From the IMG/VR virus record IMGVR_UViG_3300046616_000188: a stretch of DNA of 64,000 nucleotides. One strand, given 5' to 3'. Below are positions 1 to 64,000 of the stretch, one piece after another; the first letter of the stretch is position 1, and every line of letters starts with the position of its first letter. The stretch is from a virus. Below the pieces are notes generated by a model. The model saw only the letters and a program-made list of their open reading frames with translations. It was not told the DNA's origin and did not search any database. Made by a program: the position numbers and the translations under genes.

Positions 1-1
1 C

Positions 2-184
2 CTAGGAGGCTGTTCCTCACATAGTGGCCGTAGGACCTTCATCACAGAGGCGGCACGCCGCGCCAATCTATTTAATGCCTCGCTGCGCGACGTGCAGGAC
101 TTGGCAGGACATGCCAACCTCACCACGACAGAGAGATATATCGATCCGAGTGATGGTGTCAAAAACCTCGTATCCTCATTGTAA
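2..184 (+). CDS. Tyrosine recombinase, C-terminal fragment (gene starts upstream of window)
   Basis: Frame 2 reads LGGCSSHSGRRTFITEAARR...DVQDLAGHANLTTTERYIDP*: HxxR, LxGH and catalytic Y motifs. Confidence 0.85.
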   Translation, partial: LGGCSSHSGRRTFITEAARRANLFNASLRDVQDLAGHANLTTTERYIDPSDGVKNLVSSL

Positions 185-194
185 CACGTGAAAA

Positions 195-224
195 GGCCTT
201 CTTAGTTAGCAGACTAAGAAGGCC
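195..224. terminator. 12-bp perfect hairpin after the recombinase
   Basis: GGCCTTCTTAGT-tagcag-ACTAAGAAGGCC; AAAA on the left gives a short U-tract on the - strand only. Confidence 0.45.
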
Positions 225-281
225 CTCGACGTTGAGGATCGAAAGGGCGGCAAAACCCTCCATCAACAAAGAAAGTATAAC

Positions 282-524
282 ATGGGCGGGACGTATGTCA
301 AGCCCTCGAATAGGGCTGTGGATCAACGCAACAAGGCGTGGCTCGACCTGAAAGAGGCAACCTACCCTTACCGTTGGACCATGAAGCACAAAAAGCCTCG
401 TCCAGAAGAAGCGGCACATTTGGGTATTAATTTTATCGCAGTACCATTCCCCGGCAAGAATCAAACGGTTTGGGGATTTAATACCTTTGAAGATATGGAA
501 ATTTTTAAAAAGGAATTTTGTTAA
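282..524 (+). CDS. Hypothetical protein
   Basis: 80-aa ORF, TAATG-coupled to next gene. Confidence 0.6.
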   Translation: MGGTYVKPSNRAVDQRNKAWLDLKEATYPYRWTMKHKKPRPEEAAHLGINFIAVPFPGKNQTVWGFNTFEDMEIFKKEFC

Positions 525-772
525 TGACAACAGTGAGAGTCAGTAAAGAAGAAATTTTAGATGTGCTGTCCTGCGCCGAAGATTACGGTTACAAGAAACC
601 TATTATTCTTCAAACCTTAACGGCTTGGTACGGCCCGATTACTGAGGCAGAGATTGATGCATTCGCGGCTGGTTACACCGAAGAAGATGGTTACGCCGAG
701 GAAGACATCGATTACGCCAAAGAGAATATTACTGAAATTTTCTCAAGATGGGGCAAAATTGTAGATGCGTGA
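524..772 (+). CDS. Hypothetical protein
   Basis: Acidic ORF; ATG overlaps previous stop. Confidence 0.6.
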   Translation: MTTVRVSKEEILDVLSCAEDYGYKKPIILQTLTAWYGPITEAEIDAFAAGYTEEDGYAEEDIDYAKENITEIFSRWGKIVDA

Positions 773-1202
773 CATTATTGTAGACCTAGACGGCACGGTT
801 GCGGATTGTAGTCACCGTCAACATTATGTCCAATCCAAGCCTTCTAATTGGAAAGCTTTCGAAGCTGGAATCCCTCACGACCCGCCGCATCAGCACGTCA
901 TCGACCTAGTCAATACGCTCTATGGCGCTGGTTGGAACATCATTCTATGTTCTGGTCGCGGGGAGCAATCTAGGGATCACACAGAAGAATGGCTTCTGCG
1001 CCGTAGCGTTTACTATCATCGTCTCTATATGAGGGCGCGTAACGATAGCCGCCGCGATGATATCGTTAAGATGGAACTGCTGGATCAAATCATTGCGGAT
1101 GGATTCAATCCTAGTTTCGCGCTCGATGATCGGAATCAAGTGGTTTCGGCATGGCGAGCCAGAGGCATTCCCTGCTTTCAAGTCGCACCGGGAGATTTCT
1201 GA
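765..1202 (+). CDS. HAD-family polynucleotide 3'-phosphatase (T4 PseT C-terminal-like)
   Basis: DLDGT motif I, SGR motif II, DDRNQVV motif IV, terminal FQVAPGDF. Confidence 0.85.
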   Translation: MRDIIVDLDGTVADCSHRQHYVQSKPSNWKAFEAGIPHDPPHQHVIDLVNTLYGAGWNIILCSGRGEQSRDHTEEWLLRRSVYYHRLYMRARNDSRRDDIVKMELLDQIIADGFNPSFALDDRNQVVSAWRARGIPCFQVAPGDF

Positions 1203-1402
1203 TGTGGGTCGTGCAACGTCGCTATGAATTAGTTAATCATAGACCTTATTGGCAAGAAATAGATGGTAAATTCTTTTATTCCATTCTTAAAAAGATGACT
1301 TCTTTTTCTACCGGATCGTGGGCCGATACTCAACAAGTAGCTAACTGGTTAGAAAAAGAATATGACGCGCCGCACCGAGTAATATACAAGGATTTGGGAT
1401 AA
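1202..1402 (+). CDS. Hypothetical protein
   Basis: TGATG-coupled ORF MWVVQRR... Confidence 0.55.
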   Translation: MWVVQRRYELVNHRPYWQEIDGKFFYSILKKMTSFSTGSWADTQQVANWLEKEYDAPHRVIYKDLG

Positions 1403-1578
1403 TGACTGAAGAAGATGTTAAAGTCCTCGAATCCGCGATGTGGTGGCTTGAAGGCGCGCTGCAATGTAAGACATGGGCGTGGGATGAGGATCAACGTGAA
1501 GCTGCGTCTTGGTCACTGATAGAAGCTACTAGAATTTTAGAGAATTATAAATATGAAAATGTACATCGCTATACTTGA
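1402..1578 (+). CDS. Small hypothetical protein (58 aa, not in ORF track)
   Basis: Read by hand: MTEEDVKVLESAMWWLEGALQCK...RYT*, TAATG-coupled, fills the gap. Confidence 0.5.
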   Translation: MTEEDVKVLESAMWWLEGALQCKTWAWDEDQREAASWSLIEATRILENYKYENVHRYT

Positions 1579-1906
1579 TGAATTTCCTGACTACATGGCT
1601 TGCACCCTTGTCGCTCATAGTGTGTTAGGCGCTCACCTCGAATTTCAAGACGACCCAGCATATAAGGCTTGGCTGAGCATGTCATTTAGGAAATGCGTGG
1701 TGCGTGTTAATCAAAAGGAATTTGATAAAATCGCAGCGCTTGAAAATGTATATCTTGGACATGAGAATAGAACTTTGGAAGGCCGAAAGGCATGCGCCGT
1801 GGTACTGCCTCGGGACGATGAAGATAATCCAAAGGTTCTGACATTTGCAAAATTATGGAAACCCAAATATGATCAACCCGCCACCGATAGAGACAACGGA
1901 AATTGA
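1553..1906 (+). CDS. Peptidyl-tRNA hydrolase type 2 (Pth2)-like protein
   Basis: MYIAI...AHS...W...RKCVVRV...E...P pattern and 117-aa size. Confidence 0.6.
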   Translation: MKMYIAILDEFPDYMACTLVAHSVLGAHLEFQDDPAYKAWLSMSFRKCVVRVNQKEFDKIAALENVYLGHENRTLEGRKACAVVLPRDDEDNPKVLTFAKLWKPKYDQPATDRDNGN

Positions 1907-2234
1907 AGACCTTGTCGCTGCCATGAGATCGTGGCAGGAGAATTATTATTACACCTTAATTTATGAATATAATAAACTAGCAAAAGAGCTAGGCAAAGAA
2001 GAAAAAAGATATATGCCTGCTGATGAATTCTTAGAGCAAGTTTATGAACAGCAGGATTGGCTGAAAGAATCTAGAACTGCTATCCATTGCGGAGATTGTA
2101 CCGCTGTCGCCACGTCATGTAGCAGATGCGCCACAGAATATTATTACAAATTACCTTCTACCGTGACTTGGAACGGAATTCATGAAGGCTCAAAGCTTTT
2201 ATACGAATTTTTAGATAGAAATAAGAAAGATTGA
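1869..2234 (+). CDS. Hypothetical protein with CxxC...CxxC
   Basis: HCGDCTAVATSCSRC. Confidence 0.6.
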   Translation: MINPPPIETTEIEDLVAAMRSWQENYYYTLIYEYNKLAKELGKEEKRYMPADEFLEQVYEQQDWLKESRTAIHCGDCTAVATSCSRCATEYYYKLPSTVTWNGIHEGSKLLYEFLDRNKKD

Positions 2235-2776
2235 ATTTAATGGGTAAGCGTAGTGATTTCACTAGGCTTCCACGTGATTATTACAGAACCATCGATCCTA
2301 GGGCTGTTCAAGCCCTCAAGCCATTTGTGACGCAAGGCTCAGCATTCGTTGAACCTTGCGCCGGGGATGGGATTCTGACTGATCAGTTAGTGGAAGTTTT
2401 AAAACTTAAATGCATTGCTGAGTACGATATCGAGCCAGATAATGATCGTGTAATTAAAAAAGATGCCTTGACAATTGAAGAAAGTGATGTTATTGGTGCA
2501 GACATAATCTGCACAAATCCTCCTTGGGATCGTAAGTTACTTCATCCAATGATCGAAAGGTTTGTATCACTTCGACCCACATTTCTCCTCTTTGACGCAA
2601 ATTGGGTGTGGACAAAACAATCTTCCCGCTTTATCAATCTCTACTGTACCGATATAATCGCAATCGGCAGACTTAAATGGATCGAAAACACGACCATGTC
2701 TGGAAAAGATGATAACGCGTGGTTTCGTTTCGATCTAAACAAACAGGGAGACACAAAGTTCCATGAACGTAGATGA
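2231..2776 (+). CDS. Small amino-DNA methyltransferase (likely m6A)
   Basis: EPCAGDG SAM-binding motif I followed by NPPW motif IV. Confidence 0.75.
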   Translation: MNLMGKRSDFTRLPRDYYRTIDPRAVQALKPFVTQGSAFVEPCAGDGILTDQLVEVLKLKCIAEYDIEPDNDRVIKKDALTIEESDVIGADIICTNPPWDRKLLHPMIERFVSLRPTFLLFDANWVWTKQSSRFINLYCTDIIAIGRLKWIENTTMSGKDDNAWFRFDLNKQGDTKFHERR

Positions 2777-3035
2777 AAAATTAATCTGGCTCATCAAACC
2801 TAGAGTGTTTGAGCCAGACGTGGAAATCAGCACACCGATGGGGCCGTATACCACTTCAGAATCAATAGCTCGTGACGTGGAAGAATTCTTCGCCGCGACA
2901 GAGAAAGAGTATACCGGTGTCATAGGTGGTCAATATAGTTACACATTCACACCTACTTCCATGGGGATGATGCTAGAAATTCTAGATGGTATCTCGGGAA
3001 GAAAAATTAACGTAACTGACTTTAATTCATGGTAA
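2763..3035 (+). CDS. Hypothetical protein
   Basis: 90-aa ORF in coupled run. Confidence 0.55.
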   Translation: MNVDEKLIWLIKPRVFEPDVEISTPMGPYTTSESIARDVEEFFAATEKEYTGVIGGQYSYTFTPTSMGMMLEILDGISGRKINVTDFNSW

Positions 3036-3054
3036 TGGAAAGGAAATACCCGAA

Positions 3055-3396
3055 ATGAAGCCTGACATTTATTACGAAAATAAGAAATCCCACATCACCA
3101 CTCTGTCTGTCATGACTAATCTTCAAATTCCCCGCGCCGCTAAGCATGGTGGCGATTCTCTCGGGAACCTTCGTCACCGCGTCCTCGATTTTATCGCACT
3201 CACACCAGATGTTTCAGATGATTTTACTGATAAGGTTTGGGTCGGATGCTGGAAGGAAACTTATTCTCGAATTTCTGACGCTATCCGTGACATCAAGGAA
3301 ATTGGTGATTACCGCCTTGATGCAAAGCGCCGTGAACTTAGCGCGGTTGCTAATTCACTCCTCGCGGCTCGTCGCGCAGTTTATTGGATCAAGTAA
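3055..3396 (+). CDS. Hypothetical protein
   Basis: 113-aa ORF preceded by AAGGA. Confidence 0.6.
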   Translation: MKPDIYYENKKSHITTLSVMTNLQIPRAAKHGGDSLGNLRHRVLDFIALTPDVSDDFTDKVWVGCWKETYSRISDAIRDIKEIGDYRLDAKRRELSAVANSLLAARRAVYWIK

Positions 3397-3408
3397 AAGT
3401 TAAATTTT

Positions 3409-3792
3409 ATGAAACCATTTATTCATGCAAGATCAAGTGCCGCTAAGTATGGCGGCACGCCGGAAGACTATATCAAAATTCACGAGTATTTTGATAGCAC
3501 AAAATCGAGCCATGCCGATGTTCGCCACAGAGCTATTCTGCATACCGCATTCGGCATCTATCTCGTGGCTGACGTATTTGGTCAGCACATCATCAACAGC
3601 GACGGCAAGACAGTATCTGTAAGGGATATTGGGGAGCAACACGTTATTGAAGATTTGGGCCACATCCCTTCAATGTCTGACTATTTGAAACATATGTCGA
3701 TTGAGGATTGGATGGCTGGGCCACATTACAAGCTTAAACGCAAAGTAGTTAATTTTACCGAAACGAAACCTGAGAGAGATTACATTGACTGA
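3409..3792 (+). CDS. DUF6915-like protein
   Basis: HARSSAAKYGGTPEDYIKIHEYFDSTK...RHRAILH...EQHVIED, His-rich. Confidence 0.65.
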   Translation: MKPFIHARSSAAKYGGTPEDYIKIHEYFDSTKSSHADVRHRAILHTAFGIYLVADVFGQHIINSDGKTVSVRDIGEQHVIEDLGHIPSMSDYLKHMSIEDWMAGPHYKLKRKVVNFTETKPERDYID

Positions 3793-4324
3793 TATTACAG
3801 AACTTTTAGAAAAGATTGAAACGAAGAAGGTAGAATATCAAGAATTTATTAAGCAGCAGCAGGTAGAAATGCTCGCCGCAGCTGAAGGCCTTTTCACCGC
3901 AGTCTTCGATAATTTCGATTTTGTCGAAGCGATTGTTTGGACCCAATACACTCCCGGCTTCAATGATGGCGATCCTTGTGAATTCGGCGTTCATGATTTC
4001 TACGTCATGGGTAAGGGTTATTTGGAAAGTGATGAGGTAGGTGAATACGCAGAAGAAAACGAGCACCGCATCGAGATTGAAGAGCCTAATTATGCCTTGA
4101 AGCGCAAGGCAAATGGTGAGAGCCTTGACGAATGGGACGTGGCACGTCTCGCGGCTTGGGATGAATTGTTAGAGACTTACGGCGAAGATACGATTAAGTC
4201 ACTTAATAAAGCACTTGCCGCGCTTCAGGGCCTGCCAGATGAAATTTACGAAAGCTTTGGCGAAGGTCTAGTCGTTGCGTCTCGCGAAGGTATTGATCTT
4301 TACGAATACGATTGCGGATATTGA
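3785..4324 (+). CDS. Conserved acidic phage protein
   Basis: WTQYTPGFNDGDPCEF motif. Confidence 0.6.
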   Translation: MTDITELLEKIETKKVEYQEFIKQQQVEMLAAAEGLFTAVFDNFDFVEAIVWTQYTPGFNDGDPCEFGVHDFYVMGKGYLESDEVGEYAEENEHRIEIEEPNYALKRKANGESLDEWDVARLAAWDELLETYGEDTIKSLNKALAALQGLPDEIYESFGEGLVVASREGIDLYEYDCGY

Positions 4325-4341
4325 TTTAGAAAGTTAATTTA

Positions 4342-5517
4342 ATGCGTTACGAATTCCCACGAATCGTTCACATCTCTCAGGCACTTGAAGCAATTAAAGG
4401 TGACGAAGACCTCTTTTACGTCGTTGAAAAAGAAGGTTATATCGTAATCAATTACAAACTACCCTGCAACAAGACTTTCCCGCCTGTCACAGATCGTAAC
4501 ATCGCGATTCGTCGGGAACTTCGTGGCATTAAGTTTGATTCTATCACTGGCGAAACGATTGCAAGAGTTTTTCACAAATTTTTTAATTATGGTGAACGTG
4601 AAGAAACTTTAGCAAATAATATTGACTTATCAATTGGTTATGATAGGTTAGAGAAATTGGATGGGTCTATGGTCCATCCTCTTTTTCTGCCACAAGGCGT
4701 TCGCTGGGCCACGAAAATGGGCGTGACAGACACTTCGATGCAGACAGAAGTGTGGCTCGCCGGTAATCCAAACGACGGCTTAAATAACTTCCTCGGTGAA
4801 TGTTCTTATTTAAAATTGACACCTATTTTCGAATGGTGTAGCCGTTTAAATAGGATCGTAGTGGATCACCCCGTTGATCGTCTCGTCTTAACTGCGGTAC
4901 GTGAAAATTACAGCGGAGCTTACACTCCATACAGCGAATTGAAGTGGTACAGAGATTGTTTTGACATTGATCTTGTTGAGCGTTGCAACGATCCTATCAA
5001 AGACATAGTTTCGTATTCGGAATCTATTTACGAATTGAAATCAGATGTAGTGACTGAAGGTGAAGTTCTTCGTTTCAGTGATGGGCACATGCTCAAGGTG
5101 AAATCGGAAGACTATATCAATCTCCATAGAACTAAGGATAAGATTCAGAAAGAAAGACACTTCGTCGCAATTCTGCTGAATCAGCAGTTGGACGATCTGA
5201 AGCCTTTCATGCTCGCCGAAGATTTGGCCAAGGCCGAGGCGTATGAAGTCATCCTGAATCAGAACGTCAACGCTCTGGCCCATGAAATTTTCCATGAAGT
5301 GAACGCCGTTTTGAAGGCTGCACTCTCCCGCAAAGATTTCGCAATTGGTAACAAAAGCGATCCCCTTGTCAAGCAAATCATTTTCCACCTATGGGACCGA
5401 GATTTTCCTCTCGATACGATCCATGATGAGCTAATGAGAAGACTTAAGGAAGCTTGTGAATCTGAACAAAAGTTCGAACGTCTCCGTCCCACTCTATTGA
5501 AAGGAACAGTCTGGTGA
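4342..5517 (+). CDS. rnl1: RNA ligase 1 (T4 Rnl1-like)
   Basis: FHKFFNYGE, motif I EKLDGS, TPIFEW, EGEV, LKVKSEDY. Confidence 0.85.
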   Translation: MRYEFPRIVHISQALEAIKGDEDLFYVVEKEGYIVINYKLPCNKTFPPVTDRNIAIRRELRGIKFDSITGETIARVFHKFFNYGEREETLANNIDLSIGYDRLEKLDGSMVHPLFLPQGVRWATKMGVTDTSMQTEVWLAGNPNDGLNNFLGECSYLKLTPIFEWCSRLNRIVVDHPVDRLVLTAVRENYSGAYTPYSELKWYRDCFDIDLVERCNDPIKDIVSYSESIYELKSDVVTEGEVLRFSDGHMLKVKSEDYINLHRTKDKIQKERHFVAILLNQQLDDLKPFMLAEDLAKAEAYEVILNQNVNALAHEIFHEVNAVLKAALSRKDFAIGNKSDPLVKQIIFHLWDRDFPLDTIHDELMRRLKEACESEQKFERLRPTLLKGTVW

Positions 5518-5735
5518 AGAAACTTTTAATCATTGGCCTTATCGCTCTAGGGCTTACGTCCTGTCTAGATAAGGGTGATTTCGTTTATGTCAGGAGTGAT
5601 GAAGGAACGAAATTTGGCTATATCATCGGAATAAATAGTACAGGGTTAATTTTTGTTAGGCTCTGTGACGGAACAATTGTTAGCGCCTCTAGTGGTTACA
5701 TGGCAGAAGCTAATGACGGGGAAGTTTGCCCATGA
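5514..5735 (+). CDS. Small lipoprotein, copy 1
   Basis: Signal peptide with lipobox LTSC. Confidence 0.7.
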   Translation: MKKLLIIGLIALGLTSCLDKGDFVYVRSDEGTKFGYIIGINSTGLIFVRLCDGTIVSASSGYMAEANDGEVCP

Positions 5736-5968
5736 AAAAGTTTTTAATCATTGGCTTAATCGCTTTAGGTCTTGCGTCTTGCTCGGCGTTCCAAGTAGGG
5801 ATCAACGTCTATGTCGGAGCTAAAGGTGGGCCTGCCCTGCTAGGAACAATTGTGGCTCGAAATAACGGGGCAAGTTTTGTTGTTGTGAAGCTTTGCGACG
5901 GGCAGCTTTTCAGTGTTCAGACAGATAGTTTAATTATTACACAAGATACGTGCCCCTACAATGAGTGA
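5732..5968 (+). CDS. Small lipoprotein, copy 2 (paralogue)
   Basis: Near-identical signal peptide, lipobox LASC, shared LCDG and terminal CP. Confidence 0.7.
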   Translation: MKKFLIIGLIALGLASCSAFQVGINVYVGAKGGPALLGTIVARNNGASFVVVKLCDGQLFSVQTDSLIITQDTCPYNE

Positions 5969-6587
5969 TTGCCAAAATTGTGATACTTGCCCGTTCATTG
6001 AGCCTCAAAAAGAGCTTATCTATGAAATACATGTCACGGTGGATCACAAGGAATCATTTGTAGAGGATTGTTATTCCATCGGCGTAAAGCCTGTGGTAAT
6101 TGAATTAGGAACGGGCATTCCTTCCCACTCAATGACTTCGTCTACGGTTAAAGGGGGCAATGATACGACTGTGTTTGTCACGGCACGCTCCATCTCTAAA
6201 GCTCTTGAGGACATAGGATATACAGTTAAACGCGTCAAGATCGAAACAGTTCCGTGGCACCCAAAAGCTTCTTGCCCCGAACCGGGGCAGTATTTTGAAA
6301 CGCACTTCGCTGTTAAAAATTTAAATTATACCTCGTCTAAAAATCTAAGACACTTGAGTTATCATCTCGGATTGCATTATTCCAGCAATTTGCTGAAGAA
6401 GAGTGACGACTCGGCTCAGATGTTAACGCTTAGGAAGAAAAACGTAGATTACGAGACGTACCGAGACATAGCTGTTTCGATGGAGCAGGCCCTGCTAACG
6501 TATAATTTTAAATTAGATAAAGTGATTACAGAATTTGCTCTGTATGACACGAATGAAAAAATGGATGACCAATGGTTAAATTCCTAA
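5961..6587 (+). CDS. Conserved hypothetical phage protein
   Basis: 208 aa; YEIHVTV, RVKIETVPWHP, YFETH motifs. Confidence 0.65.
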   Translation: MSDCQNCDTCPFIEPQKELIYEIHVTVDHKESFVEDCYSIGVKPVVIELGTGIPSHSMTSSTVKGGNDTTVFVTARSISKALEDIGYTVKRVKIETVPWHPKASCPEPGQYFETHFAVKNLNYTSSKNLRHLSYHLGLHYSSNLLKKSDDSAQMLTLRKKNVDYETYRDIAVSMEQALLTYNFKLDKVITEFALYDTNEKMDDQWLNS

Positions 6588-7021
6588 GATATCTACAATA
6601 CGCAATTTACTTTCCTTTCAATCTTCTGTTTGTACTACTTTCGTACATCCTGTCGCCTATTCTCGCTGCGCTATCTTTCGTTTTTGGCGCTAAGCTTCCT
6701 GTACCGCTCCAGTGGTTCGGCACAATTGATGATGACTTGGATGGTGGATTTCATCAACACATTGAGGGCTACGATTCCGGTGCTAAGGGATTCTCTTTAT
6801 GGTGGCAGAGAACGTGTTGGGTCTGCCGTAACCCGGCCCACGGCTGGCAGTCCATCGTATTAGGATTCAAAGGCGAAAATAAAGGCTTCACGTTCAAACG
6901 TGACATTGTTTTGACAGATAGTTATTATCTAAAGCTTTGGCTCGGTTGGAGTAACCGCTCCTATGACGGAACATATTTCCATTACCTCTTCCAATCCGGC
7001 ATTAAGAAAAGAAAAATTTAA
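6572..7021 (+). CDS. Hypothetical membrane protein
   Basis: Hydrophobic N-terminus; WFGTIDDDLDG and WVCRNPAHG. Confidence 0.6.
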   Translation: MVKFLRYLQYAIYFPFNLLFVLLSYILSPILAALSFVFGAKLPVPLQWFGTIDDDLDGGFHQHIEGYDSGAKGFSLWWQRTCWVCRNPAHGWQSIVLGFKGENKGFTFKRDIVLTDSYYLKLWLGWSNRSYDGTYFHYLFQSGIKKRKI

Positions 7022-7516
7022 ATGACTGAAACAGTACCCAAGTACCTCTACAATCCTAAACTAAGTCTTACTCAGCAGTTCGATTATCTTCGTAACACGA
7101 TTAGGCCGGAACGATATGAGGATAAAGCCATAGCATCGGCCATGGAGAAGCTTTATGACGCAATTGCTCCTGTGGCACAACAGTACAGGGAAACGCTCGC
7201 CAGCGATGATCCTCTGGCCCTCTATCTCAATTATTTCCTTCGACCCGCCATCGATATCATGGATGACGACGTTGATGATGAAGTGGAAGAGCCTGTACTA
7301 TTTGCCACCATTCCTCTCGGCACTGAAGCGATTCAAACCAAGGTCGGCAAGATTACTGCTCTATCAACTGTTCGTATTACTCATGCTTCACCTCTTGGTG
7401 ATGTTGGGATCACTTCTAATCTATCAGCATCTCGTGGCTATGAAACTCGCGTCTTTTGGGACAGCCTGAAAGATTATCGCGTAACGGCAAAGAAGGAAGT
7501 TAAGAATGACGAATGA
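7022..7516 (+). CDS. Hypothetical protein
   Basis: 164-aa ORF. Confidence 0.6.
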   Translation: MTETVPKYLYNPKLSLTQQFDYLRNTIRPERYEDKAIASAMEKLYDAIAPVAQQYRETLASDDPLALYLNYFLRPAIDIMDDDVDDEVEEPVLFATIPLGTEAIQTKVGKITALSTVRITHASPLGDVGITSNLSASRGYETRVFWDSLKDYRVTAKKEVKNDE

Positions 7517-7700
7517 AACGCGCGCCGCCTATTCTAAGTTCCGTCTCGATTATGACGCTTATCTAAATTCTGATATCAGCTTCGATGAAAAGGAAGATGA
7601 GTATATCCCAGCCGATCATAAATTTAATCTCATCGCAACGTCTGGCAGTGGCGGAATCGTACCGGATAGTGAAGATCGAAGGTATATGGTTTTTCTATGA
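7506..7700 (+). CDS. Hypothetical protein
   Basis: 64-aa coupled ORF. Confidence 0.5.
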   Translation: MTNETRAAYSKFRLDYDAYLNSDISFDEKEDEYIPADHKFNLIATSGSGGIVPDSEDRRYMVFL

Positions 7701-8215
7701 ATAATAAAAAATTTCTATTTGTACTGGTCGGCCTGCCCTGCACCGGCAAGTCCACATTCAGGGAAAGACTTAAGCAGGATTTAGAATTTCTGACCATTTC
7801 GTCTGACGATTATGTCGAGAGTTATGCAAAAAATCTTGGTAAGACATACTCTGAAGTTTTTAAAGATGCGGTGGGGGAAGCGTCACGCCGTGTCGAAGAA
7901 GACGCTAGAATGGCTGTGATCAAGGAACTGAATGTTGTTTGGGATCAAACTAACTTAACCGCTGCGAAGCGGAAGAAAATTCTTGACAAATTCGAAAACT
8001 ATGTTAAGATATGCGTGAATTTTGAAATTGAATTTTATTCTGAATGGATGAAGCGACTCTATAAAAGGGCGGGCGAAGAAGGGAAGTATATCCCCTTCCA
8101 TGTCATCGAGAGCATGGATCGCAGTTTTGAATATCCTCAGTATTCAGAAGGTTTTGATTCCATTATAGGTGCTGGCGATTACAACATAAAGGAGCTAATT
8201 TTACACTATGCCTAA
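7697..8215 (+). CDS. P-loop kinase (AAA_33 / polynucleotide 5'-kinase-like)
   Basis: GLPCTGKST Walker A, SSDD, WDQTNL...R. Confidence 0.8.
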   Translation: MNNKKFLFVLVGLPCTGKSTFRERLKQDLEFLTISSDDYVESYAKNLGKTYSEVFKDAVGEASRRVEEDARMAVIKELNVVWDQTNLTAAKRKKILDKFENYVKICVNFEIEFYSEWMKRLYKRAGEEGKYIPFHVIESMDRSFEYPQYSEGFDSIIGAGDYNIKELILHYA

Positions 8216-8732
8216 TGTCTATTTCACCAGCGACACCCATTTTGGTCACGCCAATATCATTAGGCTCGGTGAAGGTCGCCCCTTCAAAGATATTAAGGAT
8301 CATGACACGACGCTGATCCAGCGTTGGAACGCTCGTGTCAAGCCTGATGATGTTGTGTTCCACCTCGGAGACTTCAATTATAAATCCTCCGTCGATGCTG
8401 ATTTCTATTTGAAGCAGCTGAACGGAAAGAAATTTCTCATCATTGGGAATCACGACAAGCAAGACACCATCACTGCTGATGGCTGGGAAGTTGCTCTCCC
8501 GTATCAAGAGCTTGAACTAAATGGCAAGCAAATCACTCTTTGCCATTACCCTATCGAGGAATGGAACGGTTATTTCAGAGGCTCTTGGATGCTGCATGGC
8601 CATGTCCACGGCATCACGAAGACTGTTCCGATCCGTAAGAACCGAGTCGATGTTGGCGTTGATAATTTCAATTTTACGCCAGCAACATTTGAAGAAATCC
8701 AAGAATTTAATAGGAATAGTCTGGATGCCTAA
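8208..8732 (+). CDS. Calcineurin-like metallophosphoesterase
   Basis: SDTHFGH, HLGDF, GNHD, HYP, HGHVH. Confidence 0.9.
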   Translation: MPNVYFTSDTHFGHANIIRLGEGRPFKDIKDHDTTLIQRWNARVKPDDVVFHLGDFNYKSSVDADFYLKQLNGKKFLIIGNHDKQDTITADGWEVALPYQELELNGKQITLCHYPIEEWNGYFRGSWMLHGHVHGITKTVPIRKNRVDVGVDNFNFTPATFEEIQEFNRNSLDA

Positions 8733-8976
8733 ATATGTTAAAAGTTCCCCTGACGAAATCGTTGATGCGTTCCAAGTCAGGAAGGATGGCCCCACTCCCG
8801 TACCAGATTGGTTTCCAAGTGATTATGAAATCGTTAAAGTAGGTGTTGTGTTCGAAAGTTCTCTTGGAAACTACGAAGTTGCTAGGTGGGAAGACTACGT
8901 AATTAAATATGATAGCAGCGGATATTTGGGGATAATGCCTGAGAAACTTTTTAACTACGCGTATAAACTTGCATAA
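8725..8976 (+). CDS. Hypothetical protein
   Basis: ORF from MPKYVKSSPDE, overlapping previous stop. Confidence 0.55.
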   Translation: MPKYVKSSPDEIVDAFQVRKDGPTPVPDWFPSDYEIVKVGVVFESSLGNYEVARWEDYVIKYDSSGYLGIMPEKLFNYAYKLA

Positions 8977-9013
8977 ATAAATAAATAATAACAAAATAGA
9001 ATAGGATAATAAT

Positions 9014-9517
9014 TTGACAACCATCGCATTTCGTGACGGCGTACTTGCATCTGATTCAAAGATTAGCTCTGGCTCAGATGTTTTCGTAGGGGAATTTAAA
9101 AAGGTTTTTAAATTAGTAGTTGAAGAACAGTTATCTTGGGTAGAAAGACTGGTATTTAGAAAAGAGCCACACCAAATAGAATATCTAATCGGCGCAGCTG
9201 GTACACTAAGCGATATCCAAGAATATATTGGTTGTATGTTTCTCGGAGAAGAAAGAACTAAAGGGGATTACGATTGTTCCCTCCTCGCGATTCAGCAAGA
9301 CGAAGATGGCGGCTATATCATTAGGAAGTATGACGGCGGGCTAAGAGGCCATGTCGTTAATGCCAAATATGCTTCAATCGGTTCTGGCTACGAAATAGCA
9401 CTAGGCGCGATGTATCAAGGCGCATCGGCTGAAGAAGCTGTAGCAGCTGCGATGTATCACGATAACACAAGTGGCGGCGAGCTACAAAAAGTGAGCTTCG
9501 CAGACGATGAAGAGTGA
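9014..9517 (+). CDS. Ntn-hydrolase, HslV/proteasome beta-subunit-like peptidase
   Basis: N-terminal MTTIA...ASDS, SIGSG...ALGAM, D..SGG. Confidence 0.75.
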   Translation: MTTIAFRDGVLASDSKISSGSDVFVGEFKKVFKLVVEEQLSWVERLVFRKEPHQIEYLIGAAGTLSDIQEYIGCMFLGEERTKGDYDCSLLAIQQDEDGGYIIRKYDGGLRGHVVNAKYASIGSGYEIALGAMYQGASAEEAVAAAMYHDNTSGGELQKVSFADDEE

Positions 9518-9692
9518 AACAGACGAAAAGCCTTATGGTGAATTAACTAAATATTATGACATGCTGCGACAAGGTAATATGATCGCGGCACGCCTTCATC
9601 AAAAAATTATTTCAGAGCACAGCGCCAAAGCGTTGTTTATCAAGATGATTGAAGATTTGACGAAGGAAGTTTTGAAAGATAATAAAAAATGA
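9507..9692 (+). CDS. Hypothetical protein
   Basis: 61-aa coupled ORF. Confidence 0.5.
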   Translation: MKSETDEKPYGELTKYYDMLRQGNMIAARLHQKIISEHSAKALFIKMIEDLTKEVLKDNKK

Positions 9693-10009
9693 ACATCATG
9701 ATTGACTATGATAGAACTTTCACAGCTGACGTTGCGATGTGGAGAGAAGTAATTGATAACTCCTTCCTGTTTTACGGACATAAAGTTTTTCTAGTCACAT
9801 CAAGATCAATGGAGCAGCCTATCGATTTGGTTCAAGACTTTGTCGATAGGAAGATTCCTATTATCTATTGCGCGTTCAGGGCTAAGCGCGACGTTTGCAC
9901 CGAACAAGGAATTAGAATTGATATTTGGATCGATGATGATCCTCAGTGGATCACTGACGATATTGTGTTCGATCCTGACAGAGCGGCCAAGAAGCTGGAG
10001 ATGGATTAA
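9689..10009 (+). CDS. Small HAD-superfamily protein
   Basis: IDYDRT, VTSR, WIDDDP. Confidence 0.7.
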   Translation: MNIMIDYDRTFTADVAMWREVIDNSFLFYGHKVFLVTSRSMEQPIDLVQDFVDRKIPIIYCAFRAKRDVCTEQGIRIDIWIDDDPQWITDDIVFDPDRAAKKLEMD

Positions 10010-10503
10010 TGACGTGCCAAATATTTAAAACTAATCCTGAATTCGTCACGCCGGTTGGAATATGGTTAGCAAGAAAATTAAACAAAGGCGTTGCTCGGGT
10101 CTGGCCTCTGGTACGGCAGAAGACTTACGATAAATTATCTTCACTTTATTATAATAAAATCAAAGAGCTTCACGATTCACTCGAATACGTTGATGAACTG
10201 GAAGAACAGTATTATTCACGTGCTGAAAGAATACTACCATTCCCTTCGGGACGGTACGAAGGATCAATAAAAGAGTCATTGCTCCCTGACAGACCTTATA
10301 AAAGGTTTAGTTATAGATTAGAGCCTATTTGGGGCGGACGAGAAATAGATATCGGATATACCGACGATCCAAATTATACAGACCACGTTAAAGAATTATT
10401 AGTTAAACAGATTGGCGAGCTTTGGCAAGAAAAAGGCGAAGCTGAAGCAAGAAGGTTATTATTTAATGACGACAGGAAAATTCGTAAAATTCCCTTCTAT
10501 TGA
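10009..10503 (+). CDS. Hypothetical protein
   Basis: 164-aa ORF. Confidence 0.55.
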   Translation: MTCQIFKTNPEFVTPVGIWLARKLNKGVARVWPLVRQKTYDKLSSLYYNKIKELHDSLEYVDELEEQYYSRAERILPFPSGRYEGSIKESLLPDRPYKRFSYRLEPIWGGREIDIGYTDDPNYTDHVKELLVKQIGELWQEKGEAEARRLLFNDDRKIRKIPFY

Positions 10504-11452
10504 GAAGTTTTCAGATGTCAACGCGCTTATTAAGCGCCGCTTTGAACTAAATGATCGACCCACGATCACGTATCGCGGCAAAGTAAAATTACATGGCACA
10601 AATGCGGCAATTCGGATCGATCCAGACGGCACAGTGACTTGCTTCAAACGAACCGGGGTTTGCAACGTCGAGAATGACAATGCTGGATTCGCTAATTGGG
10701 TTGCGGGGATAAAGACGAAATTCCCCGGCTTTCATTATTCTTATATTATTTATGGCGAATGGGCAGGCCCCGGCATTCAGAAGAAAGTGGCAGTATCTTC
10801 TATTGAACATAAAACGTTTTTCGTTTTCGCTATTTTAGATTTAGATAGCGGCATGGTATGGCTTGATCCAGATCAGATCAAGCATTTCCTTGGTGACCTT
10901 CCTGTTAAGGTTTTACCGTGGGCCGAAGGCTCCGAAGTAACCATCGATTTTAGACTCCAAAGCTCGATGGAGCAGGCCATGTCTCACATTGGTAATTTGG
11001 TCGAAGCGTGTGACAAGATCGATCCTTATATTAAAAATGAATTCGGCATTGAGGGAATTGGAGAAGGTTTTGTTTTCACTCCGCATTATGCCGCGATTAA
11101 CTTCGCTGAATATAGTGATTTAATCTTCAAGGCTAAAGGCGATAGCCATACCGTCTCGGTTCATGAAAAGAAGGCTTCGATTCAAATCGATCCAGCCGTT
11201 CTAGAAGGAGCAGCGGCCTTTGCCAAGGAATTTGTCACCCCGGCTCGATGCGAACAAGGCGTGACAGAAGCTTGCGGCGGTGAAGCCTCGATGAAGACGA
11301 TGGGCGCATTCATGAAGTGGATCGGCCAAGACGTGCAGAAAGAATCAGTAAACGAATTGGAAGCTTCAGGCCTTGATTGGAAGAATGTTTCTAAAGCCGT
11401 AAATCAACAAGCGAGAGATTGGTATATCCTCGCAACCGAGAGGAATTTATAA
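10466..11452 (+). CDS. RNA ligase 2-like (Rnl2 family)
   Basis: KVKLHGTN motif I, YGEWAG, FFVF, EGFVF, FKAKG. Confidence 0.8.
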   Translation: MTTGKFVKFPSIEKFSDVNALIKRRFELNDRPTITYRGKVKLHGTNAAIRIDPDGTVTCFKRTGVCNVENDNAGFANWVAGIKTKFPGFHYSYIIYGEWAGPGIQKKVAVSSIEHKTFFVFAILDLDSGMVWLDPDQIKHFLGDLPVKVLPWAEGSEVTIDFRLQSSMEQAMSHIGNLVEACDKIDPYIKNEFGIEGIGEGFVFTPHYAAINFAEYSDLIFKAKGDSHTVSVHEKKASIQIDPAVLEGAAAFAKEFVTPARCEQGVTEACGGEASMKTMGAFMKWIGQDVQKESVNELEASGLDWKNVSKAVNQQARDWYILATERNL

Positions 11453-11928
11453 TGCCTAATAATATTGTATTTGATATCGAATCTACTCCTATTGCTGTTT
11501 ACCCCTACGGGGATTACTATAACATCGGCTCTGGCGTGTCATGGGCCGAAGCGCTTGGCGACCAAAAGGTTGAACCAGCCGTCAGAGAAATTCCGGTAGA
11601 AGTAGGTGATAGGTTTTATGATTCACTGATCGGAGAAGTTGAAGTTATTTATATCTCCGATTTTGGTCAGATCGTCATTAGGTACAGTGACGGTTCGATA
11701 AGCACTTTCGAAACCATTGGCGAATTCAACGGCTCGGGCTTAGAAAAGGTTTTTGAAACCGATGGCTGGATCAATGTTATTCGGGACACTGAATTTAACG
11801 AAGTCTTCTTCGATGATGCAGTTTATGTCACTGAAGAAGCTGCCATTCTCGCCTTTGAAGACACCAAGCTCTCATCATGGGAACTGCTAGATACGACTCA
11901 CATCGCGTGGGACAATAAGTATGACTGA
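11452..11928 (+). CDS. Hypothetical protein
   Basis: GAGG RBS, TAATG-coupled. Confidence 0.6.
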   Translation: MPNNIVFDIESTPIAVYPYGDYYNIGSGVSWAEALGDQKVEPAVREIPVEVGDRFYDSLIGEVEVIYISDFGQIVIRYSDGSISTFETIGEFNGSGLEKVFETDGWINVIRDTEFNEVFFDDAVYVTEEAAILAFEDTKLSSWELLDTTHIAWDNKYD

Positions 11929-12118
11929 TCAGCCAGATATCTATATCAGTAAAGGTCGTACCGGAAGTGGTGATGAAGTCGAAGTCTTCCTTTGGAAATA
12001 CAGACCAACCAACGAAGAAGTTGAGGCCCTGTATCAACAAGTTTATGCCTATGAGTATGAAGAAGATGGCGAAGGCGTTTATTTCACAATCGAGCATGCA
12101 ATGTGGGCACATAAATGA
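11921..12118 (+). CDS. Hypothetical protein
   Basis: 65-aa coupled ORF. Confidence 0.5.
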   Translation: MTDQPDIYISKGRTGSGDEVEVFLWKYRPTNEEVEALYQQVYAYEYEEDGEGVYFTIEHAMWAHK

Positions 12119-12375
12119 GCAAAGCTAAAATCGGATACCATCTCACTGAAATCAAGAAGGGAGTGCTTGGCGAATCGTCCAAGATTATGGAAGAGCTTCT
12201 TGAACTATGTGATGCAGAAGAGCAAGGTTGCAAGGTAATGGCTCTTGTCGAGCTTTCTGATCTTGTCGGTGCGGTTCGGGCCTATCTTCATCATAACCAT
12301 CCCGGCATCACTTTAGATGATCTTGACCTTATGGCCAGCATCACGAAAAGAGCTTTCGACAATGGAAGACGATGA
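12115..12375 (+). CDS. MazG-like all-alpha NTP pyrophosphohydrolase (single domain)
   Basis: KIMEELLEL...LVELSDLVG (EExxE...ExxD). Confidence 0.6.
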   Translation: MSKAKIGYHLTEIKKGVLGESSKIMEELLELCDAEEQGCKVMALVELSDLVGAVRAYLHHNHPGITLDDLDLMASITKRAFDNGRR

Positions 12376-12550
12376 AGCGTACCAGCGTACTAGGTATCTT
12401 CTATTGGAACAATTGAGACAGCTTGACCAAGAGTTTAAAAAATTGGCTGAGCCTATTCTCCGAAAGCTGGTAGAACTTGAGGCTTGCAGGCCTTGCCCTC
12501 TTTTAAGCGAGCTACAATGGAAAACGATAACATCATCCGATACGATTTAA
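12362..12550 (+). CDS. Hypothetical protein
   Basis: Helical ORF MEDDEAYQR... Confidence 0.45.
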   Translation: MEDDEAYQRTRYLLLEQLRQLDQEFKKLAEPILRKLVELEACRPCPLLSELQWKTITSSDTI

Positions 12551-13062
12551 TCGCTCAAGCCCTTGACTTTTATAAAGGTTTAGGCTATAGAGAGATTAAC
12601 GTTCCGTGGCATGTCAGAACTGAAGTCTCTGACATCACTTGCCCAAGCCCTGACAGAGCTTATCCGTTCGAGAATGGCGTGCTGGTAGGATCGGCGGAAC
12701 AGTCAATGATCCAAATGGCATTAGATGGCGAATTGGTCCAAGGCCTAAGCTATGTCACTGTCACACCCTGTTTCAGAAATGAGCCTGAACTAGACCGCTA
12801 CCATCAGAAATATTTTATGAAGGTAGAACTATTTCATTTCGGAATTAATTATCAGGCCTACAGACTTATCCGACACGACGCGTTTCAATTTTTAAAATCT
12901 CTTACGGCTAAAACGATTGATGTTGTTGAATATGACGGACGAAACAGCGATATGGAAATTGATGGTGTCGAAATAGGTTCGTATAACTTTCGCTCCATGA
13001 ACGGCGTTACGTGGACCTGTGGCACCGGCCTAGCCCTGCCGCGATTTACTAAGGTTATGTAA
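12517..13062 (+). CDS. Minimal class II aminoacyl-tRNA synthetase-like catalytic domain
   Basis: Motif 2-like PCFRNE...H..YFMKVE, EIGS, motif 3-like GTGLALPR; no anticodon-binding domain. Confidence 0.7.
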   Translation: MENDNIIRYDLIAQALDFYKGLGYREINVPWHVRTEVSDITCPSPDRAYPFENGVLVGSAEQSMIQMALDGELVQGLSYVTVTPCFRNEPELDRYHQKYFMKVELFHFGINYQAYRLIRHDAFQFLKSLTAKTIDVVEYDGRNSDMEIDGVEIGSYNFRSMNGVTWTCGTGLALPRFTKVM

Positions 13063-13208
13063 TGGCAGAGATTCACGATCTAAATGTCTATAGAAAAATT
13101 AAAAAACTCAAAAAGAACAATGACGTATTGGTAAGAGCCTTGGCCGTGTTCGATCACGACAAAGCTAGATATGAAGCAATTATAAAAGAATATGACCATA
13201 AAAATTGA
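13062..13208 (+). CDS. Small hypothetical protein (48 aa)
   Basis: Read by hand: MAEIHDLNVYRKIKK...DHKN*, TAATG-coupled. Confidence 0.45.
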   Translation: MAEIHDLNVYRKIKKLKKNNDVLVRALAVFDHDKARYEAIIKEYDHKN

Positions 13209-14924
13209 TAGGGTTGACGGGCTATATGTCGCCCGTTGTACCTATGAAGAACGATTAATCCTTAAAAGACAAGGGTTTAAGTATAACGGTAAACGATGGA
13301 TCACTGAAAGTGACGATATCGCTCGTAAGTTATATGACAATTGTACCGGTTTGGCTAAAGAACGTCTCGATAACTTAGACGAGATTAAGAGGCAGCTGGT
13401 AGAAGCATCGTTTGCCGATGATTATGACGGACACCTCCTTGCCCCTGAAGGCTTGAATTATCTCCCGTTCCAGCGCGCCGGTATTGCGTTCGCGTTGGAG
13501 CGTGACGATACGCTTATTGCAGATAGTCCCGGCTTGGGAAAACTGTTCAGGCATTAGGTGTAGTTAACAACGTCCCTAATGTCAAGAATATCTTAATCGT
13601 TGTTCCCGCCTCCCTTAAAATCAATTGGAAAAAGGAGGCGACGAAGTGGATAAGACCTGAGCTTGGCCTAACAATTGGCATAGCTCACACAAAAGCTAAA
13701 ACTATTATAGATTCTGAAGGCACGAAAAAATCTGTCACAGAATACATCTGGCCCGATGAAGATATTGTCATTATCAATTACGACATGCTAGCTCCGTTTC
13801 GCGAAAAGGTCATGGCGCGTAAGTGGGATATTTTAGTCTGTGACGAGGCTCACGTCCTCAAGAACAAAGACGCTAATAAGACAAAGCAAGTCTTAGGTTA
13901 CGAAGGTAAACGCCGCAGCGATAAGATGTCAGCGATTGAAGCTGTTAGAAGGATATTCCTAACCGGTACTCCGATTCTCAATAAGCCGTTGGACATGTTC
14001 TGCACCATCTCGGCCTTCGGCTATGAAGATGTTTTTGGCAACTACGTTAAATTTATTAAAAAATTCTGCGCCGCGTTCGAAACCCCTTGGGGGCATTGGG
14101 ACACGACAGGAACGGATAATCTTGAGGAATTTCAAGAGCTTCTTCGTTCCACCTTCATGATCAGAAGACATAAGGACGACGTTCTGAAGGAGCTTCCGCC
14201 TAAGAGGCGGCAAATCATTACACTGCCTCAAGACGGCCTGTCTCGAATTGTCAAAAAGGAAAAGCAGATTTTCCAAGACAACCTGAAAAATCTCATGATC
14301 CTGAACGGTGAAAAAACCGAGGCAGATTATGAGGAAATGACTGACACGCAGCTTCGTCACCTCATTGATAATATTCACGAAAGAACCAGAAATTTCTCAG
14401 ACGTGGAAGACTTCGACAATTACGAGGCGACTCATTTCGAAGCCATAGCGCATGCCAGAGAAGAAATTGGCTTGGCCAAACTTCCGATGATGATTGAGTA
14501 TATCAGGTCGTTGGTCGATACGGGTGAAAAAGTTGTGGTGCTCGTGGTCCATAGAACTGTGGCTCATAGGATCGCGGATGCGTTCGAAGGTTCAGTTAAA
14601 TTTATTGGAGGCATGAGTGACAAGGAAAAGAATCTTTCTGTTGAGACTTTCCAGACTGATCCAGATTGTAAGGTTTTCGTTGGTAACATCAATGCTGCTG
14701 GCGTTGGTATTACTCTTACTGAGTCGTGGAATCTTGTTATGGGCGAACTATGTTTCGTCCCTGCCTTATTAGAACAAGGCGAAGATAGGATTCACAGAAT
14801 TGGACAAGTGGCTCATGCCTTGATTCATTACCTCATTGTGTCTGGATCACTGGAAGAGCGCTTGATGGAAATCGTGTTAGAGAAACTAGAAATGATTCAT
14901 GCAGCGTTGGATAGAAAGAAATGA
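13192..14924 (+). CDS. SNF2-family helicase, interrupted by a -1 frameshift at ~13542 (~577 aa when joined)
   Basis: Frame 0 to IADSPGLGK; -1 frame open from 13542: TVQALG...VPASLKINW...CDEAH...LTGTPILN...GVGITL...QGEDRIHRIGQ. Confidence 0.9.
13536..13583 (+). other. Candidate -1 frameshift signal (G_GGA_AAA, 7-nt spacer, hairpin)
   Basis: Heptamer 13536-13542 in phase; GGCATTAGG (13550-58) pairs with CCTAATGTC (13575-83). Confidence 0.5.
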
Positions 14925-15020
14925 AGAAAAAACTAAAATGGGTAAACGCCGCGAGGCGAGAATTAGGCTATCCGGTGTGGACCATGGCGCAACTACTTGA
15001 GCATCAAAAGAGAAAAATAA

Positions 15021-15326
15021 ATGAGAACAAGAAGTGAATGTAATTGTACGTGTCACACAATGCCTGCCAAGATGCACGTCATGGCGTGTTGTGTACCAGA
15101 TAAGGAAGAAAAAATGTACGTATTTAAGACAGAAGGCCTTGAAATTTTAGAAACAGCCAAAGTGGTTCAAACCTCAGAATTCTTTTACGACTTGTTTGAC
15201 GGCGGCTATATCGATCCAAGCCTTATTCTTGTTGAAGAAGACGCGGCGCGTGTTAACGAGGCAATCCGTCTCATCCTAGAATTCCGCGAAACGTTGGAAG
15301 AAAATGACATGGTGGAATATTCGTAA
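15021..15326 (+). CDS. Hypothetical protein, Cys/His-rich N-terminus
   Basis: CNCTCH...H...CC. Confidence 0.55.
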   Translation: MRTRSECNCTCHTMPAKMHVMACCVPDKEEKMYVFKTEGLEILETAKVVQTSEFFYDLFDGGYIDPSLILVEEDAARVNEAIRLILEFRETLEENDMVEYS

Positions 15327-15342
15327 CAAAATCAAAAAGCCG

Positions 15343-15372
15343 CTTGACATCTAAATTCAATATCGCTATATC
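15343..15372 (+). promoter_or_regulatory. sigma70 promoter, rhizobial consensus
   Basis: CTTGAC-N17-CTATAT exact match. Confidence 0.75.
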
Positions 15373-15417
15373 GATGTTGCAAATGAAATTCCTGACTAAC
15401 AAATTAAGGAGATTTGA

Positions 15418-16332
15418 ATGATTAAGAAGATGATTATGGGTGCCGCACTTGTTCTGGCCGCAACGATGGGCTCGGTCAGCCTCGCTCAGGCCGAAACCCC
15501 GACGCTGAAGTTTTGCTCCGGTGCAAAGGGTGGGGTTTACGACTACACCGCCGAAGTGCTGAAGCAGCAACTTGCTGGCACGGTAGACGTTGTCAACGTT
15601 AACACCGCTGGTTCTATGGATAACCTTCAGAAGATCGCGAGTGGCGAATGTGACGCAGCTGCGGCGCAGAGTGATAGTCTTTATCTCTATGGTAAGGAAA
15701 ATCCGAATGCGCTCGATCTGATCGTTCTGGAAAATAACCTCTATACCGAATTCTTCCACCTGATTTGTAATCGCAAGTCTGGCGTGACGCAGTTTTCCGA
15801 CCTGACCAAGAGCACTCTGGTTTACTCCGGTGGGCGAGGTTCCGGTTCCGATGTTTCACTTCGCGGCCTAATCGCGGCTGATGTTGAACACGGCGGCGGG
15901 GATTACAAGGAAGTTCCGATCAGTAATGAAGGCGGCGCTGCTGCTTTGATTAAGCTTAACGGCGGTAAGGGTGCGTGCCTCGCTTATACCGGCGCTCCGG
16001 GTGGTAAGTTTGTTTCCGGTGATGCTTCGAAGTTCGCTGAATCTCTGGTCATCGTGCCGGTAGAAGATAAGGACTTCAATGATGCGGAATACACCGACTC
16101 GAACGGTGTGAAGCAGTCGGTTTGGTCCAACGTAACGATGCCTTACTCTTCTTACGGCAAGCTGATGCCTAGTGGGACATTCGGTCGCAAAGACGTTGCC
16201 ACGATGGGCGTTGCGGCTGAAATCATTGTCTCTTCGGCTTGGTCCACCGCAAATCCTGACGCCTTTGGTGAAGTAGGCCTCTCTATCCCTGACGTGAAGA
16301 ATTTGGTCCGCTCGACCAAGAAGCTTCAGTAA
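15418..16332 (+). CDS. TAXI-family TRAP transporter solute-binding protein
   Basis: Signal peptide (AQA), GGVY, TAGSMDNL, AAAQSD, LYTEFFHLI, GSGS; AAGGAG RBS. Confidence 0.8.
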   Translation: MIKKMIMGAALVLAATMGSVSLAQAETPTLKFCSGAKGGVYDYTAEVLKQQLAGTVDVVNVNTAGSMDNLQKIASGECDAAAAQSDSLYLYGKENPNALDLIVLENNLYTEFFHLICNRKSGVTQFSDLTKSTLVYSGGRGSGSDVSLRGLIAADVEHGGGDYKEVPISNEGGAAALIKLNGGKGACLAYTGAPGGKFVSGDASKFAESLVIVPVEDKDFNDAEYTDSNGVKQSVWSNVTMPYSSYGKLMPSGTFGRKDVATMGVAAEIIVSSAWSTANPDAFGEVGLSIPDVKNLVRSTKKLQ

Positions 16333-16353
16333 GCTGCCGATAGGCAGACCAAC

Positions 16354-16390
16354 ATCCTCCCCAACTAATCCTTGGGGAGGATTATTTTTT
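16354..16390 (+). terminator. Rho-independent terminator
   Basis: ATCCTCCCCAA...TTGGGGAGGAT + TATTTTTT; preceded by small hairpin CTGCC-GATA-GGCAG. Confidence 0.8.
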
Positions 16391-16419
16391 TCTCAAATAT
16401 CTGAGAAGGAGTTAAATTT

Positions 16420-17436
16420 ATGAAACCGTTGATTAAATTGGAATTTGGTTCAGCACTTTATGGTACGAAGACTCCTGAAAGTGATACGGATTATAAGGGC
16501 GTCCACGTCCCTGACGCAAATAGCCTTGTGACGCAGGACGCGGATCGTGTCATCTCTAACTCGACTGGTTCGGATAAGATCAAGAATACAAAAGATGACG
16601 TGGATGATGAGAGTTATTCTATTCTGAAGTTCTTTGATATGTTGAAACGGGGAGATATGGTGGCGCAGGAGCTATTACACGTCCCGGTAGAGAAAGCCCT
16701 TGTCATGTCGCCGGAATGGAAAGACCTTATTCTTCCCAATAAGCACAAACTTGTGGCCCGCGATATCAAGGGCTTTGTCGGCTATATCCGCACTCAGTCA
16801 AATCGTTATGGGATTCGCGGCTCACGTGTCGCCACGGCTCGTAACGCGATGGACTTGTTTTCGTTTTGGGTAGCTAGTTATGGCGCTAATACCAAGATCA
16901 AAGATGTGCCCATGTTCCACGAGGAGCTTGAACGCTTCATCGTAGTGAATGATCACGCCGCGTTCGTGACGTTGCCTGTGGCTAAAGGCAGCACTGAAAC
17001 AGTGGAATATTTCGAGGCGATAAATCGTAAAGTTGGCTACACCATTGCTCTGAAAGAAGCTCACGCGATCTACAAGCGTAGTTTCGATGAGTACGGCTCT
17101 AGAGCGCTAATGGCTGAGCAGAATGAGGGTGTGGACTGGAAAGCACTGTATCACGCCATACGTGTCTCGGAGCAGGCCATGGAACTGCTTCAAACGGGTG
17201 TAATCACTTTCCCACGTCACAACGCCGCTGAGCTTCTGACGATTAAGCGTGGCGAACATCCTTATAAAGATATTGCCACTATGCTCGAAAATAATCTTGA
17301 CAAATTAGAAAATTTAATGTTAGTATCTGATTTGCCAGACGCGGTTGATGAAGACTTTATGGATGACGTGGTTCACGATCTTCACTTAAATCAGATTATG
17401 GACGAGTATCAATTAACTTGGGACCTGAATGTTTAA
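16420..17436 (+). CDS. Pol-beta superfamily nucleotidyltransferase (RlaP-like)
   Basis: FGSALYGTKTPESDTDYKG and DWKALYHAIR. Confidence 0.8.
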   Translation: MKPLIKLEFGSALYGTKTPESDTDYKGVHVPDANSLVTQDADRVISNSTGSDKIKNTKDDVDDESYSILKFFDMLKRGDMVAQELLHVPVEKALVMSPEWKDLILPNKHKLVARDIKGFVGYIRTQSNRYGIRGSRVATARNAMDLFSFWVASYGANTKIKDVPMFHEELERFIVVNDHAAFVTLPVAKGSTETVEYFEAINRKVGYTIALKEAHAIYKRSFDEYGSRALMAEQNEGVDWKALYHAIRVSEQAMELLQTGVITFPRHNAAELLTIKRGEHPYKDIATMLENNLDKLENLMLVSDLPDAVDEDFMDDVVHDLHLNQIMDEYQLTWDLNV

Positions 17437-17747
17437 TGGATAACTTAGACTCTCCGCTCGACGTAGATCGATATCATTTCGAAAAACATCTGGTAGGCCT
17501 ACAATGGCAACCTCAACCTGATATTTGGTGGGACGATGACTATTTCGAAATTGGCTACGAGTGGATCAGCAAAGATAGAACACGTCACGCCGTTGTCACT
17601 ATAGATGGGACATATGGCCGATACCGCTATTGTTATCTCATTGGCGATAAGTTCGTGGCAGGGAAACAGTTTGATCCACTCTGTTCCGAATTTCCAGATG
17701 ACTTAAGGGAGTATCTTAATGACAGTGTACGTGCTGCGAGAACTTGA
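17436..17747 (+). CDS. Hypothetical protein
   Basis: TAATG-coupled ORF. Confidence 0.55.
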   Translation: MDNLDSPLDVDRYHFEKHLVGLQWQPQPDIWWDDDYFEIGYEWISKDRTRHAVVTIDGTYGRYRYCYLIGDKFVAGKQFDPLCSEFPDDLREYLNDSVRAART

Positions 17748-17874
17748 AAATATGATTTGGTTTAATGTGGGCGTTGTTGATGAATTAGCGCTGGCAGAAA
17801 AATGGATGAATGAATCGTTTGCTCATGGCCGTCGAAATTTCATAGCTTACGAGTTAAATAGAGGTTTCAAATGA
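17719..17874 (+). CDS. Small hypothetical protein (51 aa)
   Basis: Read by hand: MTVYVLRELENM...RGFK*, GGGAG RBS. Confidence 0.45.
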   Translation: MTVYVLRELENMIWFNVGVVDELALAEKWMNESFAHGRRNFIAYELNRGFK

Positions 17875-18056
17875 TTCGTTATAAACCCGGCGACGTGCTT
17901 CAATTTAAAAATTCTAAAGAGATTAAAAGAATCATAATTAAAGCCACTAGCGATGGCTACATATTTACGAAAGAGGTTTCAGGCCTAGCCGAAGACAGCT
18001 CTGAAACTAACGATCCTTATTTCGAAGACGGCTGGAGGATTTATGATAACGATTAG
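17871..18056 (+). CDS. Hypothetical protein
   Basis: ATGA-coupled ORF. Confidence 0.5.
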   Translation: MIRYKPGDVLQFKNSKEIKRIIIKATSDGYIFTKEVSGLAEDSSETNDPYFEDGWRIYDND

Positions 18057-18231
18057 AGTTGAAGAGCACGAAGATTATTGGGAATGCGGCGATGGCTGTT
18101 GCACCAATTGGGACGTTGTGAGTGTATTTCACCACGAAGGCGAGACATACGAGTACAGAAGTTGCGACGGGGAAGTTAATATTAGAAACTTCCTTGAAGA
18201 GCATTTTCAAATTAAATTTGAGTACGAATGA
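18043..18231 (+). CDS. Hypothetical protein
   Basis: WECGDGCC motif, GGAGG RBS. Confidence 0.55.
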   Translation: MITIRVEEHEDYWECGDGCCTNWDVVSVFHHEGETYEYRSCDGEVNIRNFLEEHFQIKFEYE

Positions 18232-18464
18232 TGTGGAATAAGTTTGAAACTGAAACCCCCGTACCGGGGAGTAAAATTGTAATTGTTTCGGAACGTGGCG
18301 CTTCGTGCTACGCCGCTTATGTTAATAAAAACGGCGATATACTATACGCCGAAGACGGCGAATCACTTAGTGGCGGTTGGTGGGACAGAACAACGCTCTG
18401 GACCTATTTGCCCAATGATCATCCTATCCAATTTATGGAGCAAACCGTCGATGACTGGTATTAA
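18228..18464 (+). CDS. Hypothetical protein
   Basis: 78-aa coupled ORF. Confidence 0.55.
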   Translation: MMWNKFETETPVPGSKIVIVSERGASCYAAYVNKNGDILYAEDGESLSGGWWDRTTLWTYLPNDHPIQFMEQTVDDWY

Positions 18465-18465
18465 A

Positions 18466-18627
18466 ATGTCAATTGAAGATTACGAAGAACTTTTGGAACG
18501 CCTTAAGATGAAAGACGCTCAGGATTCCGTCAAGATCGAACTAAGCCATTCCGATGTTAAGGTTTTTATTTCTCTCGTTAAATACGAAATTGCCGACTTA
18601 AAGTTCTGGAAAGAAAGAGAAGATTAA
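18466..18627 (+). CDS. Small hypothetical protein
   Basis: From MSIEDYEEL, 53 aa. Confidence 0.45.
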   Translation: MSIEDYEELLERLKMKDAQDSVKIELSHSDVKVFISLVKYEIADLKFWKERED

Positions 18628-18634
18628 ATTTTAA

Positions 18635-19213
18635 ATGGCCAAACTTCATTTTTTCTACAGCGTTATGAATGCTGGTAAATCCACTGCCCTGCTCCAAGCC
18701 GCACATAATTATGAAACTAAGGGTTGGAATGTATTATGTTTCACTTCAGCCCTTGACATTCGCGACAAAGTAGGATACATCAGTAGCAGGGTGGGAATTA
18801 AGAGAGAAGCTGTAGCTATGACAAGCGACTCTTATTTTAGCAATCATGTCTCACCTTTCGAACTTGGACGAAAGAGAACTGTTTGGTTCGTAGATGAAGT
18901 CCAATTTCTTGATTCTGAACAAATCGATGAACTTGCTCAAATCGTTGATCACTTTAAAATCCCCGTTCTCTGCTACGGGCTAAAGAATAATTCAAACGGC
19001 GAGCTATTTGGTCCTGCCATTATCAGGCTTCTCGCCCTCGCTGATCAAATTAAAGAATTAAAAACTGTGTGCCATTGTGGCGCAAAGGCAACTCAAATTT
19101 TAAGACGACGTAACGGCGTAGCTACAATCACTTCAGATATTGTCGAAGTGGGAGATAGTGAATATGAATCTGTTTGTCGTACCCATTGGAAAGAAGCATT
19201 TTATGAACACTGA
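18635..19213 (+). CDS. tdk: Thymidine kinase
   Basis: SVMNAGKST, DEVQFL, YGL, CHCG and YESVCRTH zinc motifs. Confidence 0.9.
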   Translation: MAKLHFFYSVMNAGKSTALLQAAHNYETKGWNVLCFTSALDIRDKVGYISSRVGIKREAVAMTSDSYFSNHVSPFELGRKRTVWFVDEVQFLDSEQIDELAQIVDHFKIPVLCYGLKNNSNGELFGPAIIRLLALADQIKELKTVCHCGAKATQILRRRNGVATITSDIVEVGDSEYESVCRTHWKEAFYEH

Positions 19214-19529
19214 AACTGATAAGAAAGAACTCGCCGTAGCATCCATCGTTGCAATTATTCTACTACCATTTCTTTTCTGCCTCAATGCTTATACCCTAGC
19301 TTATCTCTGGCTCTGGTTCGTTGTCCCTCTCGGCGTACCAGCGATTGGCATGGCGCACGCCCTAGGCATTCTCTGCCTCAAAGGGTTTCTAACCTCACAT
19401 CTCGCCACGTTTAAGCATGACGAAGAAGATGTGACTAAATCAAAGCTAATGTGGACCAAGACAGCTAGAAATATCGGTGTCCCTTTTGCTTGCCTAGCTT
19501 TTGGGTATATTTACCACAGCTTTATGTGA
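19203..19529 (+). CDS. Hypothetical membrane protein
   Basis: Several hydrophobic segments. Confidence 0.6.
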   Translation: MNTETDKKELAVASIVAIILLPFLFCLNAYTLAYLWLWFVVPLGVPAIGMAHALGILCLKGFLTSHLATFKHDEEDVTKSKLMWTKTARNIGVPFACLAFGYIYHSFM

Positions 19530-19545
19530 TTGGAATTTTTTTAAA

Positions 19546-20064
19546 ATGGGTTATATTACAACATTTACGGGGATTGATTTTAATCCCCTAAAATTTACTG
19601 AAGATGATTTTGATATTGAAGATATTGCCCACGCCCTCTCGATGAATTGCAGATGGGCCGGTCATTGTAGCGCTTTCTACAGCGTGGCACAGCACAGCGT
19701 TTATGTGAGCCGCTTCATGCAGAAGTTTCAGATGCACGGCCTGATTCATGACGGCAGCGAAGCTTATGGCTCAGACATGCCAACACCGTTCAAAAATATT
19801 CTTCCCGATTTTAGGAAATTGGAAGATAATATCCAGAACAAGATTTATAAAAAGTTCTTGGGTCGGATTCCTACCGATGAAGAACATAGTTATTTAAAGA
19901 TTTATGATCGTCTACTCCTTGACTTTGAAGGCACAACGTTTATTAAGCATTGGGCCGCAAGGATCGACACTTCTATCATCAAGCAAGTGGATGAGAAGTT
20001 CCACCCTTGGACACCGAGTGAAGCTAAGGAAGAATTTCTCAAAGAATTCAGAAAATTAGTGTAA
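19546..20064 (+). CDS. HD-domain 5'-deoxynucleotidase-like protein (YfbR/YfdR type)
   Basis: DIAHALS..CRWAGH, YSVAQHS, LIHDGSEAY. Confidence 0.85.
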   Translation: MGYITTFTGIDFNPLKFTEDDFDIEDIAHALSMNCRWAGHCSAFYSVAQHSVYVSRFMQKFQMHGLIHDGSEAYGSDMPTPFKNILPDFRKLEDNIQNKIYKKFLGRIPTDEEHSYLKIYDRLLLDFEGTTFIKHWAARIDTSIIKQVDEKFHPWTPSEAKEEFLKEFRKLV

Positions 20065-20087
20065 TAAAAATACTGGAAATTAGTGTA

Positions 20088-21365
20088 ATGGATATTACTG
20101 CAATTACTACTGTAGCGGAGTCGCAGTTCCATACTTGGCTACAGGCTCAGTTGCATAACGACTTCCTCGTGGCAGGTATCGGCACTGTTGCCCTTTCAGG
20201 GATTATGTATGCCCTCAAAAGCATTCCCGGTAAGATTTGGAACGCCCTTTATCACAGATCGACTATCACGATCAACGTCTTCAGTGATAACGAGAATTTC
20301 GTTGATGTGGTGACAGAATTCAATCGCCACACCATCAACTTCCTTTCCCGTCAAAACATCCTAGACGGCGATAAAATGAGTGTGGGCCTCGGCACTTCTT
20401 GGACCCGATTCAGAGGGCATCTGGTAAAGATTAACCGCCAGAAGGAAAAGTCTGATAGCAAGGATTTCAAGCAAGACTTGACCGTGACGCATTTCTTTTC
20501 CTCAAAGAAAAAGGTATTAAAGCTTTATGAAGATTTCTTTGAAGAGAAGAAGGCGAAGAAGAAAGACAGCATCAAAATCTACTCCTTGACCAAGGATTGG
20601 GTGCAGCATCTGAAAGATATGCCGAAGCGGAGCCGCGAAGGCGTCTTCATCTCTCCAGACGTTCTTGAGCACATTGAAAAAAGAATTAAGTTCTTTCAAA
20701 ATAATAGAGCTTGGTATGAGGATCGCGGCATCCCTTATAAGTATGCAATTCTTCTGCACGGTGTTCCCGGAACTGGTAAAACAACATTAGCGAAATATAT
20801 TGCATCTATTACGAACCGGCACGTAGTAATGGTAAGCCCGACACGACTCCCCGGTCTGGCGTTAGCGCTAAACGGCATTTATGATCCAGACGACAGGCAG
20901 GAACGAGCTTCTTATCTAGGGATTATGGAAGATATTGACACAGATAACATCACAGCTAAACGGAGTGAAGCACCAGATGATGCCGATGACGATGGTGAAG
21001 TGATCGTTGGAAACGATGGCGAAAAGTTCAGCCTGATTACCCTTGCCGATCTCCTGAACGCTATCGATGGGATAAATTCGCCTGAGAATTTCATTCTGGT
21101 CGCAACCACTAATCACTTAGGAAAGCTCGATCCTGCGTTGTTCAGGAAGGGTCGCTTCGATGATGTGATTGAAATTAAACCTCTCGAAACACCTGAGATT
21201 ATCCGCATGGTTAAATTCTTCTTCGAAAGACAAGATGCCAAAGGATTTGCCAAGGAGTATGAGCCGATCCCCGGCGCTGTGTTGCAAGATATTATTCTTC
21301 AATATTATGACGACGGTATTGAAAAGACAATAGAGGTTTTGAATGAAAAATTTAGCAGAGTTTGA
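20088..21365 (+). CDS. BCS1-like membrane-anchored AAA+ ATPase
   Basis: N-terminal TM, GIPYK..LLHGVPGTGKT, EDID, LLNAIDG, TTNH..LDPALFRKGRFD. Confidence 0.8.
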   Translation: MDITAITTVAESQFHTWLQAQLHNDFLVAGIGTVALSGIMYALKSIPGKIWNALYHRSTITINVFSDNENFVDVVTEFNRHTINFLSRQNILDGDKMSVGLGTSWTRFRGHLVKINRQKEKSDSKDFKQDLTVTHFFSSKKKVLKLYEDFFEEKKAKKKDSIKIYSLTKDWVQHLKDMPKRSREGVFISPDVLEHIEKRIKFFQNNRAWYEDRGIPYKYAILLHGVPGTGKTTLAKYIASITNRHVVMVSPTRLPGLALALNGIYDPDDRQERASYLGIMEDIDTDNITAKRSEAPDDADDDGEVIVGNDGEKFSLITLADLLNAIDGINSPENFILVATTNHLGKLDPALFRKGRFDDVIEIKPLETPEIIRMVKFFFERQDAKGFAKEYEPIPGAVLQDIILQYYDDGIEKTIEVLNEKFSRV

Positions 21366-22116
21366 TTATCTTAAGGCTCTTGAAAAATCTTATGAAGATT
21401 ACGTCCCTGACCATTTTTATATGATCGCTCGACTGGATGGACATGCGTTTCACACATTCACCAGAGGTTTGAAACGTCCGTTCGATCAGACCCTGCGTGA
21501 AACCATGGCTGATGTTACCAAGAGCTTGATGGAAAAGTTTGGCGCGACAGAGGCGTTTACCCAATCAGATGAAATCACTTTGATTTGGAAGCCCCGCATG
21601 AATCGCAACGAGACAGCCTTGGTGCCGCATCCGCATAAGGGACGTGTGGCCAAACTGTGCTCCCTAATGTCGAGCCATTGCAGCGTTGAATTTTATAAAT
21701 TAATTCATCAGTACCATGACGGTAGATATGACGGTTTTGATTGCCGCATTTATGGCGGCTCTGAAAAGACCGCAACTGATTCACTTCGGTTCAGGTTCAT
21801 TGATGCTGCATGCAACGCGTATCAGCAAGTGGCTCAATCAATCTGGTCACCTAAACGACTTCACGGCATGTCGGTCCAAGACATTAAAACCGCGCTGCGT
21901 GAAGAGGTTTTGATAAATCCTTTTGAAGCATATGGCGATGACGCTATGCTCGGAGTGTGGTTCTATAAGGAAGATATCACAACGACTAGCTCGCCCATGG
22001 AACTTTGGGGTAAAGAAGCGGTGATGATCCAAAGGACTGGAAGGCAAAGGATCGTCCGATCCAACGGCGCAGAAATGATGAAGAGGATTAAAGAGAATGC
22101 TTTATTGGAGAGTTGA
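21343..22116 (+). CDS. tRNA(His) guanylyltransferase Thg1-like protein
   Basis: RLDGHAFHTFT, QSDEITL, GRVAKLCS, FDCR. Confidence 0.85.
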   Translation: MKNLAEFDYLKALEKSYEDYVPDHFYMIARLDGHAFHTFTRGLKRPFDQTLRETMADVTKSLMEKFGATEAFTQSDEITLIWKPRMNRNETALVPHPHKGRVAKLCSLMSSHCSVEFYKLIHQYHDGRYDGFDCRIYGGSEKTATDSLRFRFIDAACNAYQQVAQSIWSPKRLHGMSVQDIKTALREEVLINPFEAYGDDAMLGVWFYKEDITTTSSPMELWGKEAVMIQRTGRQRIVRSNGAEMMKRIKENALLES

Positions 22117-22303
22117 ATTAAACGATATTAGCTTTACCGAAGATATGCTTTTCAAGTCTGAAGAGGCGGCTTACGCCTATCTCTCGGAGCAATCTGAGGT
22201 TCAACAATACATGGAAGAAATGGAATACGCTAGCGTTGAGGAAATTTTTGCCGATGGCAACATGATCCTCTTGGATATGTACCTTCACGATCCTGCTGAA
22301 TGA
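22097..22303 (+). CDS. Hypothetical protein
   Basis: Acidic 68-aa ORF. Confidence 0.5.
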   Translation: MLYWRVELNDISFTEDMLFKSEEAAYAYLSEQSEVQQYMEEMEYASVEEIFADGNMILLDMYLHDPAE

Positions 22304-22308
22304 TTTTA

Positions 22309-22374
22309 GACCCTCCCCAAATTAATTTAAATTGGGGAAGGTCCCTTGACTTTTTAATTTTTATATGATACACA
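22309..22374 (+). promoter_or_regulatory. Hairpin followed by sigma70-like promoter
   Basis: GACCCTCCCCAA/TTGGGGAAGGTC hairpin, then CTTGACT-N17-(TGa)TACACA. Confidence 0.55.
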
Positions 22375-22416
22375 TTGATCTAGATTTAAACCTTTAAAAG
22401 TAGAAAAACAAAAAGA

Positions 22417-24000
22417 ATGAATTTATCTGATAAGGAAATTTTTACTGCCATTAAAAAGTATGGCAGTGCCCGTAAAGCAGCACAAGCCCTTGGCATTCCT
22501 AAGTCAACTTTCTCAGACGCGGTGCGGCGTACCCGCTCTGGCCAGATTACCGAGACTAAAGTTATTAAGCCGGTAATCCTCAAAGCCCCTAAGAAAAAAG
22601 GTGCGGTAAAGCGCTACATCCTGACCAGCGTTCAAGACGGAACAAAGATTCACCCGTTCTTCAATGTTCTAAAAGTTTACGCCGAATATCTAGATGCGGA
22701 AATTATGGTGTCGGGTTACACCTATAACAAGTCTCTGTTTCAGGAGCATAGCAAGCACAAAGTTGTGTTCCCCGCTGAAGTCCTGCCATATCTCACAAAT
22801 GATCGCGTCTTGCTCGGTGACAAGGTTGTATTTTGCGGTGAGATGAATATCCTACCCACGGCAAGTGATCCACTGCTAGGCCTTAAGACGTACACAGAAA
22901 ATAAATGGGGAATCATTCCGCACGCCAAGATCAGACTTGAATCCGTGCCTATGATGAAGGGCGATCCGGCTAAGATCGTCATGACCACTGGCACAATCTC
23001 TAAGCCTAATTATGTGCAGAAGCGCGCCGGATTGATTGCTGAATTCCATCACACCTACGGCGCTGTTTTGGTTGAAGTTTGTGCCAACGGCGAATTCTTC
23101 TGTCGCCACCTCATGGGCGAAGACGACACCGGCAATTTCTATGATCTAACCAGATACGTCACGGCAGAAGGAGTTGTAGAAGGTAACCGAGTCGCAGCTA
23201 TAGGTTGGGGCGACATTCACTACGAAAAACTTGACGAAACAGCCGCTATTGCCGCGCTCGGTTACTCACCTCTAATGAAGAGTAATGTCGTCAGCGATTC
23301 TCTCTTGGACATCTTGAAACCGTATCATCAGTTCTTTCACGATACTATCGACTTTCGCTCCCGAAACCACCACTCTATCAACGATCCACATTTCCGGTTT
23401 GAGATGTGGGTAAATAATACTGAGAGCGTGGAGCACGATCTTACGAACGCGGCGCTGTTCCTCAGTAAGACTAAGCGTGACTGGTGTACGAGTGTTATCA
23501 TTGAATCTAATCACGATACCGCCCTATCTAAATGGTTGAAGACCGGTGATTACAGGCAAGACCCTGTAAACGCTATACTTTTTCTCGAAACGCAACTCGG
23601 GAAATACAAAGCCATCCGTGACGGCGATGCGAAGTATAACATTTTTTGGGAAGCGATCAAGCGCTACAGTCCTGATAATGCGCAAGGCCTTGTTTTCGTT
23701 CCAGAAGATAGCTCGTATCAGGTCTGTGGCATCGAAATGGGGATGCACGGCCACCTCGGAGCCAATGGGGCTCGCCCCTCGCCTCGCTCCTTCTCTCGCA
23801 TGGGAACGAAGGCTAACACGGCTCATGCTCACAGTGCCTCTATCTTCGACGGGATTTGGACCCAAGGCGTGATGGGCAAGCTCGATATGGGTTATAACAA
23901 GGGCCTAAGCTCTTGGAGCCCGACTCACACCATAACTCATCTCAACGCTAAGAGGCAAATGTTGACCATGAGCCCTAGCGGTAGATTTTATGCAGAATGA
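22417..24000 (+). CDS. HTH plus metallophosphoesterase-like protein, probably T5 A1-like nuclease
   Basis: N-terminal HTH (SARKAAQALGIPKSTFSD); GDIH, SNHD, MHGH, HAH metal motifs; 527 aa. Confidence 0.55.
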   Translation: MNLSDKEIFTAIKKYGSARKAAQALGIPKSTFSDAVRRTRSGQITETKVIKPVILKAPKKKGAVKRYILTSVQDGTKIHPFFNVLKVYAEYLDAEIMVSGYTYNKSLFQEHSKHKVVFPAEVLPYLTNDRVLLGDKVVFCGEMNILPTASDPLLGLKTYTENKWGIIPHAKIRLESVPMMKGDPAKIVMTTGTISKPNYVQKRAGLIAEFHHTYGAVLVEVCANGEFFCRHLMGEDDTGNFYDLTRYVTAEGVVEGNRVAAIGWGDIHYEKLDETAAIAALGYSPLMKSNVVSDSLLDILKPYHQFFHDTIDFRSRNHHSINDPHFRFEMWVNNTESVEHDLTNAALFLSKTKRDWCTSVIIESNHDTALSKWLKTGDYRQDPVNAILFLETQLGKYKAIRDGDAKYNIFWEAIKRYSPDNAQGLVFVPEDSSYQVCGIEMGMHGHLGANGARPSPRSFSRMGTKANTAHAHSASIFDGIWTQGVMGKLDMGYNKGLSSWSPTHTITHLNAKRQMLTMSPSGRFYAE

Positions 24001-24020
24001 ATTTTAAAAGGAATTTTTAA

Positions 24021-24455
24021 TTGACCAATAAATTACTTTATAAAAAGGGTTACCTTATCCGTGTCACGTCGTGGGAAAACGACGCGGACAACTATAAGAC
24101 TGCCGAAATGCATCTCCCTACCGAAGAAGGCATGAAACAAGCCGTCGAATTTGCCAAGCTGTTTGAAGAGTCATTTCATGGTGGCGGTATCGGCAATATT
24201 CACGGCGATTATCATAGCGAAGAAATCGCCGGGGCTCTTGAAACTTTACAAAAGTTCTATGAGAAGTATCCAAACTTCTTCGATGAGACACCTGAAAATC
24301 CAGAATACGTCACTGATTGGCTCATGGAAGTTGCTCACGATCTAGGCCTATCTGGCGGTGAATGGTTTACCAGAGTCTGCGACAAGATCGAAGTGTATCG
24401 TTTCGACCAAGATGTTTATTGTGAGGATTTGTCCAGAGAATTTAATAATGGGTGA
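24021..24455 (+). CDS. Hypothetical protein
   Basis: 144-aa ORF, AAGGA RBS. Confidence 0.6.
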   Translation: MTNKLLYKKGYLIRVTSWENDADNYKTAEMHLPTEEGMKQAVEFAKLFEESFHGGGIGNIHGDYHSEEIAGALETLQKFYEKYPNFFDETPENPEYVTDWLMEVAHDLGLSGGEWFTRVCDKIEVYRFDQDVYCEDLSREFNNG

Positions 24456-24669
24456 ACGCAACGGCGATCCGGCGAAGCAGCCTCCAGAATGTAAACCAGT
24501 CTTCACGCCGTTCTCTGCTGAATTCCCTAAGTCTATTTGGGACGTTGGCTATGGGAAGTGGTCAACTTGCCCCAACCTGTATGAATCGGGCGGCGACATG
24601 GAGACTGAGGTTTATAACTGTGACGTTTGCGGAAAATATTACACTCTTTATTACGAAGATATGAAATAA
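24448..24669 (+). CDS. Small zinc-ribbon-like protein
   Basis: CP...CDVCGK. Confidence 0.5.
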   Translation: MGERNGDPAKQPPECKPVFTPFSAEFPKSIWDVGYGKWSTCPNLYESGGDMETEVYNCDVCGKYYTLYYEDMK

Positions 24670-24674
24670 AAAGA

Positions 24675-24697
24675 GGCGCGGACCATTGATCCGCGCC
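24675..24697. terminator. Hairpin between convergent genes
   Basis: GGCGCGGA-N7-TCCGCGCC flanked by A-rich tracts. Confidence 0.6.
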
Positions 24698-24705
24698 CGC
24701 CAAAA

Positions 24706-25044
24706 TTAAAATTCGTCTTCGATTTCGGATTCCTTCAGATCGTAAATTCTGTCGGAGACTTCATAGCCATGGATAAGGTCAAGTAAGATGTTCCGTCCCT
24801 CGAAAACTGCTTCGAAGTCGCTTTTTGTGAAGACGATGTCTGGAAGCTTTTCCATCCGCTCGGCGTAGAGTGTGCCCATCTCATCAACGTAAGCATCTTC
24901 AGAGACTGCCCGAAGATTGATCGTGATTTTATCAAGGCGCAAACTGCCAAAATTTTTCTGCCAGTTACGCAAGGCTTCCTCAACACCTTTAGCCTTACCC
25001 CAAGAGTGATAGCCAACGGCCATGACATGAGTGAGTTTTTTCAT
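24706..25044 (-). CDS. Hypothetical protein, lone reverse-strand gene
   Basis: AAGGAG RBS, own promoter and terminator. Confidence 0.7.
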   Translation of the reverse strand: MKKLTHVMAVGYHSWGKAKGVEEALRNWQKNFGSLRLDKITINLRAVSEDAYVDEMGTLYAERMEKLPDIVFTKSDFEAVFEGRNILLDLIHGYEVSDRIYDLKESEIEDEF

Positions 25045-25067
25045 TTGTGTCTCCTTATTTGAAATAA

Positions 25068-25109
25068 CCTTACAATCACCAATGTAAGGAAACTAAACGA
25101 ATTTGTCAA
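25068..25109 (-). promoter_or_regulatory. sigma70-like promoter with overlapping palindrome
   Basis: TTGACA-N17-TACATT on - strand; CCTTACA-N8-TGTAAGG overlaps the -10. Confidence 0.6.
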
Positions 25110-25127
25110 CACTAGGAAAACAAAATT

Positions 25128-25328
25128 ATGAAAATTATCGGGAAAAATAAGTACGGAAGAGCTAAGGTTGCTGATATTTTAATCGCTGAAAACGTCGATC
25201 CCACTTACGCTTGGACCATGGCTGATCACCTGAACGGACAAAACTACATCGGGCAAGACAGCGAAACTTTTTTTAATGTTGAAAGAGATGATTACGTCCT
25301 CTGGTCCGGTGAAAAAATAATTAAATGA
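25128..25328 (+). CDS. Hypothetical protein
   Basis: 66-aa ORF. Confidence 0.5.
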   Translation: MKIIGKNKYGRAKVADILIAENVDPTYAWTMADHLNGQNYIGQDSETFFNVERDDYVLWSGEKIIK

Positions 25329-25786
25329 CTTTACAAATTAAAAAATATGTGTTAGGGTTTGCATTCTGGCGTGATCAAGTCGCTCTGATTTATAAAACCA
25401 AAGGTCCTGAATATGTCATCGGGACATGGAACGGGATCGGCGGCAAAATCGAAGATACTGACCTAAGTATTTATCACGCCATGTCCAGAGAATTTTTGGA
25501 AGAAACCGGCGTACCCATCATCCCCGGTCTGTGGCAGCATTTCGCCACGCAGTCTGGCCTGTCATGGGACGCGGTTGGTTACGAGCTTAATTGCTTTCGT
25601 ATCTTCCTAAATCCTGATCAGGAATTTTTCTATCACATTGTGAATACAGAAGGCGACGGAGAAGAAGTGGCTTGGTGGGATTATCGTGACGTAAACTTTG
25701 ACAAATTCTGTACCCCAAATCTTCAATGGATCATCCCTCTCGCTCTGGATAAGACAACGGGCTTTTTGGAGATTAACGAACGGTGA
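25325..25786 (+). CDS. NUDIX hydrolase
   Basis: Nudix box GGKIE...AMSREFLEETG. Confidence 0.9.
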   Translation: MTLQIKKYVLGFAFWRDQVALIYKTKGPEYVIGTWNGIGGKIEDTDLSIYHAMSREFLEETGVPIIPGLWQHFATQSGLSWDAVGYELNCFRIFLNPDQEFFYHIVNTEGDGEEVAWWDYRDVNFDKFCTPNLQWIIPLALDKTTGFLEINER

Positions 25787-25962
25787 AAGTTTTTGCGCTA
25801 GAACTGGAATACGAGGATGCTACCGGCGAACCTCATTTTGAACTTCGCGGTATTTTTAAAACTTACGATGATGCGTATTGGCATTATGAATGGCACGTCT
25901 CAGACGCCGATAAAGCTAATTACATCGGTTACAACATAACAAAATGGGAACTAAAAATCTAA
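25783..25962 (+). CDS. Small hypothetical protein (59 aa, GTG start)
   Basis: Read by hand: VKVFALELEYED...WELKI*, coupled at both ends. Confidence 0.5.
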   Translation: MKVFALELEYEDATGEPHFELRGIFKTYDDAYWHYEWHVSDADKANYIGYNITKWELKI

Positions 25963-26237
25963 TGTATTCAATTAGATACCTCCTCAAAAAAGACGGCTCA
26001 CAGATCGCGTTCTGGAATTACAATGCCAGTGACAACCTGTCCAAAGCACTTGAACTGGCTTACAAATTCGGAACAGTGAATAACAATACGGTTATTTCGA
26101 ATTCTGGCTGGATCAAGGAAGATGTGAATTTTTATAGAATGAAAATTACCTACGCCGCTACTCTTCCCGACGATACTAATTTCTCATTGCACATCTCTGT
26201 GTCCCTCACCAGTGAGACGCATAAATCAAATGTCTAA
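25962..26237 (+). CDS. Hypothetical protein
   Basis: TAATG-coupled ORF. Confidence 0.55.
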   Translation: MYSIRYLLKKDGSQIAFWNYNASDNLSKALELAYKFGTVNNNTVISNSGWIKEDVNFYRMKITYAATLPDDTNFSLHISVSLTSETHKSNV

Positions 26238-26362
26238 TGTCAAAGGTTCACAATAAGTATCACAACACCGCCCCTAACGGGGCCGTATATTGCGGTCGTG
26301 GCTCAGCGTATGGAAACCCTTTCATCATCGGAAAAGATGGTGATCGTGACACGGTATGCGAC

Positions 26363-26392
26363 AACCTTCTTCAAATTGATTTGAAGAAGGTT
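26363..26392. repeat. Perfect inverted repeat insertion 1
   Basis: AACCTTCTTCAAAT-TG-ATTTGAAGAAGGTT; removing 29 nt restores GAC AAA TTT GAA. Confidence 0.8.
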
Positions 26393-26457
26393 AATTTGAA
26401 ACTTTAATTCTTCCTACTCTCGATGTATCAGATTTGAAAGGTAAAGATTTGGTTTGC

Positions 26458-26493
26458 TTAGTCGTGAAAACAATTAAATTGTTTTTACAACAA
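26458..26493. repeat. Imperfect inverted repeat insertion 2
   Basis: GTCGTGAAAACAATT-A-AATTGTTTTTACAAC inside the expected CxC motif; net +32 nt. Confidence 0.7.
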
Positions 26494-26552
26494 GCAAGCC
26501 GAAACGTTGCCACTGTGATGCTATTCTATTAAAAGCTAATAAAGAAGAAAAA

Positions 26553-27302
26553 ATGGTACACCAATCTACAGGAGAATTCTGGCACGGAGATTGTCTAGAA
26601 TTAATGAAAGATATTCCAGATGGCTCGATAGATATGATCTTGTGTGATCTTCCGTATGGTACAACTCAAAATAAATGGGACGCGGTCATTCCTTTTGAAC
26701 CTTTATGGAAGCAATATTGGCGAGTGTGTAAACCAACAGCTATGATTGCTCTAACCGCAAGTCAACCTTTTACCAGTGCTTTAGTTATGTCTCAGCCAAA
26801 GTTTTTTAAACACGAATGGATTTGGATAAAAAATAGAGGAAGTAATTTTGCCAATACTGTTAGAGAACCAATGAAAGAGCATGAAAGCGTTCTAATGTTC
26901 TCTAAGGGAAAGTGGGTTTACAACAAACAGATGCAGCCAAGAACAGGTGGTGGTTTAGACATGGTGGGGGCGGTGAAGAAGGATAAAGGCGGCAAAACAG
27001 ATAATTTCGGTAAGTTTGAAGGTATAGATATCACCCTGTCTGAATTAAGGGTTCCATCATCTTGGCAAAAATTTAATTGCGAGGTGGGGATTCACCCGAC
27101 ACAAAAGCCCGTCCCTTTGTTCGAGTATTTAATTAAAACTTACACGAACGAGGGTGAAACGGTTCTTGATAATACCGCTGGGTCGGGAACTACAGCTATA
27201 GCCGCGATCAATACAAACCGAAATTGGATTTGTATTGAGAAAGATGAAAAATATTACAATAGCGCTTGTGATAGAATCGAAAACCATAAGAAGAAAAAAT
27301 GA
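26553..27302 (+). CDS. DNA methyltransferase, beta class (m6A/m4C)
   Basis: GDCLELM, DLPYG motif IV, HPTQKP, VLDNTAGSGTT motif I. Confidence 0.9.
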   Translation: MVHQSTGEFWHGDCLELMKDIPDGSIDMILCDLPYGTTQNKWDAVIPFEPLWKQYWRVCKPTAMIALTASQPFTSALVMSQPKFFKHEWIWIKNRGSNFANTVREPMKEHESVLMFSKGKWVYNKQMQPRTGGGLDMVGAVKKDKGGKTDNFGKFEGIDITLSELRVPSSWQKFNCEVGIHPTQKPVPLFEYLIKTYTNEGETVLDNTAGSGTTAIAAINTNRNWICIEKDEKYYNSACDRIENHKKKK

Positions 27303-29392
27303 AACTTAGAACAGCTTTATTCGACATTGAAGGCGATGGCCTCCTAAACAGCAAGTTCGTGAAGCACGAAGACGTTTTGGTTGAAATTCCAGCCATGACA
27401 AAGATTCACTGTCTCTGCATCACTGAATTTGAAACTGGACGTAAATTTAAATTTGTAGGCCGGGAAGAAATTGAAAAAGGAGTCCGCCTCCTTGAAGACG
27501 CTGAAATGGTCGTGGGTCATAACATTCTAGACTTCGACTTGCGCGCCATTGCTAGAGTTTTTCCTTGGTTCGAATTTACCGGTAGGGTGCGTGACACTCT
27601 TGTCATGACACGTCTGATGTTTTCGCATCAGAAGGAACTAGATTTCCGTCTCCACGAGCGAGACAGGCTTCCGTCTAAATTCATTGGCCGTCACAGCCTC
27701 GACAGTTGGGGCTATAGAATCGGCAAATGGAAAGGTGACTATTCGGAACAGAAAGAAAAAGAAGCAAAGGCTCTTGGCATTACTGATCCACTAGGAATCC
27801 ACCTCCATGTATGGGGCACTTACAATGAAGAGATGGGCGAATACTGCGAAAACGACGTTGACGTTACGGAAGAGCTTTGGAAGATGCTATTGGAGCAGAA
27901 CTATCCAGAATTCCCAATCGTGTTTGAACATCAAATCGCGGATCGTCTGATCCAGCAAGAAGATAATGGATTCCCTTTTAACACTGAAGCCGCTGACAAA
28001 CTCAGACTAGAGCTTGAAGAATACCGCGAAAATATCAGGGTAGAGTGTGAGACAAAATTCCCCGGCAGGATGGAAGCGCAAAAGTATACCACATACGGTA
28101 AGCTACGCGAAGAATATAATGCAGTGGATTGGGACACGGTTAATAATTTAGAACTGGAAGACGCGGTCTACGAAATGCTGGCGAATTATCCTAGCGATAA
28201 AGAAACGCCGCAGATTATGATTCCCAAAAGAACTATTAGATACAAAGACATAGCTAAGGGCGATAGGACCGCTGGTGCGCCATATACGCCAGTCTTCTAT
28301 AAGGATTTCAATGCAGGCTCGCGCCAGCAAGTCGCGGAACGTCTCATTGAACTTGGATGGAGACCTGAAGAATTTACCGAAACGGGTCAGCCACAGGTAA
28401 ACGAAGTTACGCTAAAGAACGCGGCGGATAATATTCCAATCGCAAAATCTCTGGCTGATTATTTCGGGGTGCAGAAAACCTTGGGACAGCTTGCAGAGGG
28501 CGATAACGGTTGGCTCAAGCTTGTCACTGGCGAGAATAAAATCCATCACCACGTCAATCCTTGTGGCGCTGTAACGGGTCGTTGTACCCACGCCAATCCT
28601 AATCTAGGTCAAGTACCCTCTATCTCGAAAAATAAGGATAAGCAAATCCTTATGGGCCGAGACGGCGGTTGGGGTTTTGAATGCCGCTCATTGTTCCACG
28701 TTCTGCCTCCCTTCGTAATGATGGGAAGTGACTTGAGTGGTATCGAGCTTCGTTGCTTGGCCCACTACATGGCTGAATTTGATGACGGTGAATATGGCCG
28801 CGAACTGCTTGAAGGCGATATCCACACCGTTAATCAGATGGCAGCTGGACTAGAAACCCGCGAGCAAGCCAAAACTTTCATATACGCCACGTTGTATGGG
28901 GCCGGTCCTGCAAAGATAGGTAGTATTGTTCTACCCTTCGCATCTGAGGCAGAGCAAACCCGCGTGGGTAAAGAACTTCTAGATCGATTCCTTCGCAACA
29001 TGCCAGCGCTAAAGAAGCTGATGAAAAAGCTTAAGGCTGAAGCAAGACGTGGATTTATCGAAGGCATTGATGGCCGTCGTCTCTATATCAGGGCGCAGCA
29101 CGCAGCACTCAATACCTTGCTTCAAAACGCTGGTGCCATGCTAGCTAAGAAATGGTATCTCCTGTTTGAGGAATTCATGGAGAATCGCGGATACGTTCAT
29201 TCGTGGGAACAAGACTTCGCCATGATGGCTTTCGTTCATGACGAAATTCAGGTCGCAGTATTGGAAGAGATTGCACAAATTGCTGGTGAAACTTCGGTTG
29301 AAGCCGCCGCTGCATCTGGCGATTTCTTTAAATTCAAATTGCCTGTCGCGGCTGAGTTTAAAATCGGAACGAATTGGGCACTTACGCACTGA
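27299..29392 (+). CDS. polA: Family A DNA polymerase, T7-like, with 3'-5' exonuclease
   Basis: FDIE, GHNILDFD, TGRCTHANPNL, DLSGIELRCLAH, AKTFIYATLYG, VHDE. Confidence 0.95.
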   Translation: MKLRTALFDIEGDGLLNSKFVKHEDVLVEIPAMTKIHCLCITEFETGRKFKFVGREEIEKGVRLLEDAEMVVGHNILDFDLRAIARVFPWFEFTGRVRDTLVMTRLMFSHQKELDFRLHERDRLPSKFIGRHSLDSWGYRIGKWKGDYSEQKEKEAKALGITDPLGIHLHVWGTYNEEMGEYCENDVDVTEELWKMLLEQNYPEFPIVFEHQIADRLIQQEDNGFPFNTEAADKLRLELEEYRENIRVECETKFPGRMEAQKYTTYGKLREEYNAVDWDTVNNLELEDAVYEMLANYPSDKETPQIMIPKRTIRYKDIAKGDRTAGAPYTPVFYKDFNAGSRQQVAERLIELGWRPEEFTETGQPQVNEVTLKNAADNIPIAKSLADYFGVQKTLGQLAEGDNGWLKLVTGENKIHHHVNPCGAVTGRCTHANPNLGQVPSISKNKDKQILMGRDGGWGFECRSLFHVLPPFVMMGSDLSGIELRCLAHYMAEFDDGEYGRELLEGDIHTVNQMAAGLETREQAKTFIYATLYGAGPAKIGSIVLPFASEAEQTRVGKELLDRFLRNMPALKKLMKKLKAEARRGFIEGIDGRRLYIRAQHAALNTLLQNAGAMLAKKWYLLFEEFMENRGYVHSWEQDFAMMAFVHDEIQVAVLEEIAQIAGETSVEAAAASGDFFKFKLPVAAEFKIGTNWALTH

Positions 29393-29426
29393 CCTGTGAG
29401 AAAAATAAAAATTAAGAGATTTTCTC

Positions 29427-29456
29427 CTTGACTTTTGAAAATCATTATGGTATTAT
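29427..29456 (+). promoter_or_regulatory. sigma70-like promoter
   Basis: (C)TTGACT-N17-TATTAT. Confidence 0.7.
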
Positions 29457-29495
29457 CCTCACATAATAACAAAAGTAAAAATTAGAAACTGACAA

Positions 29496-29711
29496 ATGAT
29501 TGCATATATTTTAATTTCAATTGCCGTCCTGTTCGTGATGCTGAGCTATTATATCCTCATCGTACTAGCAGTGAAAAACGGCCTCCTACTCTTCATGTCA
29601 TCTCTGGCCGAAACGCCCAAGCAAGACGCTGATATCGAGACGGAATTCACTACCGTCATCACAGCTGAAGAGTCTATTAAAATTCTACGCAACATGCGTG
29701 GAGAACAATAA
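29496..29711 (+). CDS. Hypothetical membrane protein
   Basis: Hydrophobic N-terminal half. Confidence 0.5.
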   Translation: MIAYILISIAVLFVMLSYYILIVLAVKNGLLLFMSSLAETPKQDADIETEFTTVITAEESIKILRNMRGEQ

Positions 29712-30304
29712 TGAAATATTTAGTATTTGATACCGAAACCACTGGAATGGTTCAGTGGAAGCTGCCTCCTACTGACCCTAACCAGCCTAAGCTGGTCCAG
29801 ATCGGTTGCCTCCTTTTTGACTCACATCATAACGAAATCGCCGCACTAAAAACTCTTGTGGTTCCCCTCGCATCAATTGAACCGAAGGCCCAAGAAACTC
29901 ACGGCATCTCGTTTGAAACGGCTCAAGAGCTTGGCGTTTCCAACAATAATGTTTTAGAAGTTTTTTGTGACTTTGTCGATATTGCCGATGTCGTTGTGGC
30001 TCATAATTCAGCCTTCGACGTTAAAGTTATGCGCCATGCCGCACATAACGCAAAGATTGAAACAGACATTTTTGCTGGTAAAGAAATCCGCTGTACCAAA
30101 GAAGCTACTACCAAAATTCTCAGAATCCCTAATCCAAAAATTCGTGGTCAATATAAGTGGCCCTCTCTGCAAGAATGCATGACCTACTTTTTTAAAGAAA
30201 GTATCGAGGGGGCTCACGACGCCATGGTTGACGTTAGGGCTTGCGCCAGAGTTTATCAGAACCTAGTCGATAATTTCGAACCAAGAGAATTAAAATGGCA
30301 GTAG
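29711..30304 (+). CDS. DEDDh 3'-5' exonuclease (Pol III epsilon-like)
   Basis: FDTETTG, HNSAFD, AHDAMVD. Confidence 0.9.
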   Translation: MKYLVFDTETTGMVQWKLPPTDPNQPKLVQIGCLLFDSHHNEIAALKTLVVPLASIEPKAQETHGISFETAQELGVSNNNVLEVFCDFVDIADVVVAHNSAFDVKVMRHAAHNAKIETDIFAGKEIRCTKEATTKILRIPNPKIRGQYKWPSLQECMTYFFKESIEGAHDAMVDVRACARVYQNLVDNFEPRELKWQ

Positions 30305-31386
30305 ACGATTCCAAAATCCTAGATTTCGATAAAATCTTTAATAACTATATGGCTCATGAGAGCAAGCAGAAGAAGTGGATGTACGACCGTAACCTTTCAA
30401 TGGGTGCGTCTGAAGCTTTTGACTGTCTCAGAAAAGCTTTCTTTAAGAAGAAGGGTTTCGATCAAGACTCTGATTATTCTCAGTCTTGGGGCGCGATGGA
30501 ACGCGGTAACATGATCGAAGATCATTACGTTGTTCCAGCCCTTGAACTTGGACTACCTGAAGGTATCGATCTAATCGGCGCGGGTCAGCAGGATCAAACA
30601 ACTTTCTTGGACGAAGAAAATCGTCTCAGCGCTACACCAGACGGACTTCTTGCTGGTCTTCCGCGTAACGCTCTAAGTAATTATGGTATTGAGGATATTG
30701 AAAGTGACTGTATCACGGTCGAAGTCAAGTCAATCGATCCTCGCGTTTCTCTCACGGAAGAGAAGGCTATCCACCGTGGACAGGTAAATATTCAGATCGG
30801 CCTCATTCGTGATCAGACAGATTTCAAGCCTCGCTACGGCGTCATTCTATACGTAGACGCTTCGTTCCTCGATAACATTACACCGTTCGTTATCCGTTTC
30901 GATGAAAAGACTTACGCTGCGGCTCAGGCCCGTTCTAGGAAAATGTTTGCCGCGAAAGAACCTTCTGATCTACCAGCTGAAGGCAAAGTAACAGGGGCTT
31001 GCAAGCTCTGCCCATGGGCCAAGCGTTGCAACGGTCTCAATCTCGCTGCTGTGCCGCAAGAGTCGTTCGATAAGACAGCCCTTGATAAAGATCGCGCCAT
31101 CATGGCTAAGCTCGTAGAAGACGAGCAAGAAGCAAAAGAGCGCAAGAAGCTGGCCGAAATGGATGAAGAACGCATCCGCGTCGAGATGAAAGAATTCCTA
31201 AAGAAGCTTGGTACAAAAAATCTCAAAGCAACTGATGGTTCTTGGGGCGTTACATATTCTACTCAGAAGGGCCGCACCGGTCTTGATAAAGAAAAAATGA
31301 TTGAGGATGGCATTGACTTATCGCTCTACGAAAAAGAAGGCGAAGGTTTTGAAGTTCTTAGAGTTACAACGAAGAAGATTAAGTAA
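30295..31386 (+). CDS. PD-(D/E)xK Cas4-like exonuclease
   Basis: ASEAFDCLR, ATPDG, EVKS, Q...Q, CKLCPWAKRC. Confidence 0.8.
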   Translation: MAVDDSKILDFDKIFNNYMAHESKQKKWMYDRNLSMGASEAFDCLRKAFFKKKGFDQDSDYSQSWGAMERGNMIEDHYVVPALELGLPEGIDLIGAGQQDQTTFLDEENRLSATPDGLLAGLPRNALSNYGIEDIESDCITVEVKSIDPRVSLTEEKAIHRGQVNIQIGLIRDQTDFKPRYGVILYVDASFLDNITPFVIRFDEKTYAAAQARSRKMFAAKEPSDLPAEGKVTGACKLCPWAKRCNGLNLAAVPQESFDKTALDKDRAIMAKLVEDEQEAKERKKLAEMDEERIRVEMKEFLKKLGTKNLKATDGSWGVTYSTQKGRTGLDKEKMIEDGIDLSLYEKEGEGFEVLRVTTKKIK

Positions 31387-31613
31387 TGGCAAAATTCAAC
31401 GAAGACGTAATCGTTCGGATCATGGAAAAACTAACTGTGACATTGTTCGAAACGGCAAACGCAGTGCTAACTGAGGTCGCTAATGATCCTAGCATTGGTA
31501 AAGATGATTATGACGCGGCTCTGTTTCTAACATATGACGCGTATTACAAGGGAATCATTGAAGAGCTTGATCCTGAATTCGTCAAAGAAGCGCTAGCTCT
31601 GCTCGATGATTAA
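31386..31613 (+). CDS. Hypothetical protein
   Basis: TAATG-coupled ORF. Confidence 0.55.
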   Translation: MAKFNEDVIVRIMEKLTVTLFETANAVLTEVANDPSIGKDDYDAALFLTYDAYYKGIIEELDPEFVKEALALLDD

Positions 31614-31615
31614 TT

Positions 31616-31717
31616 AAATTTCCCTACTCGTCTCTAGGGGATTTTAAAATAAGAAAAATGTAGAGACACAAACTAAGAACCAAGAAAACAGAAAACTAAG
31701 AAACGAGAAAATATAAC
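31616..31717 (+). promoter_or_regulatory. Candidate pseudoknot plus unstructured A-rich leader
   Basis: Stem TTCCCTA/TAGGGGA; loop GTCTC pairs with GAGAC (31663-67); then five AGAA-ending repeats. Confidence 0.5.
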
Positions 31718-32506
31718 ATGGCAAATGAAGTAGCAACCCGTAATAACACCGCAGTCTCAACACCGGCTTCAGGGAATCCGTTCCTCAACGCTGCATCTTC
31801 ACTCGGTGGCGGTAATGAAGGTCTTACCTTCCTCGCATTCTCTGGCAAGACCGGCGATTACACTTACGGTGCTGACAAGGAAGAACTAGACGACGGCTGG
31901 GAAGGCGCAGTTAATATGAATTCTGCTAAGCAGGGCCATATTTGCTGGAAAGATTCCGAAGTCGTTGGCGAAGATATGACACGCATTCTCGACGGCAATC
32001 CTACGCCGAAGAGCCAGCTTAAAGATCATGGTCCTTACGATGACGATGATGATGGTTGGCAGCAGCAGATTAGCTTTGAGGCAGTTGTTGTCTCTGGTGG
32101 TGGCGATGCAGAAGGCGAACAGATGCTGTTTAAGAACAGTTCTAAGTCCGGCCTTCGTGCCTTCGGTAATCTCCTTTCCGCTTACGGCAAGGCGATCCAG
32201 AAGGGTCAGAACATCGGTGATGACGGTGAAGAGCTTTTCCCTGTAGTTAAGTTTGAAGCTACAGAATTCACGCCAAAGGGCGCGAAGAAGAAGGAAAAGG
32301 CTTACGCTCCGAAGTTCACTATCACTGACTGGATCAGCGAAGCGGCTCTTGAAGAGCAGTTCGGTGGCGCGGACGATCCTGAGAATTACGAAGATGAAGA
32401 CGATTCATCCGAGGCTGCTCAGGCAGAAGTCAAGGAAGAAAAGGTAGCTGAAAAGGCTAAAGCCGAAGAAGCTCCTGCTACTGGTGGTCGTCGCCGTCGT
32501 TTCTAA
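31718..32506 (+). CDS. Putative single-stranded DNA-binding protein
   Basis: Between exonuclease and helicase; aromatic-rich core, long acidic tail, terminal Phe. Confidence 0.5.
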   Translation: MANEVATRNNTAVSTPASGNPFLNAASSLGGGNEGLTFLAFSGKTGDYTYGADKEELDDGWEGAVNMNSAKQGHICWKDSEVVGEDMTRILDGNPTPKSQLKDHGPYDDDDDGWQQQISFEAVVVSGGGDAEGEQMLFKNSSKSGLRAFGNLLSAYGKAIQKGQNIGDDGEELFPVVKFEATEFTPKGAKKKEKAYAPKFTITDWISEAALEEQFGGADDPENYEDEDDSSEAAQAEVKEEKVAEKAKAEEAPATGGRRRRF

Positions 32507-32535
32507 GAATTAAAAACTTAGAAAATACGAATAAT

Positions 32536-32559
32536 AAAAGGGCTATTTTGAGCCCTTTT
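32536..32559 (+). terminator. Rho-independent terminator
   Basis: AAAAGGGCT-N6-AGCCCTTTT. Confidence 0.7.
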
Positions 32560-32582
32560 ATTTATGACTTAAGGAGATTGCA

Positions 32583-33917
32583 ATGTCAATTACTTTAACT
32601 GATCACCAAAACGACGCTGTTAAAAAAGTTGTGACTTGGTTTAAAAAGGCACAAACCGAAGAAGACCCGGATCACTGCTACCTAGGCGGTTTCGCCGGAA
32701 GCGGTAAAACGGCTATTCTGCCTTTTATCGTTGAGGCTTGCGGTCTAACTACCAGTGAAGTGTTTGTAGTCACCCCTACGGGGAAGGCTGCTCGTGTCGC
32801 GGGCAAGAAGCTACGTGATGCGGGCGTCGATATCATACCTACTACGATCCACTCAGCGATCTATCGCCCCAAAGCGTTGAAAGCTGAAGTTTTAGAATAT
32901 AAAATTGCTGACTTGGGTCGTGCCTTAAGCTCAGCCGCTGAATTCAGCGCTCCAGATGTTTTTTACGAAGGTAAAAAGTACAGCATCAAAGACGCTCAGA
33001 GAACTTTAAAACTTTTAAACGAAGATTTGGATAAGGCTTACATCAGCACTGATGGTCCGACATGGCACCTTAACACGGAAAGCTCTATCAGAGAAGCGTC
33101 TCTCATTATCGTTGACGAAGCATCTATGGTTGGCGAGCTTATCGCTAACGATCTTCATTCATTCGGTATTCCAATTCTAGCCATTGGCGATCCGGGGCAG
33201 CTGCCTCCTGTAAAAGATAGTCATGGGCTCTGCATCGGCAAGCCTCACGTTTTCCTAACTGAGATTCACCGTCAAGCCAAGGATAATCCTATTATCGCTT
33301 TGGCCACGCATATCAGAGAAGGTGGAGAATTGGAAGTTGGCAAATGGGGCGACTGTGTCGATATCGTGAGACGACGTGACGATGAAGATACTCTCGACAT
33401 GGATAAAGAAGTCCAAGTCATTTGTGGCACGAATACAACACGTTGGAAGCTGACAAAGAAAATCCGCAAAGCAGCAGGGTACGATCTTGTTGGCCCGATG
33501 GCTGGCGAACCTCTTATCATGCGTAAAAATTCAAGAGTTGCTAAAGAACTTGTCAATGGCATGTTCCTTACAAATAATAAAGATTACGAATTGGTTGAGG
33601 GTCGTGCCACGTTCTACATGAATGCGACGGATGAAGATGGCGTGGTCAGAAATATCACGGTGTGCCAAGCTCTGTTTGAGGAGCATTACGGAAAGCAAGC
33701 CGGATATTTTACCGGTGAGAAAAAAGAAGTTTTTGAAGCCAAAAAGAAACATCACCTTGTCGATTGGGGCCATGTCATTACGGGCCATCTCAGTCAGGGA
33801 TCGCAGTGGAACCACGTAGTGGTACATGACGAAGGTTATGTCTTCAAAGACGACATGGATAAGTGGCGCTATACCGCCGTTACTCGTGCCGCAGAAAAAC
33901 TTACAGTGGTAATTTAA
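32583..33917 (+). CDS. SF1B helicase (RecD/Dda-like)
   Basis: GFAGSGKT, TPTGKAA, TIHS, DEASM, GDPGQLPP, HRQ, SQGSQW, YTAVTRA. Confidence 0.9.
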   Translation: MSITLTDHQNDAVKKVVTWFKKAQTEEDPDHCYLGGFAGSGKTAILPFIVEACGLTTSEVFVVTPTGKAARVAGKKLRDAGVDIIPTTIHSAIYRPKALKAEVLEYKIADLGRALSSAAEFSAPDVFYEGKKYSIKDAQRTLKLLNEDLDKAYISTDGPTWHLNTESSIREASLIIVDEASMVGELIANDLHSFGIPILAIGDPGQLPPVKDSHGLCIGKPHVFLTEIHRQAKDNPIIALATHIREGGELEVGKWGDCVDIVRRRDDEDTLDMDKEVQVICGTNTTRWKLTKKIRKAAGYDLVGPMAGEPLIMRKNSRVAKELVNGMFLTNNKDYELVEGRATFYMNATDEDGVVRNITVCQALFEEHYGKQAGYFTGEKKEVFEAKKKHHLVDWGHVITGHLSQGSQWNHVVVHDEGYVFKDDMDKWRYTAVTRAAEKLTVVI

Positions 33918-34507
33918 TGGCAGAAAAAAAGTTTAAACTAGTAAAAAACCGCATCGTAGGTTTTTGCGGATATAAACGCTCAGGAAAAGGGATATGTGCT
34001 GAAGCTCTGGCTGGCATGAAATATGTAGATGTCCCTTTTGCTGGCGGACTTAAAGCAATGCTCACGGCTTGGTTGGAATATAACGGCGTGACTGACACAT
34101 CTCTTTATACCGACGATTGGTACAAGGATCATAAGAGTCGTTATTTCAATAATAAGGAATTTCGTTACGCCATGCAAACTCTCGGCACGGAATGGGGCCG
34201 GAATATTATGGGGAAGCAGTTCTGGATCGAAGGTTGGGAAAGAAGAATTGCCGGTATGAGCCGTGTCGCTGTCAGCGATGTGCGTTTCCCTGATGAAGTT
34301 GACGCTATTAGAGAAAAGAACGGGATTGTCATTAAAGTTAGACGACCTTCGTTTCGTAACCTCGATACCCATGAATCTGAAACTAATATGGAATCTTTAA
34401 AATGTGACTACGAAATCGTCAACATCGATATTGAAGACACACAGAACCAAGTTAGAGAAATTGTAGATAATCATTTTAAAGGCAAAGGAAACTTCATTCG
34501 TGACTAA
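33917..34507 (+). CDS. Deoxynucleoside monophosphate kinase
   Basis: GFCGYKRSGK, MQTLGTEWGR, SDVRFPDE. Confidence 0.85.
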   Translation: MAEKKFKLVKNRIVGFCGYKRSGKGICAEALAGMKYVDVPFAGGLKAMLTAWLEYNGVTDTSLYTDDWYKDHKSRYFNNKEFRYAMQTLGTEWGRNIMGKQFWIEGWERRIAGMSRVAVSDVRFPDEVDAIREKNGIVIKVRRPSFRNLDTHESETNMESLKCDYEIVNIDIEDTQNQVREIVDNHFKGKGNFIRD

Positions 34508-35360
34508 ATTTATTTTTGAACCAACGGTCCACGTCGTGGCGGAAACCAAAATCAATTGGGAAGGTCTTCAGGCGTGGGCCGATGATCATGGCCTTACCGA
34601 AGTGCTTGGCGATAATGGTACTCCGCTGGGCGTGTTGTGGCAAGACCTTTACCACGATGAGAAAGATGTGTCGCTCGACGCGCTTCCCGAATTCGCTGGC
34701 CGTCATTGTTACAGATCGTTCTCGAAAGGTAGAAAACGTGAAGATTACATTAAAAACATTATTGATATGGAACATGGCTCTGTTCTGGAACATTCAAATA
34801 TTAGCTTTGCCATTTCTGGTGTTAGTCGAAGCCTCACTCATGAACTGATCCGCCACAGGGCCGGTGCTGCGCCGTCTCAGGAGAGTCAGAGATACGTAGA
34901 CGCTCAAGACGTTAATTTCGTTGTGCCTCCTCTGATCCGAAGCTTATCAAATCCTGACAGTGCCAAAACGGTTTATGACGCATTCGAAAATAGCTGCATC
35001 TTTGCCTTGAACGATTATAAAAGCCTAATCGCCCAAATGGAATCTCTTACAACTTCCGGCGACGGTTCTGAACTAGGCGTAAAACTCGCTACGATGCGCA
35101 AGAAGCGAATCCTTGAAGCGGCACGCTCTGTCCTACCAAATGCGGCTGAAACGCGCCTGACGTGGACCATGAACATGAGAGCGGCACGTCACGTCTGCGC
35201 CCTACGCGGCGGGGAAGGGGCTGATCTAGAAATCAGGGCTCTCGCCATCGCCATGTTGAAACAGCTTAAAGATCGTGCCCCTATTATTTTCAGCGACTTT
35301 ACCATCTATACCGCTGATGATGGTTTCGACGCGGTGCATTGTGAAAAGCCAAAGGTATGA
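34500..35360 (+). CDS. thyX: Flavin-dependent thymidylate synthase
   Basis: HGSVLEH, THELIRHR...SQESQRY. Confidence 0.95.
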   Translation: MTKFIFEPTVHVVAETKINWEGLQAWADDHGLTEVLGDNGTPLGVLWQDLYHDEKDVSLDALPEFAGRHCYRSFSKGRKREDYIKNIIDMEHGSVLEHSNISFAISGVSRSLTHELIRHRAGAAPSQESQRYVDAQDVNFVVPPLIRSLSNPDSAKTVYDAFENSCIFALNDYKSLIAQMESLTTSGDGSELGVKLATMRKKRILEAARSVLPNAAETRLTWTMNMRAARHVCALRGGEGADLEIRALAIAMLKQLKDRAPIIFSDFTIYTADDGFDAVHCEKPKV

Positions 35361-35602
35361 CATACGCTGAGTTAGAAGAATTCGACACAAGTTCTTATTG
35401 TACTATTCCAGCAATGTTTGATCATCAGTGGCATACGTCAATGCTTGATTTTCTGGAAGACGAACGTATTTTAAAATTTTATAAACACCCCTCCGGGGAG
35501 TTCGTCATAGAAGAACAGTGCGACAAAAATTTCGCTGTCCTATTCAATAGAGTGCAAATGTCTCAATTAATAAAAGAGTTACAGGAATTACTGGATGCTT
35601 AA
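35357..35602 (+). CDS. Hypothetical protein
   Basis: ATGA-coupled ORF. Confidence 0.55.
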   Translation: MTYAELEEFDTSSYCTIPAMFDHQWHTSMLDFLEDERILKFYKHPSGEFVIEEQCDKNFAVLFNRVQMSQLIKELQELLDA

Positions 35603-35801
35603 CATTAAAGAAATGGTTTCAGACGGAAAGCGCGTAAAGTTCAAATACTACCGGAGTGAAAACCTTTGGTACGAAACTGAAAATGGGTTTCTCTTCCCCG
35701 TACCGATCAGTGACATAGGAGATGCAACTTTCCTTGCCGAAGACAAGGCCATGCTCTTCATGCGATACATCCGACAATATCTTAAATTTTTAGAAAGTTA
35801 A
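35595..35801 (+). CDS. Conserved small phage protein
   Basis: LWYETENGFLFPVPISDIGDATF. Confidence 0.6.
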   Translation: MLNIKEMVSDGKRVKFKYYRSENLWYETENGFLFPVPISDIGDATFLAEDKAMLFMRYIRQYLKFLES

Positions 35802-35804
35802 ACA

Positions 35805-36041
35805 ATGTTTGCGAATATCAAAATTACAAATGGTGATAATGGCGTAGTCATCACAGAGACTACTTACGAATTCGAAAATGACGAAGAGCGTGCCGGTCCA
35901 GTTACCAACGCCGGGTTCTATGCCTACACCGTTGATTATCTGTTCAGGACCGGAAAGATTCAGGATTACACCGCTGAAGTGGAAGCTGAATTGAGAGGCC
36001 TTATCCCGGTGGCTGAGAATGAAGGGCTAAACATTGACTAA
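35805..36041 (+). CDS. Hypothetical protein
   Basis: 78-aa ORF. Confidence 0.55.
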   Translation: MFANIKITNGDNGVVITETTYEFENDEERAGPVTNAGFYAYTVDYLFRTGKIQDYTAEVEAELRGLIPVAENEGLNID

Positions 36042-36216
36042 GTACGGCAGAGAGATTGCAGCTGATTTGGCCGCGCTTGAAACTTTTTTGGCTACAACTG
36101 ACAAAGAAATCATCAGTGTCAATAGTTATAACAACGGTGGCTTTATCGTAGTTTATAAAGAATCTGATCCAGAAATGGAAGACTGGATCAGAAACATTCG
36201 TGTCGAACCAATTTAA
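36034..36216 (+). CDS. Hypothetical protein
   Basis: 60-aa ORF. Confidence 0.5.
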   Translation: MTKYGREIAADLAALETFLATTDKEIISVNSYNNGGFIVVYKESDPEMEDWIRNIRVEPI

Positions 36217-36232
36217 TAACGGAATAAATAAA

Positions 36233-36739
36233 ATGACAATTACTATTACAGACCTACTCAATCTTCAGGACGAAATTTTTAAAATTAATGAAGCCAACGG
36301 CTTTTGGGAAATGGGTGTCGAGAACCGCTCCTTTGCACAGCACATCTCTCTGGTCCATTCGGAAATTTCTGAGGCTGTCGAGGCAGACCGCAAAGACCTT
36401 AACGATGATAAGCTCACGGAATATCTTGGCCGCGACGTAGAACTTGCCGACACCGCTATTCGTATCCTTGATTGGACCGGGGCTAACAAGTGGGCCTATA
36501 CCACGCAGTACGCAGAAGAATACTACGTCGATTATGCCGACTTCTCTGAATTCGCGGCTGAGCTTCATCTCCTCGTTTCTAGCTGGTACGCCACTGACAA
36601 TGTGGCATGGGGCTTCATCGTTCTAGACGAAATCGTTAAGTATGTGAATGACAACGATATTCCTTTCATGGAAATCATTGAGAAGAAGTTGCAGAAGAAT
36701 CGCGAGCGCGGTTACAAGCATGGTGGGAAGAATTACTAA
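36233..36739 (+). CDS. MazG-like NTP pyrophosphohydrolase
   Basis: LVHSEISEAVEADRK, ELADTAIRILD, KNRERGYKHGGK. Confidence 0.75.
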   Translation: MTITITDLLNLQDEIFKINEANGFWEMGVENRSFAQHISLVHSEISEAVEADRKDLNDDKLTEYLGRDVELADTAIRILDWTGANKWAYTTQYAEEYYVDYADFSEFAAELHLLVSSWYATDNVAWGFIVLDEIVKYVNDNDIPFMEIIEKKLQKNRERGYKHGGKNY

Positions 36740-36758
36740 TCAATTCAATTAGTAAAAG

Positions 36759-36790
36759 AAAATTACCCGCCAGTGAGGCGGGTAATTTTT
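36759..36790 (+). terminator. Rho-independent terminator
   Basis: AAAATTACCCGCC-N5-GGCGGGTAATTTTT. Confidence 0.8.
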
Positions 36791-36802
36791 ATGGAGAAAG
36801 AT

Positions 36803-37078
36803 ATGACAGAAGAAAAATTTTATATGCATCCAAAAGACATTGTCGAGCTTTTTAAAAAGTTCGAGATGGAAAAGAAGGATACGAAAAACCCAAAGAAAAC
36901 AAAGCCGACTGGTAGAAAGCGCCCGAAGAATCATGACGGCCTGCCTCTGATGGAACGCTGCCAAGCCATTCTCGGTAAGAGGATGCGCGAGCGCAAAGGC
37001 GTTGGGTATATGCTAGATGGTGTACACGTTTCGTGCGAACGACTATTGCGCGAAGCGGGTTTATTTTTGTTGGACTAA
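36803..37078 (+). CDS. Hypothetical basic protein
   Basis: GGAG RBS before ATG at 36803. Confidence 0.5.
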   Translation: MTEEKFYMHPKDIVELFKKFEMEKKDTKNPKKTKPTGRKRPKNHDGLPLMERCQAILGKRMRERKGVGYMLDGVHVSCERLLREAGLFLLD

Positions 37079-37089
37079 GATAATTTTAA

Positions 37090-37119
37090 CTTGACTTTTT
37101 AGAAGTTTTATGTTAAGAT
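37090..37119 (+). promoter_or_regulatory. sigma70-like promoter of the nrd operon
   Basis: (C)TTGACT-N17-(TGt)TAAGAT. Confidence 0.7.
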
Positions 37120-37177
37120 TTTAATCTTTCAATAATGAAAAATGGACTGTTCAAGTAGGCCAATAAGGAGGTGGCAG

Positions 37178-37567
37178 GTGTATAATATTGTCTTTTATTC
37201 CTCCGAAACTGGTAACACGCTTTCATTCATTAAGAAATTAGGTATGGAAGAAAACGCATTTCAGATAAAGTCTAAAATGCCAAATTTAGTAGAAATTTCA
37301 AGTCCTTACATTTTATTTATCCCGACCTACGCAGCAAATGACGGACGAGGGGCTATCCCAAAATCAATAGTAAAATTTCTAAATAATCAAAATAACAGAA
37401 CACTCCTCAAAGGTATTGTGGCTTCCGGTAATAAAAACTTCGGGAGCAATTTTTGTCTCGCGGGTGATCTGATTTCTAATAAATGTGACGTGCCAGTCTT
37501 ATATAGATATGAGCTACGAGGCACGCAGCACGACGTAACAAATGTAATGGATATTTTCAATGCTTGA
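37178..37567 (+). CDS. nrdI: Class Ib RNR flavodoxin (GTG start after AAGGAGG)
   Basis: [32 protein letters not shown]. Confidence 0.9.
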
Positions 37568-39674
37568 TTACCACTCTCTTAACGCACTACTGGCAATTCC
37601 CACGCACGATGGAAAAGTAAATTTCGACGCCGACAAAGAGGCGGCGCGTCAGTATTTTTTGAATCATATAAACCAAAATACCGTTTTCTTCCATTCTCTG
37701 GAAGAGAAAATCGCATACCTTATCGAGAATGAATATTACGAGCAAGACGTTTTTGATCTATATAAATTTGAAGATATCAAAAACCTATTCAAGACTATCT
37801 ACGATGTAAAATTCCGCTTCCCCTCATTCATGGGAGCTTTTAAATTTTATACTCAATACGCGATGAAGACGTTTGATGGCGAACGCTACATCGAACGCTA
37901 CGAAGATCGCGTCTGCATGACAGCGCTCTACCTTGGCCGTGGCGATTTAGCTCTGGCGAAAGATATCGCTTCTGCCATTGTTAAGGGTGAATACCAACCT
38001 GCTACGCCCACCTTCCTTAACTCCGGTAAGAAGCAACGCGGCGAACTTGTTTCATGCTTCCTTCTCCGTGTCGAAGATAATATGGAAAGCATCAGTCGTG
38101 CCATTAACTCTTCGCTTCAACTTTCTAAGCGCGGAGGCGGTGTTGCTCTCCTCCTCACAAACCTTCGTGAAGCCGGTGCGCCGATCAAGAAAATTGAGAA
38201 TCAAAGTTCAGGCGTTGTGCCCGTTATGAAAATTCTGGAAGATTCGTTCTCTTATGCGAATCAACTTGGTGCTCGACAGGGGGCAGGCGCGGTTTACCTC
38301 AACGTCCATCACCCCGACATTTTGACATTCCTCGACACGAAGCGTGAGAACGCTGATGAAAAGGTTCGCATCAAGACTCTCTCCCTTGGCTTAGTTGTTC
38401 CAGATATTACGTTCGAATTGGCAAAGAAGAATGAAGACATGTTCTTGTTTTCACCTTATGATGTTGAACGCGTCTACGGTAAACCGATGTCTGAAGTTTC
38501 TATTACAGAGAATTACTATGACATGGTGGCAAACACTGAGATTCGCAAGAAGTCAATCTCGGCTCGTGAACTGTTCCAAATCATCGCTAAGATTCAATTT
38601 GAATCCGGTTATCCATATCTGATGTTTGAAGACACTGTCAATAAGTTAAATCCTATTGATGGCGTGATCAACATGTCTAACCTTTGCTCAGAAATCCTAC
38701 AGGTAAACACCCCTTCTGTTTATGAAGACGATTTGGGCTACAAAGTTATTGGCAAAGACATTTCGTGTAATCTAGGTTCTCTTAACATTTACAACGCGAT
38801 GAAATCTGCCGATCTTGGTAGACTAGTTAGAACTTCGATCCTTGCCTTGAACACTGTTTCCGAAATGTCGTCTCTCGATAGCGTTCCTTCTATCCGTGAG
38901 GGTAATGCCAAGAGTCATGCCATCGGCTTGGGCCAAATGAATCTTCACGGCTATCTTGGTAGTGAAAAAATTCATTACGGCTCTGAGGAATCTGTTGACT
39001 TTACAAACATTTACTTTTATACAGTTTTATATCACGCATTGAAAGCTTCGAACGAACTGGCTAAGCTCCGTGGTAAATCATTCGACGGCTTTGAAAAAAG
39101 CGCTTACGCCGATGGGTCGTTCTTTGATAAATACATTAATCAAAAGTGGGAACCGAAGACTGAGCGTGTGAAAGAACTTTTCGATGGTAAGTTTATCCCG
39201 GCACAGGGAGATTGGGTCGATCTGGCTCAAGCCATTGTTATTGATGGTTTGTATAATCAAAATCTTCAGGCCGTTCCTCCTACAGGTTCAATCTCTTATA
39301 TCAACAATGCTACATCTTCGATTCACCCGATTGTCGAAAAGATCGAAGCTCGCAAAGAAGGTAAGATTGGTCGCGTTTATTACCCCGCACCACATCTCAC
39401 AAATGATAACTCGGAATATTTTGCCGATGCTTACGAAATTGGGCCAGAAAAAATTATTGATATCTATGCCGCCGCTACTCAGCACGTGGATCAAGGCCTG
39501 TCTCTGACATTGTTCTTCCCCGAGACGGCGACGACAAAAGATATCAACAAGGCTCAGATTTATGCGTGGAAGAAAGGTATCAAGACAATTTATTATATTA
39601 GAATTCGCAAAAAAGCTTTGGAAGCGAAAACAATAGAAGTAACTGAAGACTCTTGCGAAAGCTGCGTACTATGA
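37560..39674 (+). CDS. nrdE: Class Ib ribonucleotide reductase alpha subunit
   Basis: [31 protein letters not shown]. Confidence 0.95.
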
Positions 39675-40618
39675 ATTTCTCTGGTGCTATTAATTGGAAT
39701 CAATTAGAAGATAACATGGATTTGGAAGTCTGGAACCGCATGACTTCCAATTTCTGGCTCCCCGAAAAAATCGCACTATCTAACGATATTGTGTCGTGGT
39801 CCACGATGAGCGAGATAGAAAAAGATACGTCGGTTAAGGTCTTTACCGGCCTTACGTATCTTGACCACTTACAAAGTTCAACTGGTGCCCCTTCTCTCAT
39901 GGTAGATGCCGTGACACAGCACGAAGAAGCTAACCTCGCTTTCATTGGTGCGATGGAGGCAATTCATGCTAGGTCCTATTCTTCAGTGTTTGCCACGCTG
40001 TGTAGCTCTTCTGAAATCGCGCAAGCGTTTGAATGGGCGAAAAACAATAAGCATCTTCAGCAGAAATATGAAATAGTAAACAAGTATTATGATGGAACCG
40101 ATCCTCTTATGAAGAAAGCGGCTTCGGTATTTCTAGAAAGCTTTATGTTTTACTCAGGTTTCTACTTGCCCCTTAAATTGTCGGCAAGGAAAAAACTTAC
40201 TAATACTGCGGATATTATTAAATTAATTATTGCAGATGAGGCGGTACATGGTTATTACATTGGATATAAATTCCAAGTAGCGGCCCGAAAGCTTTCTCAG
40301 CCAGATCGAGACGAGTTGGAGCAAAAAGTTAAAATCCTTCTCAACTCACTTTACGCCGTAGAAACGGCGTATGCTTATGAAATTTATAAAGATATAGGTT
40401 GGTACGAAGAAGTCATTCCGTTTCTTAACTACAATGCAAACAAAGCTCTGATGAATTTAGGCTATGACGAAATGTTCGACTTTAGTGAAACACAAGCCGA
40501 TCCTTCTGTCATTGCCGCACTCACGTCAGACGATAATCATGACTTTTTCTCTGGCGCAGGCTCAAACTACGTCATGGGTAAAGCAGTAGATACAGACGAC
40601 TCAGATTGGGATTTTTAA
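39671..40618 (+). CDS. nrdF: Class Ib ribonucleotide reductase beta subunit
   Basis: [33 protein letters not shown]. Confidence 0.95.
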
Positions 40619-40620
40619 AA

Positions 40621-40866
40621 ATGTTTACGGTATATAGCAGAGATAATTGTGGGTTTTGCGTCAAGGCCTACGACCTTCTGGAAAAGAAGGGTGAAACTTA
40701 TAAAAGCGAAAAATTAGACACAGACGAAAAGGTGCAAGCCTTTATCGCTAAGGGTTTCAAACAGGTGCCGCAAATTTATCATAACGATGAGCATATAGGC
40801 GGATACGATAAGCTTGAAGCTTGGTACGCCGCGAGAGAAGTAGACGATAGTGCATTTGATGAATAA
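40621..40866 (+). CDS. Glutaredoxin / NrdH-like redoxin
   Basis: CGFC, QVPQI, IGGYD. Confidence 0.85.
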   Translation: MFTVYSRDNCGFCVKAYDLLEKKGETYKSEKLDTDEKVQAFIAKGFKQVPQIYHNDEHIGGYDKLEAWYAAREVDDSAFDE

Positions 40867-40898
40867 AAAGAAACCCCGCAATTGCGGGGTTTTTCTTT
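40867..40898. terminator. Bidirectional terminator between the two genome arms
   Basis: AAAGAAACCCCGC-AATT-GCGGGGTTTTTCTTT. Confidence 0.85.
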
Positions 40899-41148
40899 AT
40901 CTTTTATTATTTCTAACCATTCCATAACTAGAACTTAAACCATAGCGATCCTCGATTGCTTTGTTTAATGCAGTACCACCTTTATAAATATCATCTGCTA
41001 TAGAAGCTTTTATTACCACGTTAATGATTTCAGGTTTTGCAGCTTCGAAAAGTTTCAGGACATGTTCAGCCCCTAGCCTTTCAAATTCTTCCACCGTGAT
41101 ATCTACAGTAACATCTCCTGACGTGATCAGCATTACTTCTGGCCCCAT
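40897..41148 (-). CDS. Hypothetical protein
   Basis: 83-aa ORF ending the late arm. Confidence 0.5.
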   Translation of the reverse strand: MGPEVMLITSGDVTVDITVEEFERLGAEHVLKLFEAAKPEIINVVIKASIADDIYKGGTALNKAIEDRYGLSSSYGMVRNNKR

Positions 41149-41438
41149 TCTTCTTTTAGCTTGAGCGCGTTTGCGTTCTGCTTGTCGATCAACGCTGTTA
41201 GCTCTTTAAGTTTTAATTTACAATTGAGTCTAGCATCGTTTAATTTGGCAATAAATTCCCCTACTTCACGTTCAGTGTAAACACCCGTTGGCCTCTTGGG
41301 AAGTCCTGAGCAGGTGCGTAACGCAGCTGGAATCTCTATCGTATAAATTAAAGGCTCGTATTTAGTTATCGTCGTGCATCCGCTCAAGCTGACGCTGCAA
41401 GAGAGGAGACACAGCCCCATTATCGCTTTCAGGTTCAT
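41133..41438 (-). CDS. o-spanin (Rz1-like lipoprotein)
   Basis: Lipobox LSGC, Pro-containing; overlaps the i-spanin 3' end. Confidence 0.7.
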   Translation of the reverse strand: MNLKAIMGLCLLSCSVSLSGCTTITKYEPLIYTIEIPAALRTCSGLPKRPTGVYTEREVGEFIAKLNDARLNCKLKLKELTALIDKQNANALKLKEEWGQK

Positions 41439-41697
41439 TTCTTAAAATCTCCAATTCGTCTTCTAATTTTTGTGTCGCTTCGTTCTGTTGTGTTAAAAGA
41501 TTCTCTAGAGACTGCTGCGCCGCTTTAGAATTATCTACTTCTAATTTTTTGGAAGTAAAGGCAGCTTTGAAGTTATCTCTTTCAATGCCTATTTGCAGAA
41601 CGTCGTTTTTTAATTTTTGGTTCGCGGCGTACATGGAGCTAAAAGCTCCAAATACGAGTAGACCAACAATTACGTATGCTCCAATTTTCTCAAACAT
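41362..41697 (-). CDS. i-spanin (Rz-like)
   Basis: N-terminal TM then coiled coil; follows the endolysin. Confidence 0.7.
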   Translation of the reverse strand: MFEKIGAYVIVGLLVFGAFSSMYAANQKLKNDVLQIGIERDNFKAAFTSKKLEVDNSKAAQQSLENLLTQQNEATQKLEDELEILRNEPESDNGAVSPLLQRQLERMHDDN

Positions 41698-42773
41698 TAT
41701 TTATCCTCAAATGCTTTTCGGTAATTTTTATAAGCCGAAATAATCTTTTCCTGAGCAAAAATACCAAGTGCAGCAATGATCAAGAGGCTTAGGAAGATGG
41801 CTACAAGGATGCGCCAGTCTTGGAACCACGCCAGCGATCCAGCGAACGGAATCGATGTGAACCAATAACCGAAACGACCAAAGAAACCGGGCTGCATCGA
41901 AGGCGGCTGGCCAAGTACGGCGCTTGGGTCTTGACCTTGATCTTCAACAACTTCGGCAAGCTTCTGCTTCGTCAATGGTCCTACCTCACCATCCACGGTC
42001 AATCCATTTTCTTCCTGAAACTGCTTCACAACTTCCTGAGTATGGCCACCAAAATCACCATCAGCGTCTACGTCATAACCAGCGGTTTGTAGCGCGCTTT
42101 GGACCGCAACAACATCAGCGCCCTTAGTTCCGATATCTACGGTTGGGTTACTGTAAGAAACCGGAGTAAACTTAGAGCTATTCAATTTGGCCTGCCACTT
42201 GCGATCAGCATTAGCGAGCTTGACGTGGTAGTTGTTTGCTTTAAATTCTTTTCCATTATATCCAGCTGCGAATACTTCCCATTTAGCATCTTTCAAAGCT
42301 TGAAAAATACCTTTGGCTTGGGCGAATTTAATGATGCCTTCAAGTTGATTAGCTTCACTCTGCGCCAGCCATTGCACCAATGAAAGCGCGGTGGGGAATC
42401 CCAACATGGCGTGATTGAAGCCCATGACTTGGCCCATGCCGAACGATGTTGACATGGCTGCAACCTCGTCGCCAGCGATTGAGGCGCAAAGATCAATTCT
42501 GTCATATGAAGTCTTGGGATAATTTCTTACCCAAGTCTTATACGCAATACCAGCTTTTACAAGCTTGTCTCGCACAGCGCCTTTGGTGTAGCGATATGCC
42601 ACGTGGGGCTCGTACAGCGCGATCAAACGATTTGCGCTGTCGTAGCCCGATCCACGTGCTTCTACTTCTGCAACGGCTCTGAGACGCGATTCAGGGATGT
42701 TATATTTCGTGGCTAGAGCGGTGAAATCAGCCGCGCTAATTTTTCGCCCTGTGCCGTAATAAAAGTTTGTCAT
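41697..42773 (-). CDS. Endolysin: N-acetylmuramidase (DUF3380) + PG-binding domain + C-terminal TM
   Basis: VAEVEARG, LYEPH, STSFGMGQVMGFN, YNG; DGDFG/DGEVGP repeats; hydrophobic C-terminus. Confidence 0.85.
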   Translation of the reverse strand: MTNFYYGTGRKISAADFTALATKYNIPESRLRAVAEVEARGSGYDSANRLIALYEPHVAYRYTKGAVRDKLVKAGIAYKTWVRNYPKTSYDRIDLCASIAGDEVAAMSTSFGMGQVMGFNHAMLGFPTALSLVQWLAQSEANQLEGIIKFAQAKGIFQALKDAKWEVFAAGYNGKEFKANNYHVKLANADRKWQAKLNSSKFTPVSYSNPTVDIGTKGADVVAVQSALQTAGYDVDADGDFGGHTQEVVKQFQEENGLTVDGEVGPLTKQKLAEVVEDQGQDPSAVLGQPPSMQPGFFGRFGYWFTSIPFAGSLAWFQDWRILVAIFLSLLIIAALGIFAQEKIISAYKNYRKAFEDK

Positions 42774-45700
42774 TACGTTACCAATCTGCTAAATTGTGAT
42801 GAATAGAGATAACCATTGCCACCGGCATAACTATCGATTGTACTTACTCTGTAATAATATGTCGTGCCCGACGCTAGGCCTGTGATAGATACGCCCAAGG
42901 CATTTCCATCAAATACTCTGTTACCCACGGCAGGGGTAAAGCCATTGGTGGTGCTCATGAACACTTGATACTTAGTCACATCAGATAATGCGACAGCGCT
43001 CCAAGTAATATCAATTCTGCCCGCTGAAGGGCTTGTTGAACTAATTGTCGTTGGGGCAGGAGGTGCAGTATCAGCGACATTCAATGTAGTTTCAGGACCA
43101 GTCAAACTTGCGTTTTCTGCATTGACTTTGACCGAGAAATTACGCCAAGGTCCACCATCTGCCACTATCTGCGAGTTGCTATAAAAATAATTATTGGTAG
43201 TGACTGTGGTCGTTCTGATCAGTGCGCCAACGTTATTATAAATTTTAACTCTGTATAAATTAGCGCTTGTTACAGTGTTCCATTGAATATTAGATTCAAC
43301 GCCGGTATAAGGATTGGCAATTGATAATCCAGTAACCGCGCCAAGGGTTAGACCAAGAATTTGGTCCACTACCGCAGCGGATTCGCCGTAATCATTTATT
43401 GCGTAAACATTAACTTGGATTCTGGACCAAGGTCCGCCTACCGCTGTAACTTCTGAAGAAGTCCAAGACAAGAAAGGAGAACTAACAGTTTTTGAAAGTT
43501 TAACGGTGTTAAACGTTCCACTGCCGGGAGAACTTTCAATCAGCACTTCCCCTCGGTAAGACGTGGCACGAGGCGCGGCGTTAAACGTTGCCTGAATCGT
43601 ACCGCCGTTGACATCAGCTGTCGCATCTAGATTACTTACAAGACCCGGCGTTAGTGAAGGCGTGCCGAAGTTTTGCGGATTAGGATTGATGTACTTCCAA
43701 GGTCCAATAATATTATTTAAAGCCGCAACCCTTACATAAACATCACCAGCATTCGCAATAATCTGAAAGTTAGTGTTTGGCCCGCTATAAACCGTTAGCC
43801 AATTGATGCCGTCGTAAGAAATTTGCAGAATATAGCTCGTGGCTCCAATAGCACCGGCCCACATTGCGTTGATCAATACTGGATCGCTGCCGCTCAAAGG
43901 GTCTTGAGAAATATGCAAACTTGTGATGGATGGTCCATCTGGAATAACACCGGGGCCTAAATATGTTACACCGGGAGGAGGTGTACCAGCATCGGCGGCA
44001 TAAACCCTAGGGTCATCTATCACAAGAGATAGATCAACTTTATCAACACCTCTCATTGTGGTGCCGACAACAATAAATCTTTTCTTGTACTCAGTTGTGG
44101 AACCTAATACAAAAGCCGTTTCTTTTGCATCTCCTTCCAGAGACAGCACCTCTTCAATGGTCATCCCCTGAGAAAGTTCTAGGGCTTCCAACGATCCCGT
44201 TTCTAACCTCACTTCGTTAGAGAAATCATTTTCAAATACTTCTATAGGCCCAAACTCTTTGCCGTCGCGTCTTCTCAGAGAAATGTAATTAGGCTGTGCC
44301 CCACTTAATGTTACACTCCTATCAAAAATTAAAACCTTATCAATCGGTAAGTAATCTGCCACAAGGCCGTTTTGTGACCATCCCGGTACGTCATGGCTGA
44401 CAATTACTGGATCACCTTTAAGCAATAGTCTTCCATCTGCTTCGGTAGAAACCGATGCAAAAATTCGCCTATATGAATTAGACGCCGCTCGATACATTCC
44501 TTCGCGCCAAGCCTGCGATCTATTAGTGATGCCAAATATTTGAACCCTAGCTGGCTTAGTTGAATTAGAACCGGGTAATGTGCATTGAACTTCAGAATTT
44601 ACCCACGTCGTGCTATCCATAAATTCAACAATTACGTCATCGGCACTGTCTTCACCTTTAGCAATATGCGTAGACTTAAAAGTGTTTTTTAGAATTGACT
44701 GAGGCGTGATAACTGTGCGCGCCAAGGCTCGCTGCTGATCCCTGACGAACGTAATCATTCCCGCGACTAGAATTGGCTGCGTTCTGACAACAGAAAGAAC
44801 AGACGTTAGCGCGTCCCAAAGGGTCTTCGACGTGTCAAACACCCCATTGAACGAATCCCCTCTAGCGGTATAAACACTGTGTAGGTTTGAAAGTTTCTGA
44901 ATATCAATTCGACTATCTGGCAATCCCGCGCCATATACGGTATTTCTTAATATATCAGCTGCGATCCAAGCTGGTGAGTTAGTGTAAACCGGCGAAGTCC
45001 AACTCTGAGACGCATCACTCCATGTTGGAAGTTTGCTTCTTTGGATCGTGTTGATTTGTGTCGAGCTTTGATTTGTCAGCTGATTCGACGCTCTAATCTT
45101 TACTGCAAGAAGTGTGACATCTGGATAAATGTTGTCATCTGGAATAAAGGCGCGCAGGGCTTGCCAAATAATGTCGTTACCGTAACGAGCATCAGTTTGT
45201 TTTGTGCTAGTTCTTCTTACTTGAACTTCGTATCGACCTAGACTTACGTATATATCTCTTGTGTAACGACGCTGTGTCTGATCGGCCAATGTAAATGATT
45301 CATTTAATACAGTGACGAATGAACCGATTGGATCACCAACGTTATTGATCTCTCTTACTTGCACGGTATAACTGACTGAAGCATTGCTAAGACCTCCAGC
45401 GTCATTAGCGTAATACAGACCGCGCGGTAAAACAATATCAACTTGTAAATGGTCCGTGGCTTGGTTGTTCGGGTTGGCCACGTAAGGGCCTACCCAATCC
45501 GAAGTGTTGATCATCTCCTGTCCATTTACTTCTGACGAAGTATTGACGTTGGATGGAAACAACGTGATGCGGCCACCGGGAGGAATAATCTCTAACTGAA
45601 CGTTAGAGAAAGTGCTGCTCAATCCAGTAGATGAGTCCCAAAGCTCTGTCTCACCAATATTAATCTTATCTACATCGTAATAACCCACACCTAGGCAGAG

Positions 45701-46282
45701 CAATTCGTAGAGATACTGATCATTATTTTCGAAATTTTGATACGGCTGTGACGCAAAGTCTGGAAATAGGATATGCTTCCCATAAAGCCTTGGGATAGGT
45801 TCTAACAGACGCGCTCTGTTGCCTTGGGCTTCCAAGTTATATGTAGGGCTAGCAGCTTCACTTGATTGCTGAGACTTGCTCTTTGGAACGTTAGGTCCTA
45901 GGAACGCATTAATTAAAAATGTTCCGCCAAGAACGATAGCTGCTGAAATAAGCCCTAAGCCAATAGCACTTGTGACACCAATAAGTCCGCCAATGGCTCC
46001 TGCGAGCGGGCCTGCGACAATGCCTAAAGCAATAACAGCAATTGTTCTTAAAATATTTTTAAACTGCTGTCCACGAGGGATGATGATGAATTTAATTTCA
46101 TCCTCTTTGATGCCAATCGTTTTACCCCAATCCTTACGAAAGATCGGTTCGCCGTTTCTGACACAGATTACTGGCTCGCTTTTATAGGGCGCACCTAGTC
46201 TATCAGCTAGATCATAATAAGTGTCGCTGCAAACATAGTTGTCAAATTTTAATTTTGCAAATGGTGTGTTATATTCAATCAT
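42773..46282 (-). CDS. Central tail tip / host-specificity protein (lambda J-like) with FnIII domains
   Basis: PIPRLYG, YPDVTLLAVKIRASNQL, FnIII-type C-terminus. Confidence 0.85.
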   Translation of the reverse strand: MIEYNTPFAKLKFDNYVCSDTYYDLADRLGAPYKSEPVICVRNGEPIFRKDWGKTIGIKEDEIKFIIIPRGQQFKNILRTIAVIALGIVAGPLAGAIGGLIGVTSAIGLGLISAAIVLGGTFLINAFLGPNVPKSKSQQSSEAASPTYNLEAQGNRARLLEPIPRLYGKHILFPDFASQPYQNFENNDQYLYELLCLGVGYYDVDKINIGETELWDSSTGLSSTFSNVQLEIIPPGGRITLFPSNVNTSSEVNGQEMINTSDWVGPYVANPNNQATDHLQVDIVLPRGLYYANDAGGLSNASVSYTVQVREINNVGDPIGSFVTVLNESFTLADQTQRRYTRDIYVSLGRYEVQVRRTSTKQTDARYGNDIIWQALRAFIPDDNIYPDVTLLAVKIRASNQLTNQSSTQINTIQRSKLPTWSDASQSWTSPVYTNSPAWIAADILRNTVYGAGLPDSRIDIQKLSNLHSVYTARGDSFNGVFDTSKTLWDALTSVLSVVRTQPILVAGMITFVRDQQRALARTVITPQSILKNTFKSTHIAKGEDSADDVIVEFMDSTTWVNSEVQCTLPGSNSTKPARVQIFGITNRSQAWREGMYRAASNSYRRIFASVSTEADGRLLLKGDPVIVSHDVPGWSQNGLVADYLPIDKVLIFDRSVTLSGAQPNYISLRRRDGKEFGPIEVFENDFSNEVRLETGSLEALELSQGMTIEEVLSLEGDAKETAFVLGSTTEYKKRFIVVGTTMRGVDKVDLSLVIDDPRVYAADAGTPPPGVTYLGPGVIPDGPSITSLHISQDPLSGSDPVLINAMWAGAIGATSYILQISYDGINWLTVYSGPNTNFQIIANAGDVYVRVAALNNIIGPWKYINPNPQNFGTPSLTPGLVSNLDATADVNGGTIQATFNAAPRATSYRGEVLIESSPGSGTFNTVKLSKTVSSPFLSWTSSEVTAVGGPWSRIQVNVYAINDYGESAAVVDQILGLTLGAVTGLSIANPYTGVESNIQWNTVTSANLYRVKIYNNVGALIRTTTVTTNNYFYSNSQIVADGGPWRNFSVKVNAENASLTGPETTLNVADTAPPAPTTISSTSPSAGRIDITWSAVALSDVTKYQVFMSTTNGFTPAVGNRVFDGNALGVSITGLASGTTYYYRVSTIDSYAGGNGYLYSSQFSRLVT

Positions 46283-46691
46283 TTTTGTACTTATAAAAAT
46301 TAAATCTACGCCAGCCTGAAGCTTTTAAAATAATTAGAGGATCAAAAGTTACACCAGCAACTGAGCAATGTAGAATTCCACCTCCATCAATATCGAGGTA
46401 GACACCTACATGATTGGGATGGAAAGAATTAGAAAGTTCAACTACGCCGCCGTGGGTGGGGTGATCTACTTTTTCCCAATTCTGATGCTCCGGGTGTTCC
46501 TTAATAAATTTAATCAAGTCTCGGACTTTGTCAGAAGGCGGTTCAATAATTTGTAGATCACGGCCAAAAGCTTCTTTCTGAATATGTCTGACCAGACCCC
46601 AGCAATCAAAAGTGTCTGGCCCCATGGAACCAGACTCATATTTTACGCCCAAAACAGAATAGACTAAATTAACTAATTCTTCATTGTTCAT
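46275..46691 (-). CDS. NlpC/P60 tail assembly protein (lambda K-like)
   Basis: FDCWGLV, HVGVY, ILH. Confidence 0.85.
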   Translation of the reverse strand: MNNEELVNLVYSVLGVKYESGSMGPDTFDCWGLVRHIQKEAFGRDLQIIEPPSDKVRDLIKFIKEHPEHQNWEKVDHPTHGGVVELSNSFHPNHVGVYLDIDGGGILHCSVAGVTFDPLIILKASGWRRFNFYKYKND

Positions 46692-47266
46692 TAGATTAGG
46701 CCTCTGAATTCCTCTGGCCTGTACAGTTTACCGGGGAAGTTTCTATTAACTAGGTCCGCGAAACTGGCAGTTGCCGTGACACGAGTAACAGTAGAATCAA
46801 TTGATTGGATGGACATTCCATTTAAAATGAATTGAGGAACTTCCAAATCATTTAGTAAGTATTCTCTGTAGGTCACTTCGATGTTGGTATCTAGTTCAAC
46901 AACATCGTCAAGATATTTGCCGACTTCTCTCGTTACGTTATCAATAATAATTTCAATTGTTGGCAGACTTCCCTCTTGCTGTGACGGCAATTCAAAGTCA
47001 AACATGCAAGATACGTACTTAACAGTTTCACCAGCATCCATCGGTGCATCATCTTCAAGCTTTAATTCATACCCAAAAATGTCTGGATCACCTTCTTCAA
47101 GAAGTACACCGTAATCTCTTACCAGTCTGATCGGGGCAGGATTTCCATCACTATCTACAAAAGATGGGTGACGCAGTTCCAAAGTATATAAAATAATTAC
47201 GTCGGTTGGCGCTGATGCATATGCCTCTTGTATCGCCAAGCTCCAGATTTCGTCGGATGTAGTCAT
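46691..47266 (-). CDS. Tail tip protein (DUF1833 / lambda L-like)
   Basis: EAYASAP, LELRHPSF, IDNV, FP..LY. Confidence 0.8.
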   Translation of the reverse strand: MTTSDEIWSLAIQEAYASAPTDVIILYTLELRHPSFVDSDGNPAPIRLVRDYGVLLEEGDPDIFGYELKLEDDAPMDAGETVKYVSCMFDFELPSQQEGSLPTIEIIIDNVTREVGKYLDDVVELDTNIEVTYREYLLNDLEVPQFILNGMSIQSIDSTVTRVTATASFADLVNRNFPGKLYRPEEFRGLI

Positions 47267-47748
47267 TAAATATAATCTGCCATAATTGTCGGATAAGTTT
47301 CATTTACTATAACTTGAAGAACATCTGCCATCTCTTCAGCAAACGCCGCGCCGTACAAGCTGATGAGATATGTGGCAAACGCATCGTAGTAGAAATAATC
47401 TCTTACTTCTAATTTTACAGTCAATGTATATTGGTCCCAACCTTCATCCTTAATTTGATACTTTTCTGCAAATCTAGCTTTTCTTGAGTTGTACCCCAAT
47501 CCTTCCCAAATTGGGAACTGGAACCAACGGCTACCTTGCCTTAAAGTATTAAAATAAAAACCTCTGAAGACGGTAAATTCATCATTCGTTAATGTAATAG
47601 TCCCATTATAAATTAGTGGAGGATTATTAAACCTAACTCTGACGAGTTGCGGACCATCGTCAAAATCAGTCCTAGCGGGCTCTCTCTCTTCAAGAGAGAA
47701 AGAGCCTCTATCTAGTTTATAATTAAGATTCGGTGGCCACTGTTCCAT
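47266..47748 (-). CDS. Distal tail protein-like
   Basis: Follows tape measure; RTDFDDGPQLVR, WFQFP. Confidence 0.7.
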   Translation of the reverse strand: MEQWPPNLNYKLDRGSFSLEEREPARTDFDDGPQLVRVRFNNPPLIYNGTITLTNDEFTVFRGFYFNTLRQGSRWFQFPIWEGLGYNSRKARFAEKYQIKDEGWDQYTLTVKLEVRDYFYYDAFATYLISLYGAAFAEEMADVLQVIVNETYPTIMADYI

Positions 47749-47757
47749 AGCTATAAA

Positions 47758-50700
47758 TTATCTCTTATTACCAGCTGCGGCTGATGAGCCGTAGCGGGCT
47801 TCAATTGCCTTATTAAGATTTGTGCCACCCTTAGAAATATCTTTTGCAACACCGTCTTTAATTTGTTCCAGCAAGACATTTACATCTAGTGAACCGTCTG
47901 GATTCTGCTTCGTTGAGGTGGAAGCACTTGCGTTCGTGCCGTTATTAATAATACTAATGTTAACCTTCGGCTGAACATAAACACTGCTTGAAGATGCTTG
48001 AACCGCGCCACTGGCTTGAACGCCTAATGAGCCGTCAGCTGCTCTCTTAAGCGGAATAATCGCTTCAGGACCGGCTTCTCCCATCAGACCTGTCTTACTA
48101 CCAGACATGTCAAACAGTGTAGGTGAAGTCACTATACCATTATTTGAACCGTTTGTCAAGCCCCCATTAGCAAAAGGAATAACATTTCCTGAATTAAATG
48201 CACCGCCTTTAGCATAAGTCATTGGCGTGGAAATAGCAGACATGCCTCCACCAAGATTAAATCCACCAAATGAACTTGATCCTCCACCAAACATCCCGCC
48301 GAATAGACCAGACAGAGCTTGGATGATAGGCTGAATTACGGTGTAACGAATAACAATTCTAGCAATATCGCCAAGGATACTTGTGGCGAGAGACTTGAAA
48401 TCCATCTTACCAGTAGTGACCCACTCGGTCAAAGCATCTTCAAGACCATTGAAGGCGTTAGAGACCGCACCAGCAACATCGTTAGTGAAATCTTCTGATG
48501 TTTTGGTTAGATCAGTTAGGCCTTTATTGATACCGGCGATCCAAGGTGAGCCACCGCTTGCCGCTTCAGAATACTGTTTCTTCAGGCGCGTCAATAGATC
48601 GGTATACTCTTGCAAGTTACCGGTATTGGCAAATTCTTGATCAAGAATCTGCTTCTTCTTCGTGAATTCATCTAGAGCCGTGGTAGAAGGCATTAATTCA
48701 GAGCGCAGTTTTTCGAAGTCAGACGTAAACGCGTTTGCTCCTGCCGTACCATCAGCATATTGAGCCTTCAATTTTGCGATACCATCGTTATACTCAGCCT
48801 GAGTTATCTGACCTTTCTTAAGTTGTCTTTCTAATGTTTCTTGAGCCTTATTGTAATTAAGGGTAGACTTGGCAGCATCATCTAGATAAGCTGAAGCCGC
48901 ACCTCCGGTATGATCCTTCTTTGGTTTATTACCTTTATTTATTTCTGCAATTTTTTTATTGTACTCTTGTTGTACCCCGGCCATGGCGTTGAAGATTTCG
49001 TCGGCTGACCTACCTTTAGTGTTTTTCTTAATTAGCTCTTGTTGCTCGTGCAATTTAGCAAGCGCTCTAGCGGCCTCAGAAGCTCCGTCGCCATATTTTT
49101 CATAAACATTTTGAGCTTTGTCGCGGTCTTCGGCAAGCTTTTTAACCACAGTCATTTTGTCAGCGAGCTTATCCAGATTCGATCTGGCGATAGCTGCTTG
49201 GTTGTTTATTCTGCCGATCATTTTGTCTTGATCTTGACCAGTAGATGAAGACGTAGCATCCTTGAGTTTATCAGCTGTAAGCCTATCAAGCTCCATATAG
49301 TTGTCAGCCAACGCAGCCTGATTCTTAGACAGCGACATTTTATAATAAGCTTTTTCGACATCATCAGCAGCTTTGGATACAACAGCAGCCATGTCGGTAG
49401 CAGCACCGCTTGCAGCATTCATGGTAGAGACGAACCCTGATGCATTTCCCCCATTAAGGGTTGCAAGCAGTTCAGCAATTTTAGCTTTCAATACTTCAGC
49501 GTTTTGACCAGTCGTGTCCATCTGAGACACGATTTCAATCAATGTCTTAGCAAATGCTTGCCCGCCCGGTGTGTCTAATTTTTGGCTTCTAATAATGTTA
49601 GCCAATTCAGACCACGAGCCTCCAGTTTTTTGAATCTTTTCAATAACCGGCAGGAGCGATTCAGCAAGCGTTTGAGTCTCAGTCTTAATAAGGGACCAAG
49701 AACCGTTATCCAACGCGGCTTGGACCGTATCAACAAACGACTGTTGAAGTTCTTTCAGATGAGCATTAGTTTTGTCTAGCTGTTCATTTAGCGAACCTTG
49801 CTCTTTAATAAGCTGAGCCGTGGTGAATGTCGCAATCAAATCCTTGTAACGGCCCAAAGCATCTTTGCTGCCGTCAAGAGTTACACTGAAATCGTCAGCG
49901 GCTTGACGTGTGGCATACCAAGTTGTTCCAAGAACGCCAAGCGCAATGATAAGCAATCCGATTGGACCAGTTGCGACAGATAGCAGCGTAGCTCCACTAA
50001 ATACAGCTTCAAGAGCCAGACCAAAAGCTTGTAATGCCGGTCTAGCTCCGGTTAGCACTTGGCCAAACAGACTCACAACATTAATTGTTGTGGACCACGC
50101 TCCAGACAATTTAGTAAGAGAGCCTAGCATACCTTGAAGATATGAAGCAATGTTGTACGTTAAAATCAGCTTAAGGCCTAGTACGACAGAGTCAATATTT
50201 TTTACTAAGAAGACAAAACCGTCTCCAAGAGCGCCAACAACCTTAGCCGTGCGCTCGCCAAATTCAGAAGCGAATTTCAAAAACTCAGGCGCGGAAATAG
50301 CTTCTCTAATTTTTTGAAACGCTCCGGCCAAAGCATCCATAGCTCCGCTTTGACCTATTATGACTTGAAGATCGTAGAGAGCATCATATAATAGATTAAA
50401 TTGAGCCACGGACCCTTTAAGGGCGTATTGCAGTGATCCACCGTAAGTCTTTTGAATCTCAGCCGCGAATTTTGGAAGGAACTCGTTGGACGCAATACTA
50501 CCAGCCTTCAACATTTTTTGCAGCTCAGCGGTGTTTACACCTAGTGCGCGAGCAGCTAGGTTTACTGCACCTGGAAGTTGCTCGCCTAACTGTCTACGAA
50601 GTTCTTCGGAAGACACAGTTCCTTTTGACATCATCTGTTCAAGTGCAAGCAACGCAAGCTTTGTTCTGTCGCTTGAGCGGTGCAATACTGTCATAGCGGT

Positions 50701-52041
50701 AATGGTTGCTTCGAAGATTTCGCGTGTCTGATCCGTGGAAACGCCAGCGAGCTTAGACGAAACAGAGAACGAGCCAAAAGATTCTTGAATGTCATCGATA
50801 CGCTGGCCAAGACGTTTAGCCATATCTTCGGTGTAGCGCATCTCTTCGCCCGTAGCTGCTAAGTTGCCTTCGTTGACAGCTAGTAGCGTTGACTTAAATG
50901 CGTTGAAGCTATTATTTACGTCATAGATAGATTTTGATAAAGTACCAAGTGTGATAGAGCCAATCAAGGTACGGAACACTGAAGCGGCTTGGAACGTACC
51001 GCTAAAGGCGTTCTCTAAGCCGCGTAGATTCGAAGTCATGCCAGCGGCTTCGCGAGTAAAACCGCCACCACCGATCCCATTAAGATTGGTTCTGAAATTA
51101 TTTAAGAATTTGTTTGCCGTGCCTGCTGCTATGCCAATTTTCTCAAGATAGGCCGCGATCTGTGGCGCGTTAGCTGGAACTTTTAAATTCCCTAACATCT
51201 TCACAAAAGCTTCTACGTTTTTAATCTGAGCCGGTGTTGGACCTTTAAAATTAGAAAAGGCTTGCGTGATGGCAGAGATAGAGCTAGTGCCACTGACTGG
51301 TTTAAACGTAGCCAGCGTGGAAAATAAGTCGCGAAGATTTTTTACGCTGGTGGAGCTTGGAGCTTTCATGCCTGCCACAGCATTGCTCAAATTTATGATC
51401 CCGCTGACAAGTGAACCGCTAACAGAAGCTTTAGAGCCGCTATTGTTAAGCGCGCTGAAGAAAGCCTTCATGTTGGAGACAGCTTTTTCAGAAGGCGCTC
51501 TGAAGCCACCTAGGGCGTCACCAAGCTTCGTTATTCCGGCAAAATTACCAGCGATACGAAGCGACGGCGCAACTTCTTGTAGCGACATCCCGAATGCCTT
51601 TAGAGCAACGATCTTTGACTCGCTTGGGACTTTAAATCCCGCAAGGGCAGAACTAATCTTGTTAACAGATTCAGCAAAGCTCCCGCTAACATTGAAGCTG
51701 TTTAGCAGGGCAGGTATAGATGTGGCGAATGAATTGATATTTTTCAAGGCAGCAGGGCTCGGCGCTTTTAGATTTTTAAAAGCGTTGCCGATGCTGTTAA
51801 TGCTCTTAACAGCGGCTGGATTAATGTTGATGTTGTTGAGTTTGCCTAAGTCTTTTGCAAGCTTGGTGAAGTCACCGCCAGAGGCACCACCCGCCATCAG
51901 TTTAGAGAAGGCAGCTTCGGCCTTGGCGTCTAGACCACTAAGACTTTTATTAACCCCATCAATGGCCTTGATGAACTGTCTCGCTCCCGCTTCGGCGCGG
52001 GAGGCGTCAATTTCGAAGCGTAAGGAGAAAGTGTCGGCCAT
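47758..52041 (-). CDS. Tail tape measure protein
   Basis: 1427 aa Ala/Gly-rich; QMMSKGTVSSEELRRQLGEQLPGA; lambda-like C-terminus; GLMGEAGPEAIIPL. Confidence 0.95.
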   Translation of the reverse strand: MADTFSLRFEIDASRAEAGARQFIKAIDGVNKSLSGLDAKAEAAFSKLMAGGASGGDFTKLAKDLGKLNNININPAAVKSINSIGNAFKNLKAPSPAALKNINSFATSIPALLNSFNVSGSFAESVNKISSALAGFKVPSESKIVALKAFGMSLQEVAPSLRIAGNFAGITKLGDALGGFRAPSEKAVSNMKAFFSALNNSGSKASVSGSLVSGIINLSNAVAGMKAPSSTSVKNLRDLFSTLATFKPVSGTSSISAITQAFSNFKGPTPAQIKNVEAFVKMLGNLKVPANAPQIAAYLEKIGIAAGTANKFLNNFRTNLNGIGGGGFTREAAGMTSNLRGLENAFSGTFQAASVFRTLIGSITLGTLSKSIYDVNNSFNAFKSTLLAVNEGNLAATGEEMRYTEDMAKRLGQRIDDIQESFGSFSVSSKLAGVSTDQTREIFEATITAMTVLHRSSDRTKLALLALEQMMSKGTVSSEELRRQLGEQLPGAVNLAARALGVNTAELQKMLKAGSIASNEFLPKFAAEIQKTYGGSLQYALKGSVAQFNLLYDALYDLQVIIGQSGAMDALAGAFQKIREAISAPEFLKFASEFGERTAKVVGALGDGFVFLVKNIDSVVLGLKLILTYNIASYLQGMLGSLTKLSGAWSTTINVVSLFGQVLTGARPALQAFGLALEAVFSGATLLSVATGPIGLLIIALGVLGTTWYATRQAADDFSVTLDGSKDALGRYKDLIATFTTAQLIKEQGSLNEQLDKTNAHLKELQQSFVDTVQAALDNGSWSLIKTETQTLAESLLPVIEKIQKTGGSWSELANIIRSQKLDTPGGQAFAKTLIEIVSQMDTTGQNAEVLKAKIAELLATLNGGNASGFVSTMNAASGAATDMAAVVSKAADDVEKAYYKMSLSKNQAALADNYMELDRLTADKLKDATSSSTGQDQDKMIGRINNQAAIARSNLDKLADKMTVVKKLAEDRDKAQNVYEKYGDGASEAARALAKLHEQQELIKKNTKGRSADEIFNAMAGVQQEYNKKIAEINKGNKPKKDHTGGAASAYLDDAAKSTLNYNKAQETLERQLKKGQITQAEYNDGIAKLKAQYADGTAGANAFTSDFEKLRSELMPSTTALDEFTKKKQILDQEFANTGNLQEYTDLLTRLKKQYSEAASGGSPWIAGINKGLTDLTKTSEDFTNDVAGAVSNAFNGLEDALTEWVTTGKMDFKSLATSILGDIARIVIRYTVIQPIIQALSGLFGGMFGGGSSSFGGFNLGGGMSAISTPMTYAKGGAFNSGNVIPFANGGLTNGSNNGIVTSPTLFDMSGSKTGLMGEAGPEAIIPLKRAADGSLGVQASGAVQASSSSVYVQPKVNISIINNGTNASASTSTKQNPDGSLDVNVLLEQIKDGVAKDISKGGTNLNKAIEARYGSSAAAGNKR

Positions 52042-52846
52042 TATTTATTCTTCTTTAAATTATTTAAGGTTTCTTCTTTTCGCTTTTTTTCTTTTTCTTT
52101 TTCGTAATAATCTTCGATCCAAAGAGTATCTAAAAGTTTAATAAAATCAGCGAAATCGATTTTCTTTCTGTAGCCATCTATGCCGTAGATTTGGCAATAA
52201 TGATTAATTTCGGAAAATGTAATGTGAAGAGGGCCAGCCATCCCGGCAGGTCTGGATGCAGAAAGTATTAAAAATCCTTCCCAAATCCATCGCAAATCTT
52301 CAAAAAGTATCGGCCCTTCTTCTTCCTTAACTTCCTCCGGTTTAGGAGGAAGATTTTTTTCTTTTCTTACCTGCTCTATCCACTCATTAGTCTTTCTAGA
52401 AATTTTGTTGTTTGCTCTAGAGAGTGAATATTTCAGGTATTCAATTAGTTTTTTTCTGCTTCGGCCTTGTCTTGAACTTTGAAGGCATCATCATCAGTAA
52501 CTAGCTTGGCGATCAAGTTGCGGAATTCGCGGTACTTGGTAAGCTGAGCTTCAGCAGCATCGACAGAATAAGGAAGTTCAGTAACTTCGTCTTCTTCGGT
52601 AAAACCTTCCCAATCAGCGACAATGGCCTGTGCCATTTGCTTGATTAGAAGCGTTTCCTGTTCCTTCTGTGGAATGCCTTTACCAGTGCGCTTCAAAGCG
52701 AGATAAGGGGCTTCAAGGGCTTCGCGTACTTCCTGCGAACGCTTGCTCTGGAATGAGCGGAGCTTGATGCGAGTACCTTCGCCAAGTTCGAACCACTTGC
52801 CAGTTTCTTCAGATTCAATGTCGGTAGCAAAAGTTGAGAATTTCAT
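52041..52846 (-). CDS. Tail assembly chaperone G-T fusion (-1 frameshift product)
   Basis: -1 frame open from the slip site (KLIEYLKY...) into RWIWEGFLILS...LDTLWIE. Confidence 0.8.
52445..52846 (-). CDS. Tail assembly chaperone G (start MKFSTF at 52846)
   Basis: Lies between tail tube and TMP; WFELG, VADWEG. Confidence 0.8.
   Translation of the reverse strand: MKFSTFATDIESEETGKWFELGEGTRIKLRSFQSKRSQEVREALEAPYLALKRTGKGIPQKEQETLLIKQMAQAIVADWEGFTEEDEVTELPYSVDAAEAQLTKYREFRNLIAKLVTDDDAFKVQDKAEAEKN
52448..52454 (-). other. -1 slippery site A_AAA_AAC
   Basis: GAA AAA AAC TAA at the end of the chaperone gene. Confidence 0.8.
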
Positions 52847-52872
52847 TTTTTCGGGTTTCCTATGTGTGTTGC

Positions 52873-52926
52873 GTCGGGTGACATTTAAAGATAAAAATGG
52901 CGACGGACCCGACAACCGCCGCCATT
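52873..52926 (-). ncRNA. Candidate H-type pseudoknot in the tail chaperone leader
   Basis: S1 AAUGGCGGCGG/CCGUCGCCAUU (G.U on - strand only); loop GUCGGGU pairs with ACCCGAC. Confidence 0.55.
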
Positions 52927-53035
52927 CTCAATAAGCTCAACAGAGCTTAAATTTTAACTATTCGTTATACTTAAAAGTAAACCGGTTGGTGACCCGCTAG
53001 CCCCACCGCCCCCACCAATAGGAGGTGAGGCTAAA

Positions 53036-54895
53036 TCAGGAGCAGACGTTCTTTACGTCACTCCAGCGATCTATCTGGAACATGGTTCCAGTCGAAGCAT
53101 CGCGGAAAGCAACGAATTCAAGCGGTTCAACAACGTCTTGGTCAATACCTTGAGCCGCGATGTTGTCGCTTGAGAACTTCACAGCTGGCAGAGTGTACTT
53201 GTAAGTATTTCCGTCAACGTCAGTAAACTTGAAAGCTAGAGAAGTAGTTTCGTGGTTGATAAAGTCGTCGTAGAACGGGCTACCAGCTTCGAAGTAAGCC
53301 GTTACAGTTCCGGTAAGGTTGAAACGACCTGTACCGATACCACGAGCGAACTTAGAACCAACGGCTGGCTGCTGACGCAGCGTAGCATCGCCCTGTAGAG
53401 CAATGGACTGGAGCGCTGAAGAAAGTTCAACGTCATCCTTTTCAATCGAGCCAACGTTAGTCGTGGCGTTCATGACTTCAGTACCGGTTGACTTAAGCGG
53501 CGTGTAAGGAGCAAGACCTAGCTTAGATACGTTAGTGATCTGACGCCTTGTCTGTCTGCCCTCGAAAGAGTATTTTCCGGTAACGATAGCACCAGAGCTA
53601 ACATCCATTGAGAACGATCCGACACGCAGACCGTCATGAACGAAGAACTGGTTAACGTCGTTGTAAGCCGATTCAGCAGAGAAGCTTTGAGCCACGATTT
53701 GCTGGTGAGGTAGTGAGCCGGTCCCGTCAGGGTTACGAAGCATTGAACCTTTAATAGTTACACCAAGGTTAGATGCGTTAGCATCAGTAGCTGGTGCAGG
53801 GAAAACGCTAAGAACGTCGTCAGCGACAGAAAGAATCTTGAAGAAACCACCAGAAGCTAGACCACCGCTGAAGGCTGTCGTAACAGCGTTGGTAGAAACG
53901 TCAGTAAGTGCTCCACCAATTCTGTTAAGGTTCTGTACAGTGACTGTGGCAGTCGATACAGTCGCCTTGGCTTGGAGACGGCCATCTACGCGAGCTTGGT
54001 TGATCGCAGCAGCAATGTTAGTTGCAGTAGCTGCACCTGAACCGCCGAGCGTTACGATTTGGTTACCAGCCGTTGCGCCACCATCAGATGATGTTTCGAA
54101 GATGACTTGGTTGACGCCATCAAATACAGTGAACGTGTCGTGGTTAGAAGCATTGACTGTAAAGTTAATCGTGCCAGACTCGCGTCCAGAACCATTATCT
54201 ACATAGATGTTTTGACCCGCGACAAGATTGCCAGCTGCAATTGCAGCAGCGAAAGCATTTGTACCATTTGAGTCGATAGTAGCAGCGCCGCTAGTTCCGA
54301 AACGAATAGCGGTATTGTTAAGAATAATAACGTCGTTAGCATCTTGAACCTTCGTGAAAGCAGTGCCGCCTTGAACTACAGCAGTAGTCGTGGTTACAGT
54401 GATTTGCGTAGCGCCACCTGAGAAACCAAGAGCGGAAATTTCAACATACTTATTGTTTAGGGGATTTAGGAAACCTGAAGTCTTGAGACGACGGCCCACG
54501 GTGAAGTAGTCGCGGAAATCGCCACCAGCAATCGTAATGATGTTATTCGCGGTCCAAGATACCTGAACACCTTTGAAGTAATCAAACTCCATCGGGCGGC
54601 TCCAGAGGCCGAGAACGAAAGCCTGCATTAGAATGTCGTGGGAGCCTGCGCTGAATTCGTAGTTAATGTCACCACCGGTAGATGCAGAAACTTCAACAAC
54701 CGAGCTAACCATACGGTCGGCACGAAGTTCGTCAGAAACGACGGTTTCTTTAGCAGCTGCTAGTGAGTGGGAAGTGATACGAATTTCGCGAGTCTTACCA
54801 GAAGAAGGCGTCGTGCCCCAAGTAAGGTTATTCTCTTGAATTAGGCGAATGCTATCGCGGTTGCTATCTGCAAAGTTGGCCACTATTGTCTCCAA
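53036..54895 (-). CDS. Major tail tube protein, phiCbK-like, with internal accessory domain (probable GTG start ~54883)
   Basis: ADSNRDSIR, VSDELRADRM, GRFNLTGTVTAYF, YTLPAVKF. Confidence 0.85.
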   Translation of the reverse strand: METIVANFADSNRDSIRLIQENNLTWGTTPSSGKTREIRITSHSLAAAKETVVSDELRADRMVSSVVEVSASTGGDINYEFSAGSHDILMQAFVLGLWSRPMEFDYFKGVQVSWTANNIITIAGGDFRDYFTVGRRLKTSGFLNPLNNKYVEISALGFSGGATQITVTTTTAVVQGGTAFTKVQDANDVIILNNTAIRFGTSGAATIDSNGTNAFAAAIAAGNLVAGQNIYVDNGSGRESGTINFTVNASNHDTFTVFDGVNQVIFETSSDGGATAGNQIVTLGGSGAATATNIAAAINQARVDGRLQAKATVSTATVTVQNLNRIGGALTDVSTNAVTTAFSGGLASGGFFKILSVADDVLSVFPAPATDANASNLGVTIKGSMLRNPDGTGSLPHQQIVAQSFSAESAYNDVNQFFVHDGLRVGSFSMDVSSGAIVTGKYSFEGRQTRRQITNVSKLGLAPYTPLKSTGTEVMNATTNVGSIEKDDVELSSALQSIALQGDATLRQQPAVGSKFARGIGTGRFNLTGTVTAYFEAGSPFYDDFINHETTSLAFKFTDVDGNTYKYTLPAVKFSSDNIAAQGIDQDVVEPLEFVAFRDASTGTMFQIDRWSDVKNVCS

Positions 54896-54959
54896 AAATT
54901 TTGTTATTGCTATTAGATGGGGCTTTTAGTGGCCCAAACTTTTTCTAAATTTGAATTGC

Positions 54960-54989
54960 ATAATACTACAATTAATAAAAAAAGTCAAG
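54960..54989 (-). promoter_or_regulatory. sigma70-like promoter of the tail operon
   Basis: (C)TTGACT-N17-TATTAT. Confidence 0.7.
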
Positions 54990-55008
54990 AAAAATCTTCT
55001 TTGTACAG

Positions 55009-55044
55009 AAAATTAAACCCACTAAAATTACTTAGTGGGTTTAA
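55009..55044 (-). terminator. Rho-independent terminator
   Basis: TTAAACCCACTAA/TTAGTGGGTTTAA + U4. Confidence 0.7.
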
Positions 55045-55073
55045 CAATTTTACTACTCTAAAAGTTTAAGTTA

Positions 55074-56117
55074 TTAAACCGATACGGTGTGAAGCGTTAT
55101 GGTATAAACTGATGCCGAATTAGGGGTATAAGCACCGTTGGTAACTAGGTAGCCATAGACGTTGGCAGAGCTTAATTTAATCTGCTTGTTGATGTTAGTT
55201 ACTTCACAATATAGCGTAGAACCTAGATCGGCTGGTGTGCCCAAGTCGATATAGCCAAGGAACGAAGCTCTATCACCAGATGGTAGGTCCCAAGCAGCGT
55301 TATCAGCAAGAGCTGAAGGAGGTGTAACATTATAGAGATAAAGTCTGAAGTTTGTCATGCCAGAAGGAATTGCCGAAATGTCAATTTCCAGCTGAGCGCC
55401 AGTGATCAGCGTAGCTGCGCCAGAAACGCCTACAGAGGCGAAAGTAAGAGCAGCGGCTGTTGGACCAACAACGTCATTCGCAGTATAAGCCGTGGTGTCG
55501 GCGGGGCGAGTCGCAGAAACGGCTACGTCAAAAGCAGAAGTTATTTGGTTGATCGGAACAGTGGCTTGGTCCGAAGCTAGAACTACTGAGAGCGAAGCTG
55601 AGCTTGTCTTAGCGCCTAGCGAAGCTGGTAGCAGACCGATAAGCGACGTTAGGCGCTGAGCCACGCGCTGGAGTCTGCCGTTTAGGCCGCTAGAAGCGGT
55701 ATCAGAAGCTGGAGCCGTTTCAGTGACTGAACCAAGTTGTGGAACAAGAACGTCGTCAGTCGCGGTTGTTACAGCTAGTGAAGCAGAAGCAGTCTTTGCA
55801 CCTAGTGAAGTAGGCAATAGTGCGATAAGCGACGTTAGGCGCTGAGCCACGCGCTGAAGGCGTCCGTTCACACCGCTAGAAGCGGTATCAGAAGCTGGAG
55901 CCGTTTCTGTAACGATACCAAGCTTAGCTTGAAGATCGTCATCACTGGCAATCGTTACGGGAAGCGAAGCAGATTTAGTAGTTTGGCCGGAAGCTAGGTC
56001 AGCCGCCGTTCCGTCTGCGCCAACAGAAATCTTTACGCGTTGGTGTAACACACCGCCAATGTCGTCAGCAGCTACTGTTGCACCTGCGCCGGGGGTTACT
56101 GCAATATTATCAGCCAT
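55074..56117 (-). CDS. Ala/Thr/Ser-rich putative virion protein with internal repeat
   Basis: Two 62-aa repeats ETAPASDTASSG.NGRLQRVAQRLTSLI.LLP.SLGAKT. Confidence 0.7.
   Translation of the reverse strand: MADNIAVTPGAGATVAADDIGGVLHQRVKISVGADGTAADLASGQTTKSASLPVTIASDDDLQAKLGIVTETAPASDTASSGVNGRLQRVAQRLTSLIALLPTSLGAKTASASLAVTTATDDVLVPQLGSVTETAPASDTASSGLNGRLQRVAQRLTSLIGLLPASLGAKTSSASLSVVLASDQATVPINQITSAFDVAVSATRPADTTAYTANDVVGPTAAALTFASVGVSGAATLITGAQLEIDISAIPSGMTNFRLYLYNVTPPSALADNAAWDLPSGDRASFLGYIDLGTPADLGSTLYCEVTNINKQIKLSSANVYGYLVTNGAYTPNSASVYTITLHTVSV
55575..55945 (-). repeat. Intragenic tandem duplication, period 186 nt
   Basis: Identical blocks at 55638/55824 and 55687/55873. Confidence 0.85.
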
Positions 56118-56123
56118 TTTGAA

Positions 56124-56324
56124 TCACCTAGTTAAGAGTAATAGCAGCCCTATCGGCGTACCTAAAGTTACAGGAGGGTTGATAACTGGTTGAGCCAGTT
56201 TTCTCCCTGATTTTTTATTTGTTTTAGGTTTAGTTGGTCCTTCCCTTAAACTCTTGGGAGGATCAACAAACACGAGTTTGTTGTTAGACGGATTATATCT
56301 TATGATATTTTTTGGGTTGGTCAT
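56124..56324 (-). CDS. Small basic hypothetical protein
   Basis: 66 aa, ends GTPIGLLLLLTR. Confidence 0.5.
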   Translation of the reverse strand: MTNPKNIIRYNPSNNKLVFVDPPKSLREGPTKPKTNKKSGRKLAQPVINPPVTLGTPIGLLLLLTR

Positions 56325-56356
56325 AATATATTATCCAATTTTTAATTATTGTTTCC

Positions 56357-56386
56357 ATTATAGCATAGTATTTTTTAAAAGTCAAG
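56357..56386 (-). promoter_or_regulatory. Consensus sigma70 promoter
   Basis: (C)TTGACT-N17-(TGc)TATAAT. Confidence 0.8.
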
Positions 56387-56416
56387 AAAAAGTGACTTTA
56401 TACAAAATTTTAAATA

Positions 56417-58123
56417 TTAAGATGCTTCGTAACATCCAATGTTTGCTGTTCCGCCAGAGGCTAGGGCATTGCCAAATAGATCAATTGTGCCTAGGTTAAT
56501 GCTAAATAGAGAGTTGATGTTTTGTCCCGCATTCTTAGCTGGCGAAGACGATTGTAATTTATAAGGAGTTAGAGCGGCGATATTGAATCCATTTGTATTG
56601 CCAACCGGAACAGTGCCTTGTAACAATGGATCACCACTGACTGATACGTTGGTGCTAGTAATAGTTTCTTGCGTTGAAAAAGCGCCGCGCCATGCTCCAA
56701 TTGAAGTATAAGTTGAAGCTCCCCATTTGATAGATACTGACGCGACAGTGCTATATAAATTTCCAATAAATCTAATAGCAGGAGTCAAGCTGGTAGAAGA
56801 ATAGATTAGTTTTGTTGTAGCGCCGGTTAGATAAAAAATGTTATTGCAAACATAAGTGGTTGTAAATTTATCTGGATTAGAAAAAACATACACTCCATTA
56901 ATTGAAGCTACGCTGCTATAAATCGTATTGTTATAAATTGAATTTCCCGGCGCGGCTCTTGACGCCTCTGCTGTTCCAATTAGTATCCCTCCTTTGGAAG
57001 TCGGCGCTTGCGTGCCATCGTTCTCAGAGATGTTGAAACGAATTGTATTACCACTCAAGGCAAGAACAGTTGAATCATTAAATTGATAAAGCTGGAAACC
57101 TGAGCCATAGTTATCGTGGCTATAACAAAATTGAATGACGCAGTTTTGACAACCTCCGTCAATATCGAAGCCGCCTCCATCTGACGTTCCGGTTCCGGTT
57201 TTGTTATGGTGACTTTCGCAATATTGAATAACAGAGTTTGTACATTCATACAACCAAATGCCGACAGGACCAGACGCGAAAGTGTTATTAGCGCCATTGT
57301 TGTAGGCTTCGCAAAATTCTATTAATGCATTATTACATTGGCCTAGAATAATCCCGCTTCCAGAATGAGAAACCGTAATCCCGGCCTTGCCTGTGCAGTT
57401 ATAGACCTTACAATTTCTAACGACCGGATTTGTATGGCTTACAGCATTTGCTACTAGTCCATAAAGACCTTGAATTGTAATCCCATTGCCTGCATAATCG
57501 ATGCAATTTCCGGTGCAGTCATGGACTACACAGCTATCGATAAGTGGAGCATCCCAGCCAGAAGCAGAATTAGCGGCATAAGCCGTATCTCCAGTATAAA
57601 GCGAAATACCATCAACACCGTAGCCAGAAACATCTAATCTTAAAAGCGTGAAGCTTTTTAATTTAGTGCTACCGAGTTGGTCATTGGTACAGTAAAGTCC
57701 CGTCGCCGTGCTAACAGTAGTACCTGTTCCTACAAAAATTAAATCCTGAACCGTTACATGGTGAGGATTTACCAAAGTAGCTCCTCTGTCGCTATTGCCG
57801 GAAGCTTGGATCGTCGCCCTGCCTGTGCCATAGGAACCATAGACAGTAATTGCTCCGCTGACTCCGTAATGCTGGCCCTCGGCAAGTGTAAGCGTACCTG
57901 AGAAAGTCGCCCCGCCTTTAAAGAGAACCCACGCTCCTGCCGGAATTGTGGCACCATTAACTTTTGACAAAGTTTGCCAAGGTGTAGATGGCGACAAGCC
58001 GCTATTCGTATCGGACCCGGCAGGATCAACATAGTAAATAGCCGTAGGTTGAGAAACGCCTTTTTTAGTTACGGCGGCACTGGAAGTAATTACTGATTTT
58101 GATTTAGCGCGAGCCAGCGACAT
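56417..58123 (-). CDS. Right-handed parallel beta-helix protein (putative polysaccharide depolymerase / spike)
   Basis: YYVDPAGSDTNSG..PWQT, repeated N.I..C..HDN motifs, DGGGFDID. Confidence 0.8.
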   Translation of the reverse strand: MSLARAKSKSVITSSAAVTKKGVSQPTAIYYVDPAGSDTNSGLSPSTPWQTLSKVNGATIPAGAWVLFKGGATFSGTLTLAEGQHYGVSGAITVYGSYGTGRATIQASGNSDRGATLVNPHHVTVQDLIFVGTGTTVSTATGLYCTNDQLGSTKLKSFTLLRLDVSGYGVDGISLYTGDTAYAANSASGWDAPLIDSCVVHDCTGNCIDYAGNGITIQGLYGLVANAVSHTNPVVRNCKVYNCTGKAGITVSHSGSGIILGQCNNALIEFCEAYNNGANNTFASGPVGIWLYECTNSVIQYCESHHNKTGTGTSDGGGFDIDGGCQNCVIQFCYSHDNYGSGFQLYQFNDSTVLALSGNTIRFNISENDGTQAPTSKGGILIGTAEASRAAPGNSIYNNTIYSSVASINGVYVFSNPDKFTTTYVCNNIFYLTGATTKLIYSSTSLTPAIRFIGNLYSTVASVSIKWGASTYTSIGAWRGAFSTQETITSTNVSVSGDPLLQGTVPVGNTNGFNIAALTPYKLQSSSPAKNAGQNINSLFSINLGTIDLFGNALASGGTANIGCYEAS

Positions 58124-58153
58124 GGTGATCTTTCTACTGATTAAAAGTTTATT

Positions 58154-58183
58154 AGACTAACATTAATTTTTAAAAAAGTCAAG
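58154..58183 (-). promoter_or_regulatory. sigma70-like promoter
   Basis: (C)TTGACT-N17-TAGTCT. Confidence 0.55.
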
Positions 58184-58610
58184 TTATTTCTTCGTCGCGC
58201 CTAAAAGCAATACGAACAACTACTCTGTCCGCGCCGCGTTCTTGTCCCACGACAAAGTTACTTGGAGTTTTAAACACTAACGTCCCTGCCGTTGCGGTTT
58301 GAATATTTGTTCTTCGATAGATTTTACCCAAGAAATCTGCTACGTCATTTTGCTTCTTAGTGCCAACATCAAGCGGAGTAACTACATCGAATTGAACTAT
58401 GCCGACGTGCCTGTCTACTTGGCGTGTCGCCGCTAATTGCGCTTGAATAGAATCTCCGTGGATGATAGAAAGCCTTATGTAAGTCTTGTCATCTGGTGTC
58501 TCGAACGATTGATTCGGATATTGAATAGGAACGTCTGGAAATGTTGTTGAAAATCCAGAAGAAAGTAATTTTTCTGTGACGGCTTTACGTACTTCGTCTA
58601 ATGCTGACAT
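58179..58610 (-). CDS. Tail terminator protein
   Basis: YPNQSF.P, GIVQFDVVTP..G; neck-module position. Confidence 0.75.
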   Translation of the reverse strand: MSALDEVRKAVTEKLLSSGFSTTFPDVPIQYPNQSFETPDDKTYIRLSIIHGDSIQAQLAATRQVDRHVGIVQFDVVTPLDVGTKKQNDVADFLGKIYRRTNIQTATAGTLVFKTPSNFVVGQERGADRVVVRIAFRRDEEIT

Positions 58611-59095
58611 TATAAACTTCCTGCTTCGAGTCGGGCTAATAATTGTTCCATCGTAATTCCAAACATGCCGTTGGGACTACGAGATACAAAAGGTTCTCCC
58701 GGCAATATCCCGGCCTCTAGTCCAGAAACACTATCTGCATTGTTGCTGATATAAATCTTTACAAAAGGCTTATCTGGATTGATTACCAGATTAGAAAGAG
58801 ACGTTTCAGCAGCTTTTTCGTTTGCTGATCTTCTTGGTTCTACGCCTAGTGGCAAGTTGTTTGTTTGTCCAATAGGGCCGGATTCAACTGGACTGAAAAC
58901 CGTGGTAGAGGGCGTATTCATCGTCAGAATGTAATTTCTGACAGTGGTGCCCTCGTGGACCGGCGTTCTAGACATTAACGTTTTGTGAGAGTAACGTGCT
59001 ATTCTATCGAGACGCTTGGCGAAGTCCTTTTTCCATTTAGGAAAATAGGCGTTTAACTGATCTTTAAACTGAGGTATATTTGATTTAAAAACCAT
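58610..59095 (-). CDS. Tail completion / neck protein (HK97 gp10-like)
   Basis: RTPVHEG, YISNN...LE.G; position. Confidence 0.7.
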   Translation of the reverse strand: MVFKSNIPQFKDQLNAYFPKWKKDFAKRLDRIARYSHKTLMSRTPVHEGTTVRNYILTMNTPSTTVFSPVESGPIGQTNNLPLGVEPRRSANEKAAETSLSNLVINPDKPFVKIYISNNADSVSGLEAGILPGEPFVSRSPNGMFGITMEQLLARLEAGSL

Positions 59096-59467
59096 TTAAG
59101 CTTTTCTACATTGGAGAATCCAAACACTCTCTCCCGGTACAGTCTTTACAATTCTAACTGTCCAACGGAGATTTTTATCATCAAGGAAGTAATCATTTTC
59201 TTTGGGCTCTACGCCGTTTAAATCTTTATTTGCAATAATAAATTTAGCGTCTTTATCAACGATAATGGAATCATTAATTTCTTCAGCCTTATAGCGGGCT
59301 TTGACTGCTTTCACTGTCGTCTGCGTATCCACACTTGTTTCAACGTCATTGACAGGATCGTAAGTCGGTGTTAGACCTTTTGATACGTAGGTAATCTGTA
59401 TCGGAATATCACCGAGAATTTTAATGGCTGAAGAAACTAGATTATTAAGAGAACCTTTTAAGGCCAT
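59096..59467 (-). CDS. Head closure / stopper protein
   Basis: TYDPVND, position, beta-rich 123 aa. Confidence 0.65.
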   Translation of the reverse strand: MALKGSLNNLVSSAIKILGDIPIQITYVSKGLTPTYDPVNDVETSVDTQTTVKAVKARYKAEEINDSIIVDKDAKFIIANKDLNGVEPKENDYFLDDKNLRWTVRIVKTVPGESVWILQCRKA

Positions 59468-59470
59468 AAT

Positions 59471-59986
59471 TTAGCTCCTTCTAATTTTCGCTACAGTTGT
59501 AGAGCCGCCTTTAATTCTGCCGATCCCAAAAATGAGATCATTAATATAACTTGGGACTTCCGCAAGCCTGTAACTTTTATCAAATTCAAGCTCAATAACG
59601 TCTACAACAATCTTAGTCAGGCCGTCAGTTTCTTGCTCAACGGTTCTATCATTTTCGATAAGGAAACGCGCATACTGAGCCGTGGCTTGTTTTAATTGCT
59701 TCGGCACGACGTTAGAGGGAATTGCAACGCAGTCCCTATCAACGGTATACTTTCTAGGCCATCTCAATGCAGATGAGGGATAGGCTTTTTGCCCATCCCA
59801 ATCTGCTTTGGTGTCTAACAGGCTTGTGGCCCACGCCAATAGATATTGCTTGTTAGTGTCGTTTAGACTTTCCCAAGCAGTATTATGGATATTAGTAATA
59901 AGTATATCATTGGCTTCTGCCAGTGAAACATAAGACGTGGCATTCGGTAATCCGGTGCCATCCTCAACAACGAACGCGAACGCCAT
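59471..59986 (-). CDS. Head-tail adaptor (DnaT-like domain family)
   Basis: VEDGTGLPNATSYVS, LRWPR, VPKQLKQA. Confidence 0.75.
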   Translation of the reverse strand: MAFAFVVEDGTGLPNATSYVSLAEANDILITNIHNTAWESLNDTNKQYLLAWATSLLDTKADWDGQKAYPSSALRWPRKYTVDRDCVAIPSNVVPKQLKQATAQYARFLIENDRTVEQETDGLTKIVVDVIELEFDKSYRLAEVPSYINDLIFGIGRIKGGSTTVAKIRRS

Positions 59987-59990
59987 ATCT

Positions 59991-60719
59991 TCATCCCTTA
60001 TTTTTCTCTTTGTTGAAAGCGCCTACCCATTCTTTAGCATTCTGAGAGCGTACAACATCTTCTTCTGTAAATTCAACAACGGCAGGAGTTAGATCGTATT
60101 CAAAAATAATGTCTACGATTTTTTCTAGGCCGCTATCTGGAATATCAACTTGGTCGATATCGCCATTTACGATGGTTAAACTATTTTCTCCGATACGCGT
60201 CAAAAACAATTTTAAATCTGAGTAAGTGCAATTCTGAGCTTCGTCTAGAATAATGATGGCATCATTAAAAGTTCTGCCTCTCATATGTTCAAAGCTTAGG
60301 AATTCAATTTTCCCTAGATTTTTTAATTTATCAACATCAGCTGGTGATATTTCATCAGCAAATGAAGAAAGGATAGGCACGAGCCACGGTCTTAGTTTTG
60401 CTTCCAAGTTACCGGGTAGGAAACCTAATTCGTGCCTCTTCTGAGCCACTGTAGGTCTTGCGATAATTAATTTTTCATATTTATTTTCGACTAATTTTCT
60501 GATCGCGAAGCGGGAAGCTAGATAGGTTTTACCTGTACCTGCGCCGCCGATGGCGAAAACTTGTGTTTCAGTATTTAGGCACTCAAGATAGAATTTTTGT
60601 GTTTCAGTTTTAGGTGTTAAAGGTCTTTTTATTTTCTGTTCCGTTCTAGTTTCTTTCGCATCTCTACGGACACGACGTTTTTCAGATTTTGTTAGTGAAG
60701 CGGAATGTTCTTGAATCAC
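59991..60719 (-). CDS. phoH: PhoH-family ATPase
   Basis: GGAGTGKT, LGFLPG, MRGRTF, DEAQN, GDIDQVD, DVVRS. Confidence 0.95.
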   Translation of the reverse strand: MIQEHSASLTKSEKRRVRRDAKETRTEQKIKRPLTPKTETQKFYLECLNTETQVFAIGGAGTGKTYLASRFAIRKLVENKYEKLIIARPTVAQKRHELGFLPGNLEAKLRPWLVPILSSFADEISPADVDKLKNLGKIEFLSFEHMRGRTFNDAIIILDEAQNCTYSDLKLFLTRIGENSLTIVNGDIDQVDIPDSGLEKIVDIIFEYDLTPAVVEFTEEDVVRSQNAKEWVGAFNKEKNKG

Positions 60720-60779
60720 TTAGGATTGCCTTTTAATTTTCATTATAATAAACACACAGTAGTAATCGAAAATTTTTAA

Positions 60780-61010
60780 TTATGAACCAATAATTCTATC
60801 CTTAACAAAGTCCCACAAGTAGAACCAAGCTGCAATGACAGCAGCGGCGCTTAGTAGGATGGTTTTTACATAACGACTGACTACATTCATAGCCTCGTCT
60901 CTCTCAATCATGGTCATCATCCTGCGATAATCCTTGGCTCGCATTCTGACCACGATCAATTCTTCATCTTTATAAAGTTCGTGAATAGCTTCTTCGTCTG
61001 ACATTGGCAA
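60780..61010 (-). CDS. Small protein with C-terminal TM (possible holin/antiholin)
   Basis: ILLSAAAVIAAWFYLW. Confidence 0.5.
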   Translation of the reverse strand: MPMSDEEAIHELYKDEELIVVRMRAKDYRRMMTMIERDEAMNVVSRYVKTILLSAAAVIAAWFYLWDFVKDRIIGS

Positions 61011-61028
61011 ACATTTAACCCCTTAAAT

Positions 61029-61058
61029 AAAAAAGAGCCACATTCAATATGTGGCTCT
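61029..61058 (-). terminator. Rho-independent terminator
   Basis: AGAGCCACAT/ATGTGGCTCT + TTTTT. Confidence 0.8.
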
Positions 61059-61108
61059 GAGTCGTTCACCACGATGTTTCATGGTAAAAATAAATATTTT
61101 TATTTTTA

Positions 61109-61453
61109 TTATGATTTCTTCTTACGACCGCGAGTAGGCTTTTCAGCAACAGGCTCTGCGACTTCCTCAACTGCTACAACTTCTTCGACTGGTGCTTCTT
61201 CAGCAACAGGCTCTTCATCAGCTACAATTTCAGGAACTTCTTCTACTGCTGCTTCTTCAGCAACAGGTTCTACGACAAATACTTCGGGCGTTACAATTTC
61301 AGGAACGATAACGGGAGTAGGTTCTGTTACAGCAGTGGCTGTGACAGGTCTGTCGTAACTCCACCCAGCATGAACTACCAAGTCACGTGCGTTAACAGGT
61401 GAGTTTTCGAACATTTCGCCTTTTGGGGAATATACTTTTACCAAGTCAGACAT
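61109..61453 (-). CDS. Hypothetical protein, Glu/Val/Pro-rich tail with basic end
   Basis: EEVP/EEAP low-complexity region, ends RGRKKKS. Confidence 0.65.
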   Translation of the reverse strand: MSDLVKVYSPKGEMFENSPVNARDLVVHAGWSYDRPVTATAVTEPTPVIVPEIVTPEVFVVEPVAEEAAVEEVPEIVADEEPVAEEAPVEEVVAVEEVAEPVAEKPTRGRKKKS

Positions 61454-61510
61454 TATCTTTTCTTTCAGGTTATAGTTGATTAAAGTCTCATTTTATTGAG
61501 ACTTTAATAA

Positions 61511-61951
61511 TTAACCAACGATAGGAGCAAGATATGCGTCGTAGTCGAGGATTGGGGTTGTACCAGCAAGCGTAGCGTTGATACGAATGAAAGCAGCGTT
61601 AGAAACGAGCTTCTTGATTGTATCTACGTCTAGAAGGATGGTGTAAGCGCCTACAGCAGTTACGCCAGCAAGTGTGCCAACAACTGTGTATGAACCACCA
61701 ACAAGGTTGGAAACTTCAACAGTGAAGGTATAAGCTTCATCGCCAGTTGTACGGTCGATTGTCTTAACAAGGACGTTTACTGCGAGAACCTGATAAGGTG
61801 TCTGACCAGAGTTCCAAACAGCAGTGCCGTTATTTAGAGTGATACCAGTTTCAGCAGTTGACGCCGTAATCTGAGCGGCGGAAGTAGCACGAAGTGTTAC
61901 AGCAGCTGCCTTATCAACTAGAAACTTTACTTTAGAATTCATGTTAGCCAT
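61511..61951 (-). CDS. Putative minor capsid / decoration protein
   Basis: Directly downstream of MCP, AGGAG RBS, beta-sandwich-like composition. Confidence 0.6.
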   Translation of the reverse strand: MANMNSKVKFLVDKAAAVTLRATSAAQITASTAETGITLNNGTAVWNSGQTPYQVLAVNVLVKTIDRTTGDEAYTFTVEVSNLVGGSYTVVGTLAGVTAVGAYTILLDVDTIKKLVSNAAFIRINATLAGTTPILDYDAYLAPIVG

Positions 61952-62032
61952 TTTAATTCTCCTAAATGGTTTTATTTTTGGAAGTCAAGTCAGAAGGTTA
62001 TTCTGACTTGACTAAAGTGTCTCTAGTTGATA

Positions 62033-62965
62033 TTAGAGAGTTACGTTGGCGTTAGTGATACCCCAAACGCGGGAAGCGGCGCGACCATGCTCGACAACCA
62101 TACCAACATACCATTCAACACGTGTACGGTAGACAGGAGCGGTCTGAAGCTGACCAAGGTCCTGAACGTCGATAAAGCCGTTCTGAATACCCTTGATTTT
62201 GCCGGGGCCGATGGAGAGGACGTAGATAGAGCTTGAAGTAGAAGCGCCACCTGGACCAGCTTCGTTGAAGCCAACCATACGGTTACCAGTTTCATCGTAA
62301 TCAGCGATGAGGATTGGGAGACCGTTGTAGTAAGCAACGCGCTGGCCAAATTCATCAAGTTCGAAAACGATGTCGCCGCCGATGCCAGCACGAACAGCTG
62401 TTGAAAGCTTGTTACGCATTGTCTTCGACATTAGAAGGTGAGTAGGAGCATCGACGCGGTCAATAGCTTCGTCAAGTGCTTCAAGTGAAAGCGGTGAGTT
62501 AGCTGAAGGCGCGGTTAGGTTCGAAGGCACAAGCTGATCACCAGTGATACGCTTGCGGAGACCGTCGAATTCTAGTTCAGAGTTAAGTTCAGAGTCACCG
62601 TTAATCATCTTGTTCATGATTGAGAGTGAAAGAGCCTTAACTTTCATTGCTTCCTGTTCAGAACGAACTTCTTGGCCACGAGTTGCGATAAGGAACTTAT
62701 CAACATCAAGATCGCCACCAGCAATACGAAGAGCTTCGGTGCGCTGGTTTAGAATACCAGTTGATTCGGTGTAAGCAGCATTAACGCCACGGAAACCAAC
62801 ACCCGGAAGAGCATGCTCTTCAGTGTATGTGTATGAACCACCCGGAATGTTTTCGAAAGGAAGAACGCGAAGTAGATCGGCGTTCATTGCGAACATTTCA
62901 ACGATAGCTGAACGCTTAACGTCGCCATCATTCATTTTATTAGCTTCTAGAAGCGTAAGTGCCAT
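62033..62965 (-). CDS. Major capsid protein, phiCbK-like
   Basis: MALTLLEA, LPFENIPG, GFRGVN, GGDLDVD, FDGLRKR, YRTRVEWY. Confidence 0.9.
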   Translation of the reverse strand: MALTLLEANKMNDGDVKRSAIVEMFAMNADLLRVLPFENIPGGSYTYTEEHALPGVGFRGVNAAYTESTGILNQRTEALRIAGGDLDVDKFLIATRGQEVRSEQEAMKVKALSLSIMNKMINGDSELNSELEFDGLRKRITGDQLVPSNLTAPSANSPLSLEALDEAIDRVDAPTHLLMSKTMRNKLSTAVRAGIGGDIVFELDEFGQRVAYYNGLPILIADYDETGNRMVGFNEAGPGGASTSSSIYVLSIGPGKIKGIQNGFIDVQDLGQLQTAPVYRTRVEWYVGMVVEHGRAASRVWGITNANVTL

Positions 62966-63017
62966 GGGAATTCTCCTTGTAGGCCGTTTGTTATTTTTTT
63001 AAAAATTCAGTTTCTTG

Positions 63018-63074
63018 GGCTGTAGTTTTTTAAAACTTGGGGAACTTCCCTAAAGATTTTCCCCGTACACAGCC
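63018..63074 (-). promoter_or_regulatory. Structured leader upstream of the major capsid gene
   Basis: GGCUGU/ACAGCC closing GGGGAA/UUCCCC and AGUUUU/AAAACU helices. Confidence 0.4.
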
Positions 63075-63116
63075 GTTACGAGGAGTTTGTTTTTACCCAG
63101 CAAGGAGTATAAAAAA

Positions 63117-63893
63117 TTACTTAAGACCGGCTTTCTTGTTTGCTAGCTCAAGGCGTTGCATCGGAGAAAGTTTATTAAGTTCTTCTTTAGTCATTCCGTA
63201 ACCGGACATATTACCGCCGTTAGCACCGCCGCCGTTGGATTCCTTAAAGAGGTAAGGCATCTGTTTCTGAAGTGTCTTCATCCACTCGACCGGAGACATA
63301 GGCGTTGCACCGTCTGATCCGTAAATTGTGGAGTCGCCATTCTTCGGAATGATCTTTTCACCATCTATTTTAAATACTTTACGTGCTTCAAGAAGGATGT
63401 GCGATTCTGCTTCTGCACGAGCACCGGATTTAGGATCGTGAATGGCTGATCGAATGAAATTATCGATCTGGACGCCCTTAAGCTGATCTGTTACGGTTTC
63501 GTACTGGTTCTTCCATGTCGAACCTTCACTCGCTAGGCGACGAAGTTCTTCTTCATGGGTTTCACGCATCTTCTTAGTACGTTCGGCTAGAACTTCTTCG
63601 ATCTTGCCTGATTCAGAAAGTGTACCATCATCTACACGCTGCTTTGTCTTACGAAGCTCTTGTAGTTCTGAAACAAACTTATCAGGGTCTTCTCCGACTA
63701 CTTTAGAAAGTTTGGCAAGCTGAGCAGCGGCTGTTTCATTTGCTTTCGCAAGATCAATGTTCTTTTCTCTAAACTCATCGACTTTCGTCTTTGGCACTAG
63801 GTTAAGAACATACTTACCGTCGTCACGCTTCTTTGCTTCCGTATGAAGTTCTTCAGGAACTTGCTCAAGTACGTCAAAAAGAAATTCTGGCAT
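63117..63893 (-). CDS. Capsid scaffolding protein
   Basis: Coiled coil, upstream of MCP, YLFKESNGGGA. Confidence 0.7.
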   Translation of the reverse strand: MPEFLFDVLEQVPEELHTEAKKRDDGKYVLNLVPKTKVDEFREKNIDLAKANETAAAQLAKLSKVVGEDPDKFVSELQELRKTKQRVDDGTLSESGKIEEVLAERTKKMRETHEEELRRLASEGSTWKNQYETVTDQLKGVQIDNFIRSAIHDPKSGARAEAESHILLEARKVFKIDGEKIIPKNGDSTIYGSDGATPMSPVEWMKTLQKQMPYLFKESNGGGANGGNMSGYGMTKEELNKLSPMQRLELANKKAGLK

Positions 63894-64000
63894 TTTACAT
63901 CTCCGATGTATTTTTATAAAGTTTTTAAAATAAAAGGTCGCTCTGCAACTCTTACTACATTCACCTTGAACGTAGATTTTTAGTCTTGCGTAATTTGAAA

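What the first reader, a model, noticed from the sequence alone, without database searches (positions are those of the whole stretch)
13192..14924. SNF2 helicase split inside Walker A by a candidate programmed -1 frameshift
Seen: frame 0 reads ...IADSPGL GGA AAA CTG TTC AGG CAT TAG (stop 13557). The -1 frame from 13542 restores GLGK-TVQALG and runs without stops through all SNF2 motifs. The junction is an in-phase G_GGA_AAA heptamer, a 7-nt spacer, then a 9-bp stem (13550-58/13575-83, one G.U) containing the stop. Known: this geometry is classic -1 PRF, and GGGAAAA is used in phage tail chaperone genes. Inference: output is split between a 121-aa N-terminal protein and a ~577-aa motor, an unusual use of recoding in a phage replication gene. 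Caveat: losing one A from GGA AAA ACT creates the same heptamer, so only the hairpin and the otherwise intact long genes are independent support.
Basis: partly seen in the sequence, partly recalled or inferred. Interest (0 to 1): 0.8.

Follow-up and report, generated by a model that had tools for sequence, protein, structure and literature searches.

The report
Phage helicase gene read by frameshift
A soil phage's SNF2 helicase gene really is broken by one missing base inside its ATP-binding loop, and ribosomes most likely slip back one base there to make the whole enzyme, because a distant relative keeps the same break at the same slippery site under strong selection.

Summary
The 0 frame reads TTG GGA AAA CTG ... 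TAG (stop 13555-57). The -1 frame from 13542 restores GLGK-TVQALG and stays open to 14924, giving a 577-aa SNF2 ATPase.

The break is not an assembly error. The exact 121-aa and 379-aa products occur on 5 contigs from several samples, and it is the only frame-broken gene among about 38 syntenic genes.

All close relatives (45-89% identity) have one continuous 570-581-aa ORF. One reads GGA AAA ACG, so the window is a one-base-deletion allele.

A 41%-identical lineage (L024/L074) carries the same G_GGA_AAA break at the same codons. Its two copies differ at 13.5% of bases with no indels, and dN/dS in the -1 frame is 0.025. There the frameshift is old and decoded.

Other family members carry inteins, a DUF559 endonuclease gene, or 5-7-base stop-containing gaps at this spot. 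Earlier notes of this scan describe such hop gaps in other phage helicases.

Best reading for the window is a functional -1 ribosomal frameshift (about 0.7), shown only by analogy. A recent pseudogene is about 0.2. Hairpin support is moderate.

The parts
13192..13557 (+). 0-frame ORF of 121 aa. It holds the N-terminal domain, the LPFQRAG motif, strand beta-1 and GLGK, then the out-of-frame tail LFRH and stop TAG 13555-57.
   Evidence: The exact protein P0122 is on 5 contigs. Residues 1-117 match relatives at 88%.
13536..13542 (+). In-phase slippery heptamer G_GGA_AAA, the proposed -1 shift site. Gly and Lys tRNAs would re-pair to GGG AAA.
   Evidence: The same heptamer sits at the same codons in L024/L074. 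Intact relatives read GGC AAG A, GGT AAG A, GGC AAA A or GGA AAA A.
13542..14924 (+). -1-frame continuation of 460 codons plus stop. It runs from the T of GKT through all SNF2 motifs (DEAH, LTGTP, QGEDRIHRIGQ). Joined to 13192-13542 it gives 577 aa.
   Evidence: It is 89% identical to the 577-aa P0002. No start codon lies in this frame before ATG 13785, and no SD precedes that ATG.
13544..13590 (+). Two-part hairpin: inner 9-bp stem 13550-58/13575-83 (one G.U, contains the 0-frame stop) and outer 5-bp helix 13544-48/13586-90. It is the candidate 3' stimulator.
   Evidence: -14.6 kcal/mol, z -2.45; for chance estimates. L024/L074 have a hairpin of similar architecture at the same place.
13566..13604 (+). 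Possible pseudoknot pairing: loop AACAACG 13566-72 with CGTTGTT 13598-13604. It is tentative, because the arms encode the conserved N-N and V-V residues.
   Evidence: It adds nothing under the generic energy null.

Best explanation
The gene at 13192-14924 encodes one 577-aa SNF2-family ATPase, made from two overlapping frames.

Proposed mechanism:
- The genome of this soil phage truly lacks one base in the Walker-A codons. Relatives read YTN GGN AAR ACN; the window reads TTG GGA AAA CTG.
- Ribosomes that decode GGA and AAA in the 0 frame slip back one base, with the Gly and Lys tRNAs re-pairing on GGG AAA.
- They continue with ACT GTT CAG and so rebuild the exact wild-type GLGKTVQALG sequence.
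- The hairpin starting 1-7 nt downstream probably raises the slip rate.
- Ribosomes that do not slip stop four codons later and release a 121-aa fragment of no shown function.

Shown: the break, its reality in several assemblies, the heptamer, the open and intact -1 frame, the hairpin, and selection on the same arrangement in a second lineage.

Inferred: that slippage actually occurs in this phage, at what rate, and why the arrangement persists.

The likeliest reason for its origin is that this codon position is a homing site for inteins and free-standing endonucleases. At such a site, frame-breaking indels that ribosomes can read through may survive or even protect the gene.
For: 1. The allele is real. 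The exact 121-aa and 379-aa products are on 5 contigs (JGI 3300046660, Logan SRR26076614, SRR26076590, and a 188-kb contig). L020 is 100% identical to the window over 6366 bp. No full-length version of this genotype exists among 15 billion proteins.

2. The break is isolated. Of about 38 syntenic genes compared with L015, only this one is split between frames, and the two matches overlap at residues 115-117.

3. The gene shows no decay.
- All catalytic motifs are present.
- There are no further stops or indels in 461 codons.
- Only 10 lineage-unique residues fall at positions invariant in four relatives, against 33-34 for L018 and L019.

4. No start codon in the -1 frame would let a P-loop-containing fragment be made independently.

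5. A second lineage has the same arrangement. L024 and L074 carry CTG GGA AAA C at the same codons.
- They differ at 240 of 1784 nt with 0 indels.
- dN/dS is 0.118 upstream in the 0 frame and 0.025 downstream in the -1 frame (175 synonymous against 29 nonsynonymous changes). The wrong frame gives 2.2.
- Local identity around the site is 87-92%, so the break was not transferred recently.
- Their intact cluster-mate L073 lacks the heptamer.

6. Both lineages have a hairpin at the same place. MFE is -14.3 in the window and -17.6 and -15.7 in L024/L074. These rank 4th, 5th and 7th of 36 distinct family sequences. Given its own peptide, the window's stem arises in 0.7% of synonymous recodings.

7. 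The motif is usable in bacteria. G_GG.A_AA.A occurs in IS elements thought to frameshift and needs a stimulator for appreciable levels (PMC4066793). GGGAAAA is annotated as the shift site of a phage tail chaperone (PMC11749239).
Against: For the window's own lineage only one clonal genotype is known. Neither conservation of the break nor selection after it can therefore be shown directly.

All relatives at 45-89% identity are unbroken. L019 has the five-A form from which a simple homopolymer deletion would give this sequence, heptamer included.

The inner stem is not kept in intact relatives: 60% of cells are paired against 57% in shuffles.

Intact homologues L065, L066 and L050 have stronger hairpins at the same place, so a hairpin here is not specific to broken alleles.

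G_GGA_AAA was rated inefficient in E. coli in older work cited in PMC4066793.

Confidence: 0.7

Rival explanations
1. This is a recent inactivating one-base deletion, giving a young pseudogene. Polymerase slippage in the A5 run (or the G4 or CC run) of the Walker-A codons knocked out a dispensable helicase in one clonal phage population. The heptamer is an automatic by-product of the deletion, and the hairpin is chance.
For: L019 has GGA AAA ACG. The gene holds 4-10 homopolymer runs of 5 or more bases, so such deletions are expected. Only one genotype carries the break, and all copies are identical. All near relatives are intact. The stem is only in the top 1-6% by chance measures.
Against: The same break at the same codons is kept under strong purifying selection in L024/L074.

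At least three further lineages have other frame-breaking changes at the same L|G junction. This is very unlikely for random damage in a 1.7-kb gene.

There is no other lesion, and no excess of unique residue changes, in the window's gene.

The population is abundant enough to assemble 188 kb and recurs in several samples.
Confidence: 0.2
2. This is a sequencing or assembly error. The true genome has five As and a continuous ORF.
For: Homopolymer length errors are the commonest indel artefact. One relative has A5. Reads could not be checked.
Against: The exact broken products are on 5 contigs from JGI and Logan assemblies of several runs. L020 is identical to the window. No intact version of this genotype is present among 15 billion proteins. 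None of about 37 neighbouring genes is frame-broken.
Confidence: 0.03
3. This is a true split gene without recoding. A 121-aa N fragment and a separately initiated C fragment assemble non-covalently into an active enzyme, or each acts alone.
For: Many family members have N-terminal fragments as separate ORFs, for example those ending ..GFDISKLKK next to an endonuclease gene. In L031 the stop TAG overlaps a GTG that could restart translation.
Against: In the window the -1 frame has no ATG/GTG/TTG until 13785. That is 81 codons past the P-loop, and no SD precedes it. Such a fragment would lack motifs I and Ia, and the N fragment carries GK-L instead of GKT. In L024/L074 the two changes between the heptamer and the first possible start are synonymous in the -1 frame but alter the 0-frame tail.
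Confidence: 0.05

Closest known systems
Canonical bacterial and phage -1 programmed ribosomal frameshifting (E. coli dnaX A_AAA_AAG plus hairpin; lambda-like tail assembly chaperones G/GT with G_GGA_AAG or GGGAAAA; IS3/IS911 transposases)
   Same: It has an in-phase X_XXY_YYZ heptamer with Lys AAA in the A site. A stem-loop lies a few nt downstream and the 0-frame stop lies just after the site. The longer trans-frame product is the enzyme.
   Different: The site lies inside a catalytic motif (the Walker A P-loop), not at a domain boundary. It is lineage-specific: nearest relatives are unbroken. It arose at least twice in one family. The short product has no evident role, and slipping restores the ancestral protein rather than adding a new C-terminus.
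Compensatory ('savior' or 'problem' indel) frameshifting, such as herpes simplex thymidine-kinase G-run mutants and mitochondrial single-base inserts (Atkins et al. 2016, PMC5009743)
   Same: A genomic indel is read through by low-level ribosomal slippage at the indel site itself. The non-shifted product is useless.
   Different: This case is in a bacteriophage helicase. A canonical tandem-slippage heptamer and a hairpin are present. In the sister case L024/L074 the arrangement is maintained over long divergence.
Phage T4 gene 39 / mobA / gene 60 cassette: a homing endonuclease plus a 50-nt translational bypass (PMC5009743; Manning and Atkins, bioRxiv 10.1101/2022.08.31.505936)
   Same: A frame-breaking change sits at a homing site in a phage DNA-metabolism gene, and the gene stays functional through recoding. 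In the same SNF2 family, L027 has a DUF559 endonuclease gene inserted about 30 nt upstream of a 7-nt gap, CTT TGA G CTT, with matched Leu codons.
   Different: The window has no endonuclease gene next to it and no gap. It has a one-base deletion read by overlapping -1 re-pairing, not a hop. No nascent-peptide signal was examined.
Short stop-containing hop gaps in phage helicase Walker A motifs noted earlier in this scan (e1-1545893, e1-5778892, e1-5839995 and others; unpublished AI notes)
   Same: The codon position is the same, the class of genes is the same, and they are linked to selfish nucleases. I saw three such gaps myself in this family (L027, L031, L032).
   Different: Those are insertions of 5-11 bases that begin with a stop codon. 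The window and L024/L074 instead have a one-base loss that creates a classic -1 slippery heptamer.

Membership tests
Programmed -1 ribosomal frameshift site | In-phase X_XXY_YYZ slippery heptamer in the overlap of two ORFs | tested here: met
   G_GGA_AAA at 13536-42 is in phase with ATG 13192. The overlap is 13527-13557.
Programmed -1 ribosomal frameshift site | The -1 frame continues the homologous protein without stops | tested here: met
   460 codons, 89% identical to P0002. The tblastn pieces abut at residues 115-117.
Programmed -1 ribosomal frameshift site | Stimulatory RNA structure 5-9 nt downstream, better than chance | tested here: inconclusive
   The stem is present. Chance estimates range from 0.7% to 5.6% by method. 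Intact homologues can have stronger hairpins there.
Programmed -1 ribosomal frameshift site | Shift site and both ORFs conserved among diverged carriers, with purifying selection on the downstream frame | tested here: inconclusive
   In the window lineage only identical copies are known. In the independent lineage L024/L074 the feature is met: 13.5% divergence, 0 indels, dN/dS 0.025.
Programmed -1 ribosomal frameshift site | Trans-frame protein or measured frameshifting | not testable with these tools
   This needs a reporter assay or mass spectrometry.
SNF2-family ATPase (Pfam PF00176 plus PF00271) | SNF2-related N lobe and Helicase_C lobe with motifs I-VI | tested here: met
   P0001 scores SNF2-rel_dom 3.1e-30 and Helicase_C 7.3e-7. 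The full-length relative P0002 scores 1.9e-36. The best PDB matches are INO80, ISWI and Sulfolobus Rad54-like. Motif I is complete only after the -1 shift.
T4 gene 60 / mobA-type endonuclease-plus-bypass cassette | Homing endonuclease gene next to the recoding site | tested here: not met
   The neighbours of the window gene are small ORFs with no Pfam family on record (L020 table). It is met in the family member L027, which has DUF559 at 5.3e-8.
T4 gene 60 / mobA-type endonuclease-plus-bypass cassette | Non-coding gap with a stop after the take-off codon and a matched landing codon | tested here: not met
   The window has a one-base loss, not a gap. Gaps of this form are in L027, L031 and L032.
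Sequencing artefact | The break is confined to one assembly or library | tested here: not met
   5 contigs from two assembly sources and several runs.

The most novel reading that the evidence does not exclude
The Walker-A codons of phage helicase genes are a battleground with selfish DNA. Inteins and free-standing endonucleases home to this highly conserved sequence. Alleles whose target is destroyed by a frame-breaking indel survive because ribosomes can still read them.

The reading would work by a -1 slip when one base is lost (the window, L024/L074), or by a short hop over a stop when 5-7 bases are gained (L027, L031, L032).

Recoding would then be a recurrent, convergent immunity device against homing. 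That would generalise the single T4 gene 60 example and add -1 frameshifting to it.
Probability: 0.3. Interest if true: 0.85.

Novelty: new variant of a known kind. Interest (0 to 1): 0.7.

Why it matters
Apart from tail chaperones, dnaX and insertion sequences, few natural -1 frameshift sites are known in bacteria and phages. I found none reported inside a catalytic P-loop, and no open-access paper held the terms for frameshifting in a phage SNF2 helicase.

Two things would follow if the reading is right:
- Many 'broken' helicase genes in phage metagenomes are mis-annotated as pseudogenes or as two genes.
- One gene family offers side-by-side natural examples of -1 slippage, short stop-hops, inteins and endonuclease insertions at the same codons. 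That makes the proposed link between homing elements and recoding, so far resting on T4 gene 60, testable at the bench.

Tried and rejected
- **Megablast against GenBank phages:** no match. The best cultured relatives are only about 38% identical.
- **Exact junction pattern (A4 or A5) of this genotype in IMG/VR:** none.
- **Degenerate broken-junction patterns in IMG/VR:** these gave two chance hits, L028 and L029, and one intact gene, L075, read in another phase.
- **P0091 relatives in IMG/VR:** none.
- **Covariation of the 9-bp stem among seven intact relatives:** no support. This is expected if they do not frameshift, so it is not decisive.
- **Pseudoknot pairing 13566-72/13598-13604:** it looked striking under a strict null (3 of 21267 positions; 0 of 20000 recodings). 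It added nothing under a generic energy score (1.6%), and its arms encode the conserved N-N and V-V residues. I keep it as tentative.
- **P0074 (L026/L027):** not a -1 case. It is an endonuclease insertion plus a 7-nt gap.
- **Caulobacter phage BL57:** its helicase is annotated as two overlapping CDSs, but the break lies about 130 residues after Walker A, so it is unrelated.
- **Transcriptional slippage:** rejected, because four As are far too short.
- **Upstream SD-like stimulator:** none is visible in 13515-13535.
- **tRNA genes:** none in the window.

Full report
**What is in the sequence**

The 0 frame that starts at ATG 13192 reads ...GCA GAT AGT CCC GGC TTG GGA AAA CTG TTC AGG CAT TAG and stops at 13555-57 after 121 codons. 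Reading from 13542 in the -1 frame gives TVQALGVVNN... with no stop until 14922-24. Joined at the heptamer the product is 117 + 460 = 577 residues.

Pfam finds SNF2-rel_dom and Helicase_C in the downstream part. In the full-length relative P0002 the SNF2 domain starts at residue 94, so the break lies about 25 residues inside the ATPase core, in the P-loop.

The -1 frame is open only from 13527 and has no ATG, GTG or TTG before ATG 13785, which has no Shine-Dalgarno sequence. No fragment carrying the P-loop can therefore be made by separate initiation.

Both frames encode L-G-K across 13533-13542 (TTG GGA AAA and CTT GGG AAA). The lost base could therefore have come from a CC, GGGG or AAAAA run, and any -1 slip in this stretch restores the wild-type protein.

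**Is the break real?**

- The exact 121-aa and 379-aa products are on record on 5 contigs from JGI and Logan assemblies: sample 3300046660, runs SRR26076614 and SRR26076590, and a 188,398-bp contig.
- L020 is identical to the window over 6366 bp.
- No full-length version of this genotype exists in the 15-billion-protein collection.
- Of about 38 genes syntenic with relative L015 across window 4342-24663, only this one is split between frames.
- Raw reads could not be examined.

I put a sequencing error at about 3%.

**Close relatives**

Twelve protein clusters at 45-89% identity are continuous ORFs of 570-581 aa. They sit in the same gene order: Rnl1, kinase, phosphoesterase, RNA ligase, SNF2, TAXI-type receptor, RlaP, TK, AAA, Thg1.

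At the junction they read GGC AAG ACG, GGT AAG ACG, GGT AAG ACA, GGC AAA ACG and, in L019, GGA AAA ACG.

The window's protein shows no decay. All motifs are present, and it has 10 lineage-unique residues at positions invariant in four relatives, against 33-34 for L018 and L019. Synonymous sites between the window and its nearest relatives are near saturation (77% nt against 89% aa identity), so the age of the break cannot be read from them.

**The hairpin**

The MFE fold contains the 9-bp stem 13550-58/13575-83 and an outer helix 13544-48/13586-90 (-14.6 kcal/mol, z -2.45).

Chance estimates depend on the yardstick:

| Yardstick | Frequency |
|---|---|
| 48-nt windows of this genome folding as well | 5.6% |
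| Window positions with an ungapped stem this good at spacing 5-9 | 0.76% |
| Synonymous recodings of the same peptide | 0.7% |
| Generic stem-plus-pseudoknot energy score | 1.5% |

The stem is not kept in seven intact relatives.

Across 36 distinct family sequences the three broken -1 alleles rank 4th, 5th and 7th for stability downstream of the P-loop codons. Intact L066, L050 and L065 rank above them, with z about -5.5. The hairpin is thus supportive but not specific, and those strong hairpins in intact genes remain unexplained.

**The decisive comparison**

Among the hits, P0014 (41% identical, 458 aa) starts just after the P-loop. Its contig L024 reads CCT GGC CTG GGA AAA CAA TTC AGG CAG TGG.

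- The upstream 149-aa ORF ends ...LIADSPGLGK plus an out-of-frame tail.
- The -1 frame gives GK-TIQAVG....
- This is the same heptamer, in phase, at the same codons as in the window.

The 90% cluster of P0014 holds a second broken variant (P0137 with N fragment P0139, contig L074) and an intact 584-aa form (P0136, L073).

L024 and L074 compare as follows:
- They differ at 240 of 1784 positions with no indel, and both keep the break.
- By the Nei-Gojobori method, dN/dS is 0.118 for the upstream part in the 0 frame.
- It is 0.025 for the downstream part in the -1 frame (175 synonymous and 29 nonsynonymous differences, dS 1.1).
- The same DNA read in the wrong frame gives 2.2.
- The two substitutions just after the heptamer are silent in the -1 frame but change the 0-frame tail. 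That tail differs at 5 of 17 residues.
- Local identity around the site is 87-92% per 100 nt, so the break was not moved in recently.
- Both have a 12-13-bp two-part hairpin starting 1-2 nt after the heptamer (-17.6 and -15.7 kcal/mol).
- Intact L073 reads CTC GGA AAG ACG and lacks it.

In that lineage the break is old, the downstream frame is translated, and a protein with a P-loop needs a -1 shift. That amounts to a programmed frameshift in every respect except direct measurement.

**The same codons are a hot spot**

- **L032** (NCBI and ENA assemblies) reads GGC CTT TAA CTT GGC AAA ACG. This is an in-frame six-base insert with a stop between matched Leu codons.
- **L031** reads GGG TTG TAG TG GGA AAA ACC, which is five extra bases.
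- **L027** reads GGC CTT TGA G CTT GGA AAA ACG, which is seven extra bases. A DUF559 endonuclease gene lies about 30 nt upstream and the N-terminal part is a separate ORF.
- **Eight IMG/VR contigs** (L039 and others) carry an in-frame insert of about 370 residues between K and T. It starts with Ser, ends with HN followed by Thr, and has LAGLIDADG motifs, so it is an intein.
- **Protein-level hints of further cases:** P0147 ends ...DDMGL on 6 contigs, P0162 changes frame after GL, and many N fragments end ..GFDISKLKK.

Inteins in P-loops, including those of SNF2-type proteins, are known (PMC4760082). The T4 gene 60 gap has been proposed to protect against the neighbouring homing endonuclease (PMC5009743; Manning and Atkins preprint). 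As of that review, natural in-frame stop-hops were unknown.

Earlier notes of this scan (e1-1545893, e1-5778892, e1-5839995 and others) describe stop-containing hop gaps in the Walker A motif of other phage helicases. The gap class has therefore been found before on other DNA. I saw it independently here. The one-base-loss form with a -1 heptamer is the new element.

**Weighing**

For the window itself the evidence is indirect:
- a real, isolated break;
- an undecayed gene with no independent start;
- a canonical heptamer;
- a better-than-chance hairpin;
- an independent lineage in which the identical arrangement is under strong selection.

Against it stand three facts. Only one clonal genotype is known, all near relatives are intact, and a plain A5-to-A4 deletion would produce exactly this sequence.

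G_GGA_AAA is usable but not strong in E. coli and depends on stimulators (PMC4066793).

| Explanation | Weight |
|---|---|
| Functional -1 frameshifting | 0.70 |
| Young pseudogene | 0.20 |
| Split protein without recoding | 0.05 |
| Sequencing or assembly error | 0.03 |

Why the arrangement exists is open. Protection of a homing site is attractive (0.3), and a set ratio of fragment to enzyme is not supported.

Noticed in passing
L032:1950-2010 (NCBI GCA_004196315.1 contig SDBT01052386.1; same protein in ENA ERZ23486238): The SNF2 Walker A reads GGC CTT TAA CTT GGC AAA ACG. This is an in-frame stop flanked by matched Leu codons, the form of a 'stop-hop'. The 2016 review says no natural case of this was known.
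   Followed up: partly
L027:1503-2530 and L026 (JGI 3300072491): The helicase gene is split by a DUF559 endonuclease ORF (1913-2497). A short ORF from ATG 2446 ends ...NVLIADEMGL, followed by TGA, then a 7-nt gap with a second CTT before GGA AAA ACG. The layout resembles T4 gene 39/mobA/gene 60.
   Followed up: partly
L031:1985-2010 (ENA ERZ27245394): Five extra bases, TTG TAG TG GGA AAA ACC, sit at the same junction. The stop TAG overlaps a GTG, so either a hop or a restart is conceivable.
   Followed up: no
L039:307-2811; also L041, L043, L055-L057, L064, L072 (IMG/VR, mostly sample 3300045988): A LAGLIDADG intein of about 370 residues is inserted exactly between K and T of GLGK|T. Intein-free alleles (L042, L044-L048) occur in the same metagenome.
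   Followed up: partly
L066, L065, L050 (about 10-55 nt after the GKT codons): Intact family members have very stable hairpins (-20 to -24 kcal/mol, z about -5.5) just downstream of the P-loop codons, for example ATAGGCATCG...CGATGCCTAT. No frameshift is needed there, and their role is unexplained.
   Followed up: no
L030 (Caulobacter phage BL57, PQ287320.1 107468-109392): The helicase is annotated as two overlapping CDSs (BL57_150c and BL57_149c) that overlap by 49 nt about 130 residues after Walker A. This may be a frameshift or an error in a cultured phage.
   Followed up: no
proteins P0147 and P0162: P0147 is an N fragment ending ...DDMGL, found on 6 contigs from four sources. P0162 changes frame right after GL: its tail AKLSKQSDLQ is an off-frame reading of GKTIQAIG-type codons. 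Both are probably further recoding alleles, but no DNA was fetched.
   Followed up: no
window 4342-22116: The window holds a dense RNA-repair-type gene set that is syntenic in all relatives: Rnl1-like ligase 4342-5517, AAA_33 kinase, metallophosphoesterase, second RNA ligase 10412-11452, RlaP-like 16420-17436 and Thg1-like 21343-22116. A TAXI-family solute-binding protein with a signal peptide lies at 15418-16332, which is unusual for a phage.
   Followed up: no
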